Shown here piece by piece: positions 1 through 60,570 of a DNA stretch of 60,570 nucleotides. The position numbers and the translations under genes were made by a program. How positions within the stretch are numbered: position 1 is the first letter of the stretch; the number at the start of each line of letters is the position of its first letter. Location of the stretch: the NCBI GenBank assembly GCA_031265515.1, contig JAISCN010000028.1, positions 1-60,570 on the forward strand, given 5' to 3'. This DNA comes from Clostridiales bacterium (GTDB lineage: Bacteria; Bacillota; Clostridia; Lachnospirales; CAMVHY01). The notes under the pieces are model-generated. The model searched no databases and was not told the DNA's origin. It saw nothing but the letters and a program-made list of their open reading frames with translations.

Positions 1-87
1 AAAGTTGATGAGTTATTTAAACAAGCAGAACTAGATGCAAAAAAAAGATATGAATCTTATAAAAAATTAGCTAATTTTTATTTATAG
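1..87 (+). CDS. 3' end of a CDS entering from the left edge (...KVDELFKQAELDAKKRYESYKKLANFYL*); product cannot be assigned from 28 residues
   Basis: Frame 1 is open from position 1 to TAG at 85-87. It is absent from the ORF track because it is truncated by the window edge. Confidence 0.4.
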   Translation, partial: KVDELFKQAELDAKKRYESYKKLANFYL

Positions 88-153
88 TTATTTTTGATTT
101 TGCCTTATTTTATTCTATAGTTTGTTTAGTAATTGTTTTTTAAATTTTCCAGA

Positions 154-1233
154 TTAATTTAATATATCATTGTAAAGTTTTAAGGTTTCTTCGCTCATTT
201 TCTCCAAAGAAAATCTTTTATTTATGCTGTTGCGTGCATGGATAGATAATTTTTTTCTAGTTAAAGCTTTATTGTAAACTTTTTTTAGTGCTAAAAAAAT
301 TTCATACGCATTATTTTTTTCTACCAGTAATCCGTTAAATTTATTTTTTATAATTTCCTCAGGACCTCCGCATTTGGTTGATATACACACGCATCCTGCA
401 CTCATAGCTTCGAGTAAAGACAACGACAACGCTTCTTGATTAGAACTCAAAACATAAACGTCCAGCAAATTATAAACTTCTTCTAGGTTTTTAAAAAAAC
501 CCATGAAAACAATATTATTGTTCATGTTTAATTTATCTGTATAATTTTTTAAATGCTCTTTTTGTGAGCCTTCACCAAAAATCAAAAATTTTGTTTTTGA
601 ATTTATTTTATCTACAAAGAGTTTAGCTGCGCGTATAAAAATATCTATATTTTTAATCTTTTCAAGTCTAGACACACATCCGACAGTAAATATGCTTTCT
701 AAATTATATATTTTTTTTAACTTTTTTTTATTTTTACTATTATGAATATTTACTTTTTTAATTCCATTATAAATAACTTTTATTTTTTTTTCAGATATTC
801 CTGAATCAACTAAACTTTTTTTCGTAGAATTCGAGACAGCAATTATCGCATCGCATAAAAAATTATTTATAATTTTGAAAAATAAACAAAAACACCCGTC
901 GCATATCCAATGACGAGTGTATATTATTTTTATATTCAACAATCTGGCTGCTATTCTAGCGGACAAACAAGCGTGCGTATGAATCAAATCCGGTTTTTCT
1001 TTCAAAAATAAACACACAAATTTAAAGACTGATATCAAATCAAAAGACTTGCTTAGATTTTCAATTTCAAAAATTCTGACTTTTTTGTATCTAAAAAAAC
1101 ATAACAAAAAACTCTCAGAAGGAACTACCAATCCTAAATCAATTTCGCTTTTGTTCAGAAATTCTAACAAACTACACGCCGAAACACCAGCGCCACCAAC
1201 ATTTTTGTCCGTAACAACATGGAACACTTTCAT
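154..1233 (-). CDS. glycosyltransferase, GT4-type (GT-B fold)
   Basis: 359-aa ORF. N-terminal 'VGGAGV' and C-terminal 'EALSLSLLEAMSAGCVCISTKCGGPEEII..GLLV' match the EX7E signature of retaining GT4 enzymes. Confidence 0.85.
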   Translation of the reverse strand: MKVFHVVTDKNVGGAGVSACSLLEFLNKSEIDLGLVVPSESFLLCFFRYKKVRIFEIENLSKSFDLISVFKFVCLFLKEKPDLIHTHACLSARIAARLLNIKIIYTRHWICDGCFCLFFKIINNFLCDAIIAVSNSTKKSLVDSGISEKKIKVIYNGIKKVNIHNSKNKKKLKKIYNLESIFTVGCVSRLEKIKNIDIFIRAAKLFVDKINSKTKFLIFGEGSQKEHLKNYTDKLNMNNNIVFMGFFKNLEEVYNLLDVYVLSSNQEALSLSLLEAMSAGCVCISTKCGGPEEIIKNKFNGLLVEKNNAYEIFLALKKVYNKALTRKKLSIHARNSINKRFSLEKMSEETLKLYNDILN

Positions 1234-1283
1234 ACTAAATTAATACCAAAACAATTGTGAAAAACCCAGTTTTATAAAGACTC

Positions 1284-1499
1284 TTATCTCTTTCCAATTC
1301 TGACAACATTCGAAGCTTGCGGACCTTTATCGCCTTTTACTATATCAAATTCAACCTTTTCGCCTTCTTCTAATGATTTATAACCGTCCGAAATAATGGC
1401 AGAAAAGTGAACAAAAATATCCTCTCCGCTTTCAACAGATATAAAACCAAACCCTTTTTCAGAGTTGAACCATTTTACGGTGCCTTGCTTTGAAGCCAT
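1284..1499 (-). CDS. csp: cold-shock protein, CspA family
   Basis: 71 aa. '[15 protein letters not shown]' (RNP1) and 'DIFVHFSAI' (RNP2) are textbook CSD motifs. Confidence 0.95.
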
Positions 1500-1835
1500 T
1501 AAGAAAAATCCTCCTGAGGACTAAAAAAATAATTTATTGCGATTCAAAATTTATCATACGACATTTTTTTGTCAAGCATACTCTTATTACACGAATTGCA
1601 AAAAACTTCATGCAAAAAATATTTATATAAGAACGGGACAACCAAAGCGCTGATTGTATCTTAGATTTTTTGATGAAACAATAATTTTTTCGAGTAAATT
1701 TCGCCAAATAAAATATTTTAAATTTATTAATTTTTATAATACAGATAATTTAAAAATTGACGATAAACAAAATATGATTAAAATTATTTTGATTATAAGA
1801 TTATAGTAAATAAAAAACAAAATGGAGATTATGCG

Positions 1836-2258
1836 ATTCTGAGTAACGATTGTATATTTTGCAAAATAATAAAGAATGAAGTAAAGTCTCATAAAATTTT
1901 TGAGAACGACATTTTAATTGTGATACTAGATATTTATGCTGATAATTTAGGTCACAGTCTAGTGATTCCAAAAATTCATAGGGAGAGTATTTTTTGCATC
2001 GAAGATAATATTTTATCAGATTGTTTTATAACATCTCAAAAAATCGCTAAAGCTATCATCGATTTAAATTTATGCGATGGATTAAATATTTTACAAAACA
2101 ATAATATATCTGCCGGACAAACTGTTAATCATTTTCACATTCATATTATTCCTAGATTTTCTAAAGATAACATAAAGATTTCATGGCAAAATAAAAATAA
2201 TAACGAGAATGATTTAGTTGATGTCGCTATTAAAATTAAAAATAAAATAAAACAATAG
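1836..2258 (+). CDS. HIT-family (histidine triad) nucleotide hydrolase; start probably non-canonical (ATT 1836 or CTG 1839)
   Basis: Histidine triad 'NHFHIHIIPR'. The conserved N-terminal 'NDCIFCKIIKNEVKSHKIFENDILI' is encoded in frame upstream of the track start (GTG 1920). There is no ATG/GTG/TTG between the in-frame stop (1779-1781) and 1920. GGAGA at 1824-1828 lies 7 nt before ATT 1836. Confidence 0.8.
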   Translation: MLSNDCIFCKIIKNEVKSHKIFENDILIVILDIYADNLGHSLVIPKIHRESIFCIEDNILSDCFITSQKIAKAIIDLNLCDGLNILQNNNISAGQTVNHFHIHIIPRFSKDNIKISWQNKNNNENDLVDVAIKIKNKIKQ

Positions 2259-2274
2259 ATTTACAAAATTTGAT

Positions 2275-3387
2275 ATGTTTATGACAAAAAAAGATATAAG
2301 CGTTTATATTCATATTCCGTTTTGTAAATCAAGATGTTTTTATTGCGATTTCGTATCAAACTTAAAGAATGAAAAAGAAATTGCACTGTATGTAAATAGC
2401 TTGTGTCGAGAAATAAATAATAATAAAATATTAAAAGAATTTAAAATAAAAACTTTATATATAGGAGGCGGAACACCAAGTTTTATAGATAAAAAATATA
2501 TTTATAAAATTCTTTCTTGTTTTGATTTAAACAATGCTTACGAAATTACTATAGAAACTAATCCTGAGAGTTTAACGTTAGAAAAAATTTTGTTTTACAA
2601 AAAAAATAGAATAAATCGAATAAGCATCGGATTGCAAACGACGAATAATTTATTACTAAAACAAATAAATAGAAAACATGATTTAAAAACTTTTAATGAA
2701 ATCTATTTTGTTGCTAAAAAATACTTTAAAAATATAAATATAGATTTAATTTTTGGTTTACCAGATCAAACTTTAGAAATGTTTTACAGAGATATTAGAT
2801 ACGTAGTAAATATAAAGCCAACACATATATCTTTATATAGTTTGAAAATCGAAAAGAATACTGTTTTTTTTGGTAAAAAATTAAATTTACCAGATGAAGA
2901 AACAGAAAGAAAAATGTATCACGATGCTATAGGAATTTTAAAAAAATCTAAATATTATCAATATGAAATATCTAATTTTTCTGTAAAAAATTTCGAATGT
3001 AAACATAATTTAATTTATTGGACATCAAAAAACTATTTAGGATTTGGATTATCTGCTCACAGTTTCATAAATAATCAAAGATTTAAGAACACCAGTAATT
3101 TTTATAAATATATTAAAAATCCTCTAAACGGTGTTGACAAAATGACAACATTAACTAATAAAAATTTGATAGAAGAGTTTGTTTTTTTAGGGTTGAGACT
3201 AAATGTTGGAGTATCAAAATTTAATTTTTATAAAAAATTTAAAATTAAAATAAACGAAGTTTACGATAAAGAAATAAAAAAATTAAAAAAAGAAAAAATA
3301 TTAATAGAAAATAAAAAAAGTATAGTATTGACTAAACTGGGTTTTGATTTAGCTAATTACGCTATGTCACAATTTATATTTGATTAA
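2275..3387 (+). CDS. hemW: radical SAM heme chaperone HemW (HemN-like, oxygen-independent coproporphyrinogen oxidase family)
   Basis: 370 aa. 'YIHIPFCKSRCFYCDF' is the CxxxCxxC radical-SAM motif. 'GGGTPS' and the HemN C-terminal domain layout are present. Confidence 0.9.
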   Translation: MFMTKKDISVYIHIPFCKSRCFYCDFVSNLKNEKEIALYVNSLCREINNNKILKEFKIKTLYIGGGTPSFIDKKYIYKILSCFDLNNAYEITIETNPESLTLEKILFYKKNRINRISIGLQTTNNLLLKQINRKHDLKTFNEIYFVAKKYFKNINIDLIFGLPDQTLEMFYRDIRYVVNIKPTHISLYSLKIEKNTVFFGKKLNLPDEETERKMYHDAIGILKKSKYYQYEISNFSVKNFECKHNLIYWTSKNYLGFGLSAHSFINNQRFKNTSNFYKYIKNPLNGVDKMTTLTNKNLIEEFVFLGLRLNVGVSKFNFYKKFKIKINEVYDKEIKKLKKEKILIENKKSIVLTKLGFDLANYAMSQFIFD

Positions 3388-3417
3388 TCTTAAGTAAATT
3401 TTATTATCCCGATTTTT

Positions 3418-3446
3418 TTGACAAATTAAATATCTTATGATTAAAT
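3418..3446 (+). promoter_or_regulatory. putative sigma-A type promoter for orphan gene 3480-4325
   Basis: TTGACA (3418-3423), 17-nt spacer, then TGaTTAAAT (extended -10; hexamer 3441-3446). AAGGAG RBS at 3467-3472 lies 7 nt before ATG 3480. Confidence 0.4.
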
Positions 3447-3479
3447 TATATTAGATAAATTTTATAAAGGAGTCTAAAA

Positions 3480-4325
3480 ATGTTACAACAGACTGAATCT
3501 GACATGAGACGCGAAGATGAAATGATGGGAAGAGAACTTCTAACAGGAGGTATGAGACGTGAAGATGAAGTGATAAGAAGAGAAGCTATCAGAAGAGAAG
3601 GAGAACTTCCAGAAAGAGATATAGAGCGCGAAAATGAAATGATGGTAAGAGAGTTCAACGTTCAGCAAAGAGAACGGATAAGAATAGATCGGATGGTAAC
3701 GGATGACATATACAAAATTATTTTAGCATCTGTTTCTGCTTTTAGTTGTGCTTCTCTGAGTTGTGTTTTTCTCTTACCGCTTTATGCTGCTACGCCTGTG
3801 TCTGCACTTTACATGCTATCTGAAATTGAAAATTTAAAACTAAAGCATTCTAAAGAAGTTGAGAATTTAAGAAAGCAGTTAGAAGATGTAAGTTATGAAT
3901 TATCAGTGAAAAGTTTTCAATTAGCAGAAAAAAATTCTGAATTAGCAAAGAAAAGTTCTGAATCGGAAGAAAAAAGTTCTGAAATCAAATTTCTAAAAGA
4001 ATTTATTGAAGAAAAGGAGTCTTATCTTGCACAGTGCACAAGTGAGTTTCTTGAAAAAATGCGTTATCAAGAAATGACATTTTCAAGTTTATCTAGATCA
4101 TTTAGGTTTGAAAAGGATAAACATCGACGTGAAGTAAGTGAATTAAAACGAAAAATAGAAGAGTTAAAAAATCAAAGACCTCGTTCGATTGTCAGTGATG
4201 AAATATTTTCAATAGAACCACAAAAACGTTTTCCGTCTTCAGTTCTTGAAATGACAGCTCAAATTCGCAAACTTGGAATAATGGCGGAAGAACTAGAAAA
4301 TTCCATATCGGAAACTACTAGATAG
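3480..4325 (+). CDS. orphan membrane-associated coiled-coil protein: R/E-rich N-terminal repeats, an internal hydrophobic segment of about 37 aa, and a C-terminal coiled coil
   Basis: 281 aa with a strong RBS. Three imperfect tandem units of about 17 aa (MRREDEMMGRELL / MRREDEVIRREAI / IERENEMMVREF; nt ~3504-3668). Hydrophobic 'IYKIILASVSAFSCASLSCVFLLPLYAATPVSALYML' (nt 3708-3818). Heptad-like E/K/S/L-rich tail with an 'EK(N/S)SE' triplet repeat. I recognise no family. Confidence 0.75.
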   Translation: MLQQTESDMRREDEMMGRELLTGGMRREDEVIRREAIRREGELPERDIERENEMMVREFNVQQRERIRIDRMVTDDIYKIILASVSAFSCASLSCVFLLPLYAATPVSALYMLSEIENLKLKHSKEVENLRKQLEDVSYELSVKSFQLAEKNSELAKKSSESEEKSSEIKFLKEFIEEKESYLAQCTSEFLEKMRYQEMTFSSLSRSFRFEKDKHRREVSELKRKIEELKNQRPRSIVSDEIFSIEPQKRFPSSVLEMTAQIRKLGIMAEELENSISETTR

Positions 4326-4443
4326 ATCGATATAACTTGTCGCAATTTTTTTGAGATTTTAATAAATATATTAAAATTATGTTTAATTATAGTTTATTTG
4401 TTTAAAATATAATTAAAAATATTTAGAGGATGTAATAAAATTT

Positions 4444-5028
4444 ATGCAATTTGCTATGAATGTATTTCTTTTCCCAGGTGAGTATTGGTCTCTTTATGAA
4501 CGTTTGGTATCATTTTACGAATATTTATGTGGGTGTCCTTTACAAATACAACGTATCGAAGATCCTGCATTTAAGGAAAGGAATGAAGATCTTGAAGAAT
4601 TTAGATCAGAAGCTGAAGAAAGTTTAAAACTTCTTCAAGCAGGCGAAAGGTATGTTTTTGAGTGTAAAGCTATATATCCAAACGAAGAAGAGTGGAAAAA
4701 AGAATTTGAGTGTCATTTTTTCACTTTTTATGGACCTACACACTTATCCATTATCGATATGATACCACTTATAAAAAGAAATCTTGAAAATATAGGAAAT
4801 TCAGAAGTCAACACACTAATCCATCACCTTGAAAAAATTAGTTTCTCAGGGAATAAACGGAAAATGGAAATGTCGCTTAAAGTGATTTACGATCTTATCA
4901 AAGAGAAAAAAGATTTACAGCAAATGAAGGTTTCTTTAAGTGATGTAGTGAGATACGCATATAGTATTTCAGATAAAGAGTATGATGAAAGGATTAATGC
5001 AGATCGAGAAAGATATTTAGAAAAATAA
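4444..5028 (+). CDS. orphan soluble protein, co-directional partner of 3480-4325
   Basis: 194 aa with RBS AGAGGA upstream. E/K/C/F/Y-rich and not low-complexity. No TM segment and no recognisable motif. Confidence 0.65.
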   Translation: MQFAMNVFLFPGEYWSLYERLVSFYEYLCGCPLQIQRIEDPAFKERNEDLEEFRSEAEESLKLLQAGERYVFECKAIYPNEEEWKKEFECHFFTFYGPTHLSIIDMIPLIKRNLENIGNSEVNTLIHHLEKISFSGNKRKMEMSLKVIYDLIKEKKDLQQMKVSLSDVVRYAYSISDKEYDERINADRERYLEK

Positions 5029-5577
5029 TTTAATAAAATTTTATTTGATATCCGATGTTTTTTTTGAATTTTTTTCTTTTTTGTAATTATTTTTTATTTA
5101 TATTTATTTGCTGTAGTAGTTTTTATATATTTTAATAACCCATTATTCTTAGCTAAGTTTTTATTAACATTTTTTTATTTCAGTGCTTAGGTTTGTCATT
5201 TCTTTAGTTCTTTATTATTTAATTATTTTAAAAATATTCTTTAAATTTTCTCTTGATAACTTAGAATTGTGGATATTTTTTTATCTTTAAAAAATTCTGC
5301 TTATTGTTACATTCGCGTTTAATTAGCATATGGTTGTTTAAAGAAACTCTTTTTATCGCTATACACATTTAAAAGTTTTTTTAGAAATTTACATGAACTA
5401 TGTATTCTAGAATATTTACATTCATTTTGTCTCTGAAAATTCTTTTAAAAACTAGATTACGACTGGGACAAATATTTCTGGTTCTATAAATCATCAACCA
5501 ACCCCTGAACTTATTTTTCTATAAGTTATAATATAAACTACAGTATTTGTAATTTTCAGCAGAATATAAATATATTA

Positions 5578-6276
5578 TTAAGAATTTTTGTTATAGTTCT
5601 CAATCTCGAATCTGAGTCTATCGTTGAGTATTTTAATATAAGTTCCTTTAACACCAAGCGATCTCGTTTCTACTACTCCTGCACTTTCTAATTTTCTTAG
5701 TGCATTAACAGTCACAGATCGGGCATACCCATTTTCATCTGCTATTTTACTTGCCACTATAAATCCTTCGTTGTTGCTTAACGAATTAAGTACTTGCCTC
5801 ACTACATCAATTTCAGTAAAAGACAAAGAATTTAAAACATATTTTATTGTTTGATTTTTTCTTTTTTCATCATGATTAATACTTAATTTAAAATTTTTGT
5901 CTGCGATTGCAGCGTTATTTGCACACAATTCAGCACTTAATTTTTCTTCTTCTGTAAAATCTCCTTCTGATTTTAATAACCATAAACTATTTCCATTTCC
6001 AGTAGGAATAACAGCGGCACAATAGTTATCAATTTTAAGACCATATTGAGAAGAGTTTATGCTCTTGAATTTATTGATAGTTTCTTTTTGATTATTTAAA
6101 ACTACATCGCCAGAGTGATCAACAATACTTTCTAATTTGTGGTCGACCCACATAACGTGAGCACCCGAAAATTTTTTTGCAACACCTAAAATACTTTTAA
6201 TATGATCTTTATTATTTAATGAGCTATGCGCATTATCATTCAGTTCTTTTATAACTTCATAAATATTTTTATTCAT
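5578..6276 (-). CDS. codY: GTP/BCAA-sensing global regulator CodY (shortened N-terminal GAF region)
   Basis: The C-terminal wHTH 'ASKIADENGYARSVTVNALRKLESAGVVETRSLGVKGTYIKILN' is nearly the canonical CodY DNA-binding region. 232 aa. GGAGA RBS. Confidence 0.9.
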   Translation of the reverse strand: MNKNIYEVIKELNDNAHSSLNNKDHIKSILGVAKKFSGAHVMWVDHKLESIVDHSGDVVLNNQKETINKFKSINSSQYGLKIDNYCAAVIPTGNGNSLWLLKSEGDFTEEEKLSAELCANNAAIADKNFKLSINHDEKRKNQTIKYVLNSLSFTEIDVVRQVLNSLSNNEGFIVASKIADENGYARSVTVNALRKLESAGVVETRSLGVKGTYIKILNDRLRFEIENYNKNS

Positions 6277-6600
6277 AAAAAAAACAAATCTCCTTAAAAT
6301 TAAGTAAAATAAATATTAAAATAAAAAGTAAAACAAATTAAAAATATATTAAAAAATAAGAATAGATAATATTGTATTATTTTTTTCTAAATTTCACTTT
6401 ATTTAATAATTTCACTAATTTTAAAAATTTAACAAAAAAAATAAAAACAAAAAATAAAATTTTTCTACAAAAAAACAATATTTTTTGGATTTTTTGTTTG
6501 ATAATAACATCATAAATAATCTTTTAGGATTTTTATTAGTATCTTTTTGTATAAAATTGGCTTTGTTTTTAAAATTAATATTCTGCAATTGTTTTTTTGT

Positions 6601-7035
6601 TTAACGATTACTTATCTTTGCTAGTAAAGTTCCCAATACAATAAACGGTGCAAATGGTATCGTATCGTTTTTATTTTTTAAGCCTAAAATTATTAAAATG
6701 CATGAAAATATAGACGCGCTGATTACAGAAATCATAAAAGTTAATAAATTTTTTCTAAAACCTAAAAATAATCCCGTTATAAAAAATAATTTTATATCTC
6801 CTGCACCAAAAGATTTTTTTATTAATTTTGTTAATATAAACATAGGTAACGAAACTATAAGCGACCCAAAAATCATGTCTCTAATATCAATATCTTTACG
6901 AAAAAGTAATTTTAATATAATCAAAAATAATAATAAAACTATACTTTTATCGTGTATTATAAAAGTTTTTATATCGATTAAAGATATCATAAAAAGTATT
7001 ATAAAAATTAAGATATCAATTAAAATTTCTAGCAT
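6601..7035 (-). CDS. A24-family prepilin-type aspartic peptidase (peptidase domain only)
   Basis: 144-aa polytopic protein. 'LIDIKTFIIHD' and 'GAGDIKLF' match the two catalytic-Asp motifs of type IV prepilin peptidases. Confidence 0.65.
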   Translation of the reverse strand: MLEILIDILIFIILFMISLIDIKTFIIHDKSIVLLLFLIILKLLFRKDIDIRDMIFGSLIVSLPMFILTKLIKKSFGAGDIKLFFITGLFLGFRKNLLTFMISVISASIFSCILIILGLKNKNDTIPFAPFIVLGTLLAKISNR

Positions 7036-7052
7036 GTGATAAATATAAACAT

Positions 7053-8159
7053 ATGTTTAAATTCGGAAAAACAAGTTACTTAATAATAATCGTTGTAAGT
7101 TTATTATCTGTTTGTGGAATAATTTCAATAAGTAGTGCAACACACTCTTTTAATAAAATATCTAACGAATTATCTAGTCAACTGAATTGGATTATACTTG
7201 GATTTTTAGCGGTTTTTATCTTTTCGATAATTGACCATGAAATATTATCTAAATCTTATTTTTTTATATATATTTTTAATTTAGTTTTATTGTTAGGAGT
7301 CATTTTTTTTGGAAAAAATATAAACAATTCTACTCGTTGGCTAAAATTAGGTAAAATTTCGATTCAACCGTCTGAGTTCTCAAAAATATTTATGATAATA
7401 TCTTTGTCGGGCTTTGCTCAAAACAGAAATATCAATAAAATAAAAAATCTTTTTTTATCAATAATTTTAGTTTTGATACCCGTTGCGATGATATTAAAAC
7501 AACCGTCACTTTCCTCAGCCGTCACTATCTTATCGATTTGTTTTGCAATACTTTTCGCGGCTGGTTTAAAATATAATTATATATTAAAAACTATATTATT
7601 TTTATTTCCAGCTATATTATTTTTGGCTGTTGATTTAATGTTAGAAAATCATATAATAATTCATAGATTTTTAAAAAAATATCAAATTACAAGAATAGTA
7701 TCTTTATTTAAGACTGATAAATATAGCCAAAGTTTTTATCAGACGCGAAATTCTATTCTTGCGATTGGTTCTGGGAAAATATTTGGTCACGGATTTTATG
7801 GCGGTACAATAAACAAATTAAATTACTTACCCGAATCGCATAACGATTTTATATTTTCAGTAATAGGAGAAGATTTTGGATTTCTAGGTTGTGTCTTAGT
7901 TTTGTTTTTGTTTTCGGTTCTTATAATTTTAATTTTAAAAGTCGCTAAAAAATCAAAAACACGATTTACGAGATTAATATTATCTGGAGTAGCCTCTATG
8001 TTTGGATTTCAAGTATTCGTAAACATCGGCGTCTCCATTGGTATATTACCCAACACCGGAATGTCGCTGCCCTTTATAAGCTACGGCGGGAGTTCGACTA
8101 TAGCAAATATGATTTGCATCGGTATAATTTTAAATATAATAAAATCTTATAAATTATAA
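7053..8159 (+). CDS. SEDS-family peptidoglycan polymerase (FtsW/RodA/SpoVE)
   Basis: 368 aa with about 10 TM segments. Motifs 'QPSEFSKI', 'LPESHNDFIFSVIGEDFGFLG', 'GMSLPFISYGGSS'. Confidence 0.9.
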   Translation: MFKFGKTSYLIIIVVSLLSVCGIISISSATHSFNKISNELSSQLNWIILGFLAVFIFSIIDHEILSKSYFFIYIFNLVLLLGVIFFGKNINNSTRWLKLGKISIQPSEFSKIFMIISLSGFAQNRNINKIKNLFLSIILVLIPVAMILKQPSLSSAVTILSICFAILFAAGLKYNYILKTILFLFPAILFLAVDLMLENHIIIHRFLKKYQITRIVSLFKTDKYSQSFYQTRNSILAIGSGKIFGHGFYGGTINKLNYLPESHNDFIFSVIGEDFGFLGCVLVLFLFSVLIILILKVAKKSKTRFTRLILSGVASMFGFQVFVNIGVSIGILPNTGMSLPFISYGGSSTIANMICIGIILNIIKSYKL

Positions 8160-8429
8160 AATTTTGATTGAATTTATTTCTTTAGATATTATTTTCTTAT
8201 GTTGATTAATAACTCTAGGTATAAAAATTATTTTAGAACTTTTATTGTTTAATTCAAGGACAAGATAAATTCCATAAAAATTTAAGTCAACGATTTTTTT
8301 TAAAGAAATTTAGCGAAATATTTTTAAAATCATAAATAATAAAGTTAAGAAAATAAAAAATAGTTTTGTAAAAAGAGAAAAAGATTTTAGTGAAATAAAT
8401 TTAAATAGTTAGTTTTATAAACCAAATAT

Positions 8430-9173
8430 TTAGATGACTAGTTTTTGCGGATGTTTTAGTTTATCTAAGCACAACTTAGTTATAGAACAAACCAAAAAAA
8501 ATAACGACAAACCAGCCGTGAAACTTAAACCTATAAATACAGAATTTAATCCAATTTTTAAAAGATTTTTAGCACTTAAGTAAATTAATGAACCACCGGT
8601 GCCTAACAAAGATACTAAAGAAATACAAACAAAAAATTTACACGGACTTTTACATGAATATTTGAATTTATCTAATTCTTGAACCCCTTCTGGTGTTTTT
8701 GAAATTATTGCTTCTTTTCCGCCGGACCGTTTAATAGTTTCTTTGAATTCTTCTACCTTGCGCTTAGTTCTGTATAAAGCACTTTCAAATAAAATTACGT
8801 TAGATTCTAACTTGATACAAAATGCTTTTATAGTTTCAAAGTATTCGTCATATGATGTTGGGAATGAATATTTCGGTATAATACTTCTTATCGTTGAAGT
8901 GGGGCCTTCTAATGTACGTATTACGTTATCGACAATGTATTTCAAATTCGTTTCATTATTTTTAATTGCTATTAATTCTTCAAACAAAGAAATTTGACCT
9001 GAAATAATTTCCTCGACGCTTATTAATAAATTAATTATTGGCTTTGTACTTGGTGATTGATTTTTTTGAAGTAATTTTATAAAATTTTCCACATTTTGTT
9101 TCATTGAAATAACATTTTCATGATGATTTTTTAGTCTTAAAACTGGGTTTAATTCCAATGCTGAGCATTGCAT
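8430..9173 (-). CDS. orphan protein with a C-terminal bilobed hydrophobic hairpin anchor (family member, motif class A)
   Basis: 247 aa, RBS AAAGGAG, no signal peptide. Helical N-domain. Anchor 'FFVCISLVSLLGTGGSLIYLSAKNLLKIGLNSVFIGLSFTAGLSLFFLVCSIT' (nt ~8481-8636) followed by the basic tail 'KLCLDKLKHPQKLVI'. Confidence 0.75.
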   Translation of the reverse strand: MQCSALELNPVLRLKNHHENVISMKQNVENFIKLLQKNQSPSTKPIINLLISVEEIISGQISLFEELIAIKNNETNLKYIVDNVIRTLEGPTSTIRSIIPKYSFPTSYDEYFETIKAFCIKLESNVILFESALYRTKRKVEEFKETIKRSGGKEAIISKTPEGVQELDKFKYSCKSPCKFFVCISLVSLLGTGGSLIYLSAKNLLKIGLNSVFIGLSFTAGLSLFFLVCSITKLCLDKLKHPQKLVI

Positions 9174-9249
9174 TTTTTAAATACTCCTTTTACAAATGAT
9201 TTTTTTTAAATGTTTCCGTATATTAAACATTATACTACAAATTACACAA

Positions 9250-9395
9250 TTATTAAAAGTTTTTATCTTACTATCGCTAGTATCAAAAACATCGCAAAAC
9301 AGAACGACGTTTTTTATCTCATTATCGTAAGCTCCAGCATTCATACATACAGATTCACCAATTGTTCTTGATATACTACAAAAATTCGAAGAATC
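9250..9395 (-). pseudogene. inverted, degenerate fragment of murB (internal segment, roughly MurB residues 125-172)
   Basis: The reverse complement reads '..SRTIGESVCMNAGAYDNEIKNVVLFCDVFDTSDSKIKTFNN'. MurB at 9995-10140 reads 'GTVGGSVCMNAGAYDSEMKNVVFSCDIFDTNDNEIKIFNN'. Identity is roughly 80-85% nt by eye over about 120 nt. There is no start codon or upstream coding continuity. Confidence 0.8.
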
Positions 9396-9623
9396 ATTAA
9401 TAAAATTACTTGTTGATAAGAAAATATAAAAAGTTTCTCAAATATTTAACTGATATTTTTACGGATGGCGCTAATTTTGAAAAAATTAATTTTTAACTAT
9501 TTGTCATCGTAAAAGATAACTAAATCTAGATATTAATTAATTTATATTTTTAAAATCAAAATAAAATATTTTTGCTTAGATATTTTTTGCAACGATTTAA
9601 GATAAATTGTAAAGAGGTGTTTT

Positions 9624-10544
9624 TTGATAATCAGCGACAAATTAAAAATTTATTTATTAAATAAAATTAAATCAAAAATTTTGTTTGATGAACCCATGAG
9701 AAATCATACCACTATTAGAGTTGGTGGTTCATGCGCTATGTTCTTTGAGCCAAATATTATAATAGAATTATTAGAAATTATAAAATTTCTTAATGAAAAA
9801 AAAATAAAGTTTTATGTTATAGGAAATGGATCAAATCTATTAGTCGATGACCTAGGTTTTGATGGTGCAATAATAAAAATAAATAAAAATTTTGAAAAAA
9901 ATAATATCGAAATCAAAAATGAGACAATAATTTGTAGTGCAGGTATTTTACTACCTAAGATTTCTAAAATTGCTTATGAAAATAATCTATCAGGTTTTGA
10001 ATTTGCTTGTGGTATACCAGGAACAGTTGGCGGATCTGTATGTATGAACGCCGGAGCTTACGATAGTGAAATGAAAAACGTTGTTTTTTCTTGCGATATT
10101 TTTGATACTAACGATAACGAGATAAAGATTTTTAATAATAAAGAATTAAATTTTGATTACCGAAGTAGCATAATAAGCGAAAAATATATTATCTTATGCG
10201 CTAAGTTTAAATTATTTTTTAAGAATAATAAAGAAGAAATCAAAAAAACAATGACAGATTTTAATAATAAGCGTAAAAATAAACAACCTATTGAATTTCC
10301 AAGTGCTGGCAGTATTTTTAAAAGACCTAAGGGATTTTATGTTGGAAAATTAATTCAAGACGCTGGTTTAGCAGGATTTACTATTGGCGGTGCACAAATA
10401 TCTAAAAAACATTGTGGATTTATGATTAATATAGGCAATGCTACTGCTCAAAATTTTTTAGATTTGATAGAGCTTACTAAGAAAATCATATCAAATAGAT
10501 TTGGCGTGAAATTACAAACAGAAATTAAGTATTTAAAAAAATAA
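9624..10544 (+). CDS. murB: UDP-N-acetylenolpyruvoylglucosamine reductase
   Basis: 306 aa with TTG start after AAGAGGTG. 'TTIRVGG', 'GNGSNLL' (FAD-binding domain) and 'PSAGSIFKRP' are present. Confidence 0.92.
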   Translation: MIISDKLKIYLLNKIKSKILFDEPMRNHTTIRVGGSCAMFFEPNIIIELLEIIKFLNEKKIKFYVIGNGSNLLVDDLGFDGAIIKINKNFEKNNIEIKNETIICSAGILLPKISKIAYENNLSGFEFACGIPGTVGGSVCMNAGAYDSEMKNVVFSCDIFDTNDNEIKIFNNKELNFDYRSSIISEKYIILCAKFKLFFKNNKEEIKKTMTDFNNKRKNKQPIEFPSAGSIFKRPKGFYVGKLIQDAGLAGFTIGGAQISKKHCGFMINIGNATAQNFLDLIELTKKIISNRFGVKLQTEIKYLKK

Positions 10545-10721
10545 TAATTAATTAGATAACAATAGCGCTATTTTATCTGTTTATTTAATAATATAAAAAT
10601 AAATATTTATTATTTTAAATTAAATATTTATTTTTGTTTTTTGTTTTTATCGATAAAAATAATATCTTGAGTTAAAATAAAATTGGTGTTAGTGACTAAA
10701 TCATGGAGATTTTGTTTTTTT

Positions 10722-11675
10722 ATGAGTCATGAGAAACGCTTGATTTTATTAAATTGCAACTCAAATATAAAATTAGCAAATGATATTGCGTTGGCACTAA
10801 ATTTAAATTTAACATCATCAAAAGTTTTGAGATTTAGCGATGGAGAAATAAACGTAGTAATAGAAGAAACAGTACGAGACGCAGATGTTTTTATTATACA
10901 ATCAACAAGTCCGCCAGTTAATGATAATTTAATGGAATTATTAATAATGTCAGACGCAGTAAAACGTGCATCAGCGTCATCAATCAATGCAGTTATTCCG
11001 TATTTTGGTTACGCTAGACAAGATAGAAAAACTCGAGCACGTGATCCAATTAGCGCTAAATTAGTTTCTGATATAATAACGTGCGCAGGAGCAAATAGAA
11101 TTTTGACAATGGACTTACACTGTGAACAAATACAAGGTTTTTTTGATATTCCAGTGGATAATTTATCTGGTGCACCAATTTTTGTAAACTATTTTAAAAA
11201 TAAATTTCAAAAAGATTTTAAAAATATAACGATTGTTTCGCCAGATTTTGGAAGTGTAACTCGAGCAAGATTTTTTGCTAATAAATTAAACATGCCGTTA
11301 GCTATTATTGACAAACGTAGAAGTCGAGCAAATATGTCTGAGATATTAAACGTAATTGGGTGTGTAAAGAATAGAATTATTATAATGTTAGATGACATGA
11401 TTGATACTGCTGGAACTATTACAAATGCTGCAAATGAACTAAAGAGAAGAGGCGCTATTAAAATTTGTGTATGTTGCACTCACGCTTTATTATCAGGAGA
11501 AGCGATCAATAAAATAAATAACTCAGCAATAGACGAATTGGTTGCACTTGACACAATTTTTATTCCTGAGAACAAAAAGTTTTCAAAATTAAAGATTATT
11601 TCTGTGGCGAATATATTTGCTACAGCGATAAAACACGTTCACCAAGGATTATCTGTTTCTGGACTCTTTGGCTAA
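10722..11675 (+). CDS. prs: ribose-phosphate pyrophosphokinase
   Basis: 'YFGYARQDRK', 'DLHCEQIQGFF', 'DDMIDTAGT' (PRPP loop). I place the start at ATG 10722 (MSHEKRLILL..., 317 aa, typical Prs length) rather than the track's TTG at 10683. Confidence 0.9.
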   Translation: MSHEKRLILLNCNSNIKLANDIALALNLNLTSSKVLRFSDGEINVVIEETVRDADVFIIQSTSPPVNDNLMELLIMSDAVKRASASSINAVIPYFGYARQDRKTRARDPISAKLVSDIITCAGANRILTMDLHCEQIQGFFDIPVDNLSGAPIFVNYFKNKFQKDFKNITIVSPDFGSVTRARFFANKLNMPLAIIDKRRSRANMSEILNVIGCVKNRIIIMLDDMIDTAGTITNAANELKRRGAIKICVCCTHALLSGEAINKINNSAIDELVALDTIFIPENKKFSKLKIISVANIFATAIKHVHQGLSVSGLFG

Positions 11676-11847
11676 TATTTTTTAAAAAAGAAAAAAACAC
11701 AAAATTTGTTTAGATAGATATATAAAAGAGATATCTCAAATATTTTTTTTGAGCGATAAAACGCGTTCACCAAGGATTATCTGTTTCTGGACTCTTTGGC
11801 TAATATTTTCTAAAAAAGAAAAAGCACAAAATTTGTTTAGATAGATA
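11625..11847 (+). repeat. tandem duplication of the prs 3' end plus its downstream flank (copy 1 at 11625-11720, copy 2 at 11753-11847)
   Basis: 'gcgataaaacacgttcaccaaggattatctgtttctggactctttggctaatatttt..aaaatttgtttagatagata' recurs 128 nt downstream with only a few substitutions and a 1-nt indel. Copy 2 carries the last ~17 prs codons plus the stop but has no start. Confidence 0.9.
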
Positions 11848-11967
11848 GAAATTCTTCAAACATTTTTTTATTCGTGTAGCAAATAATCTATGTCCGAATA
11901 TTTTTTATTTAGGAGATATGATTTTTTGCTTTAAAAAATTTATTTAATTTGGAGGATTTTATATCTT

Positions 11968-12885
11968 ATGAATAGTTTTGATCTAAATAATTTTAGTTCA
12001 ACCAATAATTTCGAGAGTGCTGTCAACGTTTCGAACGTAGCTTCTTCGGATAATATAAATAGCGAAAGCGTTGTTGAATCTTATCGCAGAGTTGTGAAAG
12101 AGCCCGTTATATCTTTTAAAATTTATGATTGCTGTCGTTCAAAAGATTGTTTAACATCAAAAGAAATAGGACCGGCTCGCACTTCATATAACGCTGATCA
12201 AGCTGGAGAAGTAATTCAGCCGCCAACAAATGCGGCTACCGTTTCTCTAGATCAATTGAAAATTAAAAAAATCATTATATTAAGTAAGACACCAAATAGT
12301 TTTAAAAATGGATATTGGGATATAGATTTAAGATATGTTTTTGGTTATAATTTAATTTTTCGTGATGCCGCAGGTACTCAAATATCATCGCCGATTGCTT
12401 CAAATAGTATATATAATAAAAAGTTAACTTTATTTGGTTCGACCGGAACTGAATTAGTTTTATCTACAGATTTATTTAGCAGTAGCAACCAAGGAACAAA
12501 TATTGTTAATGGATCACCGTTTGTATTAGTAGAAGCTAAATCAATAGCATTAGACGCTCAATTGAAATTTTCTTCAAAAACCTCGAGAGATACTGTTGAT
12601 GCTCCTCTTGAAGCTAATCACGTTGATGTAACTTTAGGATTATTTTCTATAATAAAATTATATCGATTAGTAGATTTAGAAGTTCAATCAACTGGTTTCG
12701 TAATTCCTAGAAAATGTCCTGCTAACCCATCGTATAAACCATGCGAATTTTTTGAAAAATTAAATTTTCCAATGGATATTTTTGCACCGCCACAAAAAAA
12801 AGAATTTAATTCGCAAATTTCTGGAAGTATAAAATCGAATTTAGATGCAACGTCAGCTTTAAATGATGATTGTGGTTGTAATTAA
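11968..12885 (+). CDS. hypothetical protein with Cys motifs; not recognised
   Basis: 305 aa. Strong RBS (GGAGGA, 11 nt before the ATG) and a downstream terminator. S/T/N/A/V-rich and K-poor. 'YDCCRSKDCL', 'KCPANPSYKPCEFF', C-terminal 'DDCGCN'. No signal peptide or TM segment. Confidence 0.7.
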   Translation: MNSFDLNNFSSTNNFESAVNVSNVASSDNINSESVVESYRRVVKEPVISFKIYDCCRSKDCLTSKEIGPARTSYNADQAGEVIQPPTNAATVSLDQLKIKKIIILSKTPNSFKNGYWDIDLRYVFGYNLIFRDAAGTQISSPIASNSIYNKKLTLFGSTGTELVLSTDLFSSSNQGTNIVNGSPFVLVEAKSIALDAQLKFSSKTSRDTVDAPLEANHVDVTLGLFSIIKLYRLVDLEVQSTGFVIPRKCPANPSYKPCEFFEKLNFPMDIFAPPQKKEFNSQISGSIKSNLDATSALNDDCGCN

Positions 12886-12913
12886 TAAGGCATAAAAAAA
12901 AATTTTTTGATAA

Positions 12914-12950
12914 AAATATCGCTGAGAGAAAAATCGAGGCGATATTTTTT
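12914..12950 (+). terminator. rho-independent terminator after 11968-12885
   Basis: Stem aaatatcgc (12914-12922) pairs with gcgatattt (12939-12947). A T-run follows. Confidence 0.5.
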
Positions 12951-13703
12951 GTCATGTCATAGAAAAAAATCTTGTTCACAAAATAAAATTTTAAGTTACG
13001 ACAAAACTTCTGTATTGAATCAAGAACAAAATTATAATTCAAATACATGTAATGAATGTGTTTATTCTTTATCTGGAGAATGTAGAATTAACAATTCAAA
13101 AATTACTTAAATAATTTAATTTTAAATGCAAGCAGTGCAAAATACATTTTTAAGATTTTCAGAAAAATTAGGACTTTATTCTTCAAGGTTAACGAATTAT
13201 TTAGAAATGTTGAGAAAAGCTATAATCTTGGCTGAAGAATACTTGACAGGAGTTAATAAATTTATTCAAATACATGCTTAATCCATAAATAAAAAATAAA
13301 AATGATTTATTTTGTTGTTAACGAATCATGTTAACGACATTTAAGATGTTTGATATTTAACGTGTAGTTTTTAAAAAAATGGTATTATAGTTTTTGTAGA
13401 TAGATTTAATGTCAGATAAATTTTTAACAATAAACGTATTAAATTAGTATTTTTTTGTATTTATATAAAGCCTTAAATTTACAGAAGATTTGTTGTAAAT
13501 AAATATTGTTTGTGTATATTAAAAGTTTTTATACTTGTGTTATGCTTGTTAATCTATATGTTATTGATAAAATTGTTCGTAAAAGATGAGAAAAGAATAA
13601 AGAAAGACATTAAAATGATTTAGCAAAAATTCAGACAATATCAAAGAAGTATTGCGATGTAAACTTTAAATTACAATTCATATTTTTTTACTTTTGGAGA
13701 AGT

Positions 13704-16244
13704 ATGAGTAGCAAAAATAAAACTATAAAAAAACTTTCTCGAAATGAGATTTTAAAATTAATAAAAAGAAAAAAAAAAATAAAAATATTTTTTTGGGGTT
13801 TATTTTTATTTTTTTTATTAACGTTATTGTGTTTGGTTCTGGGAATTTATAATGTCATTGGTGAATTTTATGATATAAAAAATATTAATTTACTTCCGAG
13901 TTCTTATAGTACTATAATCTATGAAAATAAAAATAATACAGAGATAGACAGATTAAATGGCGATGAGAATCGTGAATATATTACACTAGATAAAATTCCT
14001 ATTAATTTACAAAGAGCATTCATATCAATCGAGGACGAAAGATTTTATCAACACAATGGTATTGACTTGAAAGCGTTACTTCGTGCTGTTATAACAAAAA
14101 TTTTTAAGAAAAAAACCCAAGGTGCTAGCACGATAACTCAGCAAGTAATCAAAAATAACGTAACCAAAGTTTCTAAAAACAATATAAAAACTAAAATACA
14201 AGAACAATATTTAGCAATAAGACTAGAACAAGAATTGTCAGAAGAATTTAAAATTAAAAAAATATCAAAAGATTATATTCTGGAGATTTATTTAAATTCT
14301 ATTTATTTATATCATAATTTAAACGGTGTAAAAACAGCAGCCAATTTTTATTTTGACAAGAACGTCAGTGATTTAACGCTTGACGAATGTGCAGTTATAG
14401 CAGCGATAACAAAATCACCAACTTACTATGCACCTGATAAAAATCCTGAAAACAATAAAATCAGACGCAATTTGATTTTAAATAAGATGTATGAACTAAA
14501 TTATATAAATCAAGAAGAATTAGATAAAGCTCTAAACGAAGATAGTTATAAAAAAATCAAGAATTCTAAAAATGTAAATGCCGAAAAGTCTTATCATAGT
14601 TATTTCGTTGACAGGGTTATAAAAGATGTCGTGAATGATTTTGAAAAAAAATTAAAATATTCTCACAAAGATGCTATGAACTTAATATACAATGGCGGCT
14701 TAAAAATATACACGACGATAGATTTGGATATTCAAAAAATTTTGGATAAAAATTTTTGCAACGAAAAGTTCTTTCCCAAAAGTGATTTTGAGTTAGATAT
14801 ACAATATTTATTAACCGTAGAAAACAAAGATGGAGAAATTGAAAATCTTGAAAAAAATAAAGTTACAAAAAACGAAAAAGAAACCACGGATTTTATTAAT
14901 GACATAAAAAAAGAAATATCAAAAGATAATTATAAAATTCTATCAGAGAGAGTTATAAAAATAATCCAACCTCAAGCTGCAATGATTATAATTGATTATC
15001 ATAATGGTGAAGTTAAAGCTGTATATGGAAGCAGAGGAAAAAAAATAACAGACAGAGCTTTAAATCGCGCCACAGATTGTGAAAGACAACCCGGTTCAGT
15101 TTTTAAAATTTTGGCTTCTTACGCTCCGTCTATTGATTTAAAGAAAACAACAACATCTTCTATAATAATTGATGAACCCTATAAAACACCAGATGGTTAT
15201 GAACCAAAAAATTATTATAAAAACTATCGCGGACCATCTACGATACGAGATGGTATTCGTGATTCTATGAACATACTTGCAGTTAAGAATATGATTTCGA
15301 CTGGTGTTAATAGTTGCTTTAATTACTTACTTAAATTTGGTTTTACTACTCTCGTAGAAAGAAAAAAAGTTAATAATGTGATTTATTCAGATATTGTTGC
15401 TTCAACAGCACTCGGAGGTATCACACGCGGTGTAACTCAACTTGAATTAACAGCAGCATACGGCACTATAGCAAATCTTGGTATTTATAAAAAACCTATT
15501 TTTTATACTAAAGTTTTAGATCGAAAAAGCAACGTCTTATTAGAAAATAAAATCATTAATAAAAAAGTTTTATCTGCACAAACGAGTTATATATTAACAG
15601 ATTTGATGCAAGACGTAATAAAAAATGGCACAGGAAGAAAAGTAAAATTTGTTAATTCTAAGATTTCTATTGCTGGCAAAACTGGAACTACTAGCGATAC
15701 TAAAGATCTAAATTTTGTAGGATATACACCATATTATGTTGCAAGTATTTGGTTTGGTTTTGATCATCCTAAAAAGATGTATGCAAGTAATGGTTATCAT
15801 TTAATATTGTGGAGAGATACTATGGAGAAAATTCATTCTAATTTATTAATAAAAGATTTTGAAAAGCCAAATGGTTTAAAACAAATAAAAATTTGTAAAG
15901 AAACAGGCAAAATTGCTAGTGATTATTGCGATAGAGTAAGCAACGAGTATTTTATTTTTGGAACAGAACCAATAGAAATATGTGATGCCCACGAAAGTCA
16001 AAGTAAAAAAGAAAAAAACAATGAAAATATAGAAAAAAATAATAGTGATAAGCAAAATGCTAATCAAGATAATAATCAAGAAGAAGATGAAATAAAAGAT
16101 TTAGATTTAAATAAAAAATCAGACGAAGAAACAGCAAACGATAAAGATACAGAAGTTATTAACGATGATAGTCAAAATCAAAATCAAAAAAATAGTGATG
16201 ATAATTTCAATTCTAAAGAAAATATTAGTGTAAATAATAATTAA
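13704..16244 (+). CDS. class A penicillin-binding protein (PBP1A-type glycosyltransferase/transpeptidase) with a low-complexity N/D/Q/E tail
   Basis: 846 aa with an N-terminal TM segment. GT51 motifs 'EDERFYQHNGID', 'GASTITQQ'. Transpeptidase 'GSVFK' (SxxK) and 'KTGTT'. Confidence 0.92.
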   Translation: MSSKNKTIKKLSRNEILKLIKRKKKIKIFFWGLFLFFLLTLLCLVLGIYNVIGEFYDIKNINLLPSSYSTIIYENKNNTEIDRLNGDENREYITLDKIPINLQRAFISIEDERFYQHNGIDLKALLRAVITKIFKKKTQGASTITQQVIKNNVTKVSKNNIKTKIQEQYLAIRLEQELSEEFKIKKISKDYILEIYLNSIYLYHNLNGVKTAANFYFDKNVSDLTLDECAVIAAITKSPTYYAPDKNPENNKIRRNLILNKMYELNYINQEELDKALNEDSYKKIKNSKNVNAEKSYHSYFVDRVIKDVVNDFEKKLKYSHKDAMNLIYNGGLKIYTTIDLDIQKILDKNFCNEKFFPKSDFELDIQYLLTVENKDGEIENLEKNKVTKNEKETTDFINDIKKEISKDNYKILSERVIKIIQPQAAMIIIDYHNGEVKAVYGSRGKKITDRALNRATDCERQPGSVFKILASYAPSIDLKKTTTSSIIIDEPYKTPDGYEPKNYYKNYRGPSTIRDGIRDSMNILAVKNMISTGVNSCFNYLLKFGFTTLVERKKVNNVIYSDIVASTALGGITRGVTQLELTAAYGTIANLGIYKKPIFYTKVLDRKSNVLLENKIINKKVLSAQTSYILTDLMQDVIKNGTGRKVKFVNSKISIAGKTGTTSDTKDLNFVGYTPYYVASIWFGFDHPKKMYASNGYHLILWRDTMEKIHSNLLIKDFEKPNGLKQIKICKETGKIASDYCDRVSNEYFIFGTEPIEICDAHESQSKKEKNNENIEKNNSDKQNANQDNNQEEDEIKDLDLNKKSDEETANDKDTEVINDDSQNQNQKNSDDNFNSKENISVNNN

Positions 16245-16297
16245 AAAAAATAATGTGATGTTTTTTAGATTTAGATCAAAGTTTTAAAAAAAATCAT

Positions 16298-17551
16298 CTA
16301 ATTTTTAGTTTTACATTTATAAGATTTTCTAAAACATTTATTGTGAACAATAAAAGCAGTTATTGCGCACAAAAATAAAAAAAGAAAACTTGCGCCTGTA
16401 ATTAATGCTGTAAAATTTAGATAGTTAATACTATATTTTAATTTTTCAATTGTTGCTAAAATTATTATAGTGCTTCCTCCGATCACAGTTGCTAAAGATG
16501 ATAAAAGTATTATTACTTTATCTTTTCTTGATATTTTTCTTTGCTCTTTTAATGTTCTCGTTTCTAATTTTGTTTTTGAATTTGTAATTTCCGTATGTAG
16601 AAATGCTGATTCTGATGTTCTGTCTTCAATATCTTTTTCCGAGTTTCTTTCCTCATATATAACTTCTTCATTCTCTATATTAAGATTTTCTGATTCGTTT
16701 AATCTGGATATCCTAGTACTATCAACTAGCATTTTTCGATTTAACAATTTAAATATTTTAAATAATCTTTGTAATTGAGTTTCTGTACGTTTAACAGGAC
16801 TTACTGTTAAGAATCCTTCTGGATCTTGTATATTAAAAAGTAAACTTTCCATTTCGAGATCTAATGTCAGAACATTAATTTGCAAAGGAGATAATAGCTC
16901 TACTATATTTGTAAATATATCCTCGTTATCTTCGATTTCATCAAATAATGTTTGGAATAAAGAACACGTATCTTGAATACTCAATGTACAAAAACTAAGG
17001 TTAGCTAACAGATAAGGTCTGCTGTAATCGCGATTAGATATAACGAAAATTTCTTTAAACTTATCTGCATTAAAATTTATTTCTGTTCTTGCTAAATATG
17101 TTTTAATTGAACTTAACTTATCGGACTCACATAAACTATAAAAATTAGTTAAACTATAAAAATCAGTAAATACATCCACGCATGATTTAAACAATGTATA
17201 TCGACGATCAAAATCACCATCGTTTCTCATAAAGCTTGCATCGTAAGCCATTCTATAAAGAATTATAGAAGCATTTGCAACGCCGTATAAAACTAAAGTA
17301 AGAAAAATTAATATAGACTCGTTCGTTATTCCAACATTATTTATGAGATTACTTTTAATTAGTTCTTTACATGGTAACCTGAATTCGATTCCGGATTCGT
17401 TTTGCCTGCCAAATAAATTTATTATAGTATCAAGTTCAGGATTGGATTCTAATTTCGATTGTTGCAAAACAAAATTAGCTATATCTACGACATTATCACT
17501 TAAAAAAACGTTTATTAATCTCTGATGAATAATTAGGATATCGCCTTCCAT
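16298..17551 (-). CDS. orphan protein with a C-terminal bilobed hydrophobic hairpin anchor (family member, motif class A)
   Basis: 417 aa, no signal peptide. Cys/Phe/Asp-rich globular N-domain, then an acidic/Ser linker. Anchor 'VIILLSSLATVIGGSTIIILATIEKLKYSINYLNFTALITGASFLFLFLCAITAFIV' (nt ~16346-16519). Basic tail 'HNKCFRKSYKCKTKN'. Confidence 0.75.
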   Translation of the reverse strand: MEGDILIIHQRLINVFLSDNVVDIANFVLQQSKLESNPELDTIINLFGRQNESGIEFRLPCKELIKSNLINNVGITNESILIFLTLVLYGVANASIILYRMAYDASFMRNDGDFDRRYTLFKSCVDVFTDFYSLTNFYSLCESDKLSSIKTYLARTEINFNADKFKEIFVISNRDYSRPYLLANLSFCTLSIQDTCSLFQTLFDEIEDNEDIFTNIVELLSPLQINVLTLDLEMESLLFNIQDPEGFLTVSPVKRTETQLQRLFKIFKLLNRKMLVDSTRISRLNESENLNIENEEVIYEERNSEKDIEDRTSESAFLHTEITNSKTKLETRTLKEQRKISRKDKVIILLSSLATVIGGSTIIILATIEKLKYSINYLNFTALITGASFLFLFLCAITAFIVHNKCFRKSYKCKTKN

Positions 17552-17799
17552 ATCTTTTATACCATCATAAATTATGTAATTAGCATAAATATTAGCATAA
17601 ATAAAACGTTGATAACTAATAAATCTATTTGCTGCTGTTATTTTTTAGAGTACACGCGAAACAAATTATTTTTATATGCAATTATAAAAAAACAAAAATT
17701 CACAAAATCAAGTCTATTATTTAATTTTTTTTGTGGCAAAGTCACCACAGATGAGTATCTTATATCATAAATTATTTTTTTAAGCAGGAGCTTAATTTT

Positions 17800-18384
17800 G
17801 TGACTTATTTAAGATTTTTTCATGCTTCGATAAATTGCCCGAAAATAGATTTTTATATTAATAAAATATTAATAGAAAAAAACTATGATTATAAACAAAT
17901 GAGTGAATATTTTTCCGGTCATTCTGGAATTTATAATCTAGAAATAAAATCCTCTAATGATAATAAAGTTTTATTAAACAAAGAAATTAATCTAAAAGAA
18001 AATTATATATATACAGCCGCTGTTACGGGATTACTAAAAAATATTGATATAAAATTAATTCAAGATAATATAAATAAAATTAATAGCGACAATAAAAATT
18101 CAGAAATTAGATTTATAAATCTATCACCGAGTTTAAATTCTGCTGAAATAAATTTAAACGGAAATGACATAGCAAAAATTAATTTTAATAATCAAAGTGA
18201 TTATTTTAGGATCAAGCCTGAAAAACACTCTTTGTCACTAAAAGAAAAAGAAGCGATTTTGAAAAATAAAAATATAAATTTAGACGGTGGAAAAACTTAC
18301 TCTAGTTATGTTTTAGGTGTAAATAATTTAACAAATTCTCTAGATATAGTTACACATCTAGAAGGAAAAACCTTCTTAGCATAA
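17800..18384 (+). CDS. DUF4397-domain protein
   Basis: 194 aa with GTG start after AGGAG. 'LRFFHASINCPKIDFYIN' and the second repeat 'IRFINLSPSLNSAEINLNG' resemble the (V/I)RFxHxSPxxPxVD repeat of DUF4397. Confidence 0.6.
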   Translation: MTYLRFFHASINCPKIDFYINKILIEKNYDYKQMSEYFSGHSGIYNLEIKSSNDNKVLLNKEINLKENYIYTAAVTGLLKNIDIKLIQDNINKINSDNKNSEIRFINLSPSLNSAEINLNGNDIAKINFNNQSDYFRIKPEKHSLSLKEKEAILKNKNINLDGGKTYSSYVLGVNNLTNSLDIVTHLEGKTFLA

Positions 18385-18400
18385 TAAATAATTAAAACAA

Positions 18401-18440
18401 AAAAACTTAACAGATCATAAATCTTTTAAGTTTTTATTTT
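18401..18440. terminator. hairpin between convergent genes; possible bidirectional terminator
   Basis: aaaaacttaa (18401-18410) pairs with ttaagttttt (18426-18435). The stem is flanked by A-runs and T-runs. Confidence 0.45.
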
Positions 18441-18451
18441 TTATTACTATT

Positions 18452-19342
18452 TTAATTAAAGCGTTTATCAAAAGACTTTATATTTAATCTATGTAATTCT
18501 CTTTTTACTTTATTGTTAAAAAAATACTTAACTTTAGCCAAATTAAAATCAAAATTGATTTTTAAATTACGATCTATCGTGACCATTTTTTTGCATAAAA
18601 GAGCGTGATTTTGATACAAAATCAAAAGTTTTTCATACCTTGTTAAATCTTGCTTTAAAGAAATTTCTTTTATTGCATTTTCTAAAGTTTTAAATTCTTT
18701 TATTATTTTAATAGCATTTTTTTCTCCAAGCCCTAAAACACCGCTTATATTGTCACTTTTATCTCCCATTATTGCTTTTAAATCTATTAGATTCTCTGGC
18801 TCAATTTCAAAATCATCTAAAACTTTTTTATAGTCATATCTAATTAAAATATTTTTTTTAGCAATAGTTTTTGGTAATAAAACTTTAGTATTTTCGTTTA
18901 TAAGTTGAAGCAAATCGCGATCGCCAGAAAAAATTAAAATTTCTGCATCGTTTTTATACTCGAATTTAATTTTCTCTGCGAGACTTCCAAGAATATCATC
19001 AGCTTCAAATCCTTCGAATTCAAAAAAAACTATTCCCATTAATTCCAATAAATTTTTAATTAAAAAGAATTGCGGGCGTAAATAATCTGGCATAGGTTTT
19101 CTATTGGCTTTATATTTAAAATCTAAATCGTGCCTAAAATTTTTAGACGGCAAATCAAACGCAACACATAAATGTGTTGGCAACTCTTCGTCGCAAATTT
19201 TAAAAATCATATTAAAAAAACCATACACTGCGTTAGTATACTCGCCATTATCATTACTAAGCAATGGCAAACCGTAAAAAGCACGACTAGCGATACTATT
19301 ACCATCTATTAAAATGATTTTTTTATCTTTTATTTTACACAT
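18452..19342 (-). CDS. stand-alone 5'-3' exonuclease / flap endonuclease (Pol I N-terminal domain homologue)
   Basis: 296 aa. 'KIILIDGNSIASRAFYGLP', 'YKANRKPMPDYL', 'GFEADDILGSL', 'GDKSDNISGVLGLGEKNAIK' (H3TH). Confidence 0.9.
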   Translation of the reverse strand: MCKIKDKKIILIDGNSIASRAFYGLPLLSNDNGEYTNAVYGFFNMIFKICDEELPTHLCVAFDLPSKNFRHDLDFKYKANRKPMPDYLRPQFFLIKNLLELMGIVFFEFEGFEADDILGSLAEKIKFEYKNDAEILIFSGDRDLLQLINENTKVLLPKTIAKKNILIRYDYKKVLDDFEIEPENLIDLKAIMGDKSDNISGVLGLGEKNAIKIIKEFKTLENAIKEISLKQDLTRYEKLLILYQNHALLCKKMVTIDRNLKINFDFNLAKVKYFFNNKVKRELHRLNIKSFDKRFN

Positions 19343-19569
19343 GACATTATAATACTAAAAATCATAAATAAAAAAATGCCTATCTTAGTCCAAATTTCAA
19401 GCATTCCATCCAATGAATTTTTTTTATTTTTGCTCCAATAACTATTATTAGCAGCTCCAGATAAGCTTCCTAAACCGGAATTTCTTTTACTCTGTAAAAT
19501 AATTATAAAAATTAATGTTACACACAAAATCAAATAAAAAATACTTAAAACTATAAAATTTGAACTCAC
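19330..19569 (-). CDS. secG: preprotein translocase subunit SecG
   Basis: 79 aa with two TM segments flanking 'LQSKRNSGLGSLSGA'. Overlaps the exonuclease start by 13 nt. Confidence 0.75.
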   Translation of the reverse strand: MSSNFIVLSIFYLILCVTLIFIIILQSKRNSGLGSLSGAANNSYWSKNKKNSLDGMLEIWTKIGIFLFMIFSIIMSCVK

Positions 19570-19608
19570 AGAAATACTCCAAAAAATATAAATAAAAATA
19601 TATAAATT

Positions 19609-21189
19609 TTATTTTGACTCAATTCTTTTAAATAAAACTTCACAATTATTGACTTTAATGCCCGAATCTAATTTTTTAAATAAACTATTTTTTGCGCTAT
19701 CAAAATTGACAATATCATTTTCAAAATCAAAATTATTTAATATTTTGTTAGAAGTATCAGGCATAAATGGTCTTATCAAAAAAGATATAACTTTTATAGA
19801 TTCACACATATCAATTAAAAAACTTTTTAAAATATCAAACTCATTTTCTTTAAATAAAATCCATGGCTTAATATTTTCTATAAATTTATTGCAAAAAGAT
19901 ATTAACTTAAAAATCTCTGACAAAGCATTACTTATTTTATAATTATTCATCAGATCTATATAATTATTTATGATTTCGAAACAAAAATTTTTTATATTTA
20001 AATTATTTTTATACTCAAAATTATTATTAATAAAACCGTTGAAATATTTTTTTATCATTCCGCTTACACGAGAAACTAAATTTCCAAGATCATTTGCTAA
20101 ATCAAAATTAAATCTATTTACTAAAATTTCCTCAGAGAAATTTCCATCTTGACCAAAATTAATTTCTCGAATTAAAAAATATCTTAAAACATCAGCACTA
20201 TATACATCAATTAAAGCATTAGGCTCTATAACATTACCAACTGATTTAGACATTTTATTGCCGCCTATAATTACCCATCCATGAGCAAAAACTTTTTTTG
20301 GTAATTCTATATTTAATGCCATCAAGACCGCTGGCCATATTATCGTATGAAATCTAACTATTTCTTTACCGACGATATGTAAATCAGCAGGCCAAAAATT
20401 TTCAAATTCTTTGCTAAATTTTTCACCATCAAAACCTAAAACTGTAATATAATTTAACAGTGCATCCAACCAAACATAAACTAAATGTTTTTTGTCAAAA
20501 GTTATATTTATACCCCAAGTAAAAGAACTTCTGGAAACACATATATCTTCTAAACCAATGTTTATAAAATTATTTATCATTTCGTTTAGACGAGATTCTG
20601 GTTCTAAAAAATTTTTATTTTTTGCAAAAAAACTTTTAATATCATTTTCGTATTTTGATAGTCTAAAAAAATAAGCTTCTTCTTCTATCTCAAAAACATC
20701 ACGACCGCAATCAGGACATTTTTTATCGCTATTTAATTGTGTTTTAGTAAAAAAACTTTCACAAGGAGTGCAATAAAAACCTTTATACTTTGATTTATAT
20801 ATATCGTCTTTTTTGTATAATATTTCAAATATTTTTTGAACTGACTTTACGTGATTCTCATCAGTAGTTCTCATAAAAACATCGTAACTTATATTTAATC
20901 TGTTCCAGAGAGTTTTAATGTTTTTGACAATTTTATCAACGTATTTTTTTGGATCTGTATTATTTTCGAATGCAGATGATTCAATTTTTTGTCCATGTTC
21001 ATCAGTCCCAGTCAAAAATTTAACTTTATATCCCATCATTCTTTTATAACGTGCAATTACATCAGCAGAGATTGTGGAATAACAATGACCAACGTGTAAA
21101 TTTTTACTTGGATAATATATCGGCGTTGTTAAATAAAAAAACTTTTCTGGTTCCAAAATAATTCTCTCAAATTTATTTTTTTCGTACAA
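19609..21189 (-). CDS. metG: methionine--tRNA ligase (no C-terminal tRNA-binding domain)
   Basis: 526 aa. 'NLHVGH' (HIGH), 'KMSKSVGN' (KMSKS), Zn knuckles 'YCTPCESF'/'CPDCGRD'. The start is uncertain: TTG 21189 or an in-frame TTG 10 codons downstream. Confidence 0.92.
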   Translation of the reverse strand: MYEKNKFERIILEPEKFFYLTTPIYYPSKNLHVGHCYSTISADVIARYKRMMGYKVKFLTGTDEHGQKIESSAFENNTDPKKYVDKIVKNIKTLWNRLNISYDVFMRTTDENHVKSVQKIFEILYKKDDIYKSKYKGFYCTPCESFFTKTQLNSDKKCPDCGRDVFEIEEEAYFFRLSKYENDIKSFFAKNKNFLEPESRLNEMINNFINIGLEDICVSRSSFTWGINITFDKKHLVYVWLDALLNYITVLGFDGEKFSKEFENFWPADLHIVGKEIVRFHTIIWPAVLMALNIELPKKVFAHGWVIIGGNKMSKSVGNVIEPNALIDVYSADVLRYFLIREINFGQDGNFSEEILVNRFNFDLANDLGNLVSRVSGMIKKYFNGFINNNFEYKNNLNIKNFCFEIINNYIDLMNNYKISNALSEIFKLISFCNKFIENIKPWILFKENEFDILKSFLIDMCESIKVISFLIRPFMPDTSNKILNNFDFENDIVNFDSAKNSLFKKLDSGIKVNNCEVLFKRIESK

Positions 21190-21234
21190 AATTAAAAAAA
21201 ATTATAATTATCATCACAAAAAAATTACTTATTT

Positions 21235-21705
21235 TTAATCATTGTCTCTTAACTCTCTACGATTTGATTCTATAGTTTTTATAGACTCATTTATTTTGTT
21301 CTCTATTTCAAGAGATTTTTCGCAAAAACTTTTTTTTATTTCGCTCAATATTTTTTCAATTTCTTCTAGCATTGAATCAGCATAATGCAATGTACTCTTT
21401 TTTATTTCGCAAGAATTTTTTCTAGCTTCTGATAACATAATATTTGCTTTTTTGGCAGCTTCTACACATAACTCATCTCTATCTAGTAGCTCGTTGCGTT
21501 TATTTTTAGCATCTTTCATGATTTCCTCATAGTTATCAATAATACCCTGTGCTTTTTCTATAGATTCTGGCAAATCATTACGTATTTCATCTATTAAATC
21601 TAATAATTTATTTTCATCTACTAATATCTTTTTGGAAAACAAAGCCCTCTTTGACTCCGCAATCAAATCGTATAATTTATCAAAATTATCTAGTAAACTA
21701 TTTAT
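21235..21705 (-). CDS. conserved Firmicute all-helical protein (the family often annotated as 'ATPase' or V-ATPase subunit H-like); start probably ATA 21705
   Basis: The track ORF starts at TTG 21666. The in-frame upstream sequence 'INSLLDNFDKLYDLIAESKRALFSKKILVDENKLLDLIDEIRNDLPE' continues the family's N-terminal pattern as I remember it. AAAGGGA lies 8 nt before ATA 21703-21705. In-frame stop at 21742-21744. Confidence 0.6.
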   Translation of the reverse strand: MNSLLDNFDKLYDLIAESKRALFSKKILVDENKLLDLIDEIRNDLPESIEKAQGIIDNYEEIMKDAKNKRNELLDRDELCVEAAKKANIMLSEARKNSCEIKKSTLHYADSMLEEIEKILSEIKKSFCEKSLEIENKINESIKTIESNRRELRDND

Positions 21706-21875
21706 TTTTTTCGTCCCTTTAAAACCCTCATTAAAATTCTTTCAACTATATAGAAAACAAGAGTGCCCAATTACTACTTAATAATATCTATATCAACAAA
21801 ATTTATTTAACAAACGAATATGTCTAATAAAATTTAAAAAACAATAATTAAACATGAAACACAAAAAAATAAAAA

Positions 21876-22124
21876 TTAAACATGAACTATATCATCTTCT
21901 TTGTGTTTATCAGGATTAGAATGATTATTTCTATCAACTCGTCTCGAGACAATAGAAAAAATAAATACTGCCAAAGAAAAAGCTAAACCAAAAACAAAAA
22001 TACCAATCGGAAAATTACCAAATGGAAAAAAATCTTCAGTTTTTTTAATTATAAAAAATAATCCTGTAGAAAAACCAGCAATTAAAACCAGAGATCCTGC
22101 TAAGTTAACGTCTTCAGACTTCAT
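21876..22124 (-). CDS. small membrane protein (2 TM), unknown function
   Basis: 82 aa with two clear hydrophobic spans and a charged C-terminus. Confidence 0.5.
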   Translation of the reverse strand: MKSEDVNLAGSLVLIAGFSTGLFFIIKKTEDFFPFGNFPIGIFVFGLAFSLAVFIFSIVSRRVDRNNHSNPDKHKEDDIVHV

Positions 22125-22336
22125 CGTTTATAAAACACCAACCAATTTTATTTATCTCAAAACAATACAGTAATGTCTAACATTAAACGCTTGAATTGTC
22201 AATAATAATAAAAAAATGAAAAAACGTTGTTAAAAAAATATAAAAACAAAAAAATATTTATCACATGTTTTTATGTCTAGCACTTCTTAAAGAAATTATT
22301 ATTTTATTATTTGCTATTTAATATTAAAATATTACG

Positions 22337-23242
22337 ATGATCTTGTATTTAGTACTTCCGTGTTTTAACGAACAAGAAATTTTAATTAGTAGTGCTAAAA
22401 TCTTAAGAAATAGATTAGAAAATTTGATAGATAAAAAAATTATATGTAAAAAAAGTAAAATTTTATTCGTAGATGATGGATCAAAAGATAACACTTGGAA
22501 TATTATAGAGAACTTAAATCGCGAAAATAATATTTTCTGCGGCATAAAACTTTCGAGAAATTATGGTCATCAAAATGCTTTGTTGTGCGCGTTTTTAGAT
22601 GCGAAAAAAAAATCTGATGCTGTGATTTGTATCGATGCTGATCTTCAAGATGATATTGATATCATAAATATTATGATAGAAAAGTTTATAAATAACAATT
22701 GTGAAATAGTTTATGGAGTCAGAAATTCTCGCGAGAGTGATAACTTTTTTAAAAAAATAACAGCCGAATTATTTTATAAAATCCAGATTTTTTTGGGCTG
22801 TGAGATAATTTTTAATCATGCTGATTTTAGATTAATGAGCAAGAGAGTTTTAGATAGTCTAGAGAATTTTGAAGAGAGAAATTTATTTTTGCGAGGAATA
22901 ATTCCAATGATTGGTTTTAAATCCTGCGAAATCAAATATTCTAGAAAAAAAAGGAAAGCCGGAAAAACAAAATATAATTTAAAAAGAATGCTTTTATTGG
23001 CTATAAATGGCGTAGTCAACTTAACTATAAAACCGATAAGAATGATTGAAATACTCGGTTTGATAATATTGCTTTTTGGTTTACTTTTAATATTTTTAAT
23101 TAGATCTAAATTAATTTGTTTGTTAATAATTTTTGATGGTTTGATAATTTTTTCTTTGGGAATAATTGGCGAATATATTGGAAATATTCTTTTTGAAATT
23201 AAGAAACGTCCTAGATATTTTATTGAAAAAAAAATAGAATAA
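22337..23242 (+). CDS. GT2 polyprenyl-phosphate glycosyltransferase (GtrB/CsbB-like)
   Basis: 301 aa. 'LVLPCFNEQE', 'VDDGSKDNT', 'LSRNYGHQNAL', 'IDADLQDD', and two C-terminal TM segments. Confidence 0.88.
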   Translation: MILYLVLPCFNEQEILISSAKILRNRLENLIDKKIICKKSKILFVDDGSKDNTWNIIENLNRENNIFCGIKLSRNYGHQNALLCAFLDAKKKSDAVICIDADLQDDIDIINIMIEKFINNNCEIVYGVRNSRESDNFFKKITAELFYKIQIFLGCEIIFNHADFRLMSKRVLDSLENFEERNLFLRGIIPMIGFKSCEIKYSRKKRKAGKTKYNLKRMLLLAINGVVNLTIKPIRMIEILGLIILLFGLLLIFLIRSKLICLLIIFDGLIIFSLGIIGEYIGNILFEIKKRPRYFIEKKIE

Positions 23243-23332
23243 AAAAAATCAAAACTTTTTTATTTTATTGTCTATTATGTATTTGTTGTATTGATATAGA
23301 TGTAAAGCTTAAATTTATAGAAAGGAGAAAAA

Positions 23333-23689
23333 ATGCAAAAAATTTTAGATGATGTTGTTTCTTCACAAATAAGAAGCGATTTGTTTGGTTTTAATACAGG
23401 CGATACAGTGAAAGTTTATTCGAAAATAATTGATGGAACAAAAGAAAGAACACAAGCATTCGAAGGTGTAATAATAAAAATACAAAACGGAGGAATAAAC
23501 AAAAATATTACCGTTCGTAGAATTGCGCTAGGTACCGGAGTAGAAAAAACTTGGAATTTAAATTCACCAAGATTATTAAAAATAGAAATTATAAAAAAGG
23601 GAATTGTTAGACGCGCGAAATTATACTATCTAAGAAATAGGACAGGAAAGGCGGCTAAAATAAAAGAGTTAATTAATAAAAAAAGATAG
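23333..23689 (+). CDS. rplS: 50S ribosomal protein L19
   Basis: 118 aa. 'FNTGDTVKVYSKIIDGTKERTQAFEGVII', 'VRRAKLYYLR'. RBS AAGGAGA. Confidence 0.96.
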   Translation: MQKILDDVVSSQIRSDLFGFNTGDTVKVYSKIIDGTKERTQAFEGVIIKIQNGGINKNITVRRIALGTGVEKTWNLNSPRLLKIEIIKKGIVRRAKLYYLRNRTGKAAKIKELINKKR

Positions 23690-23760
23690 TTAATAAAAAT
23701 AATAAATTTCAGTTTTTAATGTTAAAAGTAATTATTTTTGTCTTATTTTTTTATTTATCT

Positions 23761-23848
23761 GGAGAAGTACTCAAGAGGCTTAAGAGGTGTTCCTGCTAAG
23801 AACATAGGTCGAGCGATCGACGCGAGGGTTCGAATCCCTCCTTCTCCG
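23761..23848 (+). tRNA. tRNA-Ser (anticodon GCU)
   Basis: Folded by hand. Acceptor GGAGAAG/CTTCTCC. Anticodon stem TGTTC/GAACA with loop CTGCTAA. Long variable arm. T-arm GAGGG-TTCGAAT-CCCTC. No encoded CCA. Confidence 0.9.
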
Positions 23849-23899
23849 ATTTTTATTTTTATTTTTTTATTTAATTGTTTTAGGAGAATTGGATAATTT

Positions 23900-25246
23900 G
23901 TGAAAATTATTATAGCGGGATGTGGAAAAGCGGGTTATAACCTCGCATCGGTTCTCTTTGAAAATAATGATATTATTATGATTGATGAGAATAAAGAAGC
24001 TCTTGAAAGAGCTGATCAAAATTTAGATGTAATGTGCATAAAAGGAAACTGTATCAGCAGCAAAATTCTTTTAGAGGCCGGAGTAAATAATTGCGATGTT
24101 TTAGTTTCTGTTACGACGCGTGATGAGACTAATATTGTTTGTTGTTTGACTGCCAAAAATCTCGGAGCTAGTAGAGTTATCGCAAGAATTCGAAATTATG
24201 AATATGCAAACGAAATTGATGAAATGAAAAGCGATATGAATTTAGATTTAGTTATTAATCCTGAAAAGAAAGTTGCGGACGAGATATTAAAATTTTTAAA
24301 ATTCAGTAAAGATATTAAAGTTGATTTTTTTGCAAACAAGAATATCGAAATATTAGAAATTAAAATTAATAAAAAAAACTTAATGTGTAATTTAAAGTTA
24401 AAAGACATAATTAAAAATGACAATCAAAATATTTTGATAGCAGCCATTCTTAGAGATAATTTTGTGATAGTACCCAAAGGGAACGATGTTATCAAAGAAA
24501 ATGACACTGTCTATATTATCGCTCACGGAAATAAAACGATAAATTTTTGTCAAAGAAATAAGATTTACGTAAATAAATTAAATAGTGTAATTATAGTAGG
24601 AGGCGGAAGAATAGGTTGTTATCTCGCTGAATATTTAAATAATCTAGGAATTAAAACTAAAATCTTTGAAGTAGATAAGAAACGATGTATTTTTTTAAAT
24701 GATATTTTGCCAAAATCTGTAATTATAAACGGCGATGGTATGGATGATAAATTGTTAAAATCTGAAAATATAGAAGATGCAGATGCTTTTATATCTTTAA
24801 CAGGACGCGATGAAGAAAATTTAATAAGTGTACTTTTGGCTAAAAATTTGGGTGCAAAAAAAGTTATAGCTAAAATAAATCGAGAGCATTATTCACGCGC
24901 AATAAATAGTCTAAATTTAAATATAGATAATATTATTAATCCGGGAATGATTACGTCAAAGTACGTCGCCAGGTATATAGATAACATCGGAGACAATATA
25001 AATAATTCTTTGATTAATATAAAAAAATTAAACGTTTTTGATTTTAAAATAGATATATCAACTAGTTTTTTAAACAAATATATAAAGAATTTAAACTTAA
25101 TAGAAAACGTTTTGATAGCTGCAATAATAAGAAATAGAGAAATAATAATTCCTGATGGTGAGAGCATTGTAAAATTAGGAGACCACTTAGTTTTAATATC
25201 AAAATCAGAAAATATAACAGACATAAACGATATAATTAAATTATAA
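23900..25246 (+). CDS. trkA: Trk potassium-uptake system, NAD-binding subunit TrkA (tandem RCK)
   Basis: 448 aa with GTG start. Two Rossmann motifs, 'IIAGCGKAG' and 'IIVGGGRIG', each followed by an RCK_C-like region. Confidence 0.9.
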   Translation: MKIIIAGCGKAGYNLASVLFENNDIIMIDENKEALERADQNLDVMCIKGNCISSKILLEAGVNNCDVLVSVTTRDETNIVCCLTAKNLGASRVIARIRNYEYANEIDEMKSDMNLDLVINPEKKVADEILKFLKFSKDIKVDFFANKNIEILEIKINKKNLMCNLKLKDIIKNDNQNILIAAILRDNFVIVPKGNDVIKENDTVYIIAHGNKTINFCQRNKIYVNKLNSVIIVGGGRIGCYLAEYLNNLGIKTKIFEVDKKRCIFLNDILPKSVIINGDGMDDKLLKSENIEDADAFISLTGRDEENLISVLLAKNLGAKKVIAKINREHYSRAINSLNLNIDNIINPGMITSKYVARYIDNIGDNINNSLINIKKLNVFDFKIDISTSFLNKYIKNLNLIENVLIAAIIRNREIIIPDGESIVKLGDHLVLISKSENITDINDIIKL

Positions 25247-25338
25247 TTTTTTTGTTTTTTAAATAGCATAAAACTTATTTTTTAAATTTAAAATTTAATT
25301 GATTTTATTTAATTTATTAAGGCTGTGTTTTATTTAAC

Positions 25339-26781
25339 ATGGGCTATAGACTAGTTCTAAAAACTATCGGAAAAATTTTATTACTTGAATCTATTTTGAT
25401 GTTTTTGCCACTGATAATTTCTATTATATATCAAGACGGTAATGTTTCTGTGTTTCTTTCGTCTATAATTATATTATTTTTGTTGGGTTTTTTATTTTTA
25501 AGAATAAAAACTGAATCAAAAAAATTATTTTTACACGAAAATTTTATTATAGTTGCGATATGTTGGATTGTCATGTCAATTTTCGGAGCAGTTCCGTTTA
25601 TATTAAGTAAAGAATTTAGTTCTATTATAAATTCTATTTTTGAGTCTATTTCGGGTTTTACAGCGACTGGTACGACAATTTTGATTAATATAGAAAATTT
25701 ATCAAAATCAATTTTATTCTGGAGAGGTTTTACACAATGGATAGGTGGCCTAGGTGTATTAACTTTTATAATTGCTGTTTTACCTGGAAAAAATAGTTTT
25801 AATAATATGTTTAAGACAGAAATAACTGGGCCCTCAAAAGAAAAACTAGTTCCGAAATTAAGTCAAAATGCCAAAATTTTGTATTTGATTTATATTTCTT
25901 TAACTTGCTTAGAAATTATTTTTTTATTACTAGCAGGTATGAATTTTTACGATGCAGTTATTCATGCACTAAGTAATGCGGGAACTGGGGGTTTTTCAAA
26001 TAAAAATTTAGGCGTTGTATACTATAAAAATATTTTTATAGAAATAATTCTTTTGATTTTTATGATACTTTTTAGTATAAATTTCGCTTTTTATTATGAT
26101 ATCGTAGAAAAAAATTTTAAATCCATAATTCAGAATGATGAGTTTAAATTTTATATATTTATTTTAATTTTATCTTCGGTAATCGTTTTTTTTGATATCA
26201 ATAAAATCTATCGGTCGTGTTTTGTTTCTCTCAGATATTCTGTTTTCAGCGTGACATCTACGATCAGTACTTCAGGTTACGCTATAATAGATAAAAATAA
26301 TTTGCCATCTCTTAGTCAATTTATTTTATTTATTTTGATGATATTTGGTGGTTGCGCTGGATCTACTTCAGGAGGATTAAAATTAATAAGGATTCTCATA
26401 ATAATAAAATTAATAACAAGAGAAATAAATAAATTATTTCATCCAAAGATAATTGAAAATATAGAGATAAATAATAGTTCTGTAAGCGAAAAAATGTTAT
26501 ATGACGTATTAATTTATTTTTGCGTTTTTATATTTATAATCTTTTCTTTTACGTTTTTATTAATATTGACAGATAAAAAAGATATATGGTCATCTTTAAA
26601 TATTATTATTTCATCGTTGAATAACATCGGATATTGCTTTGGAAATTTGTCAACAAGTAAAAACTTAGAAAATTTATCTAATCTGGGAAAAATAATCTTG
26701 TCAACTTGTATGATAATTGGAAGACTCGAAATTTACCCCGTGATATTAATGATATTATCTATATTTAAGATAAAAAAATAA
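25339..26781 (+). CDS. trkH: Trk/Ktr potassium transporter membrane subunit TrkH
   Basis: 480-aa polytopic protein. Selectivity-filter-like 'SGFTATGT', 'NAGTGGFS', 'TISTSGYA', 'TSGGLK'. Confidence 0.9.
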   Translation: MGYRLVLKTIGKILLLESILMFLPLIISIIYQDGNVSVFLSSIIILFLLGFLFLRIKTESKKLFLHENFIIVAICWIVMSIFGAVPFILSKEFSSIINSIFESISGFTATGTTILINIENLSKSILFWRGFTQWIGGLGVLTFIIAVLPGKNSFNNMFKTEITGPSKEKLVPKLSQNAKILYLIYISLTCLEIIFLLLAGMNFYDAVIHALSNAGTGGFSNKNLGVVYYKNIFIEIILLIFMILFSINFAFYYDIVEKNFKSIIQNDEFKFYIFILILSSVIVFFDINKIYRSCFVSLRYSVFSVTSTISTSGYAIIDKNNLPSLSQFILFILMIFGGCAGSTSGGLKLIRILIIIKLITREINKLFHPKIIENIEINNSSVSEKMLYDVLIYFCVFIFIIFSFTFLLILTDKKDIWSSLNIIISSLNNIGYCFGNLSTSKNLENLSNLGKIILSTCMIIGRLEIYPVILMILSIFKIKK

Positions 26782-26854
26782 ATAATTAAAAATTTTTTTA
26801 AATAATTAATAAAGTGTATAATTTTTTTAGAAATTATAAGTTTTAAGCGTGATA

Positions 26855-26884
26855 ATTTCGCGATAAAGCGAAATATATTTTTTT
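26855..26884 (+). terminator. rho-independent terminator after trkH
   Basis: atttcgc (26855-26861) pairs with gcgaaat (26868-26874), with a 6-nt loop. A T-run follows at 26878-26884. Confidence 0.55.
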
Positions 26885-27011
26885 GACTTAAATTTTTGTG
26901 GCGTGTTTTAATTCAACATCGATTGCGTAATTATTTTATATACGCGCCATTTTGTTTTGTTTTTTTATTATTTTATATTTTTAATTTTAGGATGTAATTT
27001 ATATATTAAAT

Positions 27012-29003
27012 ATGATAGAAAATTTTTTAGATTTAGCTCGTGGAGATAAAATTATCCACGAAAAGTATGGTGTTGGAGTTTATCGCGGTATAAAAAAAAT
27101 GAATATAAATGGTTGTTTTAAAGACTATGTAAAAATCGAATATGCTGATGGAGGTATGATTTTTTTACAAACATCTCAGATTGACTGTATTCAAAAATAT
27201 ATCGGAATCGAAAACGTTAAATTAAATAAACTCGGAAGCAATGATTGGATAAAAACGAAAACTAAAGCGAGACAAAATATTAGAAAAATAGCTTTTGATT
27301 TAGTTAAATTATATGCAAGTAGAGAAAAGATCAACGGTTTTAAATTTAACAAAGATAACGATAATCAAGAAAAATTTGAAAACGAATTTGAATATATAGA
27401 GACTAATGATCAACTTAACGCAATAAAAGATATAAAACAAGATATGGAATCTTCGCGAGCAATGGATAGATTAATATGTGGTGACGTAGGTTATGGAAAA
27501 ACAGAAGTGGCAATGCGAGCAGCTTTTAAATGCGTTCAAGATAAAAAACAAGTTGCATATTTGTCACCAACTACAATATTGACACAGCAGCATTATAATA
27601 ATTTTTTAGAGAGATTTAAAAATTTCGATGTAAACATAGAAATGTTGTCAAGATTTAGAAATACAGTACAACAAAAAAAAATAATGGAAAAAATAAAAAT
27701 TGGTGAAATAGATATAGTTATTGGCACTCATAAATTATTATCAAAAGATATCATATTTAAAGACTTAGGATTAATAATAGTTGATGAAGAACAAAGATTC
27801 GGCGTTAATCATAAAGAGAAATTAAAATCTCTCTATGAAAATGTTGATGTATTAACTCTGAGTGCAACACCTATACCTAGAACTTTAAACATAAGTTTAA
27901 ATAATATGAGAGATATTAGTATCCTAAGGGAACCGCCACATAATAAATTGCCAGTTAGAACTTTTGTTATCGAACACGACTTTTTAGAAATAAAAAAAAT
28001 TATTTCGAGAGAATTAGATCGCCTCGGCCAGGTTTATTATTTATGCAATAAAATAAAAAATATTGCTAATATTGCTTTTAAAATACAAGAGATGATTCCA
28101 GGAGCTGTTGTGAGATTTGCACATGGACGATTATCTGAAATAGAATTAGAAAATATTATGCGCGATTTTATAAATAAAAAAATAGATGTTTTGGTTTGTA
28201 CAACGATAATAGAAGCAGGATTAGACATACATAATGCAAATACAATAATAGTACAAGATGCTGATATTATGGGTCTAGCTCAATTATATCAATTGCGTGG
28301 ACGTGTAGGAAGATCTAACAAACTTGCTTATGCTTATTTTACATATGATAAAAATAAAATTTTAAATCCTGACGCAGAAAAAAGACTTAAAACTATAATA
28401 GAATTTGTGGAATTTGGTTCTGGATTTAAAATTGCCATGAAAGATTTAGAAATACGTGGAGCTGGAAATTTATTAGGAGCGGAACAAAGCGGAAATGTTG
28501 GAGCAATTGGGTATGATTTGTATTGCAAACTATTAAAAAAAGAGATTAAAACTATTTCTAATGAAAAATATTTTGAAGAAGCAAATATTGATTTAAACGT
28601 AAATGCCTTTATATCAGATGAATATGCTAATACTATCGATGAAAAATTAAAACTCTATAAAAATATTTCGGGCATAAAATCTCAAGACGATTTTGATAGC
28701 TTAAAAAAAGAATTAATAAAAAAATACAAAAATATAGATAGAAATCTTATTAATTTATTTTACATGTATTTGATAAAGTCTGTCGCTCAAAAGATAGGAA
28801 TTAAATCTATAATACAAAAAGATAATATCGTGAAAATTTTGTTTTATAAAAACGCAGATATAAGTTTGGATAATTTGCTGGAAGTAGCAAACAAAGATAA
28901 AAATATTATTTTTATTTTAAATCCAGAACCTAATTTAAAAATAACTATTGATAATAATGACGATATCTGTGAAAAAATAACAGACATCGTAATTTCGTTA
29001 TAA
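27012..29003 (+). CDS. mfd: transcription-repair coupling factor Mfd, N-terminally truncated form (RNAP-interaction domain, translocase and D7 only)
   Basis: 663 aa. It starts directly with the CarD/TRCF RID 'GDKIIHEKYGVGVYRGI'. Helicase motifs 'GDVGYGKTEVA', 'DEEQRFG', 'LSATPIPRT', 'QLRGRVGRS'. The UvrB-homology D1-D3 region (about 450 aa in full-length Mfd) is absent, and the 230 nt upstream are non-coding. Confidence 0.85.
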   Translation: MIENFLDLARGDKIIHEKYGVGVYRGIKKMNINGCFKDYVKIEYADGGMIFLQTSQIDCIQKYIGIENVKLNKLGSNDWIKTKTKARQNIRKIAFDLVKLYASREKINGFKFNKDNDNQEKFENEFEYIETNDQLNAIKDIKQDMESSRAMDRLICGDVGYGKTEVAMRAAFKCVQDKKQVAYLSPTTILTQQHYNNFLERFKNFDVNIEMLSRFRNTVQQKKIMEKIKIGEIDIVIGTHKLLSKDIIFKDLGLIIVDEEQRFGVNHKEKLKSLYENVDVLTLSATPIPRTLNISLNNMRDISILREPPHNKLPVRTFVIEHDFLEIKKIISRELDRLGQVYYLCNKIKNIANIAFKIQEMIPGAVVRFAHGRLSEIELENIMRDFINKKIDVLVCTTIIEAGLDIHNANTIIVQDADIMGLAQLYQLRGRVGRSNKLAYAYFTYDKNKILNPDAEKRLKTIIEFVEFGSGFKIAMKDLEIRGAGNLLGAEQSGNVGAIGYDLYCKLLKKEIKTISNEKYFEEANIDLNVNAFISDEYANTIDEKLKLYKNISGIKSQDDFDSLKKELIKKYKNIDRNLINLFYMYLIKSVAQKIGIKSIIQKDNIVKILFYKNADISLDNLLEVANKDKNIIFILNPEPNLKITIDNNDDICEKITDIVISL

Positions 29004-29101
29004 ACATGCAAAAAATAAAATATATTCTATCGAATTATATTTTTTTAAAATCTGTTTAATTAAGTTGATTTTAAGTAGAACTATCAAATTTTTTTGAAAT
29101 A

Positions 29102-30085
29102 TTAAAAAAAACTTTTACTCAAAATAAATATAGATAGAACACAAGTAATTGCCGTAAAAATATAAAAAAACGATACTATCTTAGTCTCACGCCAACCCGA
29201 TAATTCAAAATGATGGTGCAGTGGCGTCATCTTAAAAATTCTTTTGCCATGCGTTATTTTAAAAAATAATACCTGAATTATAACAGACAAAGTTTCCGTA
29301 ACGAAGACTATTCCTGAGATTGCTAAAAAAATTTCTAAGTTTAATATTATTGATGCTGACGCTAAAAATGCACCTAATGCTAGTGATCCGGCATCACCCA
29401 TAAAAACTTTTGCAGGATAAAAATTAAATAATAAAAAACTTAATAAACTGCCTGTTAATGCGCTTGTCATCAAATAGATCGGAGAATTTAATTTTAAAGC
29501 TGCGTATGTAAAGAATATTGATAATAAAACAGTTATACCTGCTGCTAAACCATCTAAACCATCTGTTAAATTAACTGCATTTGAAGATCCGATTAATATA
29601 AAAATTATTATTGGCACAAAAAAATATTTTGAGTTCCAAAAAAAATTTGTAAATGGAATTTTGATTAATCTTAAATTTTTTTCTGGTAGGAGCAAATTAG
29701 ATAAAATTATAAAAATTACAGAAAATATTATTTGCATTAAAAGTTTTTGATAAGCACGAAGACCAAGAGATCTCTTTTTTGTAATTTTGATAAAATCATC
29801 AAGAAAGCCTATCAATCCAAAACTAAGAGTAGTTAATAAAATTAAAATATTTTCTGGATTTTTTCGCAAAAAAAATATTGTTGATAAAAAAAGACTTAAT
29901 AAAAATATCAAGCCACCCATTGTGGGGGTATTTGTTTTTTTCAAGTGAGATTTGGGGCCACAATCTCTTATGGATTGACCAAATTTTAAAATTCGTAAAT
30001 ATTTTATAAATAATGGTGATATAATTAAATTTATTATAAAACTCAAAATTGTAATATAAATTAGATTTATCCTATGAATGGCCAA
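29102..30085 (-). CDS. mraY: phospho-N-acetylmuramoyl-pentapeptide transferase
   Basis: 327 aa. 'PTMGG', 'NAVNLTDGLDGLA', 'GDAGSLALG', 'PLHHHFE'. Confidence 0.93.
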   Translation of the reverse strand: MAIHRINLIYITILSFIINLIISPLFIKYLRILKFGQSIRDCGPKSHLKKTNTPTMGGLIFLLSLFLSTIFFLRKNPENILILLTTLSFGLIGFLDDFIKITKKRSLGLRAYQKLLMQIIFSVIFIILSNLLLPEKNLRLIKIPFTNFFWNSKYFFVPIIIFILIGSSNAVNLTDGLDGLAAGITVLLSIFFTYAALKLNSPIYLMTSALTGSLLSFLLFNFYPAKVFMGDAGSLALGAFLASASIILNLEIFLAISGIVFVTETLSVIIQVLFFKITHGKRIFKMTPLHHHFELSGWRETKIVSFFYIFTAITCVLSIFILSKSFF

Positions 30086-30197
30086 GCACTCCTAATAATC
30101 AATTATTATAATGCTTTCGAGATAATATTACTTATTAAATATTTAAAATCATTAGATAAATCACTTAACTTCTTTGCGTGTATTTTTTAGTATTATC

Positions 30198-31040
30198 TCA
30201 TTCAATGATATTTAATTGAATTAACTTTGCTTTAATGCAATTGTTTATCAACATCGCAATTGTCATTGCCCCTACGCCTTTCGGAACAGGCGATATACTA
30301 TGTGCTTTTTCTATACATGAGTCAAAATCTATGTCTCCGCATAGTTTGTTATTTTCATCTCGATTTATTCCTACGTCTATTAATACGGAATTGCGTTTTA
30401 TAAAATCTTTTTTTATAAACTTTGCTTTTCCTATTGAAGAAATGATTATATCTGATTTGCGAGTTATTTCAATAAGATTTTCGGTTTTAGAATGACAAAC
30501 AGCAACTGTAGAATTTGCATTTAGCATTAAAGCCGCAACAGGTTTTCCAACGTCGATACTACGTCCCAAAACAGCACAATATGTTCCGCTGATTTTTATA
30601 TTATAAAATTTTATTAACTCTAAAATTCCTAACGCTGTACATGGAATTAATTTCGGTTTTTCTAATATTAAAGCACCAATATTAAATGGATTAAATCCAT
30701 CGACATCCTTTTTTGGATCTATGTTTTGCATTATTATAGTTTTATCGATGTGATCAGGCAAAGGCAATTGCACAAGTATGCCTGTTATTTTATCATCTAA
30801 ATTTAAATTATTAATTAAATTTAATAATTTTTCTTGCGAAATATTTTCATCAAGCTTGAATAGCTTAAAATCGATTCCGACATAATCGCAGGCTATTTTT
30901 TTATTTTTTATATAAACCTTAGAAGCGTAATTATCACCAATCAAAATAACTGATAATAAAATCTTTAATTTTTTTTTTTCTATTTCTTTTTTTGATTTAT
31001 CTTTTATTTTTTTTGCTATATCCAAAGCATAAAGTATCAA
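30198..31040 (-). CDS. folD: bifunctional methylenetetrahydrofolate dehydrogenase/cyclohydrolase
   Basis: 280 aa with TTG start after GAGG. 'ASKVYIKNK', 'GILVQLPLP', 'GRSIDVGKP', 'PVPKGVGAMT'. Confidence 0.92.
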   Translation of the reverse strand: MILYALDIAKKIKDKSKKEIEKKKLKILLSVILIGDNYASKVYIKNKKIACDYVGIDFKLFKLDENISQEKLLNLINNLNLDDKITGILVQLPLPDHIDKTIIMQNIDPKKDVDGFNPFNIGALILEKPKLIPCTALGILELIKFYNIKISGTYCAVLGRSIDVGKPVAALMLNANSTVAVCHSKTENLIEITRKSDIIISSIGKAKFIKKDFIKRNSVLIDVGINRDENNKLCGDIDFDSCIEKAHSISPVPKGVGAMTIAMLINNCIKAKLIQLNIIE

Positions 31041-31135
31041 AATAAAACCTCAAAACTTGACACTGTATTATTTAGTTAATTTCGTCTATAATTTTTTTCT
31101 TAATTTTTTTACTCAAATTTGAAACAACTAAATTT

Positions 31136-31270
31136 TTAAACAGATATTTTTTTTCTGTGCTTAAGACGTCTATTGCGTAAAACTCTTCGTCCTCCAGGAG
31201 TTCGCATTCGTTTTAAGAAACCATGAACTCTTTTTCTATGACGATTATTTGGTTGAAAAGTTCTTTTCAA
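31136..31270 (-). CDS. rpmH: 50S ribosomal protein L34
   Basis: Not in the ORF track (44 aa). The reverse strand reads TTG-AAA-AGA-ACT... = (M)[43 protein letters not shown], the canonical L34 sequence. Confidence 0.93.
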
Positions 31271-31442
31271 GGCGAATACCTCTTTTTGATTTTATATGAA
31301 ATTTTTTATAACTCAAGTTTGTCACAAAAAAAATATAAAAATAAAAAAGTTTTTTGATTTAGAGAAATTTAATTTTTTTAATAAATTTGACATAAAAAAA
31401 AAATATGAAAATAAAAATAGATAAATTTTATTGGGTGACATA

Positions 31443-32066
31443 GTGAAAAAAATCATATGTTTTTTAGTTTTTATTATATTTCTTAGTAGTGGTTGCTCAA
31501 TAAAATTTAATAAGAGCGAAAATATTTATAGAAAAATAAATTCGCGATTGATAAAAATGAAAACATACGAAGCACAGGCTGATCTGAAATATATATCCAA
31601 CAAAAATATAAATACTTACGAAGTTGATATGTATTGTGATGTTAATGGACCATATAAGATAAAAGTTTTGTCACCTGAAAATTCCGCTGGAAACACAACT
31701 GTATTCGATGGAAAATATATTTATCAATATAATTCTAAGATTAATTCATGTATTAAAACAATTACAAAAGAAACTTCTGAAAGAAGTGAAATATTTTTAA
31801 GCAATTTTATTAAAAATTATAATCATTCGATGGATTCATCTGTTAGTCATTGTAATATAGAAAAGAAAATGTGCACTGTACTTGAAACAAAAATCCCACA
31901 AGAAAATAATTATTTAAATTCAGAAAAATTATTCATAGATAATAAAACACTCAATCCTATTAAACTAGTCATTTTTGATAAAGACAATCTAGAAAGAATT
32001 ATAGTTAGATTCAATAGTTTTAAATACAACGTTAATTTTAAATCTAGTACTTTTAAATCAAAATAA
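31443..32066 (+). CDS. lipoprotein, possibly LolA/GerS-like fold
   Basis: From GTG 31443: 'MKKIICFLVFIIFLSSGCS', a signal peptide with lipobox L-S-S-G-C. The mature part is beta-rich. The track's TTG 31431 start adds 4 residues. Confidence 0.65.
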   Translation: MKKIICFLVFIIFLSSGCSIKFNKSENIYRKINSRLIKMKTYEAQADLKYISNKNINTYEVDMYCDVNGPYKIKVLSPENSAGNTTVFDGKYIYQYNSKINSCIKTITKETSERSEIFLSNFIKNYNHSMDSSVSHCNIEKKMCTVLETKIPQENNYLNSEKLFIDNKTLNPIKLVIFDKDNLERIIVRFNSFKYNVNFKSSTFKSK

Positions 32067-32115
32067 TTAAAAGATATTTGTATATAAAGTTATTTTGCAC
32101 TTTTTATCTATTATA

Positions 32116-33000
32116 TTAGGTGTTCATTTCTGGATCTTTAAAAATAGTTTTTTTTGTGATAAGTAATGATGCTGCTAAAAAAACACATACACAAATAGGT
32201 ATAATAATCGGTATTGAAAATTTTGACATAATAAAATACCAAGATAAACTTGATATTAATCCCGTAATGATCAAAACTAAAATTGATATATCAATAACCA
32301 ATCTTTTATCAATTGAATTTTTCTTCTTTGGATTTTCTTTTTTTTGTTGAGATAAACAGCGCGAGTCTTTATATAAGTTTGGTATAGAATAACCATACAT
32401 ATTCTTAAAATTATTATAAATCAAACGAATTGAATAATTTTCAGGTAAATATGTGATGTCATCTGTTTTCGGATTTTTAATTTGTTCTTGAGCATCATTA
32501 AGATTGAAATATATTTGGAGCATCGATAATTCGCTTTTGGAAATGTGACTATAGAACATCAAATTAATCTGATAATTCAATGCATCTAACCAACCTAACA
32601 TACTATAAGTACACATTTGTGTTTTAGCACTGAGTTCGTCAATGATATCACAATTAGTATTGATATACGATGCTAATTGTAGTATAAAAATTAAAAAACA
32701 ATAATAATGTGCGATTTCTTCTTTAATTTTATCATCAAGATCTGGTGTTGTAGCGTTTATTTGCGAAATTACGTATTCTATATCAGGCTTTATGTGATAA
32801 ATAATAAGAGAATCAGATTTAGCTTTTTCCGAATCTATAAAACTATTTATTTTTATTTGATTTTTTTCGAAAAAGTCACATAACTCTGATATAAATTCAA
32901 GGCAATTATATTCTTTGTGAACATTAAAAAAAAGATTTAACCGACTTTCTTGAATATAATTTTGCAAATTTGTTTTTAAAATAACGATCACCTCTTTCAA
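32116..33000 (-). CDS. orphan protein with a C-terminal bilobed hydrophobic hairpin anchor (family member by architecture)
   Basis: 294 aa, no signal peptide. Cys/Tyr/Phe-rich N-domain. A basic stretch 'QQKKENPKKKNSIDKR' is followed by 'LVIDISILVLIITGLISSLSWYFIMSKFSIPIIIPICVCVFLAASLLI' (nt ~32158-32304). Tail 'TKKTIFKDPEMNT'. TTG start is uncertain. Confidence 0.7.
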   Translation of the reverse strand: MKEVIVILKTNLQNYIQESRLNLFFNVHKEYNCLEFISELCDFFEKNQIKINSFIDSEKAKSDSLIIYHIKPDIEYVISQINATTPDLDDKIKEEIAHYYCFLIFILQLASYINTNCDIIDELSAKTQMCTYSMLGWLDALNYQINLMFYSHISKSELSMLQIYFNLNDAQEQIKNPKTDDITYLPENYSIRLIYNNFKNMYGYSIPNLYKDSRCLSQQKKENPKKKNSIDKRLVIDISILVLIITGLISSLSWYFIMSKFSIPIIIPICVCVFLAASLLITKKTIFKDPEMNT

Positions 33001-33210
33001 ACGCTAAATAATATAAAAAGATTATAGCAAAAAATATTTGAGATAAATTAATATATTTTTAAAAAAACTTGAATATTAGATTTAATTTCTATCTAGTATG
33101 TTTTTTATTTAATTTGAAAAAGATATTATGAATTGTCAGCACAATTAATGAGTATTAATAAAAATAAATAAAAAATATATTAGATATAAAAATTAACAAC
33201 AGGTGTTTTT

Positions 33211-34548
33211 TTGCGAGGTTTAAATCTAAAAAATAAAAACATTTTAATATACGGGTTAGGCGTTTCTGGCAAAGCAGCATTTGATTTAATTAAATCACAA
33301 AACTCGAATATTTTTTTATATGACAATAAGATCGATAAGTTTAAAAATATAAAAATCATAAAAAAAATAGATTTTTTAATTAGTTTATTAAATTCATTAG
33401 ATTTGATTATCGTAAGTCCAGGAATTAGTTTAGATAACGTTTTTTTTAAAACAGCAAAAGAAAAAAAAATTAAAATATGGTCTGAAATAGAATTAGCATA
33501 CAATATGTGCGAGAATAATTTTATTGCTATCACAGGAACAAACGGAAAAACAACCACAACAAGTGTAGTTGGCAAAATAATAAAAAATATAGATATAAAT
33601 TCTCAGATTGCAGGAAATATAGGCGTTGCACTTTCAAAAAGTATTTTAAATATAAAAAACAAAAAAAGTTTTATTGTCGCTGAGATAAGCAGTTTTCAAC
33701 TTGAAAGCATAGAAAAATTTAAACCAAAAATAAGTGCAATATTAAATATAACACCAGATCATTTAGATAGACATAAAACTTTTGAAAATTATGCAAGAGA
33801 AAAAAAAAAAGTATTTAAAAATCAAGATAAAAATGATTTTTTAGTAATCAACTATGATGATTTTGAGTGTAGAAAAATTTACGATAATCACGAAAGCAAA
33901 TCAAAGATTGTTTTTTTCAGCACAAAAAAAGTAATCAATGATGGGGTTTATTTTTTAGATAATTATATCTATTTTAAAGAGAAAAAAATTTTATCATGCG
34001 ATGAAATAAATTTACTAGGAATGCATAATATTTCTAACATATGCGCTGCTATAGCTATTTGCTTTTGCGCCAATATAGATATAAAAATTATTTGTAATGC
34101 TATTAAAAAATTTAAAAATATAGAACATAGATTAGAATTTGTTAGAAAAATAAATAAAATTAAATTTTATAACGACTCTAAAGCGACGAATATAGATTCA
34201 GCTTGTACAGCTCTTGAAGCTTTCAGAGATAAAAATATAATTTTAATTGGTGGAGGATATGATAAACATGTAGATTTTTATGATTGGATTAATAAAATTA
34301 AAGAAATAAAAGTTAAGTACTTAATATTAATAGGTGAAACAAAAAATAAAATAAAAAATCAATGTGAAGAATTAAATTTTAAAAATTATTTACTTTGTGA
34401 AAGTTTTGAACAAGCTATCAAAAAATCTTTTGATTTAGCAATTAGCAAGGATTGTGTTTTATTGTCTCCAGCATGTGCGAGCTGGGATATGTTTGATAAT
34501 TATGAGCAACGTGGAAATATTTTTAAAGATTTAGTAAATAAATTTTAA
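33211..34548 (+). CDS. murD: UDP-N-acetylmuramoylalanine--D-glutamate ligase
   Basis: 445 aa with TTG start. 'GLGVSG', 'ITGTNGKTTT', 'NITPDHLDRH', 'NDSKATN'. Confidence 0.93.
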   Translation: MRGLNLKNKNILIYGLGVSGKAAFDLIKSQNSNIFLYDNKIDKFKNIKIIKKIDFLISLLNSLDLIIVSPGISLDNVFFKTAKEKKIKIWSEIELAYNMCENNFIAITGTNGKTTTTSVVGKIIKNIDINSQIAGNIGVALSKSILNIKNKKSFIVAEISSFQLESIEKFKPKISAILNITPDHLDRHKTFENYAREKKKVFKNQDKNDFLVINYDDFECRKIYDNHESKSKIVFFSTKKVINDGVYFLDNYIYFKEKKILSCDEINLLGMHNISNICAAIAICFCANIDIKIICNAIKKFKNIEHRLEFVRKINKIKFYNDSKATNIDSACTALEAFRDKNIILIGGGYDKHVDFYDWINKIKEIKVKYLILIGETKNKIKNQCEELNFKNYLLCESFEQAIKKSFDLAISKDCVLLSPACASWDMFDNYEQRGNIFKDLVNKF

Positions 34549-34596
34549 CTTACAACTCCAAAAATTTTTCTTTCTCTTTTTCGCATAATATCTTTT

Positions 34597-34801
34597 AAAA
34601 AAATAATTTCTGTTTTTGATAATAACTTTAAAACCAATCGTAAAGACTTGTTTTATTGCGACAAATTACTAAACATAGAAATAAACTCACACAGCGCTAT
34701 TATAATTAAGTCAGTATAATAAAAAATCAACAGAAAAGCTTTATATAAATTCGCAAATCCGAAAACCTTTTTCTCTCTTTTTAAAACAATACTTTTCAAT
34801 G
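34597..34801 (+). repeat. intergenic repeat of about 205 bp, copy A (partner at 41392-41599)
   Basis: Direct-orientation match to copy B, roughly 85% identical by eye, e.g. 'gtttttgataataactttaaaaccaatc', 'acagcgctattataattaagtca', 'ttttctctctttttaa'. No ORF is conserved between the copies. Confidence 0.85.
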
Positions 34802-35081
34802 TTGTCTTGAAATGCGTACAAGTGTTGAATATCTTTTAATAATTCACTCGTATTTATTGCTACTTTCCTGTTTTTAAGCTGTAAGAAATTGCATAGTTTA
34901 ATTAATTATTGTCGATAGCATTATCAACAAATGTCATAACGAAAAAAATTAAAAAAAAATAACAAAAATGACTAAGAGAAAAAACTACGTCCCAAATATA
35001 AGAAAATTTTTTTAATTTTATTTTCTTAATTATTATTTAAATTTTTGCAGATCGATTTATCATTAAAAATACAAAATTCTA

Positions 35082-35663
35082 TTAAAAATTTTTTATAAAT
35101 TTCAAATTTCTTTTTGGTCGTAAACTCTCGGCTTTTACTATGCAATTTACTTTTTCTACTGATTTTTCAATATCATCGTTTACGACTAAATAATCATATT
35201 TATTTATTAATTTAATTTCTTCTCGAGCACGAAACAATCTGTTTTCAATTGTTTCAGGACTATCTGTTTTTCTTTCTATCAATCTTTTAGAGAGTTCTTT
35301 ATAATCCGGAGTTATTAAAAATATTAAAATACAGTTGTCAAATTTTTCTTTTACTTGAAGCGCGCCTATAACGTCTATTTCTAAAACAACATATTTTTTT
35401 TTTTTAATTTGCTGCTCAACGTAAAATTTTGGTGTTCCATAAAAATTTCCACAGAACTGAGCATGTTCTAATAATTTTCCTGAGTCACGCGCAATGACAA
35501 ATTCTTTTTCATTGCAAAAAAAATAATCTATACCGTTTTTTTCTCCATCACGTTTTTTTCTAGTTGTCATAGAAATCGAAAGAGCAAAATTATTTTCAGG
35601 CAATAATTTTTTTACCAGAGTGCCTTTGCCTGAACCCGATGGACCTGATATAATAACAAGCAA
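35082..35663 (-). CDS. gmk: guanylate kinase
   Basis: 193 aa with TTG start after GGGAGA. P-loop 'GPSGSGKGT', 'TTRKKRDGEKNGIDYFF'. Confidence 0.93.
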   Translation of the reverse strand: MLVIISGPSGSGKGTLVKKLLPENNFALSISMTTRKKRDGEKNGIDYFFCNEKEFVIARDSGKLLEHAQFCGNFYGTPKFYVEQQIKKKKYVVLEIDVIGALQVKEKFDNCILIFLITPDYKELSKRLIERKTDSPETIENRLFRAREEIKLINKYDYLVVNDDIEKSVEKVNCIVKAESLRPKRNLKFIKNF

Positions 35664-35945
35664 GTTTAAAAATCTCCCATCAAATTTTCTCTGTGATTTT
35701 TCTTCATGACGATATCCATAAAAAAATTAATAAAAAAAATAATAACTAATAATTCATTAAAAAAATTTCTGAGATATTAAAAATAATCAATATATAAAAC
35801 ATCTCATAAGAATTATTTATTAGATTATTTTCTAAAAAACATTAAAAATTATTTGGATTTTTTTAAAAAATCTTGAAAGTTTTATTTTCTTAATTATACT
35901 TTAAACATAAGATATTAAATAAATTATCCGAAGAGGTAACTAAGT

Positions 35946-36869
35946 ATGTCAGAAATTGATTTGAATAATATAAATTACAAAGTCGAAAATGTTCTACATC
36001 ATCTGCAACCTACCACTTGTAACACAAATGATAGTTCTATGTGTTATTTAAAACTCGGCAATTCAGGTTTTTATGTTGTTAGCAAAGCTCTTTCTGAACC
36101 TCATGAAATAGATAGCAAACAAGAATCACTTGCAAGACAATTGTGTAACGAAATTAGTAGTGTTTTTGAAGAAAATTTTCCAAAAAAAGTAGAAACTTTT
36201 AGAAAAATTGTAGATTTTTATATTGATACACCTAATGAAAATTTGGTATATGAAGATAAGAATATGAAACGTATTGTCGATGCTTATAGTTTTTCTGTTT
36301 TTTTGACTCTGACATTCTTTAGAAATGAACTTAAAACAGATATCGTGGATATTGAGAATTTACGAGCATCATTCTTAATTACAGAGCATTATTTGTATTA
36401 TTCGAGTCTTAAAGATAGTCTCGAAATTGAAGAAAGAAAAGCATTGATACGCAACGATTCAGTTTTTGGTGATTATCTTTGCTTACAGAAATTTAATAAA
36501 TTAAAAAATGAACAACCAAATATTCAAACTCTTATCCAATGGTTGGATATTTCGTTGCTTTCGGGTGTTTTTATTTTTTTAGTATGTGAGTTTCTTCTGG
36601 CGTCCCTGCTATCCTTTAATATAAATTATGGTATAACATATCCAATTTTTGTTACAGACCGTTTTGGCTATGCGTGTTTCACAACGCTAGGTCAGCTTTT
36701 GCCACTTATTACCGCTATTAGTTTCGTATTGGTCGCAGCGATTGTAGGAATTGTAAATTTTATTGTTGATAAAAGATTACATGGCATGACTGAACAACAA
36801 CTTCTCAAAGCGACTAGCCAATCATTCGAAGAATCTTATGGAATTGGTGTTACATGTACATTAGGATAA
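35946..36869 (+). CDS. orphan protein with a C-terminal two-span hydrophobic domain (family member by architecture)
   Basis: 307 aa with RBS GAAGAGG, no signal peptide. TM1 'ISLLSGVFIFLVCEFLLASLLSF' and TM2 'CFTTLGQLLPLITAISFVLVAAIVGIVNFIV' (nt ~36549-36767). Tail of about 33 aa. Confidence 0.7.
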   Translation: MSEIDLNNINYKVENVLHHLQPTTCNTNDSSMCYLKLGNSGFYVVSKALSEPHEIDSKQESLARQLCNEISSVFEENFPKKVETFRKIVDFYIDTPNENLVYEDKNMKRIVDAYSFSVFLTLTFFRNELKTDIVDIENLRASFLITEHYLYYSSLKDSLEIEERKALIRNDSVFGDYLCLQKFNKLKNEQPNIQTLIQWLDISLLSGVFIFLVCEFLLASLLSFNINYGITYPIFVTDRFGYACFTTLGQLLPLITAISFVLVAAIVGIVNFIVDKRLHGMTEQQLLKATSQSFEESYGIGVTCTLG

Positions 36870-36916
36870 TTAGACATGTAAAACTAATTAAAATGTTAAA
36901 ATAACCATAAGAAAAT

Positions 36917-37330
36917 CTAATATAAATAAAAAAATAAAAAAACCGAACCAACTATAATAAAAATATCTGCTAAATTAAAAACCGGAAATTTGACAAAACT
37001 AAGTTCTATGAAATCTATTATATAACCTCTAAACAATCTATCGAAAAGATTTCCCAAAATTCCCGAAATAATAACAGTTTCTATAGTTCTTAGTTTACTT
37101 TTTTTTTTGATGATATGATAACTTAAAAGAAATATCGCAGTTATACTTAGCAAAGATAAAAAAATTTTTTGTCCTTTAAAAAAACCAAAGGCCGCTCCGC
37201 TGTTCTCTACATAAGTCAAATTTATTAATCCAAAAGATATTTTTTTCGAGAATTTTAGAAATCTCAAAACAGTTTCTTTTGACAAAAAATCTATAGCAAA
37301 CAATAAAAATACAACACAAAAATATATCAT
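36917..37330 (-). CDS. lspA: lipoprotein signal peptidase (SPase II)
   Basis: 137 aa. 'NSGAAFG', 'GNLFDR', 'FNLADIFI'. The start overlaps the thrS stop (ATGA). Confidence 0.88.
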   Translation of the reverse strand: MIYFCVVFLLFAIDFLSKETVLRFLKFSKKISFGLINLTYVENSGAAFGFFKGQKIFLSLLSITAIFLLSYHIIKKKSKLRTIETVIISGILGNLFDRLFRGYIIDFIELSFVKFPVFNLADIFIIVGSVFLFFYLY

Positions 37331-39048
37331 AATCTCTCAAGAATTTCTTTTTTTAATTTATTTAAAAAATCATCTATTTTAAATTCTTTATTAATTTTAT
37401 CACGCGTTCTAATAGAAATAATATTATTTTTTTCTTCGTTATCTCCTATAATCACGATATAATTAACTTTTTTTAAAATAGCTTCACGAATTTTATATCC
37501 AATTTTTTCTTGTCTGATATCTAATTCTGATCTTATGTTATTTTTTTTTAAATTTTCTTGAATACTTTGTGCATAACTATTAAATTTTTCAGAAATAGTT
37601 AAAATTTTTACTTGCATAGGCGATATCCATAACGGAAAATTTCCTCCATAATGCTCAATTAATATTCCAATGAATCTCTCTACACTTCCAAAAATAACTC
37701 TATGTATCATTATTGGTCTATGTTTTTTATTGTCATTACCAATATATTCCAAATCAAATTTCTCTGGCATCTGAAAATCGAGTTGTATAGTTCCACACTG
37801 CCAATTTCTATTAATACAATCTTTTATGTGAAAGTCTATCTTAGGTCCATAAAAAGCTCCATCGCCTTCATTTATTTTAAAATCTAACTTTTTTTCTCTT
37901 AGCGAAATTTCTAGTGCTTTCGTAGCCTCTTCCCAAGTTAAGTCGTCGCCCATGGAATTTTCCGGTCTCGTAGATAACTCAATAAAAAAATTAAATCCAA
38001 AAATTTTATAAACTTTTGATATTATATCTATAATCTTTTTTATCTCTTCTTGAATTTGTTCTTGAGAAACAAAAATGTGTGCATCATCTTGAGTAAAACA
38101 CCTTGCTCGCATTAATCCGTGTAAAGTTCCGGATTTTTCATGTCTGTGAACCAATCCCAATTCGGCTAATCTAATCGGCAAATCTCTGTATGATTTAGAG
38201 TTTAATTTATATACTAATATGCTGCCTGGACAATTCATAGGTTTAACAGCATTTTCTAAGTCATCTATCTTAGTAAAATACATATTATTTTTGTAGTGAT
38301 CCCAATGACCTGATCTTATCCACAAATTTTTATTTAGTATCAAGGGTGTAGAAATTTCTTGATAATTATTTTTTTCGTGAATTTCGCGCCAAAAATTTAC
38401 TAAATTATTTTTAATTATTTGACCGTTAGGTAAAAAAAATGGCATACCGATGCTTTCATCGCTTAACATAAAAAGTTCAAGTTTTTTTCCTAATTTGCGA
38501 TGATCACGTAATTTTGACTGTTCTAAGAATTCAAGATATTTTTTTAAATCGTTTTCATTGAAAAAAGCCGTTCCATAAATTCTAGTAAGCATTTTGTTTT
38601 TTTCATCGCCACGCCAATACGCACCGGCTAAATTTATTAATTTAAAAGAATTAGGATCAACGTCATTCGTGCTGTTTAGATGTGGTCCACTACATAAATC
38701 TATAAAACTATCTTGACGATAAAAAATAATTTCTGAATCTTCTGGCAAATTGTTTATTAGTTCTACTTTATATGGCTCATTATACATGATTTCAAACGCT
38801 TTTTCGCGACCTAGAGTAAATCTCTCTATCTTATGTGATTCTAAAATTATATCTCTCATAACTTTTTCTATTTTTTCTAAATCACTCAACTCGAAATTTT
38901 TTCCATCAAAATCATAATAAAATCCATCATCCGTCGAAGGACCTATTGCGAGTTTGACTTCAGGATAAAGCCTTTTAACAGCATGAGCCATTATATGCGA
39001 ACATGAATGACGTAAAATTTTTAAATTTAAATTTAAATCGTTACTGAT
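37327..39048 (-). CDS. thrS: threonine--tRNA ligase lacking the N-terminal TGS domain; start probably ATC 39048
   Basis: Class II motifs and the anticodon-binding domain are present. The editing-domain motif 'LRHSCSHIMAHAVKRLYPEVKLAIGPSTDDGFYYDFD' straddles the track's ATG (38991). The frame is open up to the stop at 39049-39051. The only SD (GAAGGAGA, 39058-39065) lies 9 nt before ATC 39046-39048. Confidence 0.9.
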   Translation of the reverse strand: MSNDLNLNLKILRHSCSHIMAHAVKRLYPEVKLAIGPSTDDGFYYDFDGKNFELSDLEKIEKVMRDIILESHKIERFTLGREKAFEIMYNEPYKVELINNLPEDSEIIFYRQDSFIDLCSGPHLNSTNDVDPNSFKLINLAGAYWRGDEKNKMLTRIYGTAFFNENDLKKYLEFLEQSKLRDHRKLGKKLELFMLSDESIGMPFFLPNGQIIKNNLVNFWREIHEKNNYQEISTPLILNKNLWIRSGHWDHYKNNMYFTKIDDLENAVKPMNCPGSILVYKLNSKSYRDLPIRLAELGLVHRHEKSGTLHGLMRARCFTQDDAHIFVSQEQIQEEIKKIIDIISKVYKIFGFNFFIELSTRPENSMGDDLTWEEATKALEISLREKKLDFKINEGDGAFYGPKIDFHIKDCINRNWQCGTIQLDFQMPEKFDLEYIGNDNKKHRPIMIHRVIFGSVERFIGILIEHYGGNFPLWISPMQVKILTISEKFNSYAQSIQENLKKNNIRSELDIRQEKIGYKIREAILKKVNYIVIIGDNEEKNNIISIRTRDKINKEFKIDDFLNKLKKEILERL

Positions 39049-39404
39049 TTAGATCTATCTCCTTCAGAAATTTGTATATCATAATGACAAAATCAATAGA
39101 TAAAAAAATAAAAATTAATGACAAAAAATTTCTAGATATTTGAGATATTTTTCAAAATTAAAATTAAAAAGTTTCATGAATTTAAGATATGACTCAGATG
39201 AAAATAAGTAAAGAAATTAATAAAACTATTATCACTTTGAAATACGTAATATTTTTCTAAATTTTAAATCAGTCTTAATGTTTTATGTCGATTAATTAGT
39301 GATAAGCTTGTCAATTATTTTAACTTTTATTTTTAGTTTTAAAAAATATAAAATTTAAAAAATATGCTATTATTACTTTGATTAATTAATAAAAAGGAGT
39401 AAGC

Positions 39405-40964
39405 ATGTTTAAGAAAAAAATATTTTTACGAATAACTAGCGCCTTGATCGCCGCGTTATTCGTACTTAGCATTCTTAGTTTTCTTGACTTAAAACAATTT
39501 TTTAATAATCAATCTAATTTTGAATTAACTATATATCATACGAATGACACACACGCGCATATAAAAAACGAAGCTGTTTTAGCTAGTTTAATAAAGCAAA
39601 AAAAAACTGATGGAGAAAACGTTATAACGATATCTGCAGGAGATGCAATTGCAGGACATCCAGTTTCAGTTGATTCAAAAGGAAAAAATATTGTAGATAT
39701 ATTTAATGATGTAGGATATGACTATTTGACTCCTGGTAATCACGAATTTGATTTTGGATTAAAAAATTTAAAAAAATTAATTAGTGAAGCAAATTTTAAA
39801 TTTCTATCTGCAAATATAAAAGATAAAGATAATAATTATCTATTTGAACCATATGATTTAGTTGAAATAAACGGAATTAAAATAGGAATATTCGGCCTTA
39901 CAACTGTTGATACACCAATAAAAACTAATTTAAGCAACGGTGATAGCCCAAAAAATTTACTTTTTTTGGATCCAATCGATGTTTCAAAAGAGATGATAAG
40001 AGAATTAAAATCCAAGAATGCTGATATAATAATTGCTGTATCTCATCTAGGTTTAGATATAGATCCAAACTATAGAAAAAAATTTGTTAGCGAAACTAAA
40101 AATATTGATTTGATAATAGACGCGCATAGCCATACTAATCTAAGTAATGGCATAGAAATAGATAATACTTTGATAGTTCAAACTGGGGAACACGGAGAAA
40201 ATATAGGAGAAGTAAATTTAAAATTAAAGAAAAATAAAATAATTAAAAAAGCAAAAGTAATAAAAACCGAAAAAATAAAAATAAATCCAGAGGAAAATGT
40301 TTTAAAAAAAATGGATCAAACTACGGTAAAAAACTCTAATCACGAAAAACTTGTTTGCAAAATTGATTTTCAATTAATTGGAACAAGAAAAGATGTAAGA
40401 ACACACGATACGAATTTGACTAATTTAATTACTGATATAATTTTAAAGAAATCTCAAGCTGATTTGGTTTTATTAAATGCTGGTAATTTTAGAGAAAATA
40501 TTAATGCTGGAGAAGTGTATGAATCTAACATAAAAGATGCGCTGCCTTACAGTGATGATATAGTGGTCATTAAAGTTAAAGGTTCTGAAATATCAAAAGC
40601 ATTAGAGAATGGTATCAGTCATTACCCAAAGCCAGATGGTTCGTTTGCGCATATAGCAGGTGCAAAAACTTATTTTGATCCTGAAAAAGAAAATAAAGAA
40701 AAGATATTAAAAATAGTTTTTAACAAAACAAATGAAAATATTGATCCTGAAAAATATTATAGTTTAGCAACTTCTTATTTCTTGGCAAACAAAGGTGACA
40801 ATTATGATATTAATTATGACGATAAAAATGTTTTAACAATAGGAAATTTAAAAGATATAGTAATTAATTTTTTAAATTTGCATGCTAATGATAAAAGTAT
40901 CATGAATAATTACAAAAGATGCAAAGAACGAATTATAGATGTAAAAAAAATTGATCAAAATTGA
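39405..40964 (+). CDS. secreted bifunctional metallophosphatase / 5'-nucleotidase (UshA/CpdB family)
   Basis: 519 aa with a signal-anchor N-terminus. 'YHTNDTHAH', 'GDAIAGHP', 'GNHEFD', 'VSHLG', 'DAHSH', followed by the 5'-nucleotidase C-terminal domain. Confidence 0.9.
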   Translation: MFKKKIFLRITSALIAALFVLSILSFLDLKQFFNNQSNFELTIYHTNDTHAHIKNEAVLASLIKQKKTDGENVITISAGDAIAGHPVSVDSKGKNIVDIFNDVGYDYLTPGNHEFDFGLKNLKKLISEANFKFLSANIKDKDNNYLFEPYDLVEINGIKIGIFGLTTVDTPIKTNLSNGDSPKNLLFLDPIDVSKEMIRELKSKNADIIIAVSHLGLDIDPNYRKKFVSETKNIDLIIDAHSHTNLSNGIEIDNTLIVQTGEHGENIGEVNLKLKKNKIIKKAKVIKTEKIKINPEENVLKKMDQTTVKNSNHEKLVCKIDFQLIGTRKDVRTHDTNLTNLITDIILKKSQADLVLLNAGNFRENINAGEVYESNIKDALPYSDDIVVIKVKGSEISKALENGISHYPKPDGSFAHIAGAKTYFDPEKENKEKILKIVFNKTNENIDPEKYYSLATSYFLANKGDNYDINYDDKNVLTIGNLKDIVINFLNLHANDKSIMNNYKRCKERIIDVKKIDQN

Positions 40965-41035
40965 TTTCAATTAAATTTTCACTCATAATTTGCACATAGT
41001 AGTAGCAGAATTATTAAAATTGAATAGTATCTTAT

Positions 41036-41188
41036 ATGTGTCATAGAGATAGAAATAAATTTATAATTATAGGTATGATGTTATTTTTTACGGGACTGGG
41101 AATGTTTATTTCGCTTGTAGTTCCGTCGTGCGAGTATGTTTTAGCAGTAATAATGATAATACTTGGAGCATGGCTTTTATTTTTTTAA
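41036..41188 (+). CDS. possible small membrane protein (50 aa)
   Basis: Read by hand: MCHRDRNKFIIIGMMLFFTGLGMFISLVVPSCEYVLAVIMIILGAWLLFF*. Two hydrophobic spans. Locally GC-richer than the flanks. No clear RBS. Confidence 0.3.
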   Translation: MCHRDRNKFIIIGMMLFFTGLGMFISLVVPSCEYVLAVIMIILGAWLLFF

Positions 41189-41391
41189 CATATCGTTTAT
41201 TTATATTATTTTTCAAATCATTTTTATATTCGAAATATACGAACCACGAAATGATTTTAAAAAATTTTTTGAACATGTTTATAAAAAAATTTAATTAAAC
41301 AACTTTTCTAAAAAAATGAATCACTTATCTAGTGACAAAACAGAAAAAAACTAACAAAAATTTATCTTAATTATTAAAAAATAATAAATTT

Positions 41392-41599
41392 AAAAAAATA
41401 ATTTGTGTTTTTGATAATAACTTTAAAACCAATCATAAAGACTTTCTTTGTTGTGACAAAGTATTAAACACAGAAATAAACTTATACAGCGCTATTATAA
41501 TTAAGTCAATATAACAAAAAATCAATAAAAAAGCTTTATATCAAATTACAACTCGAAAACTTTTTTCTCTCTTTTTAATATAATACTTCTCAGCAAATG
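41392..41599 (+). repeat. intergenic repeat of about 205 bp, copy B (partner at 34597-34801)
   Basis: See copy A. It lies about 55 nt from the 3' end of the minus-strand tRNA cluster. Confidence 0.85.
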
Positions 41600-41655
41600 T
41601 ATATTATGCAATATCAAAAACTTCATATAAAAACATAACTGACATAATTAAGTAG

Positions 41656-41729
41656 TGGGCTTTCAGGGACTCGAACCCCGGACCGATCGGTTATGAGCCG
41701 ACTGCTCTGACCAACTGAGCTAAAAGCCC
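41656..41729 (-). tRNA. tRNA with CAU anticodon (elongator Met, or Ile2 if lysidine-modified)
   Basis: Reverse strand: GGGCTTT-TA-GCTC..GAGC-A-GTCGG-CTCATAA-CCGAT-..-CGGGG-TTCGAGT-CCCTG-AAAGCCC-A. It lacks initiator features. Confidence 0.88.
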
Positions 41730-41737
41730 AAAAAAAA

Positions 41738-41811
<74 letters not shown>

Positions 41812-41889
41812 GTATTAAAAAAAACAAAAAAAGCTCTAAACCAAAACAAAAACACATATTACATAAACAATTAAAAGAAAAACATAAAC

Positions 41890-41962
41890 AGCCGATAACC
41901 GGACTCGAACCGATAACCTGCTGATTACAAATCAGCTGCTCTACCAGTTGAGCTACATCGGC
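41890..41962 (-). tRNA. tRNA-Thr (UGU)
   Basis: Reverse strand: GCCGATG-TA-GCTC..GAGC-A-GCTGA-TTTGTAA-TCAGC-..-ATCGG-TTCGAGT-CCGGT-TATCGGC-T. Confidence 0.9.
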
Positions 41963-42084
41963 ATAATTGCACGAAAACAAATCACGATTACTGATTACTC
42001 CCAACTTATTTATAATAAATTATTAAATTATTTATTGTCAATTATTTTTTTAAAACAAATTTTGATTTATCGTATAATTTAAAA

Positions 42085-42954
42085 ATGAAACATATCCCGG
42101 TATTGCTTAAAGAATCTATTGATAATTTGAAAATTAAACCTGATGGCATATATGTGGACAGTACAGTCGGATGCGGTGGTCATGCAGAAGTTATTGCATC
42201 TAAACTTTCAAGACAGGGAAAATTAATTTGTGTAGACAGAGATGAAATCGCAATAAAAGAAGCTAAAAAAAAACTAGTTAATTTTAATTGTGAAATTTAT
42301 TTTTTTCATGACAATTTTTATAATATAAGTAACATTTGCTGTTGTGCAGATGGGATTTTATTTGATTTAGGTATTTGCTCTTTGCAAATTAGCGACTGCA
42401 ATCGAGGGTTTTCTTATATAAATGATGGTCCATTAGACATGAGAATGGATAAAAGAGATAGAGTAACAGCCTTTGAAATTATCAATAATTTTCCGGAAAA
42501 AGCACTTAATAAAATAATAAAAGAATATGGCGAAGAAAGATTTTATAAACTTATAGTTAAAAAAATTTTAGATTATCGTAGTAAAAAGAAAATTGAAAGT
42601 ACATTAGAATTTGCTGATATTATCAAAAATGCTGTGCCAAAGAAAATTTTATATAAATCAAATCCAGCAAAAAAAACTTTTCAAGCAATCAGAATTTTTG
42701 TTAACTATGAATTGAGCATTCTTGAAGAATCTATAATAAAATCTAGCAGTATTTTAAATAATCAGGGAAAAATTTGTGTAATAACATTTCATTCTTTAGA
42801 AGATAGAATTATCAAGCATAGTTTTAAAAAGATATGTCTTGATGATAAAAATTTTGATATCGTGACAAAAAAAGCAATATATCCTTGCCTTGAAGAAATA
42901 AATTCTAATTCGAGATCACATAGCGCCAAACTCCGTGTTCTAGAAAAAAAATAA
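42085..42954 (+). CDS. rsmH: 16S rRNA (cytosine1402-N4)-methyltransferase
   Basis: 289 aa. 'HIPVLLKESI', 'DSTVGCGGHA', 'DLGICSLQ', 'FHSLEDRI'. Confidence 0.95.
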   Translation: MKHIPVLLKESIDNLKIKPDGIYVDSTVGCGGHAEVIASKLSRQGKLICVDRDEIAIKEAKKKLVNFNCEIYFFHDNFYNISNICCCADGILFDLGICSLQISDCNRGFSYINDGPLDMRMDKRDRVTAFEIINNFPEKALNKIIKEYGEERFYKLIVKKILDYRSKKKIESTLEFADIIKNAVPKKILYKSNPAKKTFQAIRIFVNYELSILEESIIKSSSILNNQGKICVITFHSLEDRIIKHSFKKICLDDKNFDIVTKKAIYPCLEEINSNSRSHSAKLRVLEKK

Positions 42955-42967
42955 TTTTTAAAAATTT

Positions 42968-43330
42968 TTGGGGATGTTATTGATTAAAAGAAAACAAAAA
43001 AATTATTATCAATATGATTCTAACGCTCGAAAAATAAATAATTATACATATGATATAGAAGAATATAAGTTAGATATCTTTGAAGATCAAGATAAAAAAG
43101 CAAAAACAAAAACAAAAAGCAAAGTAAAATTGCTGTTTGTTTTGTTTGTTGCGTCAATTTTTTTTAGTTTATTATCTAATCTAATCTTATGTTGCTTAAT
43201 AAATATAAAAAATTATGAGACTATAAAATTGCAAAAGGAATTTGAAAGAATTAATTCGATAAATATAGCCCTAAAAGAAGAAATAATCAATCCAATTTTT
43301 CGTGTACCAGATTTGATTCCTTCAAACTAG
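42968..43330 (+). CDS. ftsL: cell-division protein FtsL-like (by position and architecture)
   Basis: 120 aa, immediately after rsmH. Basic N-terminus, a single TM segment ('LLFVLFVASIFFSLLSNLILCCL'), then a short heptad region 'LQKEFERINSINIALKEEI'. The start codon is uncertain. Confidence 0.55.
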   Translation: MGMLLIKRKQKNYYQYDSNARKINNYTYDIEEYKLDIFEDQDKKAKTKTKSKVKLLFVLFVASIFFSLLSNLILCCLINIKNYETIKLQKEFERINSINIALKEEIINPIFRVPDLIPSN

Positions 43331-43482
43331 ATTAAATTATATTAAACACATATCGAAAACCAAGATTTTAGCATATTTAATTTTTTATTCTGTTTTATTA
43401 AAAATTTAAATCACTAACATGTATATTTTTTTTGTATACAGGATTTTTTTGAGTCAAAAATCACTTTCGGGAGAGTGTTTTA

Positions 43483-44274
43483 ATGACAAATATAAATAAA
43501 GAGAAAAAAATAAACACAACGATATACATTGCTTCTTTTATCGTCATCAGTATTTTATGTGTTATTACTATAAACAATATTAAGACAAAAAAAATAAATG
43601 AAAAAAAAATTATAGCAGAAAAAAACGAAGTACAAAAATCCGATGCAATTCCGGTGCTTAAAGACACGACATACGATTATATAGCTCCAAGCGATAAAAA
43701 AAAATATAAAAATAACACAAGCGAAAAAAACAAAATAATTTTACGTACTGATGTAGAAACAAATGATTTTTTTATAAAAGATAACTTAGAAAATAAAAAT
43801 ATTAATCAAGATGAACAACAAAATAAAAAATTATTTGTAAGTTTTGATGATAAAATAAACAAGATGAGTTGGCCAATAAACGGAAAAATCATAATGAATT
43901 TTAGTAAAAATAGTTTAATTTATGATAAAACGCTTGAACAGTATCGTACAAACGAATCTATTAGTATTTCATCGCAATTTGGAGATCAAGTAAAATGTGT
44001 CGCAGATGGTATTGTAAAATTAATTTCTAAAACAGATGAAGATGGAAATTTAATCGTTATTGATCACGGCAATGATTGGTCGACAGTATATTCTCAATTA
44101 CAAGATGGTATTTTAGTTAAACAAGGAGATTTAGTAAAACGTAGTCAAATAATTGGTGGTATAAATAAACCGACTAAATACAGTGTTTTGCTAGGAACGC
44201 ACTTGGGTTTTAAAGTCATTCATAAAGATAACAGCATCAACCCTAGCAATATTCTAACAACTCTAGAGAGTTAA
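43483..44274 (+). CDS. membrane-anchored protein with a degenerate (probably non-catalytic) LytM/M23 domain
   Basis: 263 aa with an N-terminal TM segment. The M23 fold signature 'VKCVADGIVKLISKTDEDGNLIVIDHGNDWSTVYSQL..VKQGDLVKRSQIIG..GTHLGFKV' is present. The metal ligands are replaced: HxxxD is absent, 'YSQL' stands for YxHL, and 'HLGF' stands for HLHF. Confidence 0.75.
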   Translation: MTNINKEKKINTTIYIASFIVISILCVITINNIKTKKINEKKIIAEKNEVQKSDAIPVLKDTTYDYIAPSDKKKYKNNTSEKNKIILRTDVETNDFFIKDNLENKNINQDEQQNKKLFVSFDDKINKMSWPINGKIIMNFSKNSLIYDKTLEQYRTNESISISSQFGDQVKCVADGIVKLISKTDEDGNLIVIDHGNDWSTVYSQLQDGILVKQGDLVKRSQIIGGINKPTKYSVLLGTHLGFKVIHKDNSINPSNILTTLES

Positions 44275-44342
44275 ATTAAAATAAATATCTACCAAATTTT
44301 CTCACTTGACTAAAAAAATTATAAAAACAAAAATAAAAAATT

Positions 44343-44373
44343 AAAACATCTCAATCGTTCGAGATGTTTTTTT
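44343..44373. terminator. bidirectional rho-independent terminator between convergent genes
   Basis: aaaacatctc (44343-44352) pairs with gagatgtttt (44361-44370), with an 8-nt loop. The stem is flanked by A-runs and T-runs. Confidence 0.7.
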
Positions 44374-44397
44374 AAATATAAAATCTAAAATTAAAAA

Positions 44398-44772
44398 CTA
44401 AACGATTACACAACTTACAATAAATTTATACGCCCAATGATTTTTATCTAAATCTATAAAAATATTTTCTTTATCGTTTATATCTCTTTTAAAAACTTTC
44501 GTAATCATAACGATAGATTCGGCTCTTGTGATATTATCCTGAGGTTTAAAGTTTTTAAAATCATATCCGTTTATAAAATTATTCGATGCGAGTTGTTTTA
44601 TAGATTTTTCTGCAAAATTATTTTCGATATCTTCGAAGTTCGTATCGTATTTTCCTAAAATTAAAATTTTATTTTTATCAGCATAGTTATTCAAAACATT
44701 AAAAATTAATTGAGAAAATTCAGCACGTGTAATTTTTTCGTTCGGATTAAATTTATTTTCAATAATAATTAT
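44398..44772 (-). pseudogene. remnant of an SLH (S-layer homology) domain protein
   Basis: The open frame (stop at 44773-44775) reads '..KFNPNEKITRAEFSQLIFNVL..FEDIENNFAEKSIKQLASNNFINGYDFKNFKPQDNITRAESIVMITKVF..DLDKNHWAYKFIV'. That is one partial, one complete and one partial SLH repeat. There is no signal peptide, no effector domain, and only a TTG internal start. Confidence 0.55.
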
Positions 44773-44859
44773 CTATTCTGGTCTATATATCAATATTTTC
44801 TTAGTCCATTCACAATAATAACAATTTTATTCTAGATATTTTTTGAAAAAATCAGAAAC

Positions 44860-46635
44860 CTATTTTTTTAACTCTATTACTAGATCGTTATATTTATCCA
44901 AAGTTTTATCAATAAAATCAGGATTTGATAAATCAAAACCGGTTTTTTTTATTATTTCATGCGTATAATCTTTTGAGCCACTTTTTAAAAATTCTAAATA
45001 AAAATCTTTATCTCCAGATAAAATCCTTTCTGCAAAACCATAAGCAATAGAAAAGCCAGTTGCATATTGATAAACATAAAAAGAGTTATAAAAGTGTGGT
45101 ACTCGAGCCCATTCAAAATCTGATTTATCATCAAACTCAACTGCTTCGCCATGATATTTTTTATTTAATTTTCTATATATTTTGTTTATATATTCAAAAG
45201 TTAATGGTTCACCTTCTTCTGCTAATTCGTGTATTTTTAATTCAAATTCAGCAAACATAGTTTGACGATAAATTGTGCGTCTAAATTCTTCACAAAAATG
45301 ATTTTTTAAATAATCCGTCATATCATTATCATTTTTATATTTATCTAAAAAATAATTAATCAATAATATTTCGTTTACAGTAGAAGCTATTTCAGCTAAA
45401 AATATAGTATAATGAGAATATAGATAATCTTGATTTGACCAAGAATAAGAGCTATGCATTGCATGACCTAATTCATGTGCTAACGTGAAAACATCGTTTA
45501 ATTTATTGTTATAATTTAACAAAACAAATGGATGACAACCATATGCACCCCAAGAATATGCGCCAGATCTTTTATTTTTATTTTCGTATACATCTATCCA
45601 ACTTTTATTAAATGCATCTGATAACTTTACAGCATAGTCGTCGCCAAGTGGTTTAAGAGCCTCGATAACTATACTTTTCGCCTCTTCGTAGCCAATTTCT
45701 AACTTTATTTTTTTAAAAATTGGCACATATAGATCAAAAGCTTTTAATTTTTCTAAACCTAATTTTTCTCTTCTAAATTCGAGATATCTATGTAAGATGT
45801 CAAGACGATTATTTACTTTCTTTATTAAATCTTTATAAATATTGTCTGGTAAGTTAAAAGAGAATAATTCAGAAGAAAGCGAAGAATTGAATTTTCTAGT
45901 TCTTGAAAAGAATACATCAGACTTTATACTAGAGCTAAATATAGCAGTAATAGCATATTTTCTCGATAAAAAAGGATTATAATAATTATTATATGCCTGC
46001 TCTCGAATTTCTCTATCGTGATTTTCTAAAAAAGTTAAAAAATTACCGTGTGTTAATTTATGCTTTATATTATTGTCTTTATAATCAATTACTGGATCAA
46101 ATTTAATATCAGCATTGTTCAACATACTAAAAATATTGTCATAAGAACTAGCATAATCCCCAGCGTTTGCTAAAATTTTTTCTATCTCAGGACTCAAAAC
46201 ATGTCCTTTTAGTCTAATTAAATTATCTATGTAATGCTTATACTTGACGTTTTTTTCTGATAGATTTCTTAAATAACTTTCTTCTAAGCTAAGTAATTCT
46301 GGTTCAATAAAAGAAATTGCAGCATTAAATTCGACTTTTAATATGTCTGCTTCACCACTTAATGCTTGATAATATCTATTTTGCGTGTCTTGATGCAAAC
46401 GCATATTAGAATACACTAAAAATTTTTCAAATTTTTGACTTAATTCTAAAAATAACTCGAGTGCCTGTTCTAATTTTTCTAAATTATTTAATTGACCTTT
46501 AAATTTTTTAATATCTAAAAGACTTTTTTTAATCTTTCTAAAACCAACTTGACAAATTTCGTCTGACCCTACTAAATCTTCTAATGCCCACTTAAATTTA
46601 TCATCTGTTTCTATTCTTGATCTCGTTCGAATCAC
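44860..46635 (-). CDS. pepF: oligoendopeptidase F (M3B)
   Basis: 591 aa with GTG start after GAGGAG. Zinc motif 'HELGHAMHS' and typical PepF length and layout. Confidence 0.9.
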   Translation of the reverse strand: MIRTRSRIETDDKFKWALEDLVGSDEICQVGFRKIKKSLLDIKKFKGQLNNLEKLEQALELFLELSQKFEKFLVYSNMRLHQDTQNRYYQALSGEADILKVEFNAAISFIEPELLSLEESYLRNLSEKNVKYKHYIDNLIRLKGHVLSPEIEKILANAGDYASSYDNIFSMLNNADIKFDPVIDYKDNNIKHKLTHGNFLTFLENHDREIREQAYNNYYNPFLSRKYAITAIFSSSIKSDVFFSRTRKFNSSLSSELFSFNLPDNIYKDLIKKVNNRLDILHRYLEFRREKLGLEKLKAFDLYVPIFKKIKLEIGYEEAKSIVIEALKPLGDDYAVKLSDAFNKSWIDVYENKNKRSGAYSWGAYGCHPFVLLNYNNKLNDVFTLAHELGHAMHSSYSWSNQDYLYSHYTIFLAEIASTVNEILLINYFLDKYKNDNDMTDYLKNHFCEEFRRTIYRQTMFAEFELKIHELAEEGEPLTFEYINKIYRKLNKKYHGEAVEFDDKSDFEWARVPHFYNSFYVYQYATGFSIAYGFAERILSGDKDFYLEFLKSGSKDYTHEIIKKTGFDLSNPDFIDKTLDKYNDLVIELKK

Positions 46636-46719
46636 GCAATCTCCTCATAAATATAATTTATTTTGAAACATCAAAATAAAATAAAAAAACATATAAATAC
46701 AAAATAAAATTTTATTTTA

Positions 46720-48141
<1,422 letters not shown>

Positions 48142-48175
48142 TTAATCCTAAATAAAAAAATTAATATTAAAAAAA

Positions 48176-48943
48176 TCAGTTATTTATAATTTCTACCATC
48201 TGTTGAGTAATTTTATTTTGTCTTTCTCGATTATAATTTAACTTTAAATTGCTTATAATTTCTTTTGCACTATCCGATGCTGATTTCATGAATAGCATTC
48301 GAGCGCTATTCTCGCAAATATTGGATTCTACGATAGAAAAATAAATTTTTTCTTTTATATAATTTTTTACGAAAAAAAATAAAACGTCATCTTTGTTTGA
48401 ATCATATATTATTTGTCTTTTGTTATACTCATCAAATGGCAATAGTTTTTCGCAATATGGTTTTAAATTTGTTGCAGAAAAAAATTTATTATAAACAAGA
48501 TATATTTCACGATCTTTGTCAAAATCATTTAATAGCTTTTCTATAATATAATCTAATTTTGACAAATCATTAAAAAACTTATAGACGTTAACTTTATATT
48601 TTTTTGAGATTTTAAATCCCTGATCGCCAAAAATAATCACATTAGAATTTTCACTTTTATCATAAATATCTTTTGCAAATTTAAAAAGATTTAAATTAAA
48701 AGCACCACACAGACCTTTGTTGCTAGTTATTATTATTATATCTTTAAGTTTTTTTCTAAAATTATATTTATTAAAATCAAAATCTTTTTTTAAATTATCC
48801 AAAACGTAAATAAAATCTTTATATTTTTCAAAATAAACTTGTTCTTTTCTCAACTTTGTCATTGATATAATGCTCATAGCATCAGTAGTTTTTTTTATTT
48901 TATAAATACTTTTAAGTTTGCGCTTTATTTCTATTATATTTAT
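48176..48943 (-). CDS. atpG: F1 ATP synthase gamma subunit; start probably ATA 48943
   Basis: C-terminus 'NRERQNKITQQMVEIINN' (gamma signature). The track starts at ATG 48877. The canonical gamma N-terminus '(I)NIIEIKRKLKSIYKIKKTTDAMSIISMTKLRKEQ' is encoded in frame upstream with no ATG/GTG/TTG before the stop at 48971-48973. Confidence 0.85.
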   Translation of the reverse strand: MNIIEIKRKLKSIYKIKKTTDAMSIISMTKLRKEQVYFEKYKDFIYVLDNLKKDFDFNKYNFRKKLKDIIIITSNKGLCGAFNLNLFKFAKDIYDKSENSNVIIFGDQGFKISKKYKVNVYKFFNDLSKLDYIIEKLLNDFDKDREIYLVYNKFFSATNLKPYCEKLLPFDEYNKRQIIYDSNKDDVLFFFVKNYIKEKIYFSIVESNICENSARMLFMKSASDSAKEIISNLKLNYNRERQNKITQQMVEIINN

Positions 48944-49010
48944 AAAATCATCACACTTTTTATTTATTTTTTAGCGTTCAACATAAACAAAATATTTTAT
49001 CTATATTTTT

Positions 49011-50324
49011 TTATTTTCCAAACATATCAAAAATAGATTTTTTATTATTTCCAAACATTTTTAAAATTTTTTTAAAATCATTAAATTTTTTTAGTAAAAT
49101 ATTAACATCGTTAATTTTTTGTCCGGATCCAAGCGAAATTCTCTTTTTTCTAGGACCGTTAATAATATCAGGATTGGCTCTTTCTTTTGGAGTCATAGAC
49201 AAAATTATGGCGCTGTTTCTAAAAAAAGCTTTATCATCAAGTTGTGATTTACCTATCATTTGAGAAAAACCAGGTATCATACTCATAAAATTTTTAGATG
49301 ATCCTAGTTTTTTTAGGCTTTGCATTTGGTCGTAAAAATCTTGTAAATCAAAATCTTTTTTAGTAAAAGTTTTAACTGTCTTTTTTATATCTATGTTTTT
49401 TTCTATTTTTTCGATAACACCGACTACATCACCCATTCCAAGTATTCGTGATGCTATTCTGTCTGGAAAAAATTCTTCTAGGTCACTAACTTTTTCACCA
49501 GTGCCTATAAATTTAATTGGTTTTTTTGTAACAGATGTTATCGATAAAATCGAACCGCCTTTTGTATCGCTATCTAATTTAGTCATTATAACACTATCAA
49601 TTCCTACAGTGTTATTAAAATCTTTAGCAACATTAGCAGCTTCTTGGCCCATCATTGAATCTACTACTAAAAAAATTTCTTGAGGCCAAACTTTTCTTTT
49701 AATTTCTTTTAATTCATTCATCATATTTTCATCGACATTTAATCTACCCGCAGTATCTATTAACACACAATCAAAATTGTTTTTTAAAGCGTATTCTGTA
49801 CTAAGTTCAGCAATTTCTACTGGACTTTTGTTCTCTTTAAAAAAAACAAAAACATTATTATTTTCACCAAGTATTTTTAATTGATTTACGGCTGCTGGTC
49901 TATAAATATCACAAGCAACTAACATAACTTTTTTATTTATTTTTTTTAAATAAACAGCAAGTTTACAAGCATGAGTAGTTTTACCAGAACCCTGCAATCC
50001 AACCATCATGTATATAGTTAAATTATTCGAAAAACTTAATTTTGATTGAATAGAGCCCAAATCATTTACTAGTTCGTCATTTACGAATTTAATTATATGC
50101 TGTGACGGAGTAAGACTATTAATAATATTTTGATTAATTATTTTTTCTTTTATTTTTTTGATAAAATTTCTAGCAACTTCTAAATTTACATCAGCATCCA
50201 AAAAAGTGTTTTTAACATCGTTTAAAGTTTGTTCGATATCTTTTTCGCTTAATCTAGTCTTTTTATTTATCGATTCAAATATTTTCTGAAATTTATTTGA
50301 TATATTTTCAAAAAAAATTTTCAA
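49011..50324 (-). CDS. ffh: signal recognition particle protein Ffh
   Basis: 437 aa. 'GLQGSGKTT', 'DTAGR', 'TKLD', and a Met-rich M domain. AGAGGTG lies only 2 nt before TTG 50324 but 8 nt before ATT 50316-50318, which would give MFFENISNKFQ. Confidence 0.93.
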   Translation of the reverse strand: MKIFFENISNKFQKIFESINKKTRLSEKDIEQTLNDVKNTFLDADVNLEVARNFIKKIKEKIINQNIINSLTPSQHIIKFVNDELVNDLGSIQSKLSFSNNLTIYMMVGLQGSGKTTHACKLAVYLKKINKKVMLVACDIYRPAAVNQLKILGENNNVFVFFKENKSPVEIAELSTEYALKNNFDCVLIDTAGRLNVDENMMNELKEIKRKVWPQEIFLVVDSMMGQEAANVAKDFNNTVGIDSVIMTKLDSDTKGGSILSITSVTKKPIKFIGTGEKVSDLEEFFPDRIASRILGMGDVVGVIEKIEKNIDIKKTVKTFTKKDFDLQDFYDQMQSLKKLGSSKNFMSMIPGFSQMIGKSQLDDKAFFRNSAIILSMTPKERANPDIINGPRKKRISLGSGQKINDVNILLKKFNDFKKILKMFGNNKKSIFDMFGK

Positions 50325-50393
50325 GACACCTCTGTTCTTTATTATTATAAATAAAGTTAAGTTTATAAAAACTCTAAAACTAAAATATGCTTT

Positions 50394-51719
50394 TTAGCCG
50401 TGTATAACTTTATAAATAATTTTATTTTTCTTTATTTTTTTATCGCTAAGAACAATTGCATCTTTTAAAATATCGACTGCACGATCTATTTTTTTGTTAT
50501 CGTTACAAAAAATTTCGAATAATATCTCTCTTTTTTTTATAAAATCGTTAATTTTTGTTTTTATAATAATTCCTGCTTCATAATCTATTATTTCGCTTTT
50601 TTTAGTTCTTCCTGCGCCCAATTCAAAAGCTGCTTGACCAATTGTTCTGGCATTTATTTTATTTACAAAACCTTCTTTGTCACTATATATTTTTAATTTA
50701 TATTTAGCTTGTTTTTTAATTATTTTATTATAATCAAAAATTTCATCAGATTGGTTTTTTGTAAAATCTAAAAATTTTTTATATGCATCAAAATTTTCTA
50801 ATTTATTTTTTAATAATTCATAAGCGGATTTTTTATCATTAATAATTCCAGATAAAATCAGCATATTAGAAGCTATCTCATACGATAATTTTAATAATCT
50901 TAAAGAATTTTTGTTTACCTGATTTTTTAAAATCATAATGGCTTCTTGAATTTCTAATAAATTTCCAACATGACTTCCCAGCGGTTCATTCATGTCACTA
51001 ATAATTGCGACAATTTTTTTTTTAAATTTCTTTCCAATTAAAATCATTATATTTGCTAATTTTAAAGCAGAATTCAAATCTTGAATTAAAGCGCCATTTC
51101 CAAATTTAACATCTAATACAAAACCGTCGGCGCCAGTAGCAATTTTTTTGCTCATTATACTAGACGCTATTAACGGCAAACTTTCTACAGTAGAAGTAAC
51201 ATCTCTTAATTCATAAATTTTTTTGTCTGCTACAGCAATTTCATCCGTTTGTTCTATTATGGCTAAACCTGTTTTTTTTGCTAATCCTATTGCTTGTTTA
51301 TCGCTTAAATTTGTTTTTATATTAATAGAATTTAATTTATCGATTGTTCCACCAGTGTATCCTAAACCACGTCCTGACATTTTAATCACAGGCAGACCAC
51401 ACGAAGCAACCCATGGCGCTACTATTAATGTAACAGTATCACCAATACCACCAGTGCTATGTTTATCAATTTTTATCCCAGGTATATCAGATAAATCTAA
51501 AACCTTTCCTGAATTTATCATAGCTCTTGTAAAATCAAAAACTTCTTTCTCAGACATTCCATTTATAAAAATTGCCATCAACATTGCAGAAGTTTGATAA
51601 TCTTTGATTTTATTTTTAATAACACAATCAATAAAAAAAAATATTTCTTTTTCGTTGAGTTCGTAGCCATCTCGTTTTTTTGCAACTATTTCTAAAATAT
51701 TTATAATTTTTTCCACCAT
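50394..51719 (-). CDS. pdp: pyrimidine-nucleoside phosphorylase
   Basis: 'KKRDGYELNEKEI', 'DKHSTGGIGD', 'SGRGLGYTGGTIDKL'. I prefer ATG 51719 (MVEKII...) to the track's TTG 51731. Confidence 0.9.
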   Translation of the reverse strand: MVEKIINILEIVAKKRDGYELNEKEIFFFIDCVIKNKIKDYQTSAMLMAIFINGMSEKEVFDFTRAMINSGKVLDLSDIPGIKIDKHSTGGIGDTVTLIVAPWVASCGLPVIKMSGRGLGYTGGTIDKLNSINIKTNLSDKQAIGLAKKTGLAIIEQTDEIAVADKKIYELRDVTSTVESLPLIASSIMSKKIATGADGFVLDVKFGNGALIQDLNSALKLANIMILIGKKFKKKIVAIISDMNEPLGSHVGNLLEIQEAIMILKNQVNKNSLRLLKLSYEIASNMLILSGIINDKKSAYELLKNKLENFDAYKKFLDFTKNQSDEIFDYNKIIKKQAKYKLKIYSDKEGFVNKINARTIGQAAFELGAGRTKKSEIIDYEAGIIIKTKINDFIKKREILFEIFCNDNKKIDRAVDILKDAIVLSDKKIKKNKIIYKVIHG

Positions 51720-51742
51720 TTTAAATATCAAAAAAAAGTTTT

Positions 51743-54700
51743 TTATTCTCGAACAGATTGTCTTTCGACAGATCTTTTTCTTAAATTAAAAATTGCAAAA
51801 ACTGCAATCAACGCTCCGATTATAGCAATAGATCCCATAGCGCCACACGAAACAGCAACACATATCGCTGATAAGTTAGCAATATTAATAGATAAGCTGC
51901 CAAAAATAATACAAGATGAGGCAAAAATAGTAGCGGTCGATCCTCCGATTAATCTTTCTTTTTTATACAGTTCCATGATTTTTTGATTTGAACTTTCTAA
52001 ACCTTTTTCTATTTTTTCTAATTCAACTGTCTTTTCACTTATATCTTGTTGATATATTCCCGCTCTTTCTGAGAATTGTGTTTCTAAAGATGTAATTTCT
52101 GTACTTTTTTGTTCCATTTCGTCATTCTGTTGTCTCAATCTTTCGCGAAGCGATTGTAATTCTTCCTGTTGAGCACTATTTTCTTCTCTTGCAGTATTCA
52201 AATCTAATCTAGTTCGTTCTAAATCTTCCTGAAATTTAATTTCACGTTCTCTAACTTCAGTTTCTCTTCGTTTAATATTTTCCTGAATTCCTTGTTGTTC
52301 AGATCTAAGATCTTCCATTTCTGCTATTAATTGTTTGTTTTCTGCTGTTAATTGTTCTTTAAGTGTACAAGCATCCCCAGCAACAACTCTTTGTTCTTCT
52401 AATCGATCTTTTAATGATTTTTCTCGATTTTGCGTGTCGATTATCTCAGTTCGTGTACCTTCTAATTCTCCTTCTAATTTTTTTATCTGATTTAACTGCG
52501 TTTTTATTATTTCTGATCGTTCCATTGCAGCTTCTGTCACACTTACAATTTTAGAGTTTAGTTCTTCAAGTGAATCTTGATACGTTTTTAATTCTAAAGT
52601 TTGTTTATCATTTGATTCTCTTAATTCTTTTTCTCTATCTCTAAGTTCATCTATTTCATGTAATATTTTATCTAAATTTTCTTTTAGTGAACTAAGTTTA
52701 CTTTCTTTTTCTTTCAAAGTTTTTTTAGTTGCAGATGATTCTTGAGAATTATCTTTAAGTCTTGCAGTTAGATCATCCAATTGAGTAGTCAAATTTTGTA
52801 TTGTCGAATTAGCTTGTGCTAAATCTTTTTCTCTTCTTGCTAAATCCTCTCTGGCGCTTTTGATATCTTTGACGTGAGTAACACGTTCTGCTTGTAAAAC
52901 TTCTATTTTTGATCTTAAAACAGCAACTGTTTGATTTAAACTTTCATATTCTTTTGCTTTTACTCCGGAACAAGATTCTAATCTTTGATTAATTTCTCTA
53001 AATTCTTGCAGTTCTGCTTTTAAATTTTCTATTTCTCCTTTAGAACGTGATGAAGTTTCAAGTTCTATTTTCAAACGCGTTTCCAAATCTGAAATAGTTT
53101 TTTTGGACTGTTCTGATTCTCTCATTTTTGACTCAGCAGCTCGATCCAGAATTTCTGCATGATTTTTTCTTTCTGCTTCAAGCCTTGAATTCAACTCAGA
53201 AATAGCTTTTCTTAGCTTTTCAAATTCACTTTTAACACTTTCTCTTGTGAACTTAGTACTTTCATATTCCGTGGCTAATTTTGAGTGATCTCGTTTTATC
53301 TCAGCTAATTTTCTATTTAAATCTCTATCAATTAGCTCTAATTGTTCAATTCTGCTCTCATATGCTTTAATTTTTTTTTCGTATAATCTTCTTTCAATAG
53401 AATGTTCTGCAATTATACTGTCTTCTATTTTTTCTATGTCTTCTTGTTCTTCAGGTAAACTCCTTGCGAGGGCACTTCTATCTCTTGAGATTTTACGTGA
53501 TAATTTCAATAAAGTAGTATCTTTTCTACTTGTGGGAATTGCATCTAATTCTTCTAATAACCGTTTATTTTTTTCTCTAACATTTTGAAGATGAGCAATT
53601 AATGCCGGCGGTCTTTGATTGATTTCTTCTTCAAGAATTTTTAATCTTTGCGTTAACCTAGATATCTCTTGACGTTGTGTTGATAAGTTTTCTCTTAATT
53701 TACTTTTTTTCTCACTTTCTTCAACAACAACAAGACTAATCCTTTGAATTTCTTGTCCTAGCTCATCTATTGTTTCACGAGATTTATGCAGATCTTCTCT
53801 CATCTTTTCTTCACATGCTGATAATTCTGCATTTAGTCTTTCTAATTCCAAATTTCTTTTACTAAGATCTTGAGTCTCTTGTTGAGATTTTACTTCTCTA
53901 GTTTTTAGTAATTCACACTCATCAGTTAAACCCCGTGTTTCAGAAACAGCGGTTTCTAATTCATGTTCCAATTCTTCTATTTTAGATAAGCGACTCTCCA
54001 ATTCTGAAATTAATTCAGAATTTTGCGTACTTAAATATTTAAGTTGTTCTTTATTTGCGTCATCAGCATTTTGTAATTCTGTTAATCTTTTAGAAAGCAC
54101 TCTAAGTTTTGTTGCTAAACTATCCTCAACGCTGTAAGTGCATCTAAGGACCCCTACATGACTAATTAATTCTAATTCAGCTTCAAATATTTCTGATATT
54201 TTTTTGTATAATGGGTCACAAAAACTTTCGATCAAATTACAAGTATCCATGACAGATTGTACAGAATCTATACTCGTCAGTACAGAACTTGGTGTTAGTC
54301 CTAAATTTAAATCTATTGGTGTTTGAGGCGTATAAATCACTTTTTCAATTGATAATCTAACATTTGAAACAGCTATAAAAATAGCGCCTAATTCTTTGCG
54401 TAATTTTTCTGAATTGCCTTCCTCTTCTGCACATTTTATTTCTAAGTGTGTTTCGGCATGTAAAGCGGTTATCAATTTTTTTTCCAATTCTTGCAGAACT
54501 CTCATTTGATTTTTTTTCTTTTTAACGTAATATTCACGATAGTGTTGCATCGGAATGTAAAGTTCGAAAGTAAAAAAATCAATTTTTTCATAAAGAAGAT
54601 AAAAAAAATCAAAACCAAAATCTGTTAATATACCGTCTTCATGTAAAGGAAATGGTAATGAAAATATTGCTTCAGTTAATCTATAAATAATACAATCATA

Positions 54701-55192
54701 ATTAATTAATTTAAATAGATCTGTTGTCCTGTATTCTGTATATTGTCTTTCACCCAAACTGATTACATACAATCCAATAAAAAAATCAAGACATTGCTGA
54801 GTATATCCTATACCAAGTGATTTTGTGTCAACTGGTGACAATTCTAGGGATGAAGTTTCAATTTCGATACTTCTTTGTCTGATAAATTCAGAACTGTCTA
54901 TCATTCTCTTTAGATTAAAATCACTATAACCCGAGTTTATCAAATGTGAAAAAATAACTCCGGTATCATGGATAATTAAATTCATTCCAGGGTGAGTAAC
55001 GTTCGATACAGCATTGATTTCATCATCATCTTCCGTTGTTACGTCAATACCTGGTACCCGGTAAGGTGCACTTGTATTTCCTATAAGCTTAAATTTTAAA
55101 AATTTTTGAATACTTAATTTCATTTGTTCAAAGGTTGTTTCTCCTATGACAGGTATGGGTTTTCTTCTTCTAGATTGCATAACTTTCATCAA
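51743..55192 (-). CDS. giant orphan coiled-coil protein with a C-terminal bilobed hairpin anchor (family member, motif class A)
   Basis: 1149 aa. A globular N-domain of about 340 aa is followed by about 740 aa of near-continuous E/L/R/K/Q/S/T heptad-like sequence. The anchor is 'IGGSTATIFASSCIIFGSLSINIANLSAICVAVSCGAMGSIAIIGALIAVFAIFNL' (nt 51782-51949), with tail 'RKRSVERQSVRE'. The start is ambiguous (TTG 55192, ATG 55189 or ATG 55180). It ends 23 nt upstream of pdp on the same strand. Confidence 0.8.
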   Translation of the reverse strand: MMKVMQSRRRKPIPVIGETTFEQMKLSIQKFLKFKLIGNTSAPYRVPGIDVTTEDDDEINAVSNVTHPGMNLIIHDTGVIFSHLINSGYSDFNLKRMIDSSEFIRQRSIEIETSSLELSPVDTKSLGIGYTQQCLDFFIGLYVISLGERQYTEYRTTDLFKLINYDCIIYRLTEAIFSLPFPLHEDGILTDFGFDFFYLLYEKIDFFTFELYIPMQHYREYYVKKKKNQMRVLQELEKKLITALHAETHLEIKCAEEEGNSEKLRKELGAIFIAVSNVRLSIEKVIYTPQTPIDLNLGLTPSSVLTSIDSVQSVMDTCNLIESFCDPLYKKISEIFEAELELISHVGVLRCTYSVEDSLATKLRVLSKRLTELQNADDANKEQLKYLSTQNSELISELESRLSKIEELEHELETAVSETRGLTDECELLKTREVKSQQETQDLSKRNLELERLNAELSACEEKMREDLHKSRETIDELGQEIQRISLVVVEESEKKSKLRENLSTQRQEISRLTQRLKILEEEINQRPPALIAHLQNVREKNKRLLEELDAIPTSRKDTTLLKLSRKISRDRSALARSLPEEQEDIEKIEDSIIAEHSIERRLYEKKIKAYESRIEQLELIDRDLNRKLAEIKRDHSKLATEYESTKFTRESVKSEFEKLRKAISELNSRLEAERKNHAEILDRAAESKMRESEQSKKTISDLETRLKIELETSSRSKGEIENLKAELQEFREINQRLESCSGVKAKEYESLNQTVAVLRSKIEVLQAERVTHVKDIKSAREDLARREKDLAQANSTIQNLTTQLDDLTARLKDNSQESSATKKTLKEKESKLSSLKENLDKILHEIDELRDREKELRESNDKQTLELKTYQDSLEELNSKIVSVTEAAMERSEIIKTQLNQIKKLEGELEGTRTEIIDTQNREKSLKDRLEEQRVVAGDACTLKEQLTAENKQLIAEMEDLRSEQQGIQENIKRRETEVREREIKFQEDLERTRLDLNTAREENSAQQEELQSLRERLRQQNDEMEQKSTEITSLETQFSERAGIYQQDISEKTVELEKIEKGLESSNQKIMELYKKERLIGGSTATIFASSCIIFGSLSINIANLSAICVAVSCGAMGSIAIIGALIAVFAIFNLRKRSVERQSVRE

Positions 55193-55317
55193 CTTTTTTT
55201 GATAGATTTTTTAAAAAATATTAACGGTTCACCATTTCTAATTATACTTTGATTATACAATTATCTTTATTAATATCAAATATTCTACCATTAAAAAAAT
55301 TGACCTTAATTCATACA

Positions 55318-56202
55318 TCAAGTAGAAAACGAAAACTTTTTAACTAAAACAATACCAACAGTCGTTGGACCAACGTGACTTCCAATTACAATTCCGATAT
55401 CAAAAGGTTTAATTTCTATATCTAAATTATATTTGTTTTTTATCGTATTTATTAATTCTATAGCTTCTGTGTTTGATTTCGAGTGGATAACTCCGTATGC
55501 ATAATCATATTTTTTTTCATCTGTGCTTAACAATGTCAACTCAATTATTTTTTTAATCGCATTCTTTCTACCAAAAGTTTTTGAATGTGCAATTATCTCT
55601 CCATCAACAATTCCGATAATTGGTTTTATATTTAAAATATTTGCAGCGGCTGCGGCAGCTTTGCCTATTCGACCGCCTCTTTTTAAATGTTCGAGAGAAT
55701 CAACAGTCAAAAATATTTTTGTATCTTTTTTTATACTTTCTATAAAATCTTTGGTTTCAAATATATTTTTATTGGCATCGCGAGCTTTTGCAGCTTGAAT
55801 AGCGAGCAAACCTTCGCCCATAGAACCACTTTTAGAATCGACTACAACAATTTTTCTATCTGGAAATTTTTCAGAGAGACCTTTGCTTATATTAACAACA
55901 CTTTGATAAGCACCACTTAGTTTCGAACTCATAGATATATACAAAATATCAATACCATCATTTAAAAAATAATTAAATTTATCAAGATAATCTTTTTCCG
56001 ACGGAAATGATGTTTTTGGATAAAGCGTCTTATCACTTATTAATTTCTCATAAAATTCTTCATTGCTTATATCAATATGTTCACGCAAATAATTAATTCT
56101 ATCAAGACTACAGTAAAAACTAATAATTTCTATATCATATTTCGATGCAGTTTCTAAATCCAAATCAGAACATGAATCACATATTATTTTAAAATTTGCC
56201 AA
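55318..56202 (-). CDS. DegV-family fatty-acid-binding protein
   Basis: 294 aa. 'IICDSCSDL', 'KTSFPS', 'LSGAYQS', 'GRIGKAAA', typical of DegV/FakB. Confidence 0.88.
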   Translation of the reverse strand: MANFKIICDSCSDLDLETASKYDIEIISFYCSLDRINYLREHIDISNEEFYEKLISDKTLYPKTSFPSEKDYLDKFNYFLNDGIDILYISMSSKLSGAYQSVVNISKGLSEKFPDRKIVVVDSKSGSMGEGLLAIQAAKARDANKNIFETKDFIESIKKDTKIFLTVDSLEHLKRGGRIGKAAAAAANILNIKPIIGIVDGEIIAHSKTFGRKNAIKKIIELTLLSTDEKKYDYAYGVIHSKSNTEAIELINTIKNKYNLDIEIKPFDIGIVIGSHVGPTTVGIVLVKKFSFST

Positions 56203-56325
56203 TTTAAAATATTCAACTCCAAAAAATTTTTTAATATCTTTATCTCGAGTTTTATTTTTATGTAAAAATATTTATAGTTATAATTATCAACAAATTTTTT
56301 AAGTTAATCATATAAAAACATATAA

Positions 56326-58911
56326 CTAAAATTTAATATTTAAGTTCTTCAAAACTTCTCTGGTTTTATTTATTATTCTGTCATGCAAACTAATATCAAT
56401 TCCTCCTGCTTTTGCATAATTTTTGTTTCCGCCACCCTTAAAATTAAACTCACGAGACAAATTTAAAATTAAATCATTAATATCAAAATTATTTATATTA
56501 CTCAAAGCTGTTAAATTATCATCGTTAAATAAAAATATTACGCAATTATCTTTTTTGTTTTTCATATTATCGATTAATAATTTAAATTTATTTTGATCTA
56601 TTTCTTTATTCAGATAAAAAATAAAGCTAATTTTATTTTTAAAAGTTTCGCAATTATTTATTAAATTATTAGCCACTATTTTTATTTCTTTTGATTTAAA
56701 TTTCTTAATCTCTTCATTAGTTTTTTTTTCTTTTATCTCTAAATAATTAATTTTTTCCAACAATTTTTTTTCCGCACCAATATAATAATTTCTAACTGAG
56801 TCTCCAGTTATAGCTTCTATTCTTTTAATACCCACAGAAATATTTTTTTTATTTATAATTTTAAAACCTAAAATTTCGCTCGTATTTTTAACATGAGTAC
56901 CACTACACATTTCCATACTAAAGTCATCTATATTAACTACTCTAACGACATCTCCATACTTATTATCAAAAAGAGCTATTGCACCACTTTTTTTAGCTTC
57001 ATCGATGTTTTTATAAAATATATCAACGTTCGCACATTTACTAATTTTTTTATTAACAAAATCTTCTATCTCGATTAAATCAATATTATTTAATTCTTTT
57101 TCATAATTAAAATCAAATCTTAATTTTTTTTCATCAACACTTGAACCCATCTGTCTTATATTTTTATTTAAAATTTTTTTTAAAGCTCTGTGAAGTAAAT
57201 GTGTTGCAGTATGGTTTCTAGAAATAGATTTTCTACGATATTTATCTAAAATCATCTCAACATCTTGATTTTCAAAAATTTCTCCGTTAATTAACACACA
57301 TTCATGTAAAAATTTATTTCCAATTCTATAACAAGCAACTATTTTAATTTCTCCAGTTTTTGATCTTAAAATTCCAGTATCAAAAGTTTGCCCAGCACTC
57401 TCAGCAAAAAAAATGCTTTCTCTTAAAACTATAAGGATTTTTTTATCAATAATATTAATTTTTTTTACTAAGATATTTTCATCAATAATAGCCACAACAG
57501 AGCTCTCCAAATATTCTGTATCATACAAAAATTTAGTTTCTCCAAAACTTTTTAGCAAATCAATCAATACTTGATTGATCTTATCTTCATTTTTTTTATT
57601 ATTAGATCTAGACTTTTCACGTTGTTCATTTACTTTTTTATAAAAACTTTCTGAATCTATCTCGCAATTACTATCATCAGCAAATTCTTGAACAATCTCA
57701 AGCGGAAATCCATGTGTATCATATAACCTAAACGCTTCTTCTCCGGAAATTATTCTATTTTTTTTATCATCGCTATTTATATCAAATATTATACTTTTTA
57801 TTTTTTCTATTCCAAGATTTAACGTTTCATCAAATTTATTTTTTTCTTGTTTAATTAAATCTAAAATTTTACTCTTTTTATTCTCAATTTCGCCATAACA
57901 ATCACAGTAAAATTCCATATATTTTATAGCTATACTTTCCAAAATATTATTTTTGATATCTAAAATTTTTATCTTACACATAGCTCTTCTAAGCAATTTT
58001 CTTAAAACATATCCACGGCCATCATTCGAAGGATAAATATCATCACTGATCATAAAAACCGCGGCTTTTATATGATCCATAATAATTCTTACAGCCACAT
58101 CAACTTTTTTGCTATTCCCATAATTAAAATTTAAATTACCAAAAATTTCGTTGCTAATAATTTTATTTTCTTCTATATCAAAAATATAATTAACTTTTTG
58201 TAATACAGCAACAATCCGTTCGAGACCCATTCCGGTATCGATATTTTTTTGGCTTAAATTTAAATATTCATCATCACTAATCTTATTAAATTGTGTAAAA
58301 ACAAGATTCCAGATTTCAATATAATTATCACAATTACACCCAGGACCACAATTTCTATTTTCGCATTTAATATTAAATTCATCGCCACGATAATAATAAA
58401 TCTCACTACATGGACCGCACGGACCTTTGTCAATTTCCCAAAAATTATCTTTTTTATCTAATCTAAAAATTTTTTTTCTATCTAAAATTTCGCACCAGAT
58501 TTCATATGCTTCTAAATCATCTTTAAAAACAGTTACAAATAACTTTCTTTTGTCTATTTCTAAAATTTTTGTTAAAAATTCCCATGCAAAGTGAATTGCT
58601 TCACGTTTAAAATAATCACCAAATGAAAAATTTCCTAACATTTCAAAAAAAGTTGCATGACGTGAAGTTTTTCCAACATTGTCAATATCATTTGTTCTTA
58701 TACATTTTTGACAAGAAACTATACGTTTATAAACAGCTACTTCTTCACCAGAAAAATATTTTTTATACGGCGCCATTCCAGAATTTATTAATAAAAGACT
58801 ATCGTCATTTTGCGGAACTAAAGACAAAGAATTAAACGTTTTATGATCTTTGTTTTTAAAAAAATCTAAAAATAATTTTCTTATAGAATTTAAATCAAAA
58901 ATTTTATTCAA
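56326..58911 (-). CDS. alaS: alanine--tRNA ligase
   Basis: 861 aa. 'HATFFEMLGNFSFGDYFK', 'FWEIDKGPCGPCSEIYY', 'DTGMGLERI', editing-site 'HTATHLLH' and 'CSGTHV', and a C-terminal DHHA1-like region. Confidence 0.95.
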   Translation of the reverse strand: MNKIFDLNSIRKLFLDFFKNKDHKTFNSLSLVPQNDDSLLLINSGMAPYKKYFSGEEVAVYKRIVSCQKCIRTNDIDNVGKTSRHATFFEMLGNFSFGDYFKREAIHFAWEFLTKILEIDKRKLFVTVFKDDLEAYEIWCEILDRKKIFRLDKKDNFWEIDKGPCGPCSEIYYYRGDEFNIKCENRNCGPGCNCDNYIEIWNLVFTQFNKISDDEYLNLSQKNIDTGMGLERIVAVLQKVNYIFDIEENKIISNEIFGNLNFNYGNSKKVDVAVRIIMDHIKAAVFMISDDIYPSNDGRGYVLRKLLRRAMCKIKILDIKNNILESIAIKYMEFYCDCYGEIENKKSKILDLIKQEKNKFDETLNLGIEKIKSIIFDINSDDKKNRIISGEEAFRLYDTHGFPLEIVQEFADDSNCEIDSESFYKKVNEQREKSRSNNKKNEDKINQVLIDLLKSFGETKFLYDTEYLESSVVAIIDENILVKKINIIDKKILIVLRESIFFAESAGQTFDTGILRSKTGEIKIVACYRIGNKFLHECVLINGEIFENQDVEMILDKYRRKSISRNHTATHLLHRALKKILNKNIRQMGSSVDEKKLRFDFNYEKELNNIDLIEIEDFVNKKISKCANVDIFYKNIDEAKKSGAIALFDNKYGDVVRVVNIDDFSMEMCSGTHVKNTSEILGFKIINKKNISVGIKRIEAITGDSVRNYYIGAEKKLLEKINYLEIKEKKTNEEIKKFKSKEIKIVANNLINNCETFKNKISFIFYLNKEIDQNKFKLLIDNMKNKKDNCVIFLFNDDNLTALSNINNFDINDLILNLSREFNFKGGGNKNYAKAGGIDISLHDRIINKTREVLKNLNIKF

Positions 58912-59089
58912 AGAAACCTCGCTTATCCTGAATAGATAGTTTAATTAAAACAAAATAATATTTACCAAAAAAATTACTAAAAACAAAATTACCAACATAT
59001 TTGTATCTTATTTTTTTTAAATTTTTTCTAAATAGTGTAATGGTGTTATATTTGACTAATCGTGTTACTGTTTTTTAATATCATTAATT

Positions 59090-59287
59090 CTAAATTTCAT
59101 CCTGTTGTAGACGACATCCTTCTAACCACTGCTCGCATTCTCGGTACTTTTCTTTGATTTTTTCATATCGTAATGAGCACAATTTCGATTCATAAACGCT
59201 ACAAATTGTTATATTAATAATTAACTTACAAACAAAATAATCCAAGGCATTGCACAACCAAGCGTATTCAAATGAATAAGTCCACAA
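59090..59287 (-). other. overlapping out-of-frame ORF that probably carries the displaced 3' end of gene 59221-60126
   Basis: The other frame reads '..YFVCKLIINITICSVYESKLCSLRYEKIKEKYRECEQWLEGCRLQQDEI*'. This would complete a second hydrophobic lobe and add a basic tail, as in the other family members. It has only a TTG start and no RBS of its own. Confidence 0.45.
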
Positions 59288-60126
59288 CCATCAAATTCAG
59301 TAAATGCATTTTTAGTTTGTCTGACTAACAAATTAAAAATTATTTCACCTGAAACCAGTGTAAGTGATAGAACAGGAATTAGTGAAAGCCAATGACGGAT
59401 GCTATAGCAAAGGACATTTTCTATGGCTTTTTCTTTGTGTATATACAATATGTAATCGTAAAATTCTTGATTGTTAAGAAGTTGTTTTTTTATTTCTTTC
59501 TCTTCGACACCTTTAAGCAACAAACAAACGGCTTTTATATAACCATTATTCCACATATCAAAATAATTTCGACCAGAATATTTCTGCTCTCGATAATGAG
59601 GAGCTGAATATTGATGTCTTGTTGTTTCAGATACATAAGTATCAGATTCAGGAATAGTTGGATGTTTCTTAAGACTATCAATTGCTAGACCAAATAAAAT
59701 AATAGCAGCTTCGCGCGGGAAAATAAACTGATCAACATCTACATGTCCCAAACTTGGAAGATACACTCGTTTAAGACTTTTAATCCACTCTTCAGGTTTT
59801 GCAATATAATTTTCTACAATCTCCGCTATAAAAGATAAACCACTATCCTCGCTAAAAACTTCTCTTATAAGCGAAACTATATCTCTTGCCTGAGATATAT
59901 TTTCATTAATTAAAGCATCGTTTGCTTGAAATATAGCAACATGATCTAAACTCTCACCAATAACTGAACTTTTTTCATTAAGTATTCCTGGTAATTCGCA
60001 TTGAAAACGTTTAGACTTTGCGTAAGATGAATCAATATCGTAATTAATGTACCTGTCAGATCCAAATCTCAAATTATTTTTTATATCTAAAAACTGTTGA
60101 TAAACACTTTCTCTAGTTAGTTGCAT
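59221..60126 (-). CDS. orphan protein with a C-terminal hydrophobic domain, apparently interrupted by a frameshift (family member by architecture)
   Basis: 301 aa with RBS AAGAGGGA, no signal peptide. TM1 'WLSLIPVLSLTLVSGEIIFNLLV', loop, then '..GCAMPWIILFVS*'. The stop falls inside the second hydrophobic lobe. See 59090-59287. Confidence 0.65.
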   Translation of the reverse strand: MQLTRESVYQQFLDIKNNLRFGSDRYINYDIDSSYAKSKRFQCELPGILNEKSSVIGESLDHVAIFQANDALINENISQARDIVSLIREVFSEDSGLSFIAEIVENYIAKPEEWIKSLKRVYLPSLGHVDVDQFIFPREAAIILFGLAIDSLKKHPTIPESDTYVSETTRHQYSAPHYREQKYSGRNYFDMWNNGYIKAVCLLLKGVEEKEIKKQLLNNQEFYDYILYIHKEKAIENVLCYSIRHWLSLIPVLSLTLVSGEIIFNLLVRQTKNAFTEFDGCGLIHLNTLGCAMPWIILFVS

Positions 60127-60570
60127 ATTTTTCCCTCTTTTATCACTTCAATAACTTATTTTAATTATAACAGCAAAACTAAAAAATTATATTAATTTTT
60201 ATAAATAATATAAAATTTTAAAATTTCATGATCAATATATAAAAAAATTACTGAAATTTAGTTCAATCAGCGGACTTATATAAATAAATCATTATTTAAA
60301 ATTATTTCTGGTCAAGTTTTTTAATTTATTTTTAATTTAAAAAAACATAGTTGCTAAATTTATTTTTATTGCTAGAATGTTTTTTTGTGGCTTTTGTCGA
60401 AGATTTTTAATTATCTATTGTGTGATATTAAAAATTGACGAACAGGCGGTTAGCCTCCAAGATTGGAGGTGAGTGTATAAAAAAAATACTGCTACAAATT
60501 CTAGTCAATGTTTTAGAAAAAACACTAATAGAAGTTGTGCAATATATTTTTAAAAACTTTAAATAACCGC

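Follow-up and report, generated by a model that had tools for sequence, protein, structure and literature searches.

Membrane-tethered coiled-coil proteins are known from intracellular pathogens and include IncA and the Legionella LegC-type SNARE-like proteins. A different arrangement is seen in the E. coli ElaB/YqjD/YgaM group, a conserved family (DUF883) of C-tail-anchored proteins with a single transmembrane (TM) helix. Most Inc proteins carry their hydrophobic domain close to the N-terminus. The defining Inc feature is a bilobed hydrophobic domain composed of two helices of 15-32 aa connected by a loop of 3-22 aa, and chlamydial proteomes encode Inc-type proteins at a density of 4-10% (PMC3048545). 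The DNA analyzed here, a single stretch of 60,570 nucleotides (the window), encodes five to seven orphan proteins that combine a soluble helical domain with a helical hairpin, all within 60 kb of otherwise housekeeping sequence.

Hairpin-anchored orphans are unusually numerous in this stretch. Among window ORFs, 5/39 have a strict hairpin-only architecture, compared to 6/1668 control ORFs (Fisher p = 2e-6), which is ~36x background, and to 1/210 ORFs of low-GC control loci. We consider this abundance more notable than a sequence motif proposed earlier for three of the proteins (A, B and C), beyond which two to four additional window orphans have the same layout. To our knowledge, such dense repertoires of hairpin-anchored coiled-coil proteins are otherwise a hallmark of bacteria that remodel foreign membranes, for example Chlamydiae. 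Orphans and housekeeping genes do not differ in GC3, which marks the orphans as native genes. The window sequence recurs at 100% identity in a second contig (L001).

Protein A (16298..17551, minus strand) is a 417 aa orphan with a helical N-terminal region and a C-terminal hairpin. Protein C (8430..9173, minus strand) is a smaller orphan of 247 aa, in which a helical domain of ~170 aa precedes the C-terminal hairpin. Protein B (51743..55192, minus strand) is 1149 aa long (1145 aa in the database call) and consists of an N-terminal domain of ~230-345 aa, a coiled coil of ~700 aa and a C-terminal bilobed hydrophobic region. Its gene is part of the co-directional housekeeping run alaS-degV-B-pdp-ffh. 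The earlier note gave these three ORFs, their coordinates and their C-terminal strings exactly, and the C-terminal hairpin anchors it described are real: all three proteins have a bilobed hydrophobic C-terminus flanked on either side by K/R-rich segments, with turns that are short or poor in charge. No signal peptide was found in A, B or C.

With boundaries drawn from hydropathy alone, the A anchor (16346..16516, minus strand) comprises TM1 (aa 346-368), the loop EKLKYSINYLN (aa 369-379) and TM2 (aa 380-402), with basic flanks on both sides. The C anchor (8478..8636, minus strand) is built alike from TM1 (aa 180-201), the loop KNLLKIGLN (aa 202-210) and TM2 (aa 211-232). In B, the anchor (51788..51952, minus strand) is a 57-residue uncharged stretch with lobe 1 at aa 1081-1100, a SINIAN turn at aa 1101-1106 and lobe 2 at aa 1107-1135; by hydropathy, lobe 1 is too weakly hydrophobic for a confident TM helix. 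Single-sequence AF2 models of A (pLDDT 39.1, all-helical) and C (pLDDT 47.5, helices only) place two long helices over the lobes at a low confidence, insufficient for fold searches (H342-369 and H376-410 in A, H177-204 and H210-240 in C). We infer that each protein is tethered to the membrane by two marginally hydrophobic helices and a short turn, most likely in an N-in/C-in topology. The N-terminal domain, which is helical or coiled-coil, differs between the proteins and may have a scaffold role, would then face the cytoplasm, as would the short basic tail. Protein A has an extra hydrophobic helix (aa 79-99) that could alter its topology.

Other window proteins have a comparable layout. Protein D (32116..33000, minus strand) is a 294 aa orphan with a soluble N-terminal domain and a hairpin at aa 238-282 that bends at a tight SKFS turn; its sequence is not similar to those of A, B and C. 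Protein E (35946..36869, plus strand) is a 307 aa orphan in which a soluble N-terminal domain is followed by lobes at aa 202-224 and 248-274, with a turn that starts NINYG. By hydropathy only, the TM1/loop/TM2 lengths are 23/11/23 residues in A, 20/6/29 in B, 22/9/22 in C, 21/4/20 in D and 23/23/27 in E. Protein G (3480..4325, plus strand), an orphan of 281 aa encoded by a gene with 21/42-bp repeats, has R/E-rich repeats, a bilobed hydrophobic stretch of 34 residues near the N-terminus (aa 80-113) and then a coiled coil. Protein F (59221..60126, minus strand; 301 aa) is an orphan whose C-terminus may form a weak hairpin (aa 246-268 and 283-301). No segment of F exceeds the hydrophobicity threshold and both lobes are too weak for confident TM helices, so its membership in this architectural class is doubtful.

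Homology searches returned no relatives of A, C or the N-terminal domain of B. Proteins A and C each retrieved only themselves from 5.8 billion proteins, and the N-terminal domain of B (aa 1-345) matched nothing in the same set. Protein A and protein C had no significant match among curated families (Pfam, NCBIfam, PADLOC, PHROGs) and PDB sequences, and B gave only sub-threshold coiled-coil matches in these libraries, of the SMC/Rad50 type and far under the cut-offs. A GTDB search with protein A revealed no related loci. The neighboring PBP1A was searched against JGI metagenomes for syntenic orthologs, but the top match shared 34% identity and no relatives were found; synteny was likewise absent from 80 MetRS loci. 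The best MetRS and AtpD matches among those listed are from Clostridia and Bacilli (55% and 71% identity), and within these matches the lineage has no close sequenced relative. A tRNA-Thr half was not matched exactly in any of 185,000 species genomes. A BLAST match of A to a 554-aa ORF (37327-38991, E = 7e-4) was judged to be chance, as this ORF encodes ThrRS. A promoter scan found 66 sites against 69.7 expected, which is uninformative in AT-rich DNA.

Common descent of the three anchors had been proposed from a hand alignment. Formal alignment lifts the A-C pair above chance by most tests, leaves A-B marginal and reveals nothing for B-C. The A-C alignment covers 48 residues across TM1, turn and TM2 with a single 1-residue gap and agreeing segment lengths. 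Its score of 57 is higher than that of all 232 real TM hairpins (maximum 47), and whole-sequence shuffling with a Gumbel fit yields p ~5e-4, which survives 21-fold correction. The pair is also a clear outlier among the 21 hairpin pairs of the window (z = 5.6), which makes a distant common origin of the two anchors plausible. The score, the shuffle statistics and the near-ungapped alignment argue against pure chance or convergence, in which the hairpins would be independent and all matches, A-C included, would stem from TM composition, an AT-rich amino-acid pool and post-hoc selection. We regard this as rather unlikely, although several observations favor it. When the TM1/loop/TM2 layout is kept in a segment-preserving shuffle, A-C reaches p = 0.012-0.017, which is not significant once corrected for 3-21 comparisons; because p drops to ~0.015 under this null, the pair could be convergent. 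Furthermore, TM1-TM2 of a human protein, the 5-HT2B receptor, matches the A anchor with a comparable bit score (~12 bits), and a fish protocadherin TM segment matched the anchor profile at E = 5e-5 by chance alone. Our reading is that the A and C anchors are probably distant paralogs, and this is the one pair for which sequence comparison supports shared ancestry, albeit weakly.

The earlier note went further and treated the anchor as a shuffled module. This would be a true modular family, in which copies of a single ancestral hairpin (GGS, SIN/N turn, lobe 2) became joined to N-terminal domains of unrelated kinds and its polar residues form a specific oligomerization interface. The ranking of A-C and A-B as the top two of 21 hairpin pairs is consistent with such a family. 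However, the A-B similarity is marginal (p = 0.009-0.016 by shuffle, 0.02-0.03 against real hairpins, 0.08-0.09 with the layout kept) and is lost on correction for 21 pairs, and B and C show no similarity in either shuffle or layout-preserving tests (p = 0.77-0.96). Leave-one-out profiles searched against 3254 ORFs never placed the third protein above noise: the AC profile left B outside the top 12, the AB profile did not list C, and the BC profile found A at E = 1.8, amid noise. A MAFFT alignment of the three anchors has only 3 invariant columns and lacks a conserved stretch. HMMER was run exhaustively over 1.84 billion representatives, a set that may cover the rest of the source genome incompletely; it recovered A, B, C and one chance match but no further member, and none of the other window ORFs match the anchor. 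Alignment E-values no better than those of matched TM segments and an absence of further copies had been named beforehand as speaking against the idea, and both come close to describing these results. We thus consider a three-member modular family improbable. The N-terminal domains are indeed not alignable, as had been observed; the best of 28 pairs among eight orphans, B-C at p = 0.003 uncorrected, fell on correction.

The motif residues were the other basis for the proposed family. GGS lies within lobe 1 in 3/3 of A, B and C compared to 3/233 control hairpins, which favors common descent. When three hairpins are drawn at random, all have a tripeptide of GGS-like rarity in common in ~0.3-2% of trials (~1%), a rate that is uncorrected for picking 3 out of ~7 window hairpin proteins and that leaves some room for chance. 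The claim that GGS opens lobe 1 holds for B, where it follows two hydrophobic residues at the N-edge (aa 1083-1085), but not for A (aa 358-360) and C (aa 193-195), where it is located mid-helix, 12-13 residues into TM1. Given its position at the edge of lobe 1, the GGS of B is not structurally equivalent to the others. The SINxxNx[ST]A[LI] element does occur in two of the three proteins (A and B), as does the lobe-2 motif (A and C). The 12-14 residues from GGST to SIN comprise TM helix and charged loop in A and are entirely TM in B; GGS and SIN thus occupy non-equivalent structural positions in these two proteins, which argues against a single module. The IGGST pentapeptide is exact in A and B and its ATC GGA GGA codons are identical, whereas the Ser codons belong to different families (AGC vs TCG). 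The suggested regular expression, which was designed on these same sequences, matches A and B, misses C and has 0 matches in 707,000 control residues.

Asn, Ser, Thr, Gly and Pro are generically overrepresented in the hairpin turns of an unrelated family (Dehoux et al. 2011, PMC3048545), and the genome studied here has 26% GC and is rich in Asn, Ile and Ser. Since Asn, Ser and Gly are generic to the turns of helical hairpins, they are no argument for descent, and the specific oligomerization interface that had been deduced from the polar residues is not needed. In our preferred reading, the GGS and Asn/Ser recurrences reflect solutions common to hairpins in general and do not mark a single shuffled module. 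The small residues of Gly-Gly-Ser may provide helix packing or flexibility and Asn/Ser/Gly may support a tight turn, all drawn from an AT-biased amino-acid pool.

Overall, we tentatively favor the view that A, B and C are lineage-specific orphans, each tethered to the membrane via a C-terminal helical hairpin, that A and C have paralogous anchors, and that the motif residues are generic; as a whole, we rate this at slightly below an even chance. The anchors of B, D, E and G would have only the architecture in common. A true shuffled module, which is not established, would amount to a new membrane-targeting domain, with which cargo proteins could be searched for.

The architecture raises the possibility of Inc-like exported effectors, whose hairpins would insert in a host-derived or foreign membrane and expose the coiled-coil domains. 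As in chlamydial Incs, a bilobed domain of ~40-60 residues contains two helices and a short N/S/G-rich turn, the two flanks are predicted to share one membrane face, and the soluble domains are helical or coiled-coil-rich. By hydropathy only, A-E fall within Inc dimensions (helices 15-32 aa, loop <30 aa; PMC3048545). The many mutually unalignable members are scattered at high gene density, here considered for the window alone, at ~10% of genes compared to 4-10% in chlamydial proteomes (PMC3048545). The lobes are marginally hydrophobic, but their hydrophobicity is not significantly different from that of housekeeping TM helices (p = 0.11). The genome also looks reduced and rearranged, with truncated Mfd and ThrRS and split atp and dcw clusters. 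Incs are by definition Chlamydiae-specific, carry an N-terminal type III secretion signal and localize to the inclusion membrane, whereas this is a peptidoglycan-bearing organism of Bacillota type that encodes CodY, the class A PBP PBP1A, RodA, MurB/D and MraY. Moreover, the 60 kb window encodes neither a type III secretion system nor any other system for effector secretion, and no Pfam Inc family was matched. We consider exported effectors very unlikely.

We speculate that an apparently genome-reduced, uncultured Bacillota lineage independently evolved a large Inc-like repertoire (~1 gene in 10) and deploys it on a specialized membrane, such as a host-derived membrane, the forespore or another internal compartment, with the A/C anchor as an expanding sub-family. 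This scenario is distinctly improbable. If a Bacillota-type genome did carry an Inc-like repertoire, this would suggest an unrecognized membrane-organizing system or a host-associated lifestyle. At present, the hairpin repertoire of the window is an architectural observation.

The position of the hairpin further separates these proteins from the chlamydial Incs. It is located at the extreme C-terminus in A-F, and G alone carries it near the N-terminus, in the order usual for Incs. The resemblance to chlamydial Incs is one of architecture. Like the ElaB/YqjD/YgaM group, the window proteins have a predicted cytoplasmic helical N-terminal domain, no signal peptide and an anchor at the extreme C-terminus; unlike that group with its single TM helix, they have a two-helix hairpin and a basic C-terminal tail and match no family. 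Protein B differs from IncA and the LegC-type proteins in its setting among housekeeping genes of a Bacillota-type genome, and resembles them in having both a TM hairpin and a very long coiled coil.

The window encodes three orphan proteins for which the earlier note had described a C-terminal hydrophobic hairpin: A (16298-17551, 417 aa), B (51743-55192, 1149 aa, or 1145 aa in the database call) and C (8430-9173, 247 aa). All three ORFs, each on the minus strand, and the C-terminal strings quoted for them are exactly as described, and the anchors are real, with two hydrophobic lobes and a short turn between them in each protein. A, B and C lack a signal peptide. Lys/Arg-rich stretches flank the lobes on both sides in all three, a pattern from which a helical hairpin would be predicted whose two ends both face the cytoplasm. 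Low-confidence, all-helical AlphaFold2 models cover the lobes with long helices in C (residues 177-204 and 210-240, pLDDT 47.5) and A (residues 342-369 and 376-410, pLDDT 39.1). Cysteines gather at or beside the hairpin boundaries and are often Lys-flanked (window 16346-16516, 8478-8636 and 32155-32289), for example ...HNKCFRKSYKCK in A, KYSCKSPCKFFVC...ITKLCLDK in C and PICVCVF in the further hairpin orphan D. An in-frame 18-bp duplication in A (window 17132-17167) gives (D/N)FYSLT twice.

The anchors (~75-80 residues each) were compared by four nulls or tests. Against whole-sequence shuffles, A-C stood out (z = 5.2-5.6, p ~5e-4), followed by A-B (z = 2.9-3.1, p = 0.009-0.016), with B-C at p = 0.77. 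Set against real two-helix hairpins (232, taken from the window and from other Bacillota loci totalling 1.4 Mb), the A-C score of 57 exceeded all (maximum 47), A-B fell at the 2nd-3rd percentile and B-C was not distinguishable. Shuffling within separate blocks (TM1, turn, TM2 and flanks), the null nearest to the 'composition-matched random TM segments' of the earlier note, left p = 0.012-0.017 for A-C, 0.08-0.09 for A-B and 0.96 for B-C. Leave-one-out HMMs (AC, AB and BC profiles, searched against 3254 ORFs) never raised the third protein above noise. A MAFFT alignment of the three anchors has only 3 invariant columns and no conserved stretch of 7-10 columns. GGS occurs in 3 of 233 control hairpins, and a tripeptide as rare is common to three random hairpins in ~0.3-2% of trials, before allowing for the ~7 hairpin proteins available in the window.

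Descent of all three anchors from one shuffled hairpin is thus undemonstrated, given B-C p values of 0.77-0.96 and the failed leave-one-out HMMs; a true three-member module could draw on the shared GGS, and we regard it as improbable. B's place in the putative anchor family hangs on one pentapeptide. Pure chance or convergence in every pair would suit the B-C values and has to accommodate an A-C score above every real hairpin; we rate it as possible and somewhat unlikely. Distant paralogy of A and C is quite plausible, though confined to their anchors, since the N-domains are unrelated.

The proposed motif fits the proteins unevenly. Its regular expression, built from A and B themselves, matches both, misses C and has no match in 707,000 control residues. 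GGS was said to open lobe 1, which holds for B, where only two hydrophobic residues precede it; in A and C it lies 12-13 residues into a first helix of 22-23 residues. The GGST-SIN stretch is therefore structurally different in A and B: the common spacing of 12-14 residues spans half a helix and a charged loop (EKLKY) in A and an unbroken helix in B, so equal spacing is not equal structure. The Ser codons also belong to different families (AGC in A, TCG in B). A special interface is not needed to explain the polar residues: Asn, Ser, Thr, Gly and Pro are likewise overrepresented in the hairpin turns of the unrelated chlamydial inclusion-membrane (Inc) proteins (Dehoux et al. 2011, PMC3048545), and the amino-acid pool of this genome is rich in Asn, Ile and Ser.

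No further member emerged when the three-anchor profile was run exhaustively with HMMER over 1.84 billion representatives: apart from A, B and C themselves, the sole match was a fish protocadherin, in which a TM segment repeated three times resembles lobe 2 by chance. A search of 5.8 billion clustered proteins gave no homologue of A, C or the N-terminal 345 residues of B. Pfam, NCBIfam, PADLOC, PHROGs and PDB sequences gave no meaningful match to the three, B having sub-threshold coiled-coil matches only.

Additional orphans share the layout, with one soluble helical domain and one bilobed hydrophobic region each: D (32116-33000, minus strand), E (35946-36869, plus strand), G (3480-4325, plus strand), whose hydrophobic domain is N-terminus-proximal with a coiled coil after it, and, doubtfully, F (59221-60126, minus strand). 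Sequence similarity among them, or between any of them and A, B or C, is not detectable. G adjoins H (4444-5028, plus strand), a soluble E-rich orphan, and none of these five proteins has a match in Pfam, PADLOC or PHROGs. In-frame 21/42-bp tandem repeats (7/14 aa, heptad-like) lie within the coiled coil of G (window 3890-3983). A single fixed architecture rule (at least 150 aa, the sole hydrophobic uncharged runs forming one bilobed region whose distance from the N-terminus exceeds 40 residues) selects 5 of 39 window ORFs and 6 of 1668 control-locus ORFs, a ~36-fold enrichment (Fisher p = 2e-6); in control loci below 33% GC it selects 1 of 210. The orphans lie singly, dispersed among housekeeping genes, and contain more Glu, Arg, Gln, Leu and Ser. 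Their GC3 equals that of the housekeeping genes, and they are therefore native. Their lobes are only marginally hydrophobic by a Hessa-type sum, with a median of -0.96 versus -1.53 in the TM helices of housekeeping proteins, a non-significant difference (p = 0.11).

We tentatively favor a reading in which these are lineage-specific proteins held by a helical hairpin at the cytoplasmic face of a membrane, where they would display variable domains of helical or coiled-coil type. In the hairpin, small residues and Asn/Ser would help the helices to pack and the turn to form. The anchors of A and C would be distantly related, and the remaining ones would have arisen independently or diverged past recognition.

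The other genes of the window (GC ~26%) are unremarkable chromosomal ones and belong to a Bacillota-type organism with peptidoglycan: RodA/FtsW, MurB, Prs, class A PBP, MetRS, SecG, L19, TrkAH, Mfd, MraY, FolD, MurD, Gmk, LspA, ThrRS, MraW, FtsL, PepF, AtpD, AtpG, Ffh, pyrimidine-nucleoside phosphorylase, DegV, AlaRS and CodY. A DUF4397 protein (17800-18384, plus strand, E = 2e-29) adjoins A. All window proteins tested, AtpD and PBP1A included, are singletons at 90% identity among ~15 billion proteins, each on record in NCBI, IMG and Logan. Half of the tRNA-Thr has an exact match in 0 of 185,000 species genomes, and the PBP found nothing above 34% identity in JGI metagenomes. Among the matches listed, the best identities to GTDB species genomes are 55% for MetRS and 71% for AtpD; protein clusters, species genomes and JGI metagenomes yielded no close sequenced relative. 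The genome looks reduced and rearranged (27012-29003, 33211-34548 and 42085-44274 on the plus strand; 29102-30085, 37327-38991 and 46720-50324 on the minus strand). Mfd has only 663 aa, beginning at the CarD/RID domain, ThrRS (554 aa) lacks the N-terminal TGS domain and AtpG has 233 aa. The gene order is ffh, atpG-atpD, pepF, with atpA and atpC absent there, and the dcw cluster is broken up, mraW-ftsL being followed by an M23 peptidase, with mraY and murD each isolated. A ~69-bp direct repeat, 96% identical (11652-11720 and 11780-11847), lies upstream of an ORF of 305 aa (11968-12885, plus strand). A second, independent Logan contig, identical to the window, stops precisely at the repeat, suggesting that the assembly broke there. 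As listed for that contig, the 305-aa ORF carries a weak precomputed match to the CsxA family (PF27077), not reproduced in our own Pfam scan at E <= 1; the match hints, faintly, at a spore-forming lineage.

Among known systems, the ElaB group comprises single-helix tail-anchored proteins. Its logic of a cytoplasmic domain with a C-terminal anchor is common to the window proteins, which differ in having a hairpin instead of a single helix. The Inc bilobed domain is defined operationally as two helices of 15-32 residues with a loop of 3-22 (PMC3048545), and the window hairpins have this geometry. Their gene density is also similar to the 4-10% of chlamydial proteomes occupied by Inc genes (PMC3048545). 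Exported, Inc-like effectors are nevertheless a very improbable reading: the organism belongs to another phylum, on which count membership fails, and the window proteins have no match to any Inc family. The hairpin proteins resemble Incs in architecture, without being called Incs.

Follow-up and report, generated by a model that had tools for sequence, protein, structure and literature searches.

A 1149-residue protein with a globular head, a long coiled-coil rod and a C-terminal hydrophobic anchor in a genome of Clostridia affinity

The chlamydial Inc proteins, such as IncA, combine a bilobed hydrophobic domain of ~40-60 residues, rich in small residues, with a coiled coil and have no Sec signal peptide. 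They are lineage-specific ORFans, forming a repertoire of unrelated proteins that have the hairpin alone in common. The tail-anchored golgins of eukaryotes (such as giantin, golgin-84 and CASP) are ~100-nm, mostly parallel-dimer rods with joints, a C-terminal anchor of one transmembrane domain and a distal N-terminal capture region. EzrA, Scy/FilP and Mycoplasma HMW2 are long cytoplasmic helical rods on or under the membrane that position the division, polarity or attachment machinery; EzrA has an N-terminal transmembrane helix and spectrin-like repeats, and a transmembrane anchor is absent from Scy, FilP and HMW2. The Legionella proteins LegC2, LegC3 and LegC7, each with a coiled coil and a pair of hydrophobic helices, insert into host membranes and disturb vesicle tethering and fusion, and they rely on Dot/Icm, the type IVB system of this Gram-negative bacterium.

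We have compared these systems to the product of an ORF at 51743..55192 on the minus strand of a 60,570-nucleotide stretch of DNA (the window), here called the giant. As in the Inc proteins, a bilobed hydrophobic domain of suitable length is present at residues 1083-1137, though its first lobe is only marginally hydrophobic. In contrast to the Inc proteins, the hairpin of the giant lies at the extreme C-terminus, the protein is large for the class and comes from Bacillota, and there is no sequence similarity, with no match to the Pfam IncA family; its fully hydrophobic second lobe and basic flanks favour the bacterium's own membrane. The rod of 727 residues is of golgin-like length and has a C-terminal anchor, which is either a hairpin or one helix with an interfacial segment. 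Unlike the golgins, the giant is bacterial, with native bacterial codons and a double hydrophobic block, and homology is lacking (16 bits for TMF_DNA_bd, whose cut-off is 35, and a faint match to CCDC39). No Pfam or NCBIfam model of EzrA or DivIVA matches it, and the N-terminal transmembrane helix of EzrA has no counterpart. The combination of hairpin and coiled coil recalls LegC2, LegC3 and LegC7, which are far shorter and show no detected sequence similarity to it. Its rod is comparable in length to the arm-type coiled coils of SMC, Rad50, MukB and JetC, but the giant has no ATPase head halves and no hinge, and its C-terminus is a membrane anchor. The architecture is generic.

The ORF is the longest in the window, as the first-pass annotation had noted, and is intact over 1149 codons from TTG 55192 to the stop TAA at 51743-51745. 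Translation likely starts at ATG 55189 (1148 aa, as called by IMG) or ATG 55180 (1145 aa, as called by NCBI/Logan), and a stop codon upstream of the TTG prevents any 5' extension. A canonical Shine-Dalgarno sequence is absent ahead of both ATG codons. Run SRR14710922, assembled independently by Logan, yields positions 44733-60369 of the window without any difference. The remaining five frames of the interval are interrupted by 38-124 stops, and the probability of 1149 open codons arising by chance at the local base composition is ~10^-46. GC content falls from the first to the third codon position (0.44 / 0.33 / 0.16), a trend shared with the genes around it. The synonymous codons are native and indistinguishable in usage from those of housekeeping genes, which points to long residence in the genome. 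The amino acid composition is unlike the rest of the proteome, being rich in E, Q, R, S and T and poor in N, I and K, and may be just that of a coiled coil. A stop is reachable by one mutation in 564 of the 1149 codons (49%), and the probability of the frame remaining free of stops is 9e-6 at 5% neutral divergence. The proposal that selection preserves the ORF is borne out by these values together with the native synonymous codons. The giant is a genuine, selectively maintained, lineage-specific gene, and it presents a clean case of a long ORF held open despite strong AT-biased, stop-prone mutation in a genome that trims domains elsewhere.

The predicted overall layout of head, long heptad rod, C-terminal hydrophobic anchor and basic tail was recovered, with adjusted boundaries (all coordinates of the giant are on the minus strand). 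A globular head exists at the N-terminus; it had been drawn to residue ~340 but ends near 235 (residues 1-235, 54488..55192). The head is of mixed alpha/beta type, rich in F, Y, D and I, and has neither a signal peptide nor a Walker A motif; its single-sequence AF2 model has a pLDDT of 34 and is too poor to use. The N-terminus, MQSRRRKPIPVIGETTFEQ, has no hydrophobic core, and there is no hydrophobic segment ahead of residue 1083. Residues 236-354 (54131..54487) already look helical and are better described as a linker, in which short heptad stretches are interrupted by a Pro/Gly-containing loop at 289-301.

The rod spans residues 355-1081 (727 aa, 51950..54130), based on heptad statistics and AF2 secondary structure. 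Canonical heptads, annotated earlier at ~340-1075 with few Pro or Gly, are found throughout this range, which contains just 4 Pro and 10 Gly. Between residues 361 and 1075 the a/d contrast reaches 0.63, compared to 0.385 +/- 0.02 in shuffled sequences. Hydrophobic residues occupy 75% of the a positions and 64% of the d positions, with 12-18% at b, c, e, f and g, and residues 711-989 follow one heptad register without a break. No tandem or internal repeats were found in the rod. For residues 341-1149, AF2 run on the single sequence gives a model of ~96% helix, with predicted rod helices at 355-526, 528-550, 554-645, 650-712, 718-815, 823-934 and 941-1081. There are thus at least six breaks, near 527, 551-553, 646-649, 713-717, 816-822 and 935-940, and a proline-containing hinge zone (P528, P529, P553, P580) lies at residues 526-585 (53438..53617). 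The computed length is 108 nm for full extension; since the rod is segmented rather than continuous, the ~100 nm suggested previously is an upper bound. Position a is mostly L or I and position d mostly L, while g is acidic (E at 23 of 76) and e basic (R at 17 of 77). These g-e' charges form the classic parallel-dimer pattern, from which we infer that a parallel, in-register homodimer is the most likely state.

Residues 1083-1137 (55 aa, 51782..51946) form the C-terminal hydrophobic anchor, as judged by Kyte-Doolittle hydropathy, Hessa-type sums and AF2. The block is rich in the small residues G, A, S and C, is preceded by KKER and is followed by the basic tail RKRSVERQSVRE (51746..51781), which has a net charge of +3. 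Lobe 1 (~1086-1105) is separated by a short N-L-S turn from lobe 2 (~1109-1137). The bilobed description given at first holds on the Kyte-Doolittle scale, with KD19 up to 2.37. On the Hessa-type scale it holds less well: lobe 2 (1117-1135, dG19 ~ -1.0 kcal/mol) is the only autonomous transmembrane segment, and lobe 1 is marginal, with a best dG19 of +2.6. A hairpin topology is insecure because of this marginal hydrophobicity; AF2 places helices at 1094-1114 and 1116-1144 with low confidence. The dG19 of lobe 2 falls inside the range of the housekeeping transmembrane segments of the window (median -1.43), and lobe 2 is therefore hydrophobic enough for SRP/YidC targeting. It should be mentioned that exported transmembrane effectors usually lie just under the hydrophobicity threshold for such targeting (PMC6110835).

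Extensive searching has not revealed any relative of the giant. When residues 1-370 were compared exhaustively by phmmer to 1.84 billion (1.84e9) representative proteins, only the self-match was returned; word-indexed searches of 5.8 billion (5.8e9) proteins gave nothing specific, and a word search with the anchor region (residues 1070-1149) found no relative. Nothing specific was found in PDB, Pfam, NCBIfam, PADLOC, PHROGs or a metagenome scan, nor did the head have any match in Pfam or PDB sequence searches. TMF_DNA_bd was the sole Pfam model at E <= 1. Models of SMC, JetC and SbcC match the rod through their arm regions only, at 15-63 bits and far under their cut-offs; the highest is TIGR02168 (SMC) at 63 bits against a cut-off of 567, with arm positions 675-986 alone aligned. 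The Mycoplasma helix-rich protein model TIGR04523 gives 24 bits against a cut-off of 270. The top Foldseek match is an arm fragment of B. subtilis Smc (E = 0.03). As far as sequence comparison reaches, the giant is a true ORFan, in agreement with its initial description as an orphan.

We propose, with a probability of about 0.5, that the giant is a rod of the parallel-dimer type that faces the cytoplasm and is fixed in the membrane of the bacterium itself. There is no signal peptide, and the head and rod would therefore be made and kept in the bacterial cytoplasm. The hydrophobic block would enter the membrane as a helical hairpin coming from the cytoplasm, with the autonomous lobe 2 pulling the marginal lobe 1 into the membrane, and the basic residues on both flanks of the anchor would fit the positive-inside rule. 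Such a parallel homodimer would have two anchors at one end and two heads up to ~100 nm off at the other, with the Pro- and Gly-containing breaks of the rod serving as joints. On the inner face of its own membrane the giant could act as a tether, spacer or scaffold, its head binding a partner, for instance a second giant, the nucleoid or some machine of division or of the envelope. This reading is favoured by the g-e' charges, the predicted helicity of the rod, a lobe 2 hydrophobic enough for SRP/YidC targeting and an apparently vegetative, constitutive expression. On sequence grounds, a tether or scaffold on a membrane is the most likely role.

Several observations count against a scaffold on the bacterium's own membrane. 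The giant has no homologue, and its layout is not that of any known bacterial family; bacterial anchored coiled-coil scaffolds of the EzrA kind have their anchor at the N-terminus. Lobe 1 is marginal, the Shine-Dalgarno sequence is missing and the composition is deviant. The excess of hairpin orphans in the window is also unusual for ordinary inner-membrane proteins and recalls the Inc repertoires of vacuolar bacteria. If the own-membrane reading is true, the giant would be one more lineage-specific anchored coiled-coil scaffold, of local interest, in an uncultured genome-reduced Clostridia-like bacterium.

The hairpin orphans bear on a second possibility. At least six further family-less proteins of the window resemble the giant in layout, having a soluble domain, a hairpin and no signal peptide. 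The relation is one of architecture, and no sequence relationship was found among the hairpin orphans of the window. In the 281-aa orphan at 3480..4325 (plus strand), short acidic-basic motifs (MRREDE..., IRRE...) recur in the N-terminal region, which is followed by a bilobed 38-aa hydrophobic block (~78-115) and a C-terminal coiled coil, a layout similar to that of IncA. A soluble N-domain precedes a C-terminal transmembrane pair (180-199, 211-236) in the 247-aa orphan at 8430..9173 (minus strand), and the 417-aa orphan at 16298..17551 (minus strand) has a C-terminal pair at 346-369 and 378-407 with a basic tail. The 294-aa orphan at 32116..33000 (minus strand) ends in a 59-aa double hydrophobic block (229-287), and the 307-aa orphan at 35946..36869 (plus strand) has a transmembrane pair at 196-226 and 247-277. 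A possible further case is the 301-aa orphan at 59221..60126 (minus strand), in which two C-terminal segments, residues 247-268 and the extreme C-terminus, are weakly hydrophobic. Most transmembrane segments of these other orphans are hydrophobic enough for a bacterial membrane. Under a strict rule, hairpin orphans account for 5 of 39 ORFs in the window versus 3 of 711 in control loci (p = 1.5e-5). About one in six genes of the window encodes a protein that belongs to no family and joins a soluble domain to a hydrophobic hairpin, and the giant matters more within that pattern.

The source genome is AT-rich (26% GC), domain-trimmed and from a member of Bacillota of Clostridia affinity. The trimming of mfd and thrS reported earlier is real: Mfd is 663 aa long and starts at the RID domain, and ThrRS is 554 aa long and lacks the TGS domain. 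The AlaS of the genome is at most 48% identical to any other, and the best matches are from ordinary spore-formers; the collections searched contained no genome closely related to this one. The window retains a full peptidoglycan toolkit, and no secretion-system genes were found within its 60 kb. Termite-gut protists are known to host intracellular Clostridia with 27-33% GC, genomes of 1.0-1.3 Mb and a host membrane around the cells (PMC10579323), and in the rumen, Ruminococcaceae and Acutalibacteraceae with small genomes of 25-33% GC are found in association with ciliates (bioRxiv 10.1101/2025.07.29.667580).

With these precedents, the bacterium may live inside a protist cell and export the giant and the other hairpin orphans into the host-derived vacuole membrane through their bilobed domains. 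The head and rod would then project into the host cytosol, where the rod of ~100 nm would work like a golgin, tether or SNARE, catching host organelles and vesicles or keeping them at bay. We consider this unlikely. A bilobed, small-residue-rich hydrophobic domain of ~55 residues is the defining feature of Inc proteins; seven family-less hairpin proteins without signal peptides occur in 60 kb, one of them with an IncA-like domain order, and the genome, with its 26% GC and truncated Mfd and ThrRS, looks host-restricted. The marginal hydrophobicity of lobe 1 is like that of many exported transmembrane effectors (PMC6110835). However, lobe 2 and most transmembrane segments of the orphans suit a bacterial membrane, the basic flanks fit the positive-inside rule, neither IncA nor any other effector was matched, and the hairpin orphans are mutually unrelated. 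The distant AlaS, closest to ordinary spore-formers, likewise does not favour this placement. Export would mean moving 130 kDa of protein, including a transmembrane helix, through a wall for which the peptidoglycan toolkit is complete, and the window has no secretion-system genes. To our knowledge, no injectisome exists in Bacillota.

More specifically, the giant could be the largest member of an Inc-like hairpin repertoire in a Gram-positive intracellular bacterium derived from Clostridia, exported by a non-type III route into the host-derived membrane around the cell, where its dimeric rod of ~100 nm would tether host organelles or space them off in golgin-like fashion; this full version is somewhat less likely again. 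Gram-positive endosymbionts are a group recognised only recently, and we know of no host-interaction membrane proteins described for them. An Inc-like repertoire here would be the first inclusion-membrane-protein system beyond Gram-negative vacuolar bacteria and an instance of convergent evolution. If the pattern were genome-wide and the organism intracellular, this would suggest that Gram-positive endosymbionts evolved an Inc-like decoration of host membranes independently.

The weakness of lobe 1 also allows a single-pass, tail-anchored protein in which lobe 2 spans the membrane and lobe 1 is interfacial, or one whose rod lies outside the cell as an adhesin-like fibril similar to an M protein. 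Lobe 1 fails as an autonomous transmembrane segment, and Gram-positive surface fibrils do consist of a long parallel dimeric coiled coil that ends, at the C-terminus, in a hydrophobic segment and a charged tail. The LPXTG-anchored fibrils of this kind carry a Sec signal peptide and the sorting motif; the giant has neither an N-terminal signal peptide nor an LPXTG-like motif ([LN]P.[TS][GNA]), and the stop ahead of the TTG blocks any upstream extension of the ORF. A tail of net charge +3 placed outside would breach the positive-inside rule. Altogether, we regard these arrangements as improbable.

That the ORF is a decaying remnant, or a newly arisen or acquired sequence without selection, is very improbable. 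Its status as a singleton without homologues and the lack of a Shine-Dalgarno sequence would be in line with such an origin. But an unselected frame with so many near-stop codons would break within a few percent divergence, the synonymous codons are housekeeping-like, and the strong heptad order and well-formed anchor are not expected from noise. An SMC, Rad50 or MukB-like chromosome-organising or defence ATPase diverged past recognition is effectively refuted: the only database matches, including the Foldseek one, are to the arms of SMC, JetC, LmuB, Rad50 and SbcC and score far under the family cut-offs, Walker A (G....GK[ST]) is absent, Pfam finds no ATPase head or hinge, the membrane anchor sits where the second head half should be, and the g/e charges suit a parallel dimer and not an antiparallel arm formed within one molecule.

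The position of the giant between degV and pdp, emphasised in the first-pass annotation, is uninformative, as degV-pdp synteny is not conserved in other genomes. The pyrimidine-nucleoside phosphorylase gene pdp (50394..51719, minus strand) lies downstream, and the 23-nt gap after the stop codon of the giant is correct provided that pdp begins at ATG 51719. No terminator was found between the giant stop and pdp. Because of this short, terminator-free gap, the giant and pdp probably form a single transcript, running on into ffh. In the spacer between degV and the giant, a candidate sigma-70-like promoter (TTGATA, 16 nt, TATAAT; 11/12 matches) is located at 55252..55279 on the minus strand, ~60-70 nt upstream of the giant start codons. 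It has the top score in a scan of 50200-56400; it is a consensus match only, and the regional total of such sites is not above shuffled expectation. This sigma-A-type promoter candidate and the apparent co-transcription with pdp and ffh argue for vegetative, constitutive expression of the giant.

The giant ORF, encoding the orphan coiled-coil protein, spans 51743..55192 on the minus strand and is the longest in the window, as the first-pass annotation had stated; it has 1149 codons when counted from the first possible start, a TTG. Public gene callers place the start at ATG 55180 (1145 aa) or ATG 55189 (1148 aa). The window is the entire contig. An assembly artefact can be ruled out as the cause of the long frame, because window positions 44733-60369 recur base for base in a Logan assembly made independently from run SRR14710922. 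At the base composition of the giant ORF, a stop is expected about every 11 codons and the probability of 1149 open codons is ~10^-46, while each of the five other frames across the interval carries 38-124 stops. The GC content at codon positions 1, 2 and 3 is 0.44, 0.33 and 0.16, respectively, the third-position value being the same as in the neighbouring genes. The giant ORF is a real gene and is under selection.

Within the 125-nt spacer that follows degV lies a sigma-70-like promoter candidate at 55279-55252, with TTGATA and TATAAT separated by 16 nt, which is the top consensus match of the region. No canonical Shine-Dalgarno sequence is present upstream of either ATG; of the nine other orphan genes inspected, seven carry an SD-like motif upstream. 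The expression signals of the giant ORF match a consensus, which does not prove that it is expressed. No common upstream motif is evident across the orphans. Downstream, pdp begins 23 nt after the stop codon, in agreement with the earlier measurement, and is followed by ffh, with no terminator found between the three genes. The adjacency of degV and pdp, between which the gene was described as wedged, is not conserved in other genomes, so the location carries no functional message.

The N-terminal head of the giant protein was previously described as globular over residues ~1-340. This applies to residues 1-235, which are mixed in character and aromatic-rich, and does not apply to residues 236-354, which are helical with loops. 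No signal peptide was found at the N-terminus. For the head, AF2 modelling from the single sequence reached a pLDDT of 34, and the model is unusable. The predicted long rod was recovered as heptad sequence over residues 355-1081, with an a/d contrast of 0.63, well above the value of 0.385 ± 0.02 in shuffles, and with the expected scarcity of helix-breaking residues (4 Pro and 10 Gly per 727 residues). A single heptad register runs from residue 711 to 989 with no skip. In the statistics on heptad positions, taken from five constant-register segments (455-533, 604-685, 711-989, 995-1045 and 1041-1081), hydrophobic residues make up 75% at position a (L, I), 64% at position d (L) and 12-18% at every other position. 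The charges, acidic at g and basic at e, follow a pattern typical of parallel dimeric coiled coils. In the single-sequence AlphaFold model, residues 341-1149 are ~96% helix (pLDDT 66, pTM 0.29), with helix breaks in the rod near 527, 551-553, 646-649, 713-717, 816-822 and 935-940. Because these breaks make the rod jointed, the suggested length of ~100 nm stands as an upper limit (108 nm for a rise of 0.1485 nm per residue) and not as the length of an unbroken rod. A recent repeat expansion is rejected, since neither tandem DNA repeats nor internal protein repeats were found in it.

The C-terminal anchor comprises residues 1083-1137, a hydrophobic block in which G, A, S and C are abundant, preceded by KKER and followed by RKRSVERQSVRE. 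Transmembrane scoring relied on a Hessa-type scale that is independent of position and built on literature values; all numbers are approximate. On this scale, lobe 2 (residues 1117-1135) scores ~-1.0 kcal/mol, as for an autonomous transmembrane helix, and the best value for lobe 1 is +2.6. The block reported as bilobed is thus present, with lobe 2 alone able to insert autonomously. The anchor is best read as a hairpin with both ends cytoplasmic, which fits its basic flanks; it might alternatively be a single-pass helix with an interfacial segment ahead of it.

The status of the giant protein as an orphan was upheld by protein, family, PDB and metagenome searches. With the full-length protein as query, a word-indexed search of 5.8 billion proteins recovered no sequence other than the query among 8000 scored candidates, a list that coiled-coil proteins may crowd. 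Because only these 8000 candidates were scored, the head (residues 1-370) was searched exhaustively with HMMER (phmmer) against 1.84e9 representatives, and the self match was the sole one at E <= 0.001. The search with anchor residues 1070-1149 gave zero matches, missing even the protein itself, and is a weak test. Sequence searches of the PDB, run with the full protein and again with the head, were negative, as was a scan of metagenome contigs. In Pfam, NCBIfam, PADLOC and PHROGs, the rod matched only the arms of SMC, Rad50, JetC, LmuB and SbcC, always below threshold; its top family-model score, 63 bits, compares with a cut-off of 567. Foldseek of the rod model against the PDB gave no match at E <= 1e-3, with only generic coiled coils (Smc, axonemal, iSH2) at E >= 0.03. 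The giant protein is a generic architecture carried by an ORFan sequence. Reduced, host-associated genomes commonly carry giant coiled-coil ORFans.

We propose, with a probability of about 0.5, that the giant protein is a tether, spacer or scaffold in the bacterium's own membrane, inserted from the cytoplasm. Entry into this membrane from the cytoplasmic side would be expected since there is no signal peptide, the anchor is flanked by basic residues, and lobe 2 is hydrophobic enough for SRP/YidC targeting. The rod would pair as a parallel dimer and hold the two heads at most ~100 nm off the membrane, where the protein could serve a putative partner as tether, spacer or scaffold. By analogy, it may work like golgins, Inc or LegC-type effectors and EzrA-like scaffolds, as a membrane-anchored coiled-coil tether. 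It belongs to none of these groups, and every family model tested fails.

The source genome looks like that of a reduced, Clostridia-affiliated lineage. GC content, taken in 2-kb windows, is 23-31% and mostly about 26%, and genetic code 11 is used. The genes include CodY, DegV/FakB, PepF, Trk, F-ATPase subunits and a secreted 5'-nucleotidase, as well as a full peptidoglycan set (MurB, PBP1, MraY, MurD, FtsW, MraW and M23). The trimming of mfd and thrS noted earlier is confirmed, with Mfd being 663 aa from the RID domain on and ThrRS 554 aa without the TGS domain. The lack of the UvrB-homology module in Mfd (27012-29003, plus strand) and of TGS in ThrRS (37327-38991, minus strand) fits a reduced genome that has lost domains. 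AlaS (56326-58911, minus strand) has at most 48% identity to anything among 5.8 billion proteins. Its named matches, at 39-43% identity, are Clostridia, and the two contigs with the best matches belong to ordinary spore-formers and show no synteny with the window. Scanning GTDB species genomes with pdp (50394-51731, minus strand) found no close relative; the nearest sequences, at 45-57% identity, come from Ignavibacteria, Atribacterota and mixed Clostridia. Clostridia endosymbionts of termite-gut flagellates have 27-33% GC, genomes of 1.0-1.3 Mb and a host membrane around their cells (PMC10579323), and rumen-ciliate-associated reduced Clostridia lineages have 25-33% GC, some with eCIS (bioRxiv 10.1101/2025.07.29.667580).

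These endosymbionts provide a precedent for a different location, in which the giant protein and other orphans of the window would form a repertoire sited in a host-derived membrane, like the chlamydial inclusion-membrane (Inc) proteins. About ten window ORFs have no Pfam family, and six have the layout of the giant protein, with a soluble part, paired hydrophobic helices and no signal peptide: 3480-4325 and 35946-36869 on the plus strand, and 8430-9173, 16298-17551, 32116-33000 and, as a weak case, 59221-60126 on the minus strand. By one mechanical rule, 5/39 window ORFs are of this hairpin type versus 3/711 ORFs from 65 unrelated bacterial loci (Fisher p = 1.5e-5, with controls of different GC content), one of the five being a GT2 glycosyltransferase. 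The pattern around the giant ORF is intriguing, and this enrichment, the bilobed hydrophobic domain and the reduced genome all favour an Inc-like role. Nevertheless, we regard such a role, the main alternative to the reading above, as unlikely: Bacillota have no known export route, and a cell wall is present. Furthermore, exported transmembrane effectors usually stay under the hydrophobicity threshold for inner-membrane targeting (PMC6110835), and the giant protein is not below it. The median transmembrane hydrophobicity on the approximate Hessa-type scale is about alike in orphans (-0.95) and housekeeping proteins (-1.43).

No kinship is detectable among the hairpin orphans or with the head of the giant protein; paralogy of the head with them is not significant (top shuffle z-score 4.6, BLASTP E = 0.12). 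The 281-aa orphan at 3480-4325 has an order resembling that of IncA, with an N-terminal region, a 38-aa bilobed hydrophobic block and a C-terminal coiled coil. Its N-terminus repeats acidic-basic motifs (MRREDEMMGRE, MRREDEVIRRE and IRREGE), its R/(R+K) is 0.57 and its E content 16%, and it is adjoined by another orphan, E-rich and soluble, at 4444-5028 on the plus strand.

The motifs that define SMC proteins and LPXTG fibrils are absent from the giant protein, in which a motif scan found neither Walker A nor LPXTG and no hinge was present. The reading as a single-pass protein or surface fibril is a minor one and quite improbable.

Synonymous codon usage in the giant gene matches that of the window's 28 housekeeping genes, as seen for AGA (0.67 versus 0.63), TTA (0.54 versus 0.60), GAA (0.91 versus 0.84) and AAA (0.93 versus 0.90). 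The protein contains 13.8% E, 7.3% R and 5.1% Q, and is low in N, I and K; this composition accounts for the extra GC, which falls wholly on the first two codon positions. The gene has thus resided in this genome for a long time. Its acquisition by horizontal transfer from a donor richer in GC is rejected, as GC3 and synonymous usage have housekeeping values. In 564 codons (49%) a single substitution would create a stop, and 5% neutral divergence would bring 11.6 nonsense hits, with P(no stop) 9e-6. Long residence together with the intact frame implies purifying selection, so that the selection claimed in the first-pass annotation is supported by a different route. A decaying or very young ORF is very improbable, and a degenerate SMC-like protein, given only sub-threshold arm matches, can hardly be credited.

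Several minor observations were made in the window. Met-Gln starts (ATGCAA) occur in four of ~10 orphan proteins (51743-55180, 8430-9173 and 59221-60126 on the minus strand, and 4444-5028 on the plus strand) and in none of ~29 housekeeping ORFs, Gln being rare at 1.9% of this proteome; they could reflect small-sample chance or a common N-terminal or translation-initiation feature. The 305-aa orphan at 11968-12885 (plus strand) is S/N/T-rich, ends in NDDCGCN, and has no Pfam match and no transmembrane segment. A 5'-nucleotidase with a signal peptide (39405-40964, plus strand), the pyrimidine-nucleoside phosphorylase encoded at 50394-51731, guanylate kinase (35082-35663, minus strand) and PRPP synthetase (10683-11675, plus strand) suggest that the organism depends on salvaging nucleosides and nucleotides from its environment. 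The only Rfam matches are a three-tRNA cluster (41656-41962, minus strand) and a separate long-arm tRNA (23761-23848, plus strand). Cumulative GC skew rises until ~34 kb and falls steadily from ~44 kb (turning within about 30000-46000), and every gene from 44.8 kb to the contig end is on the minus strand; the turn may mark a replication-related strand switch or reflect gene orientation alone.
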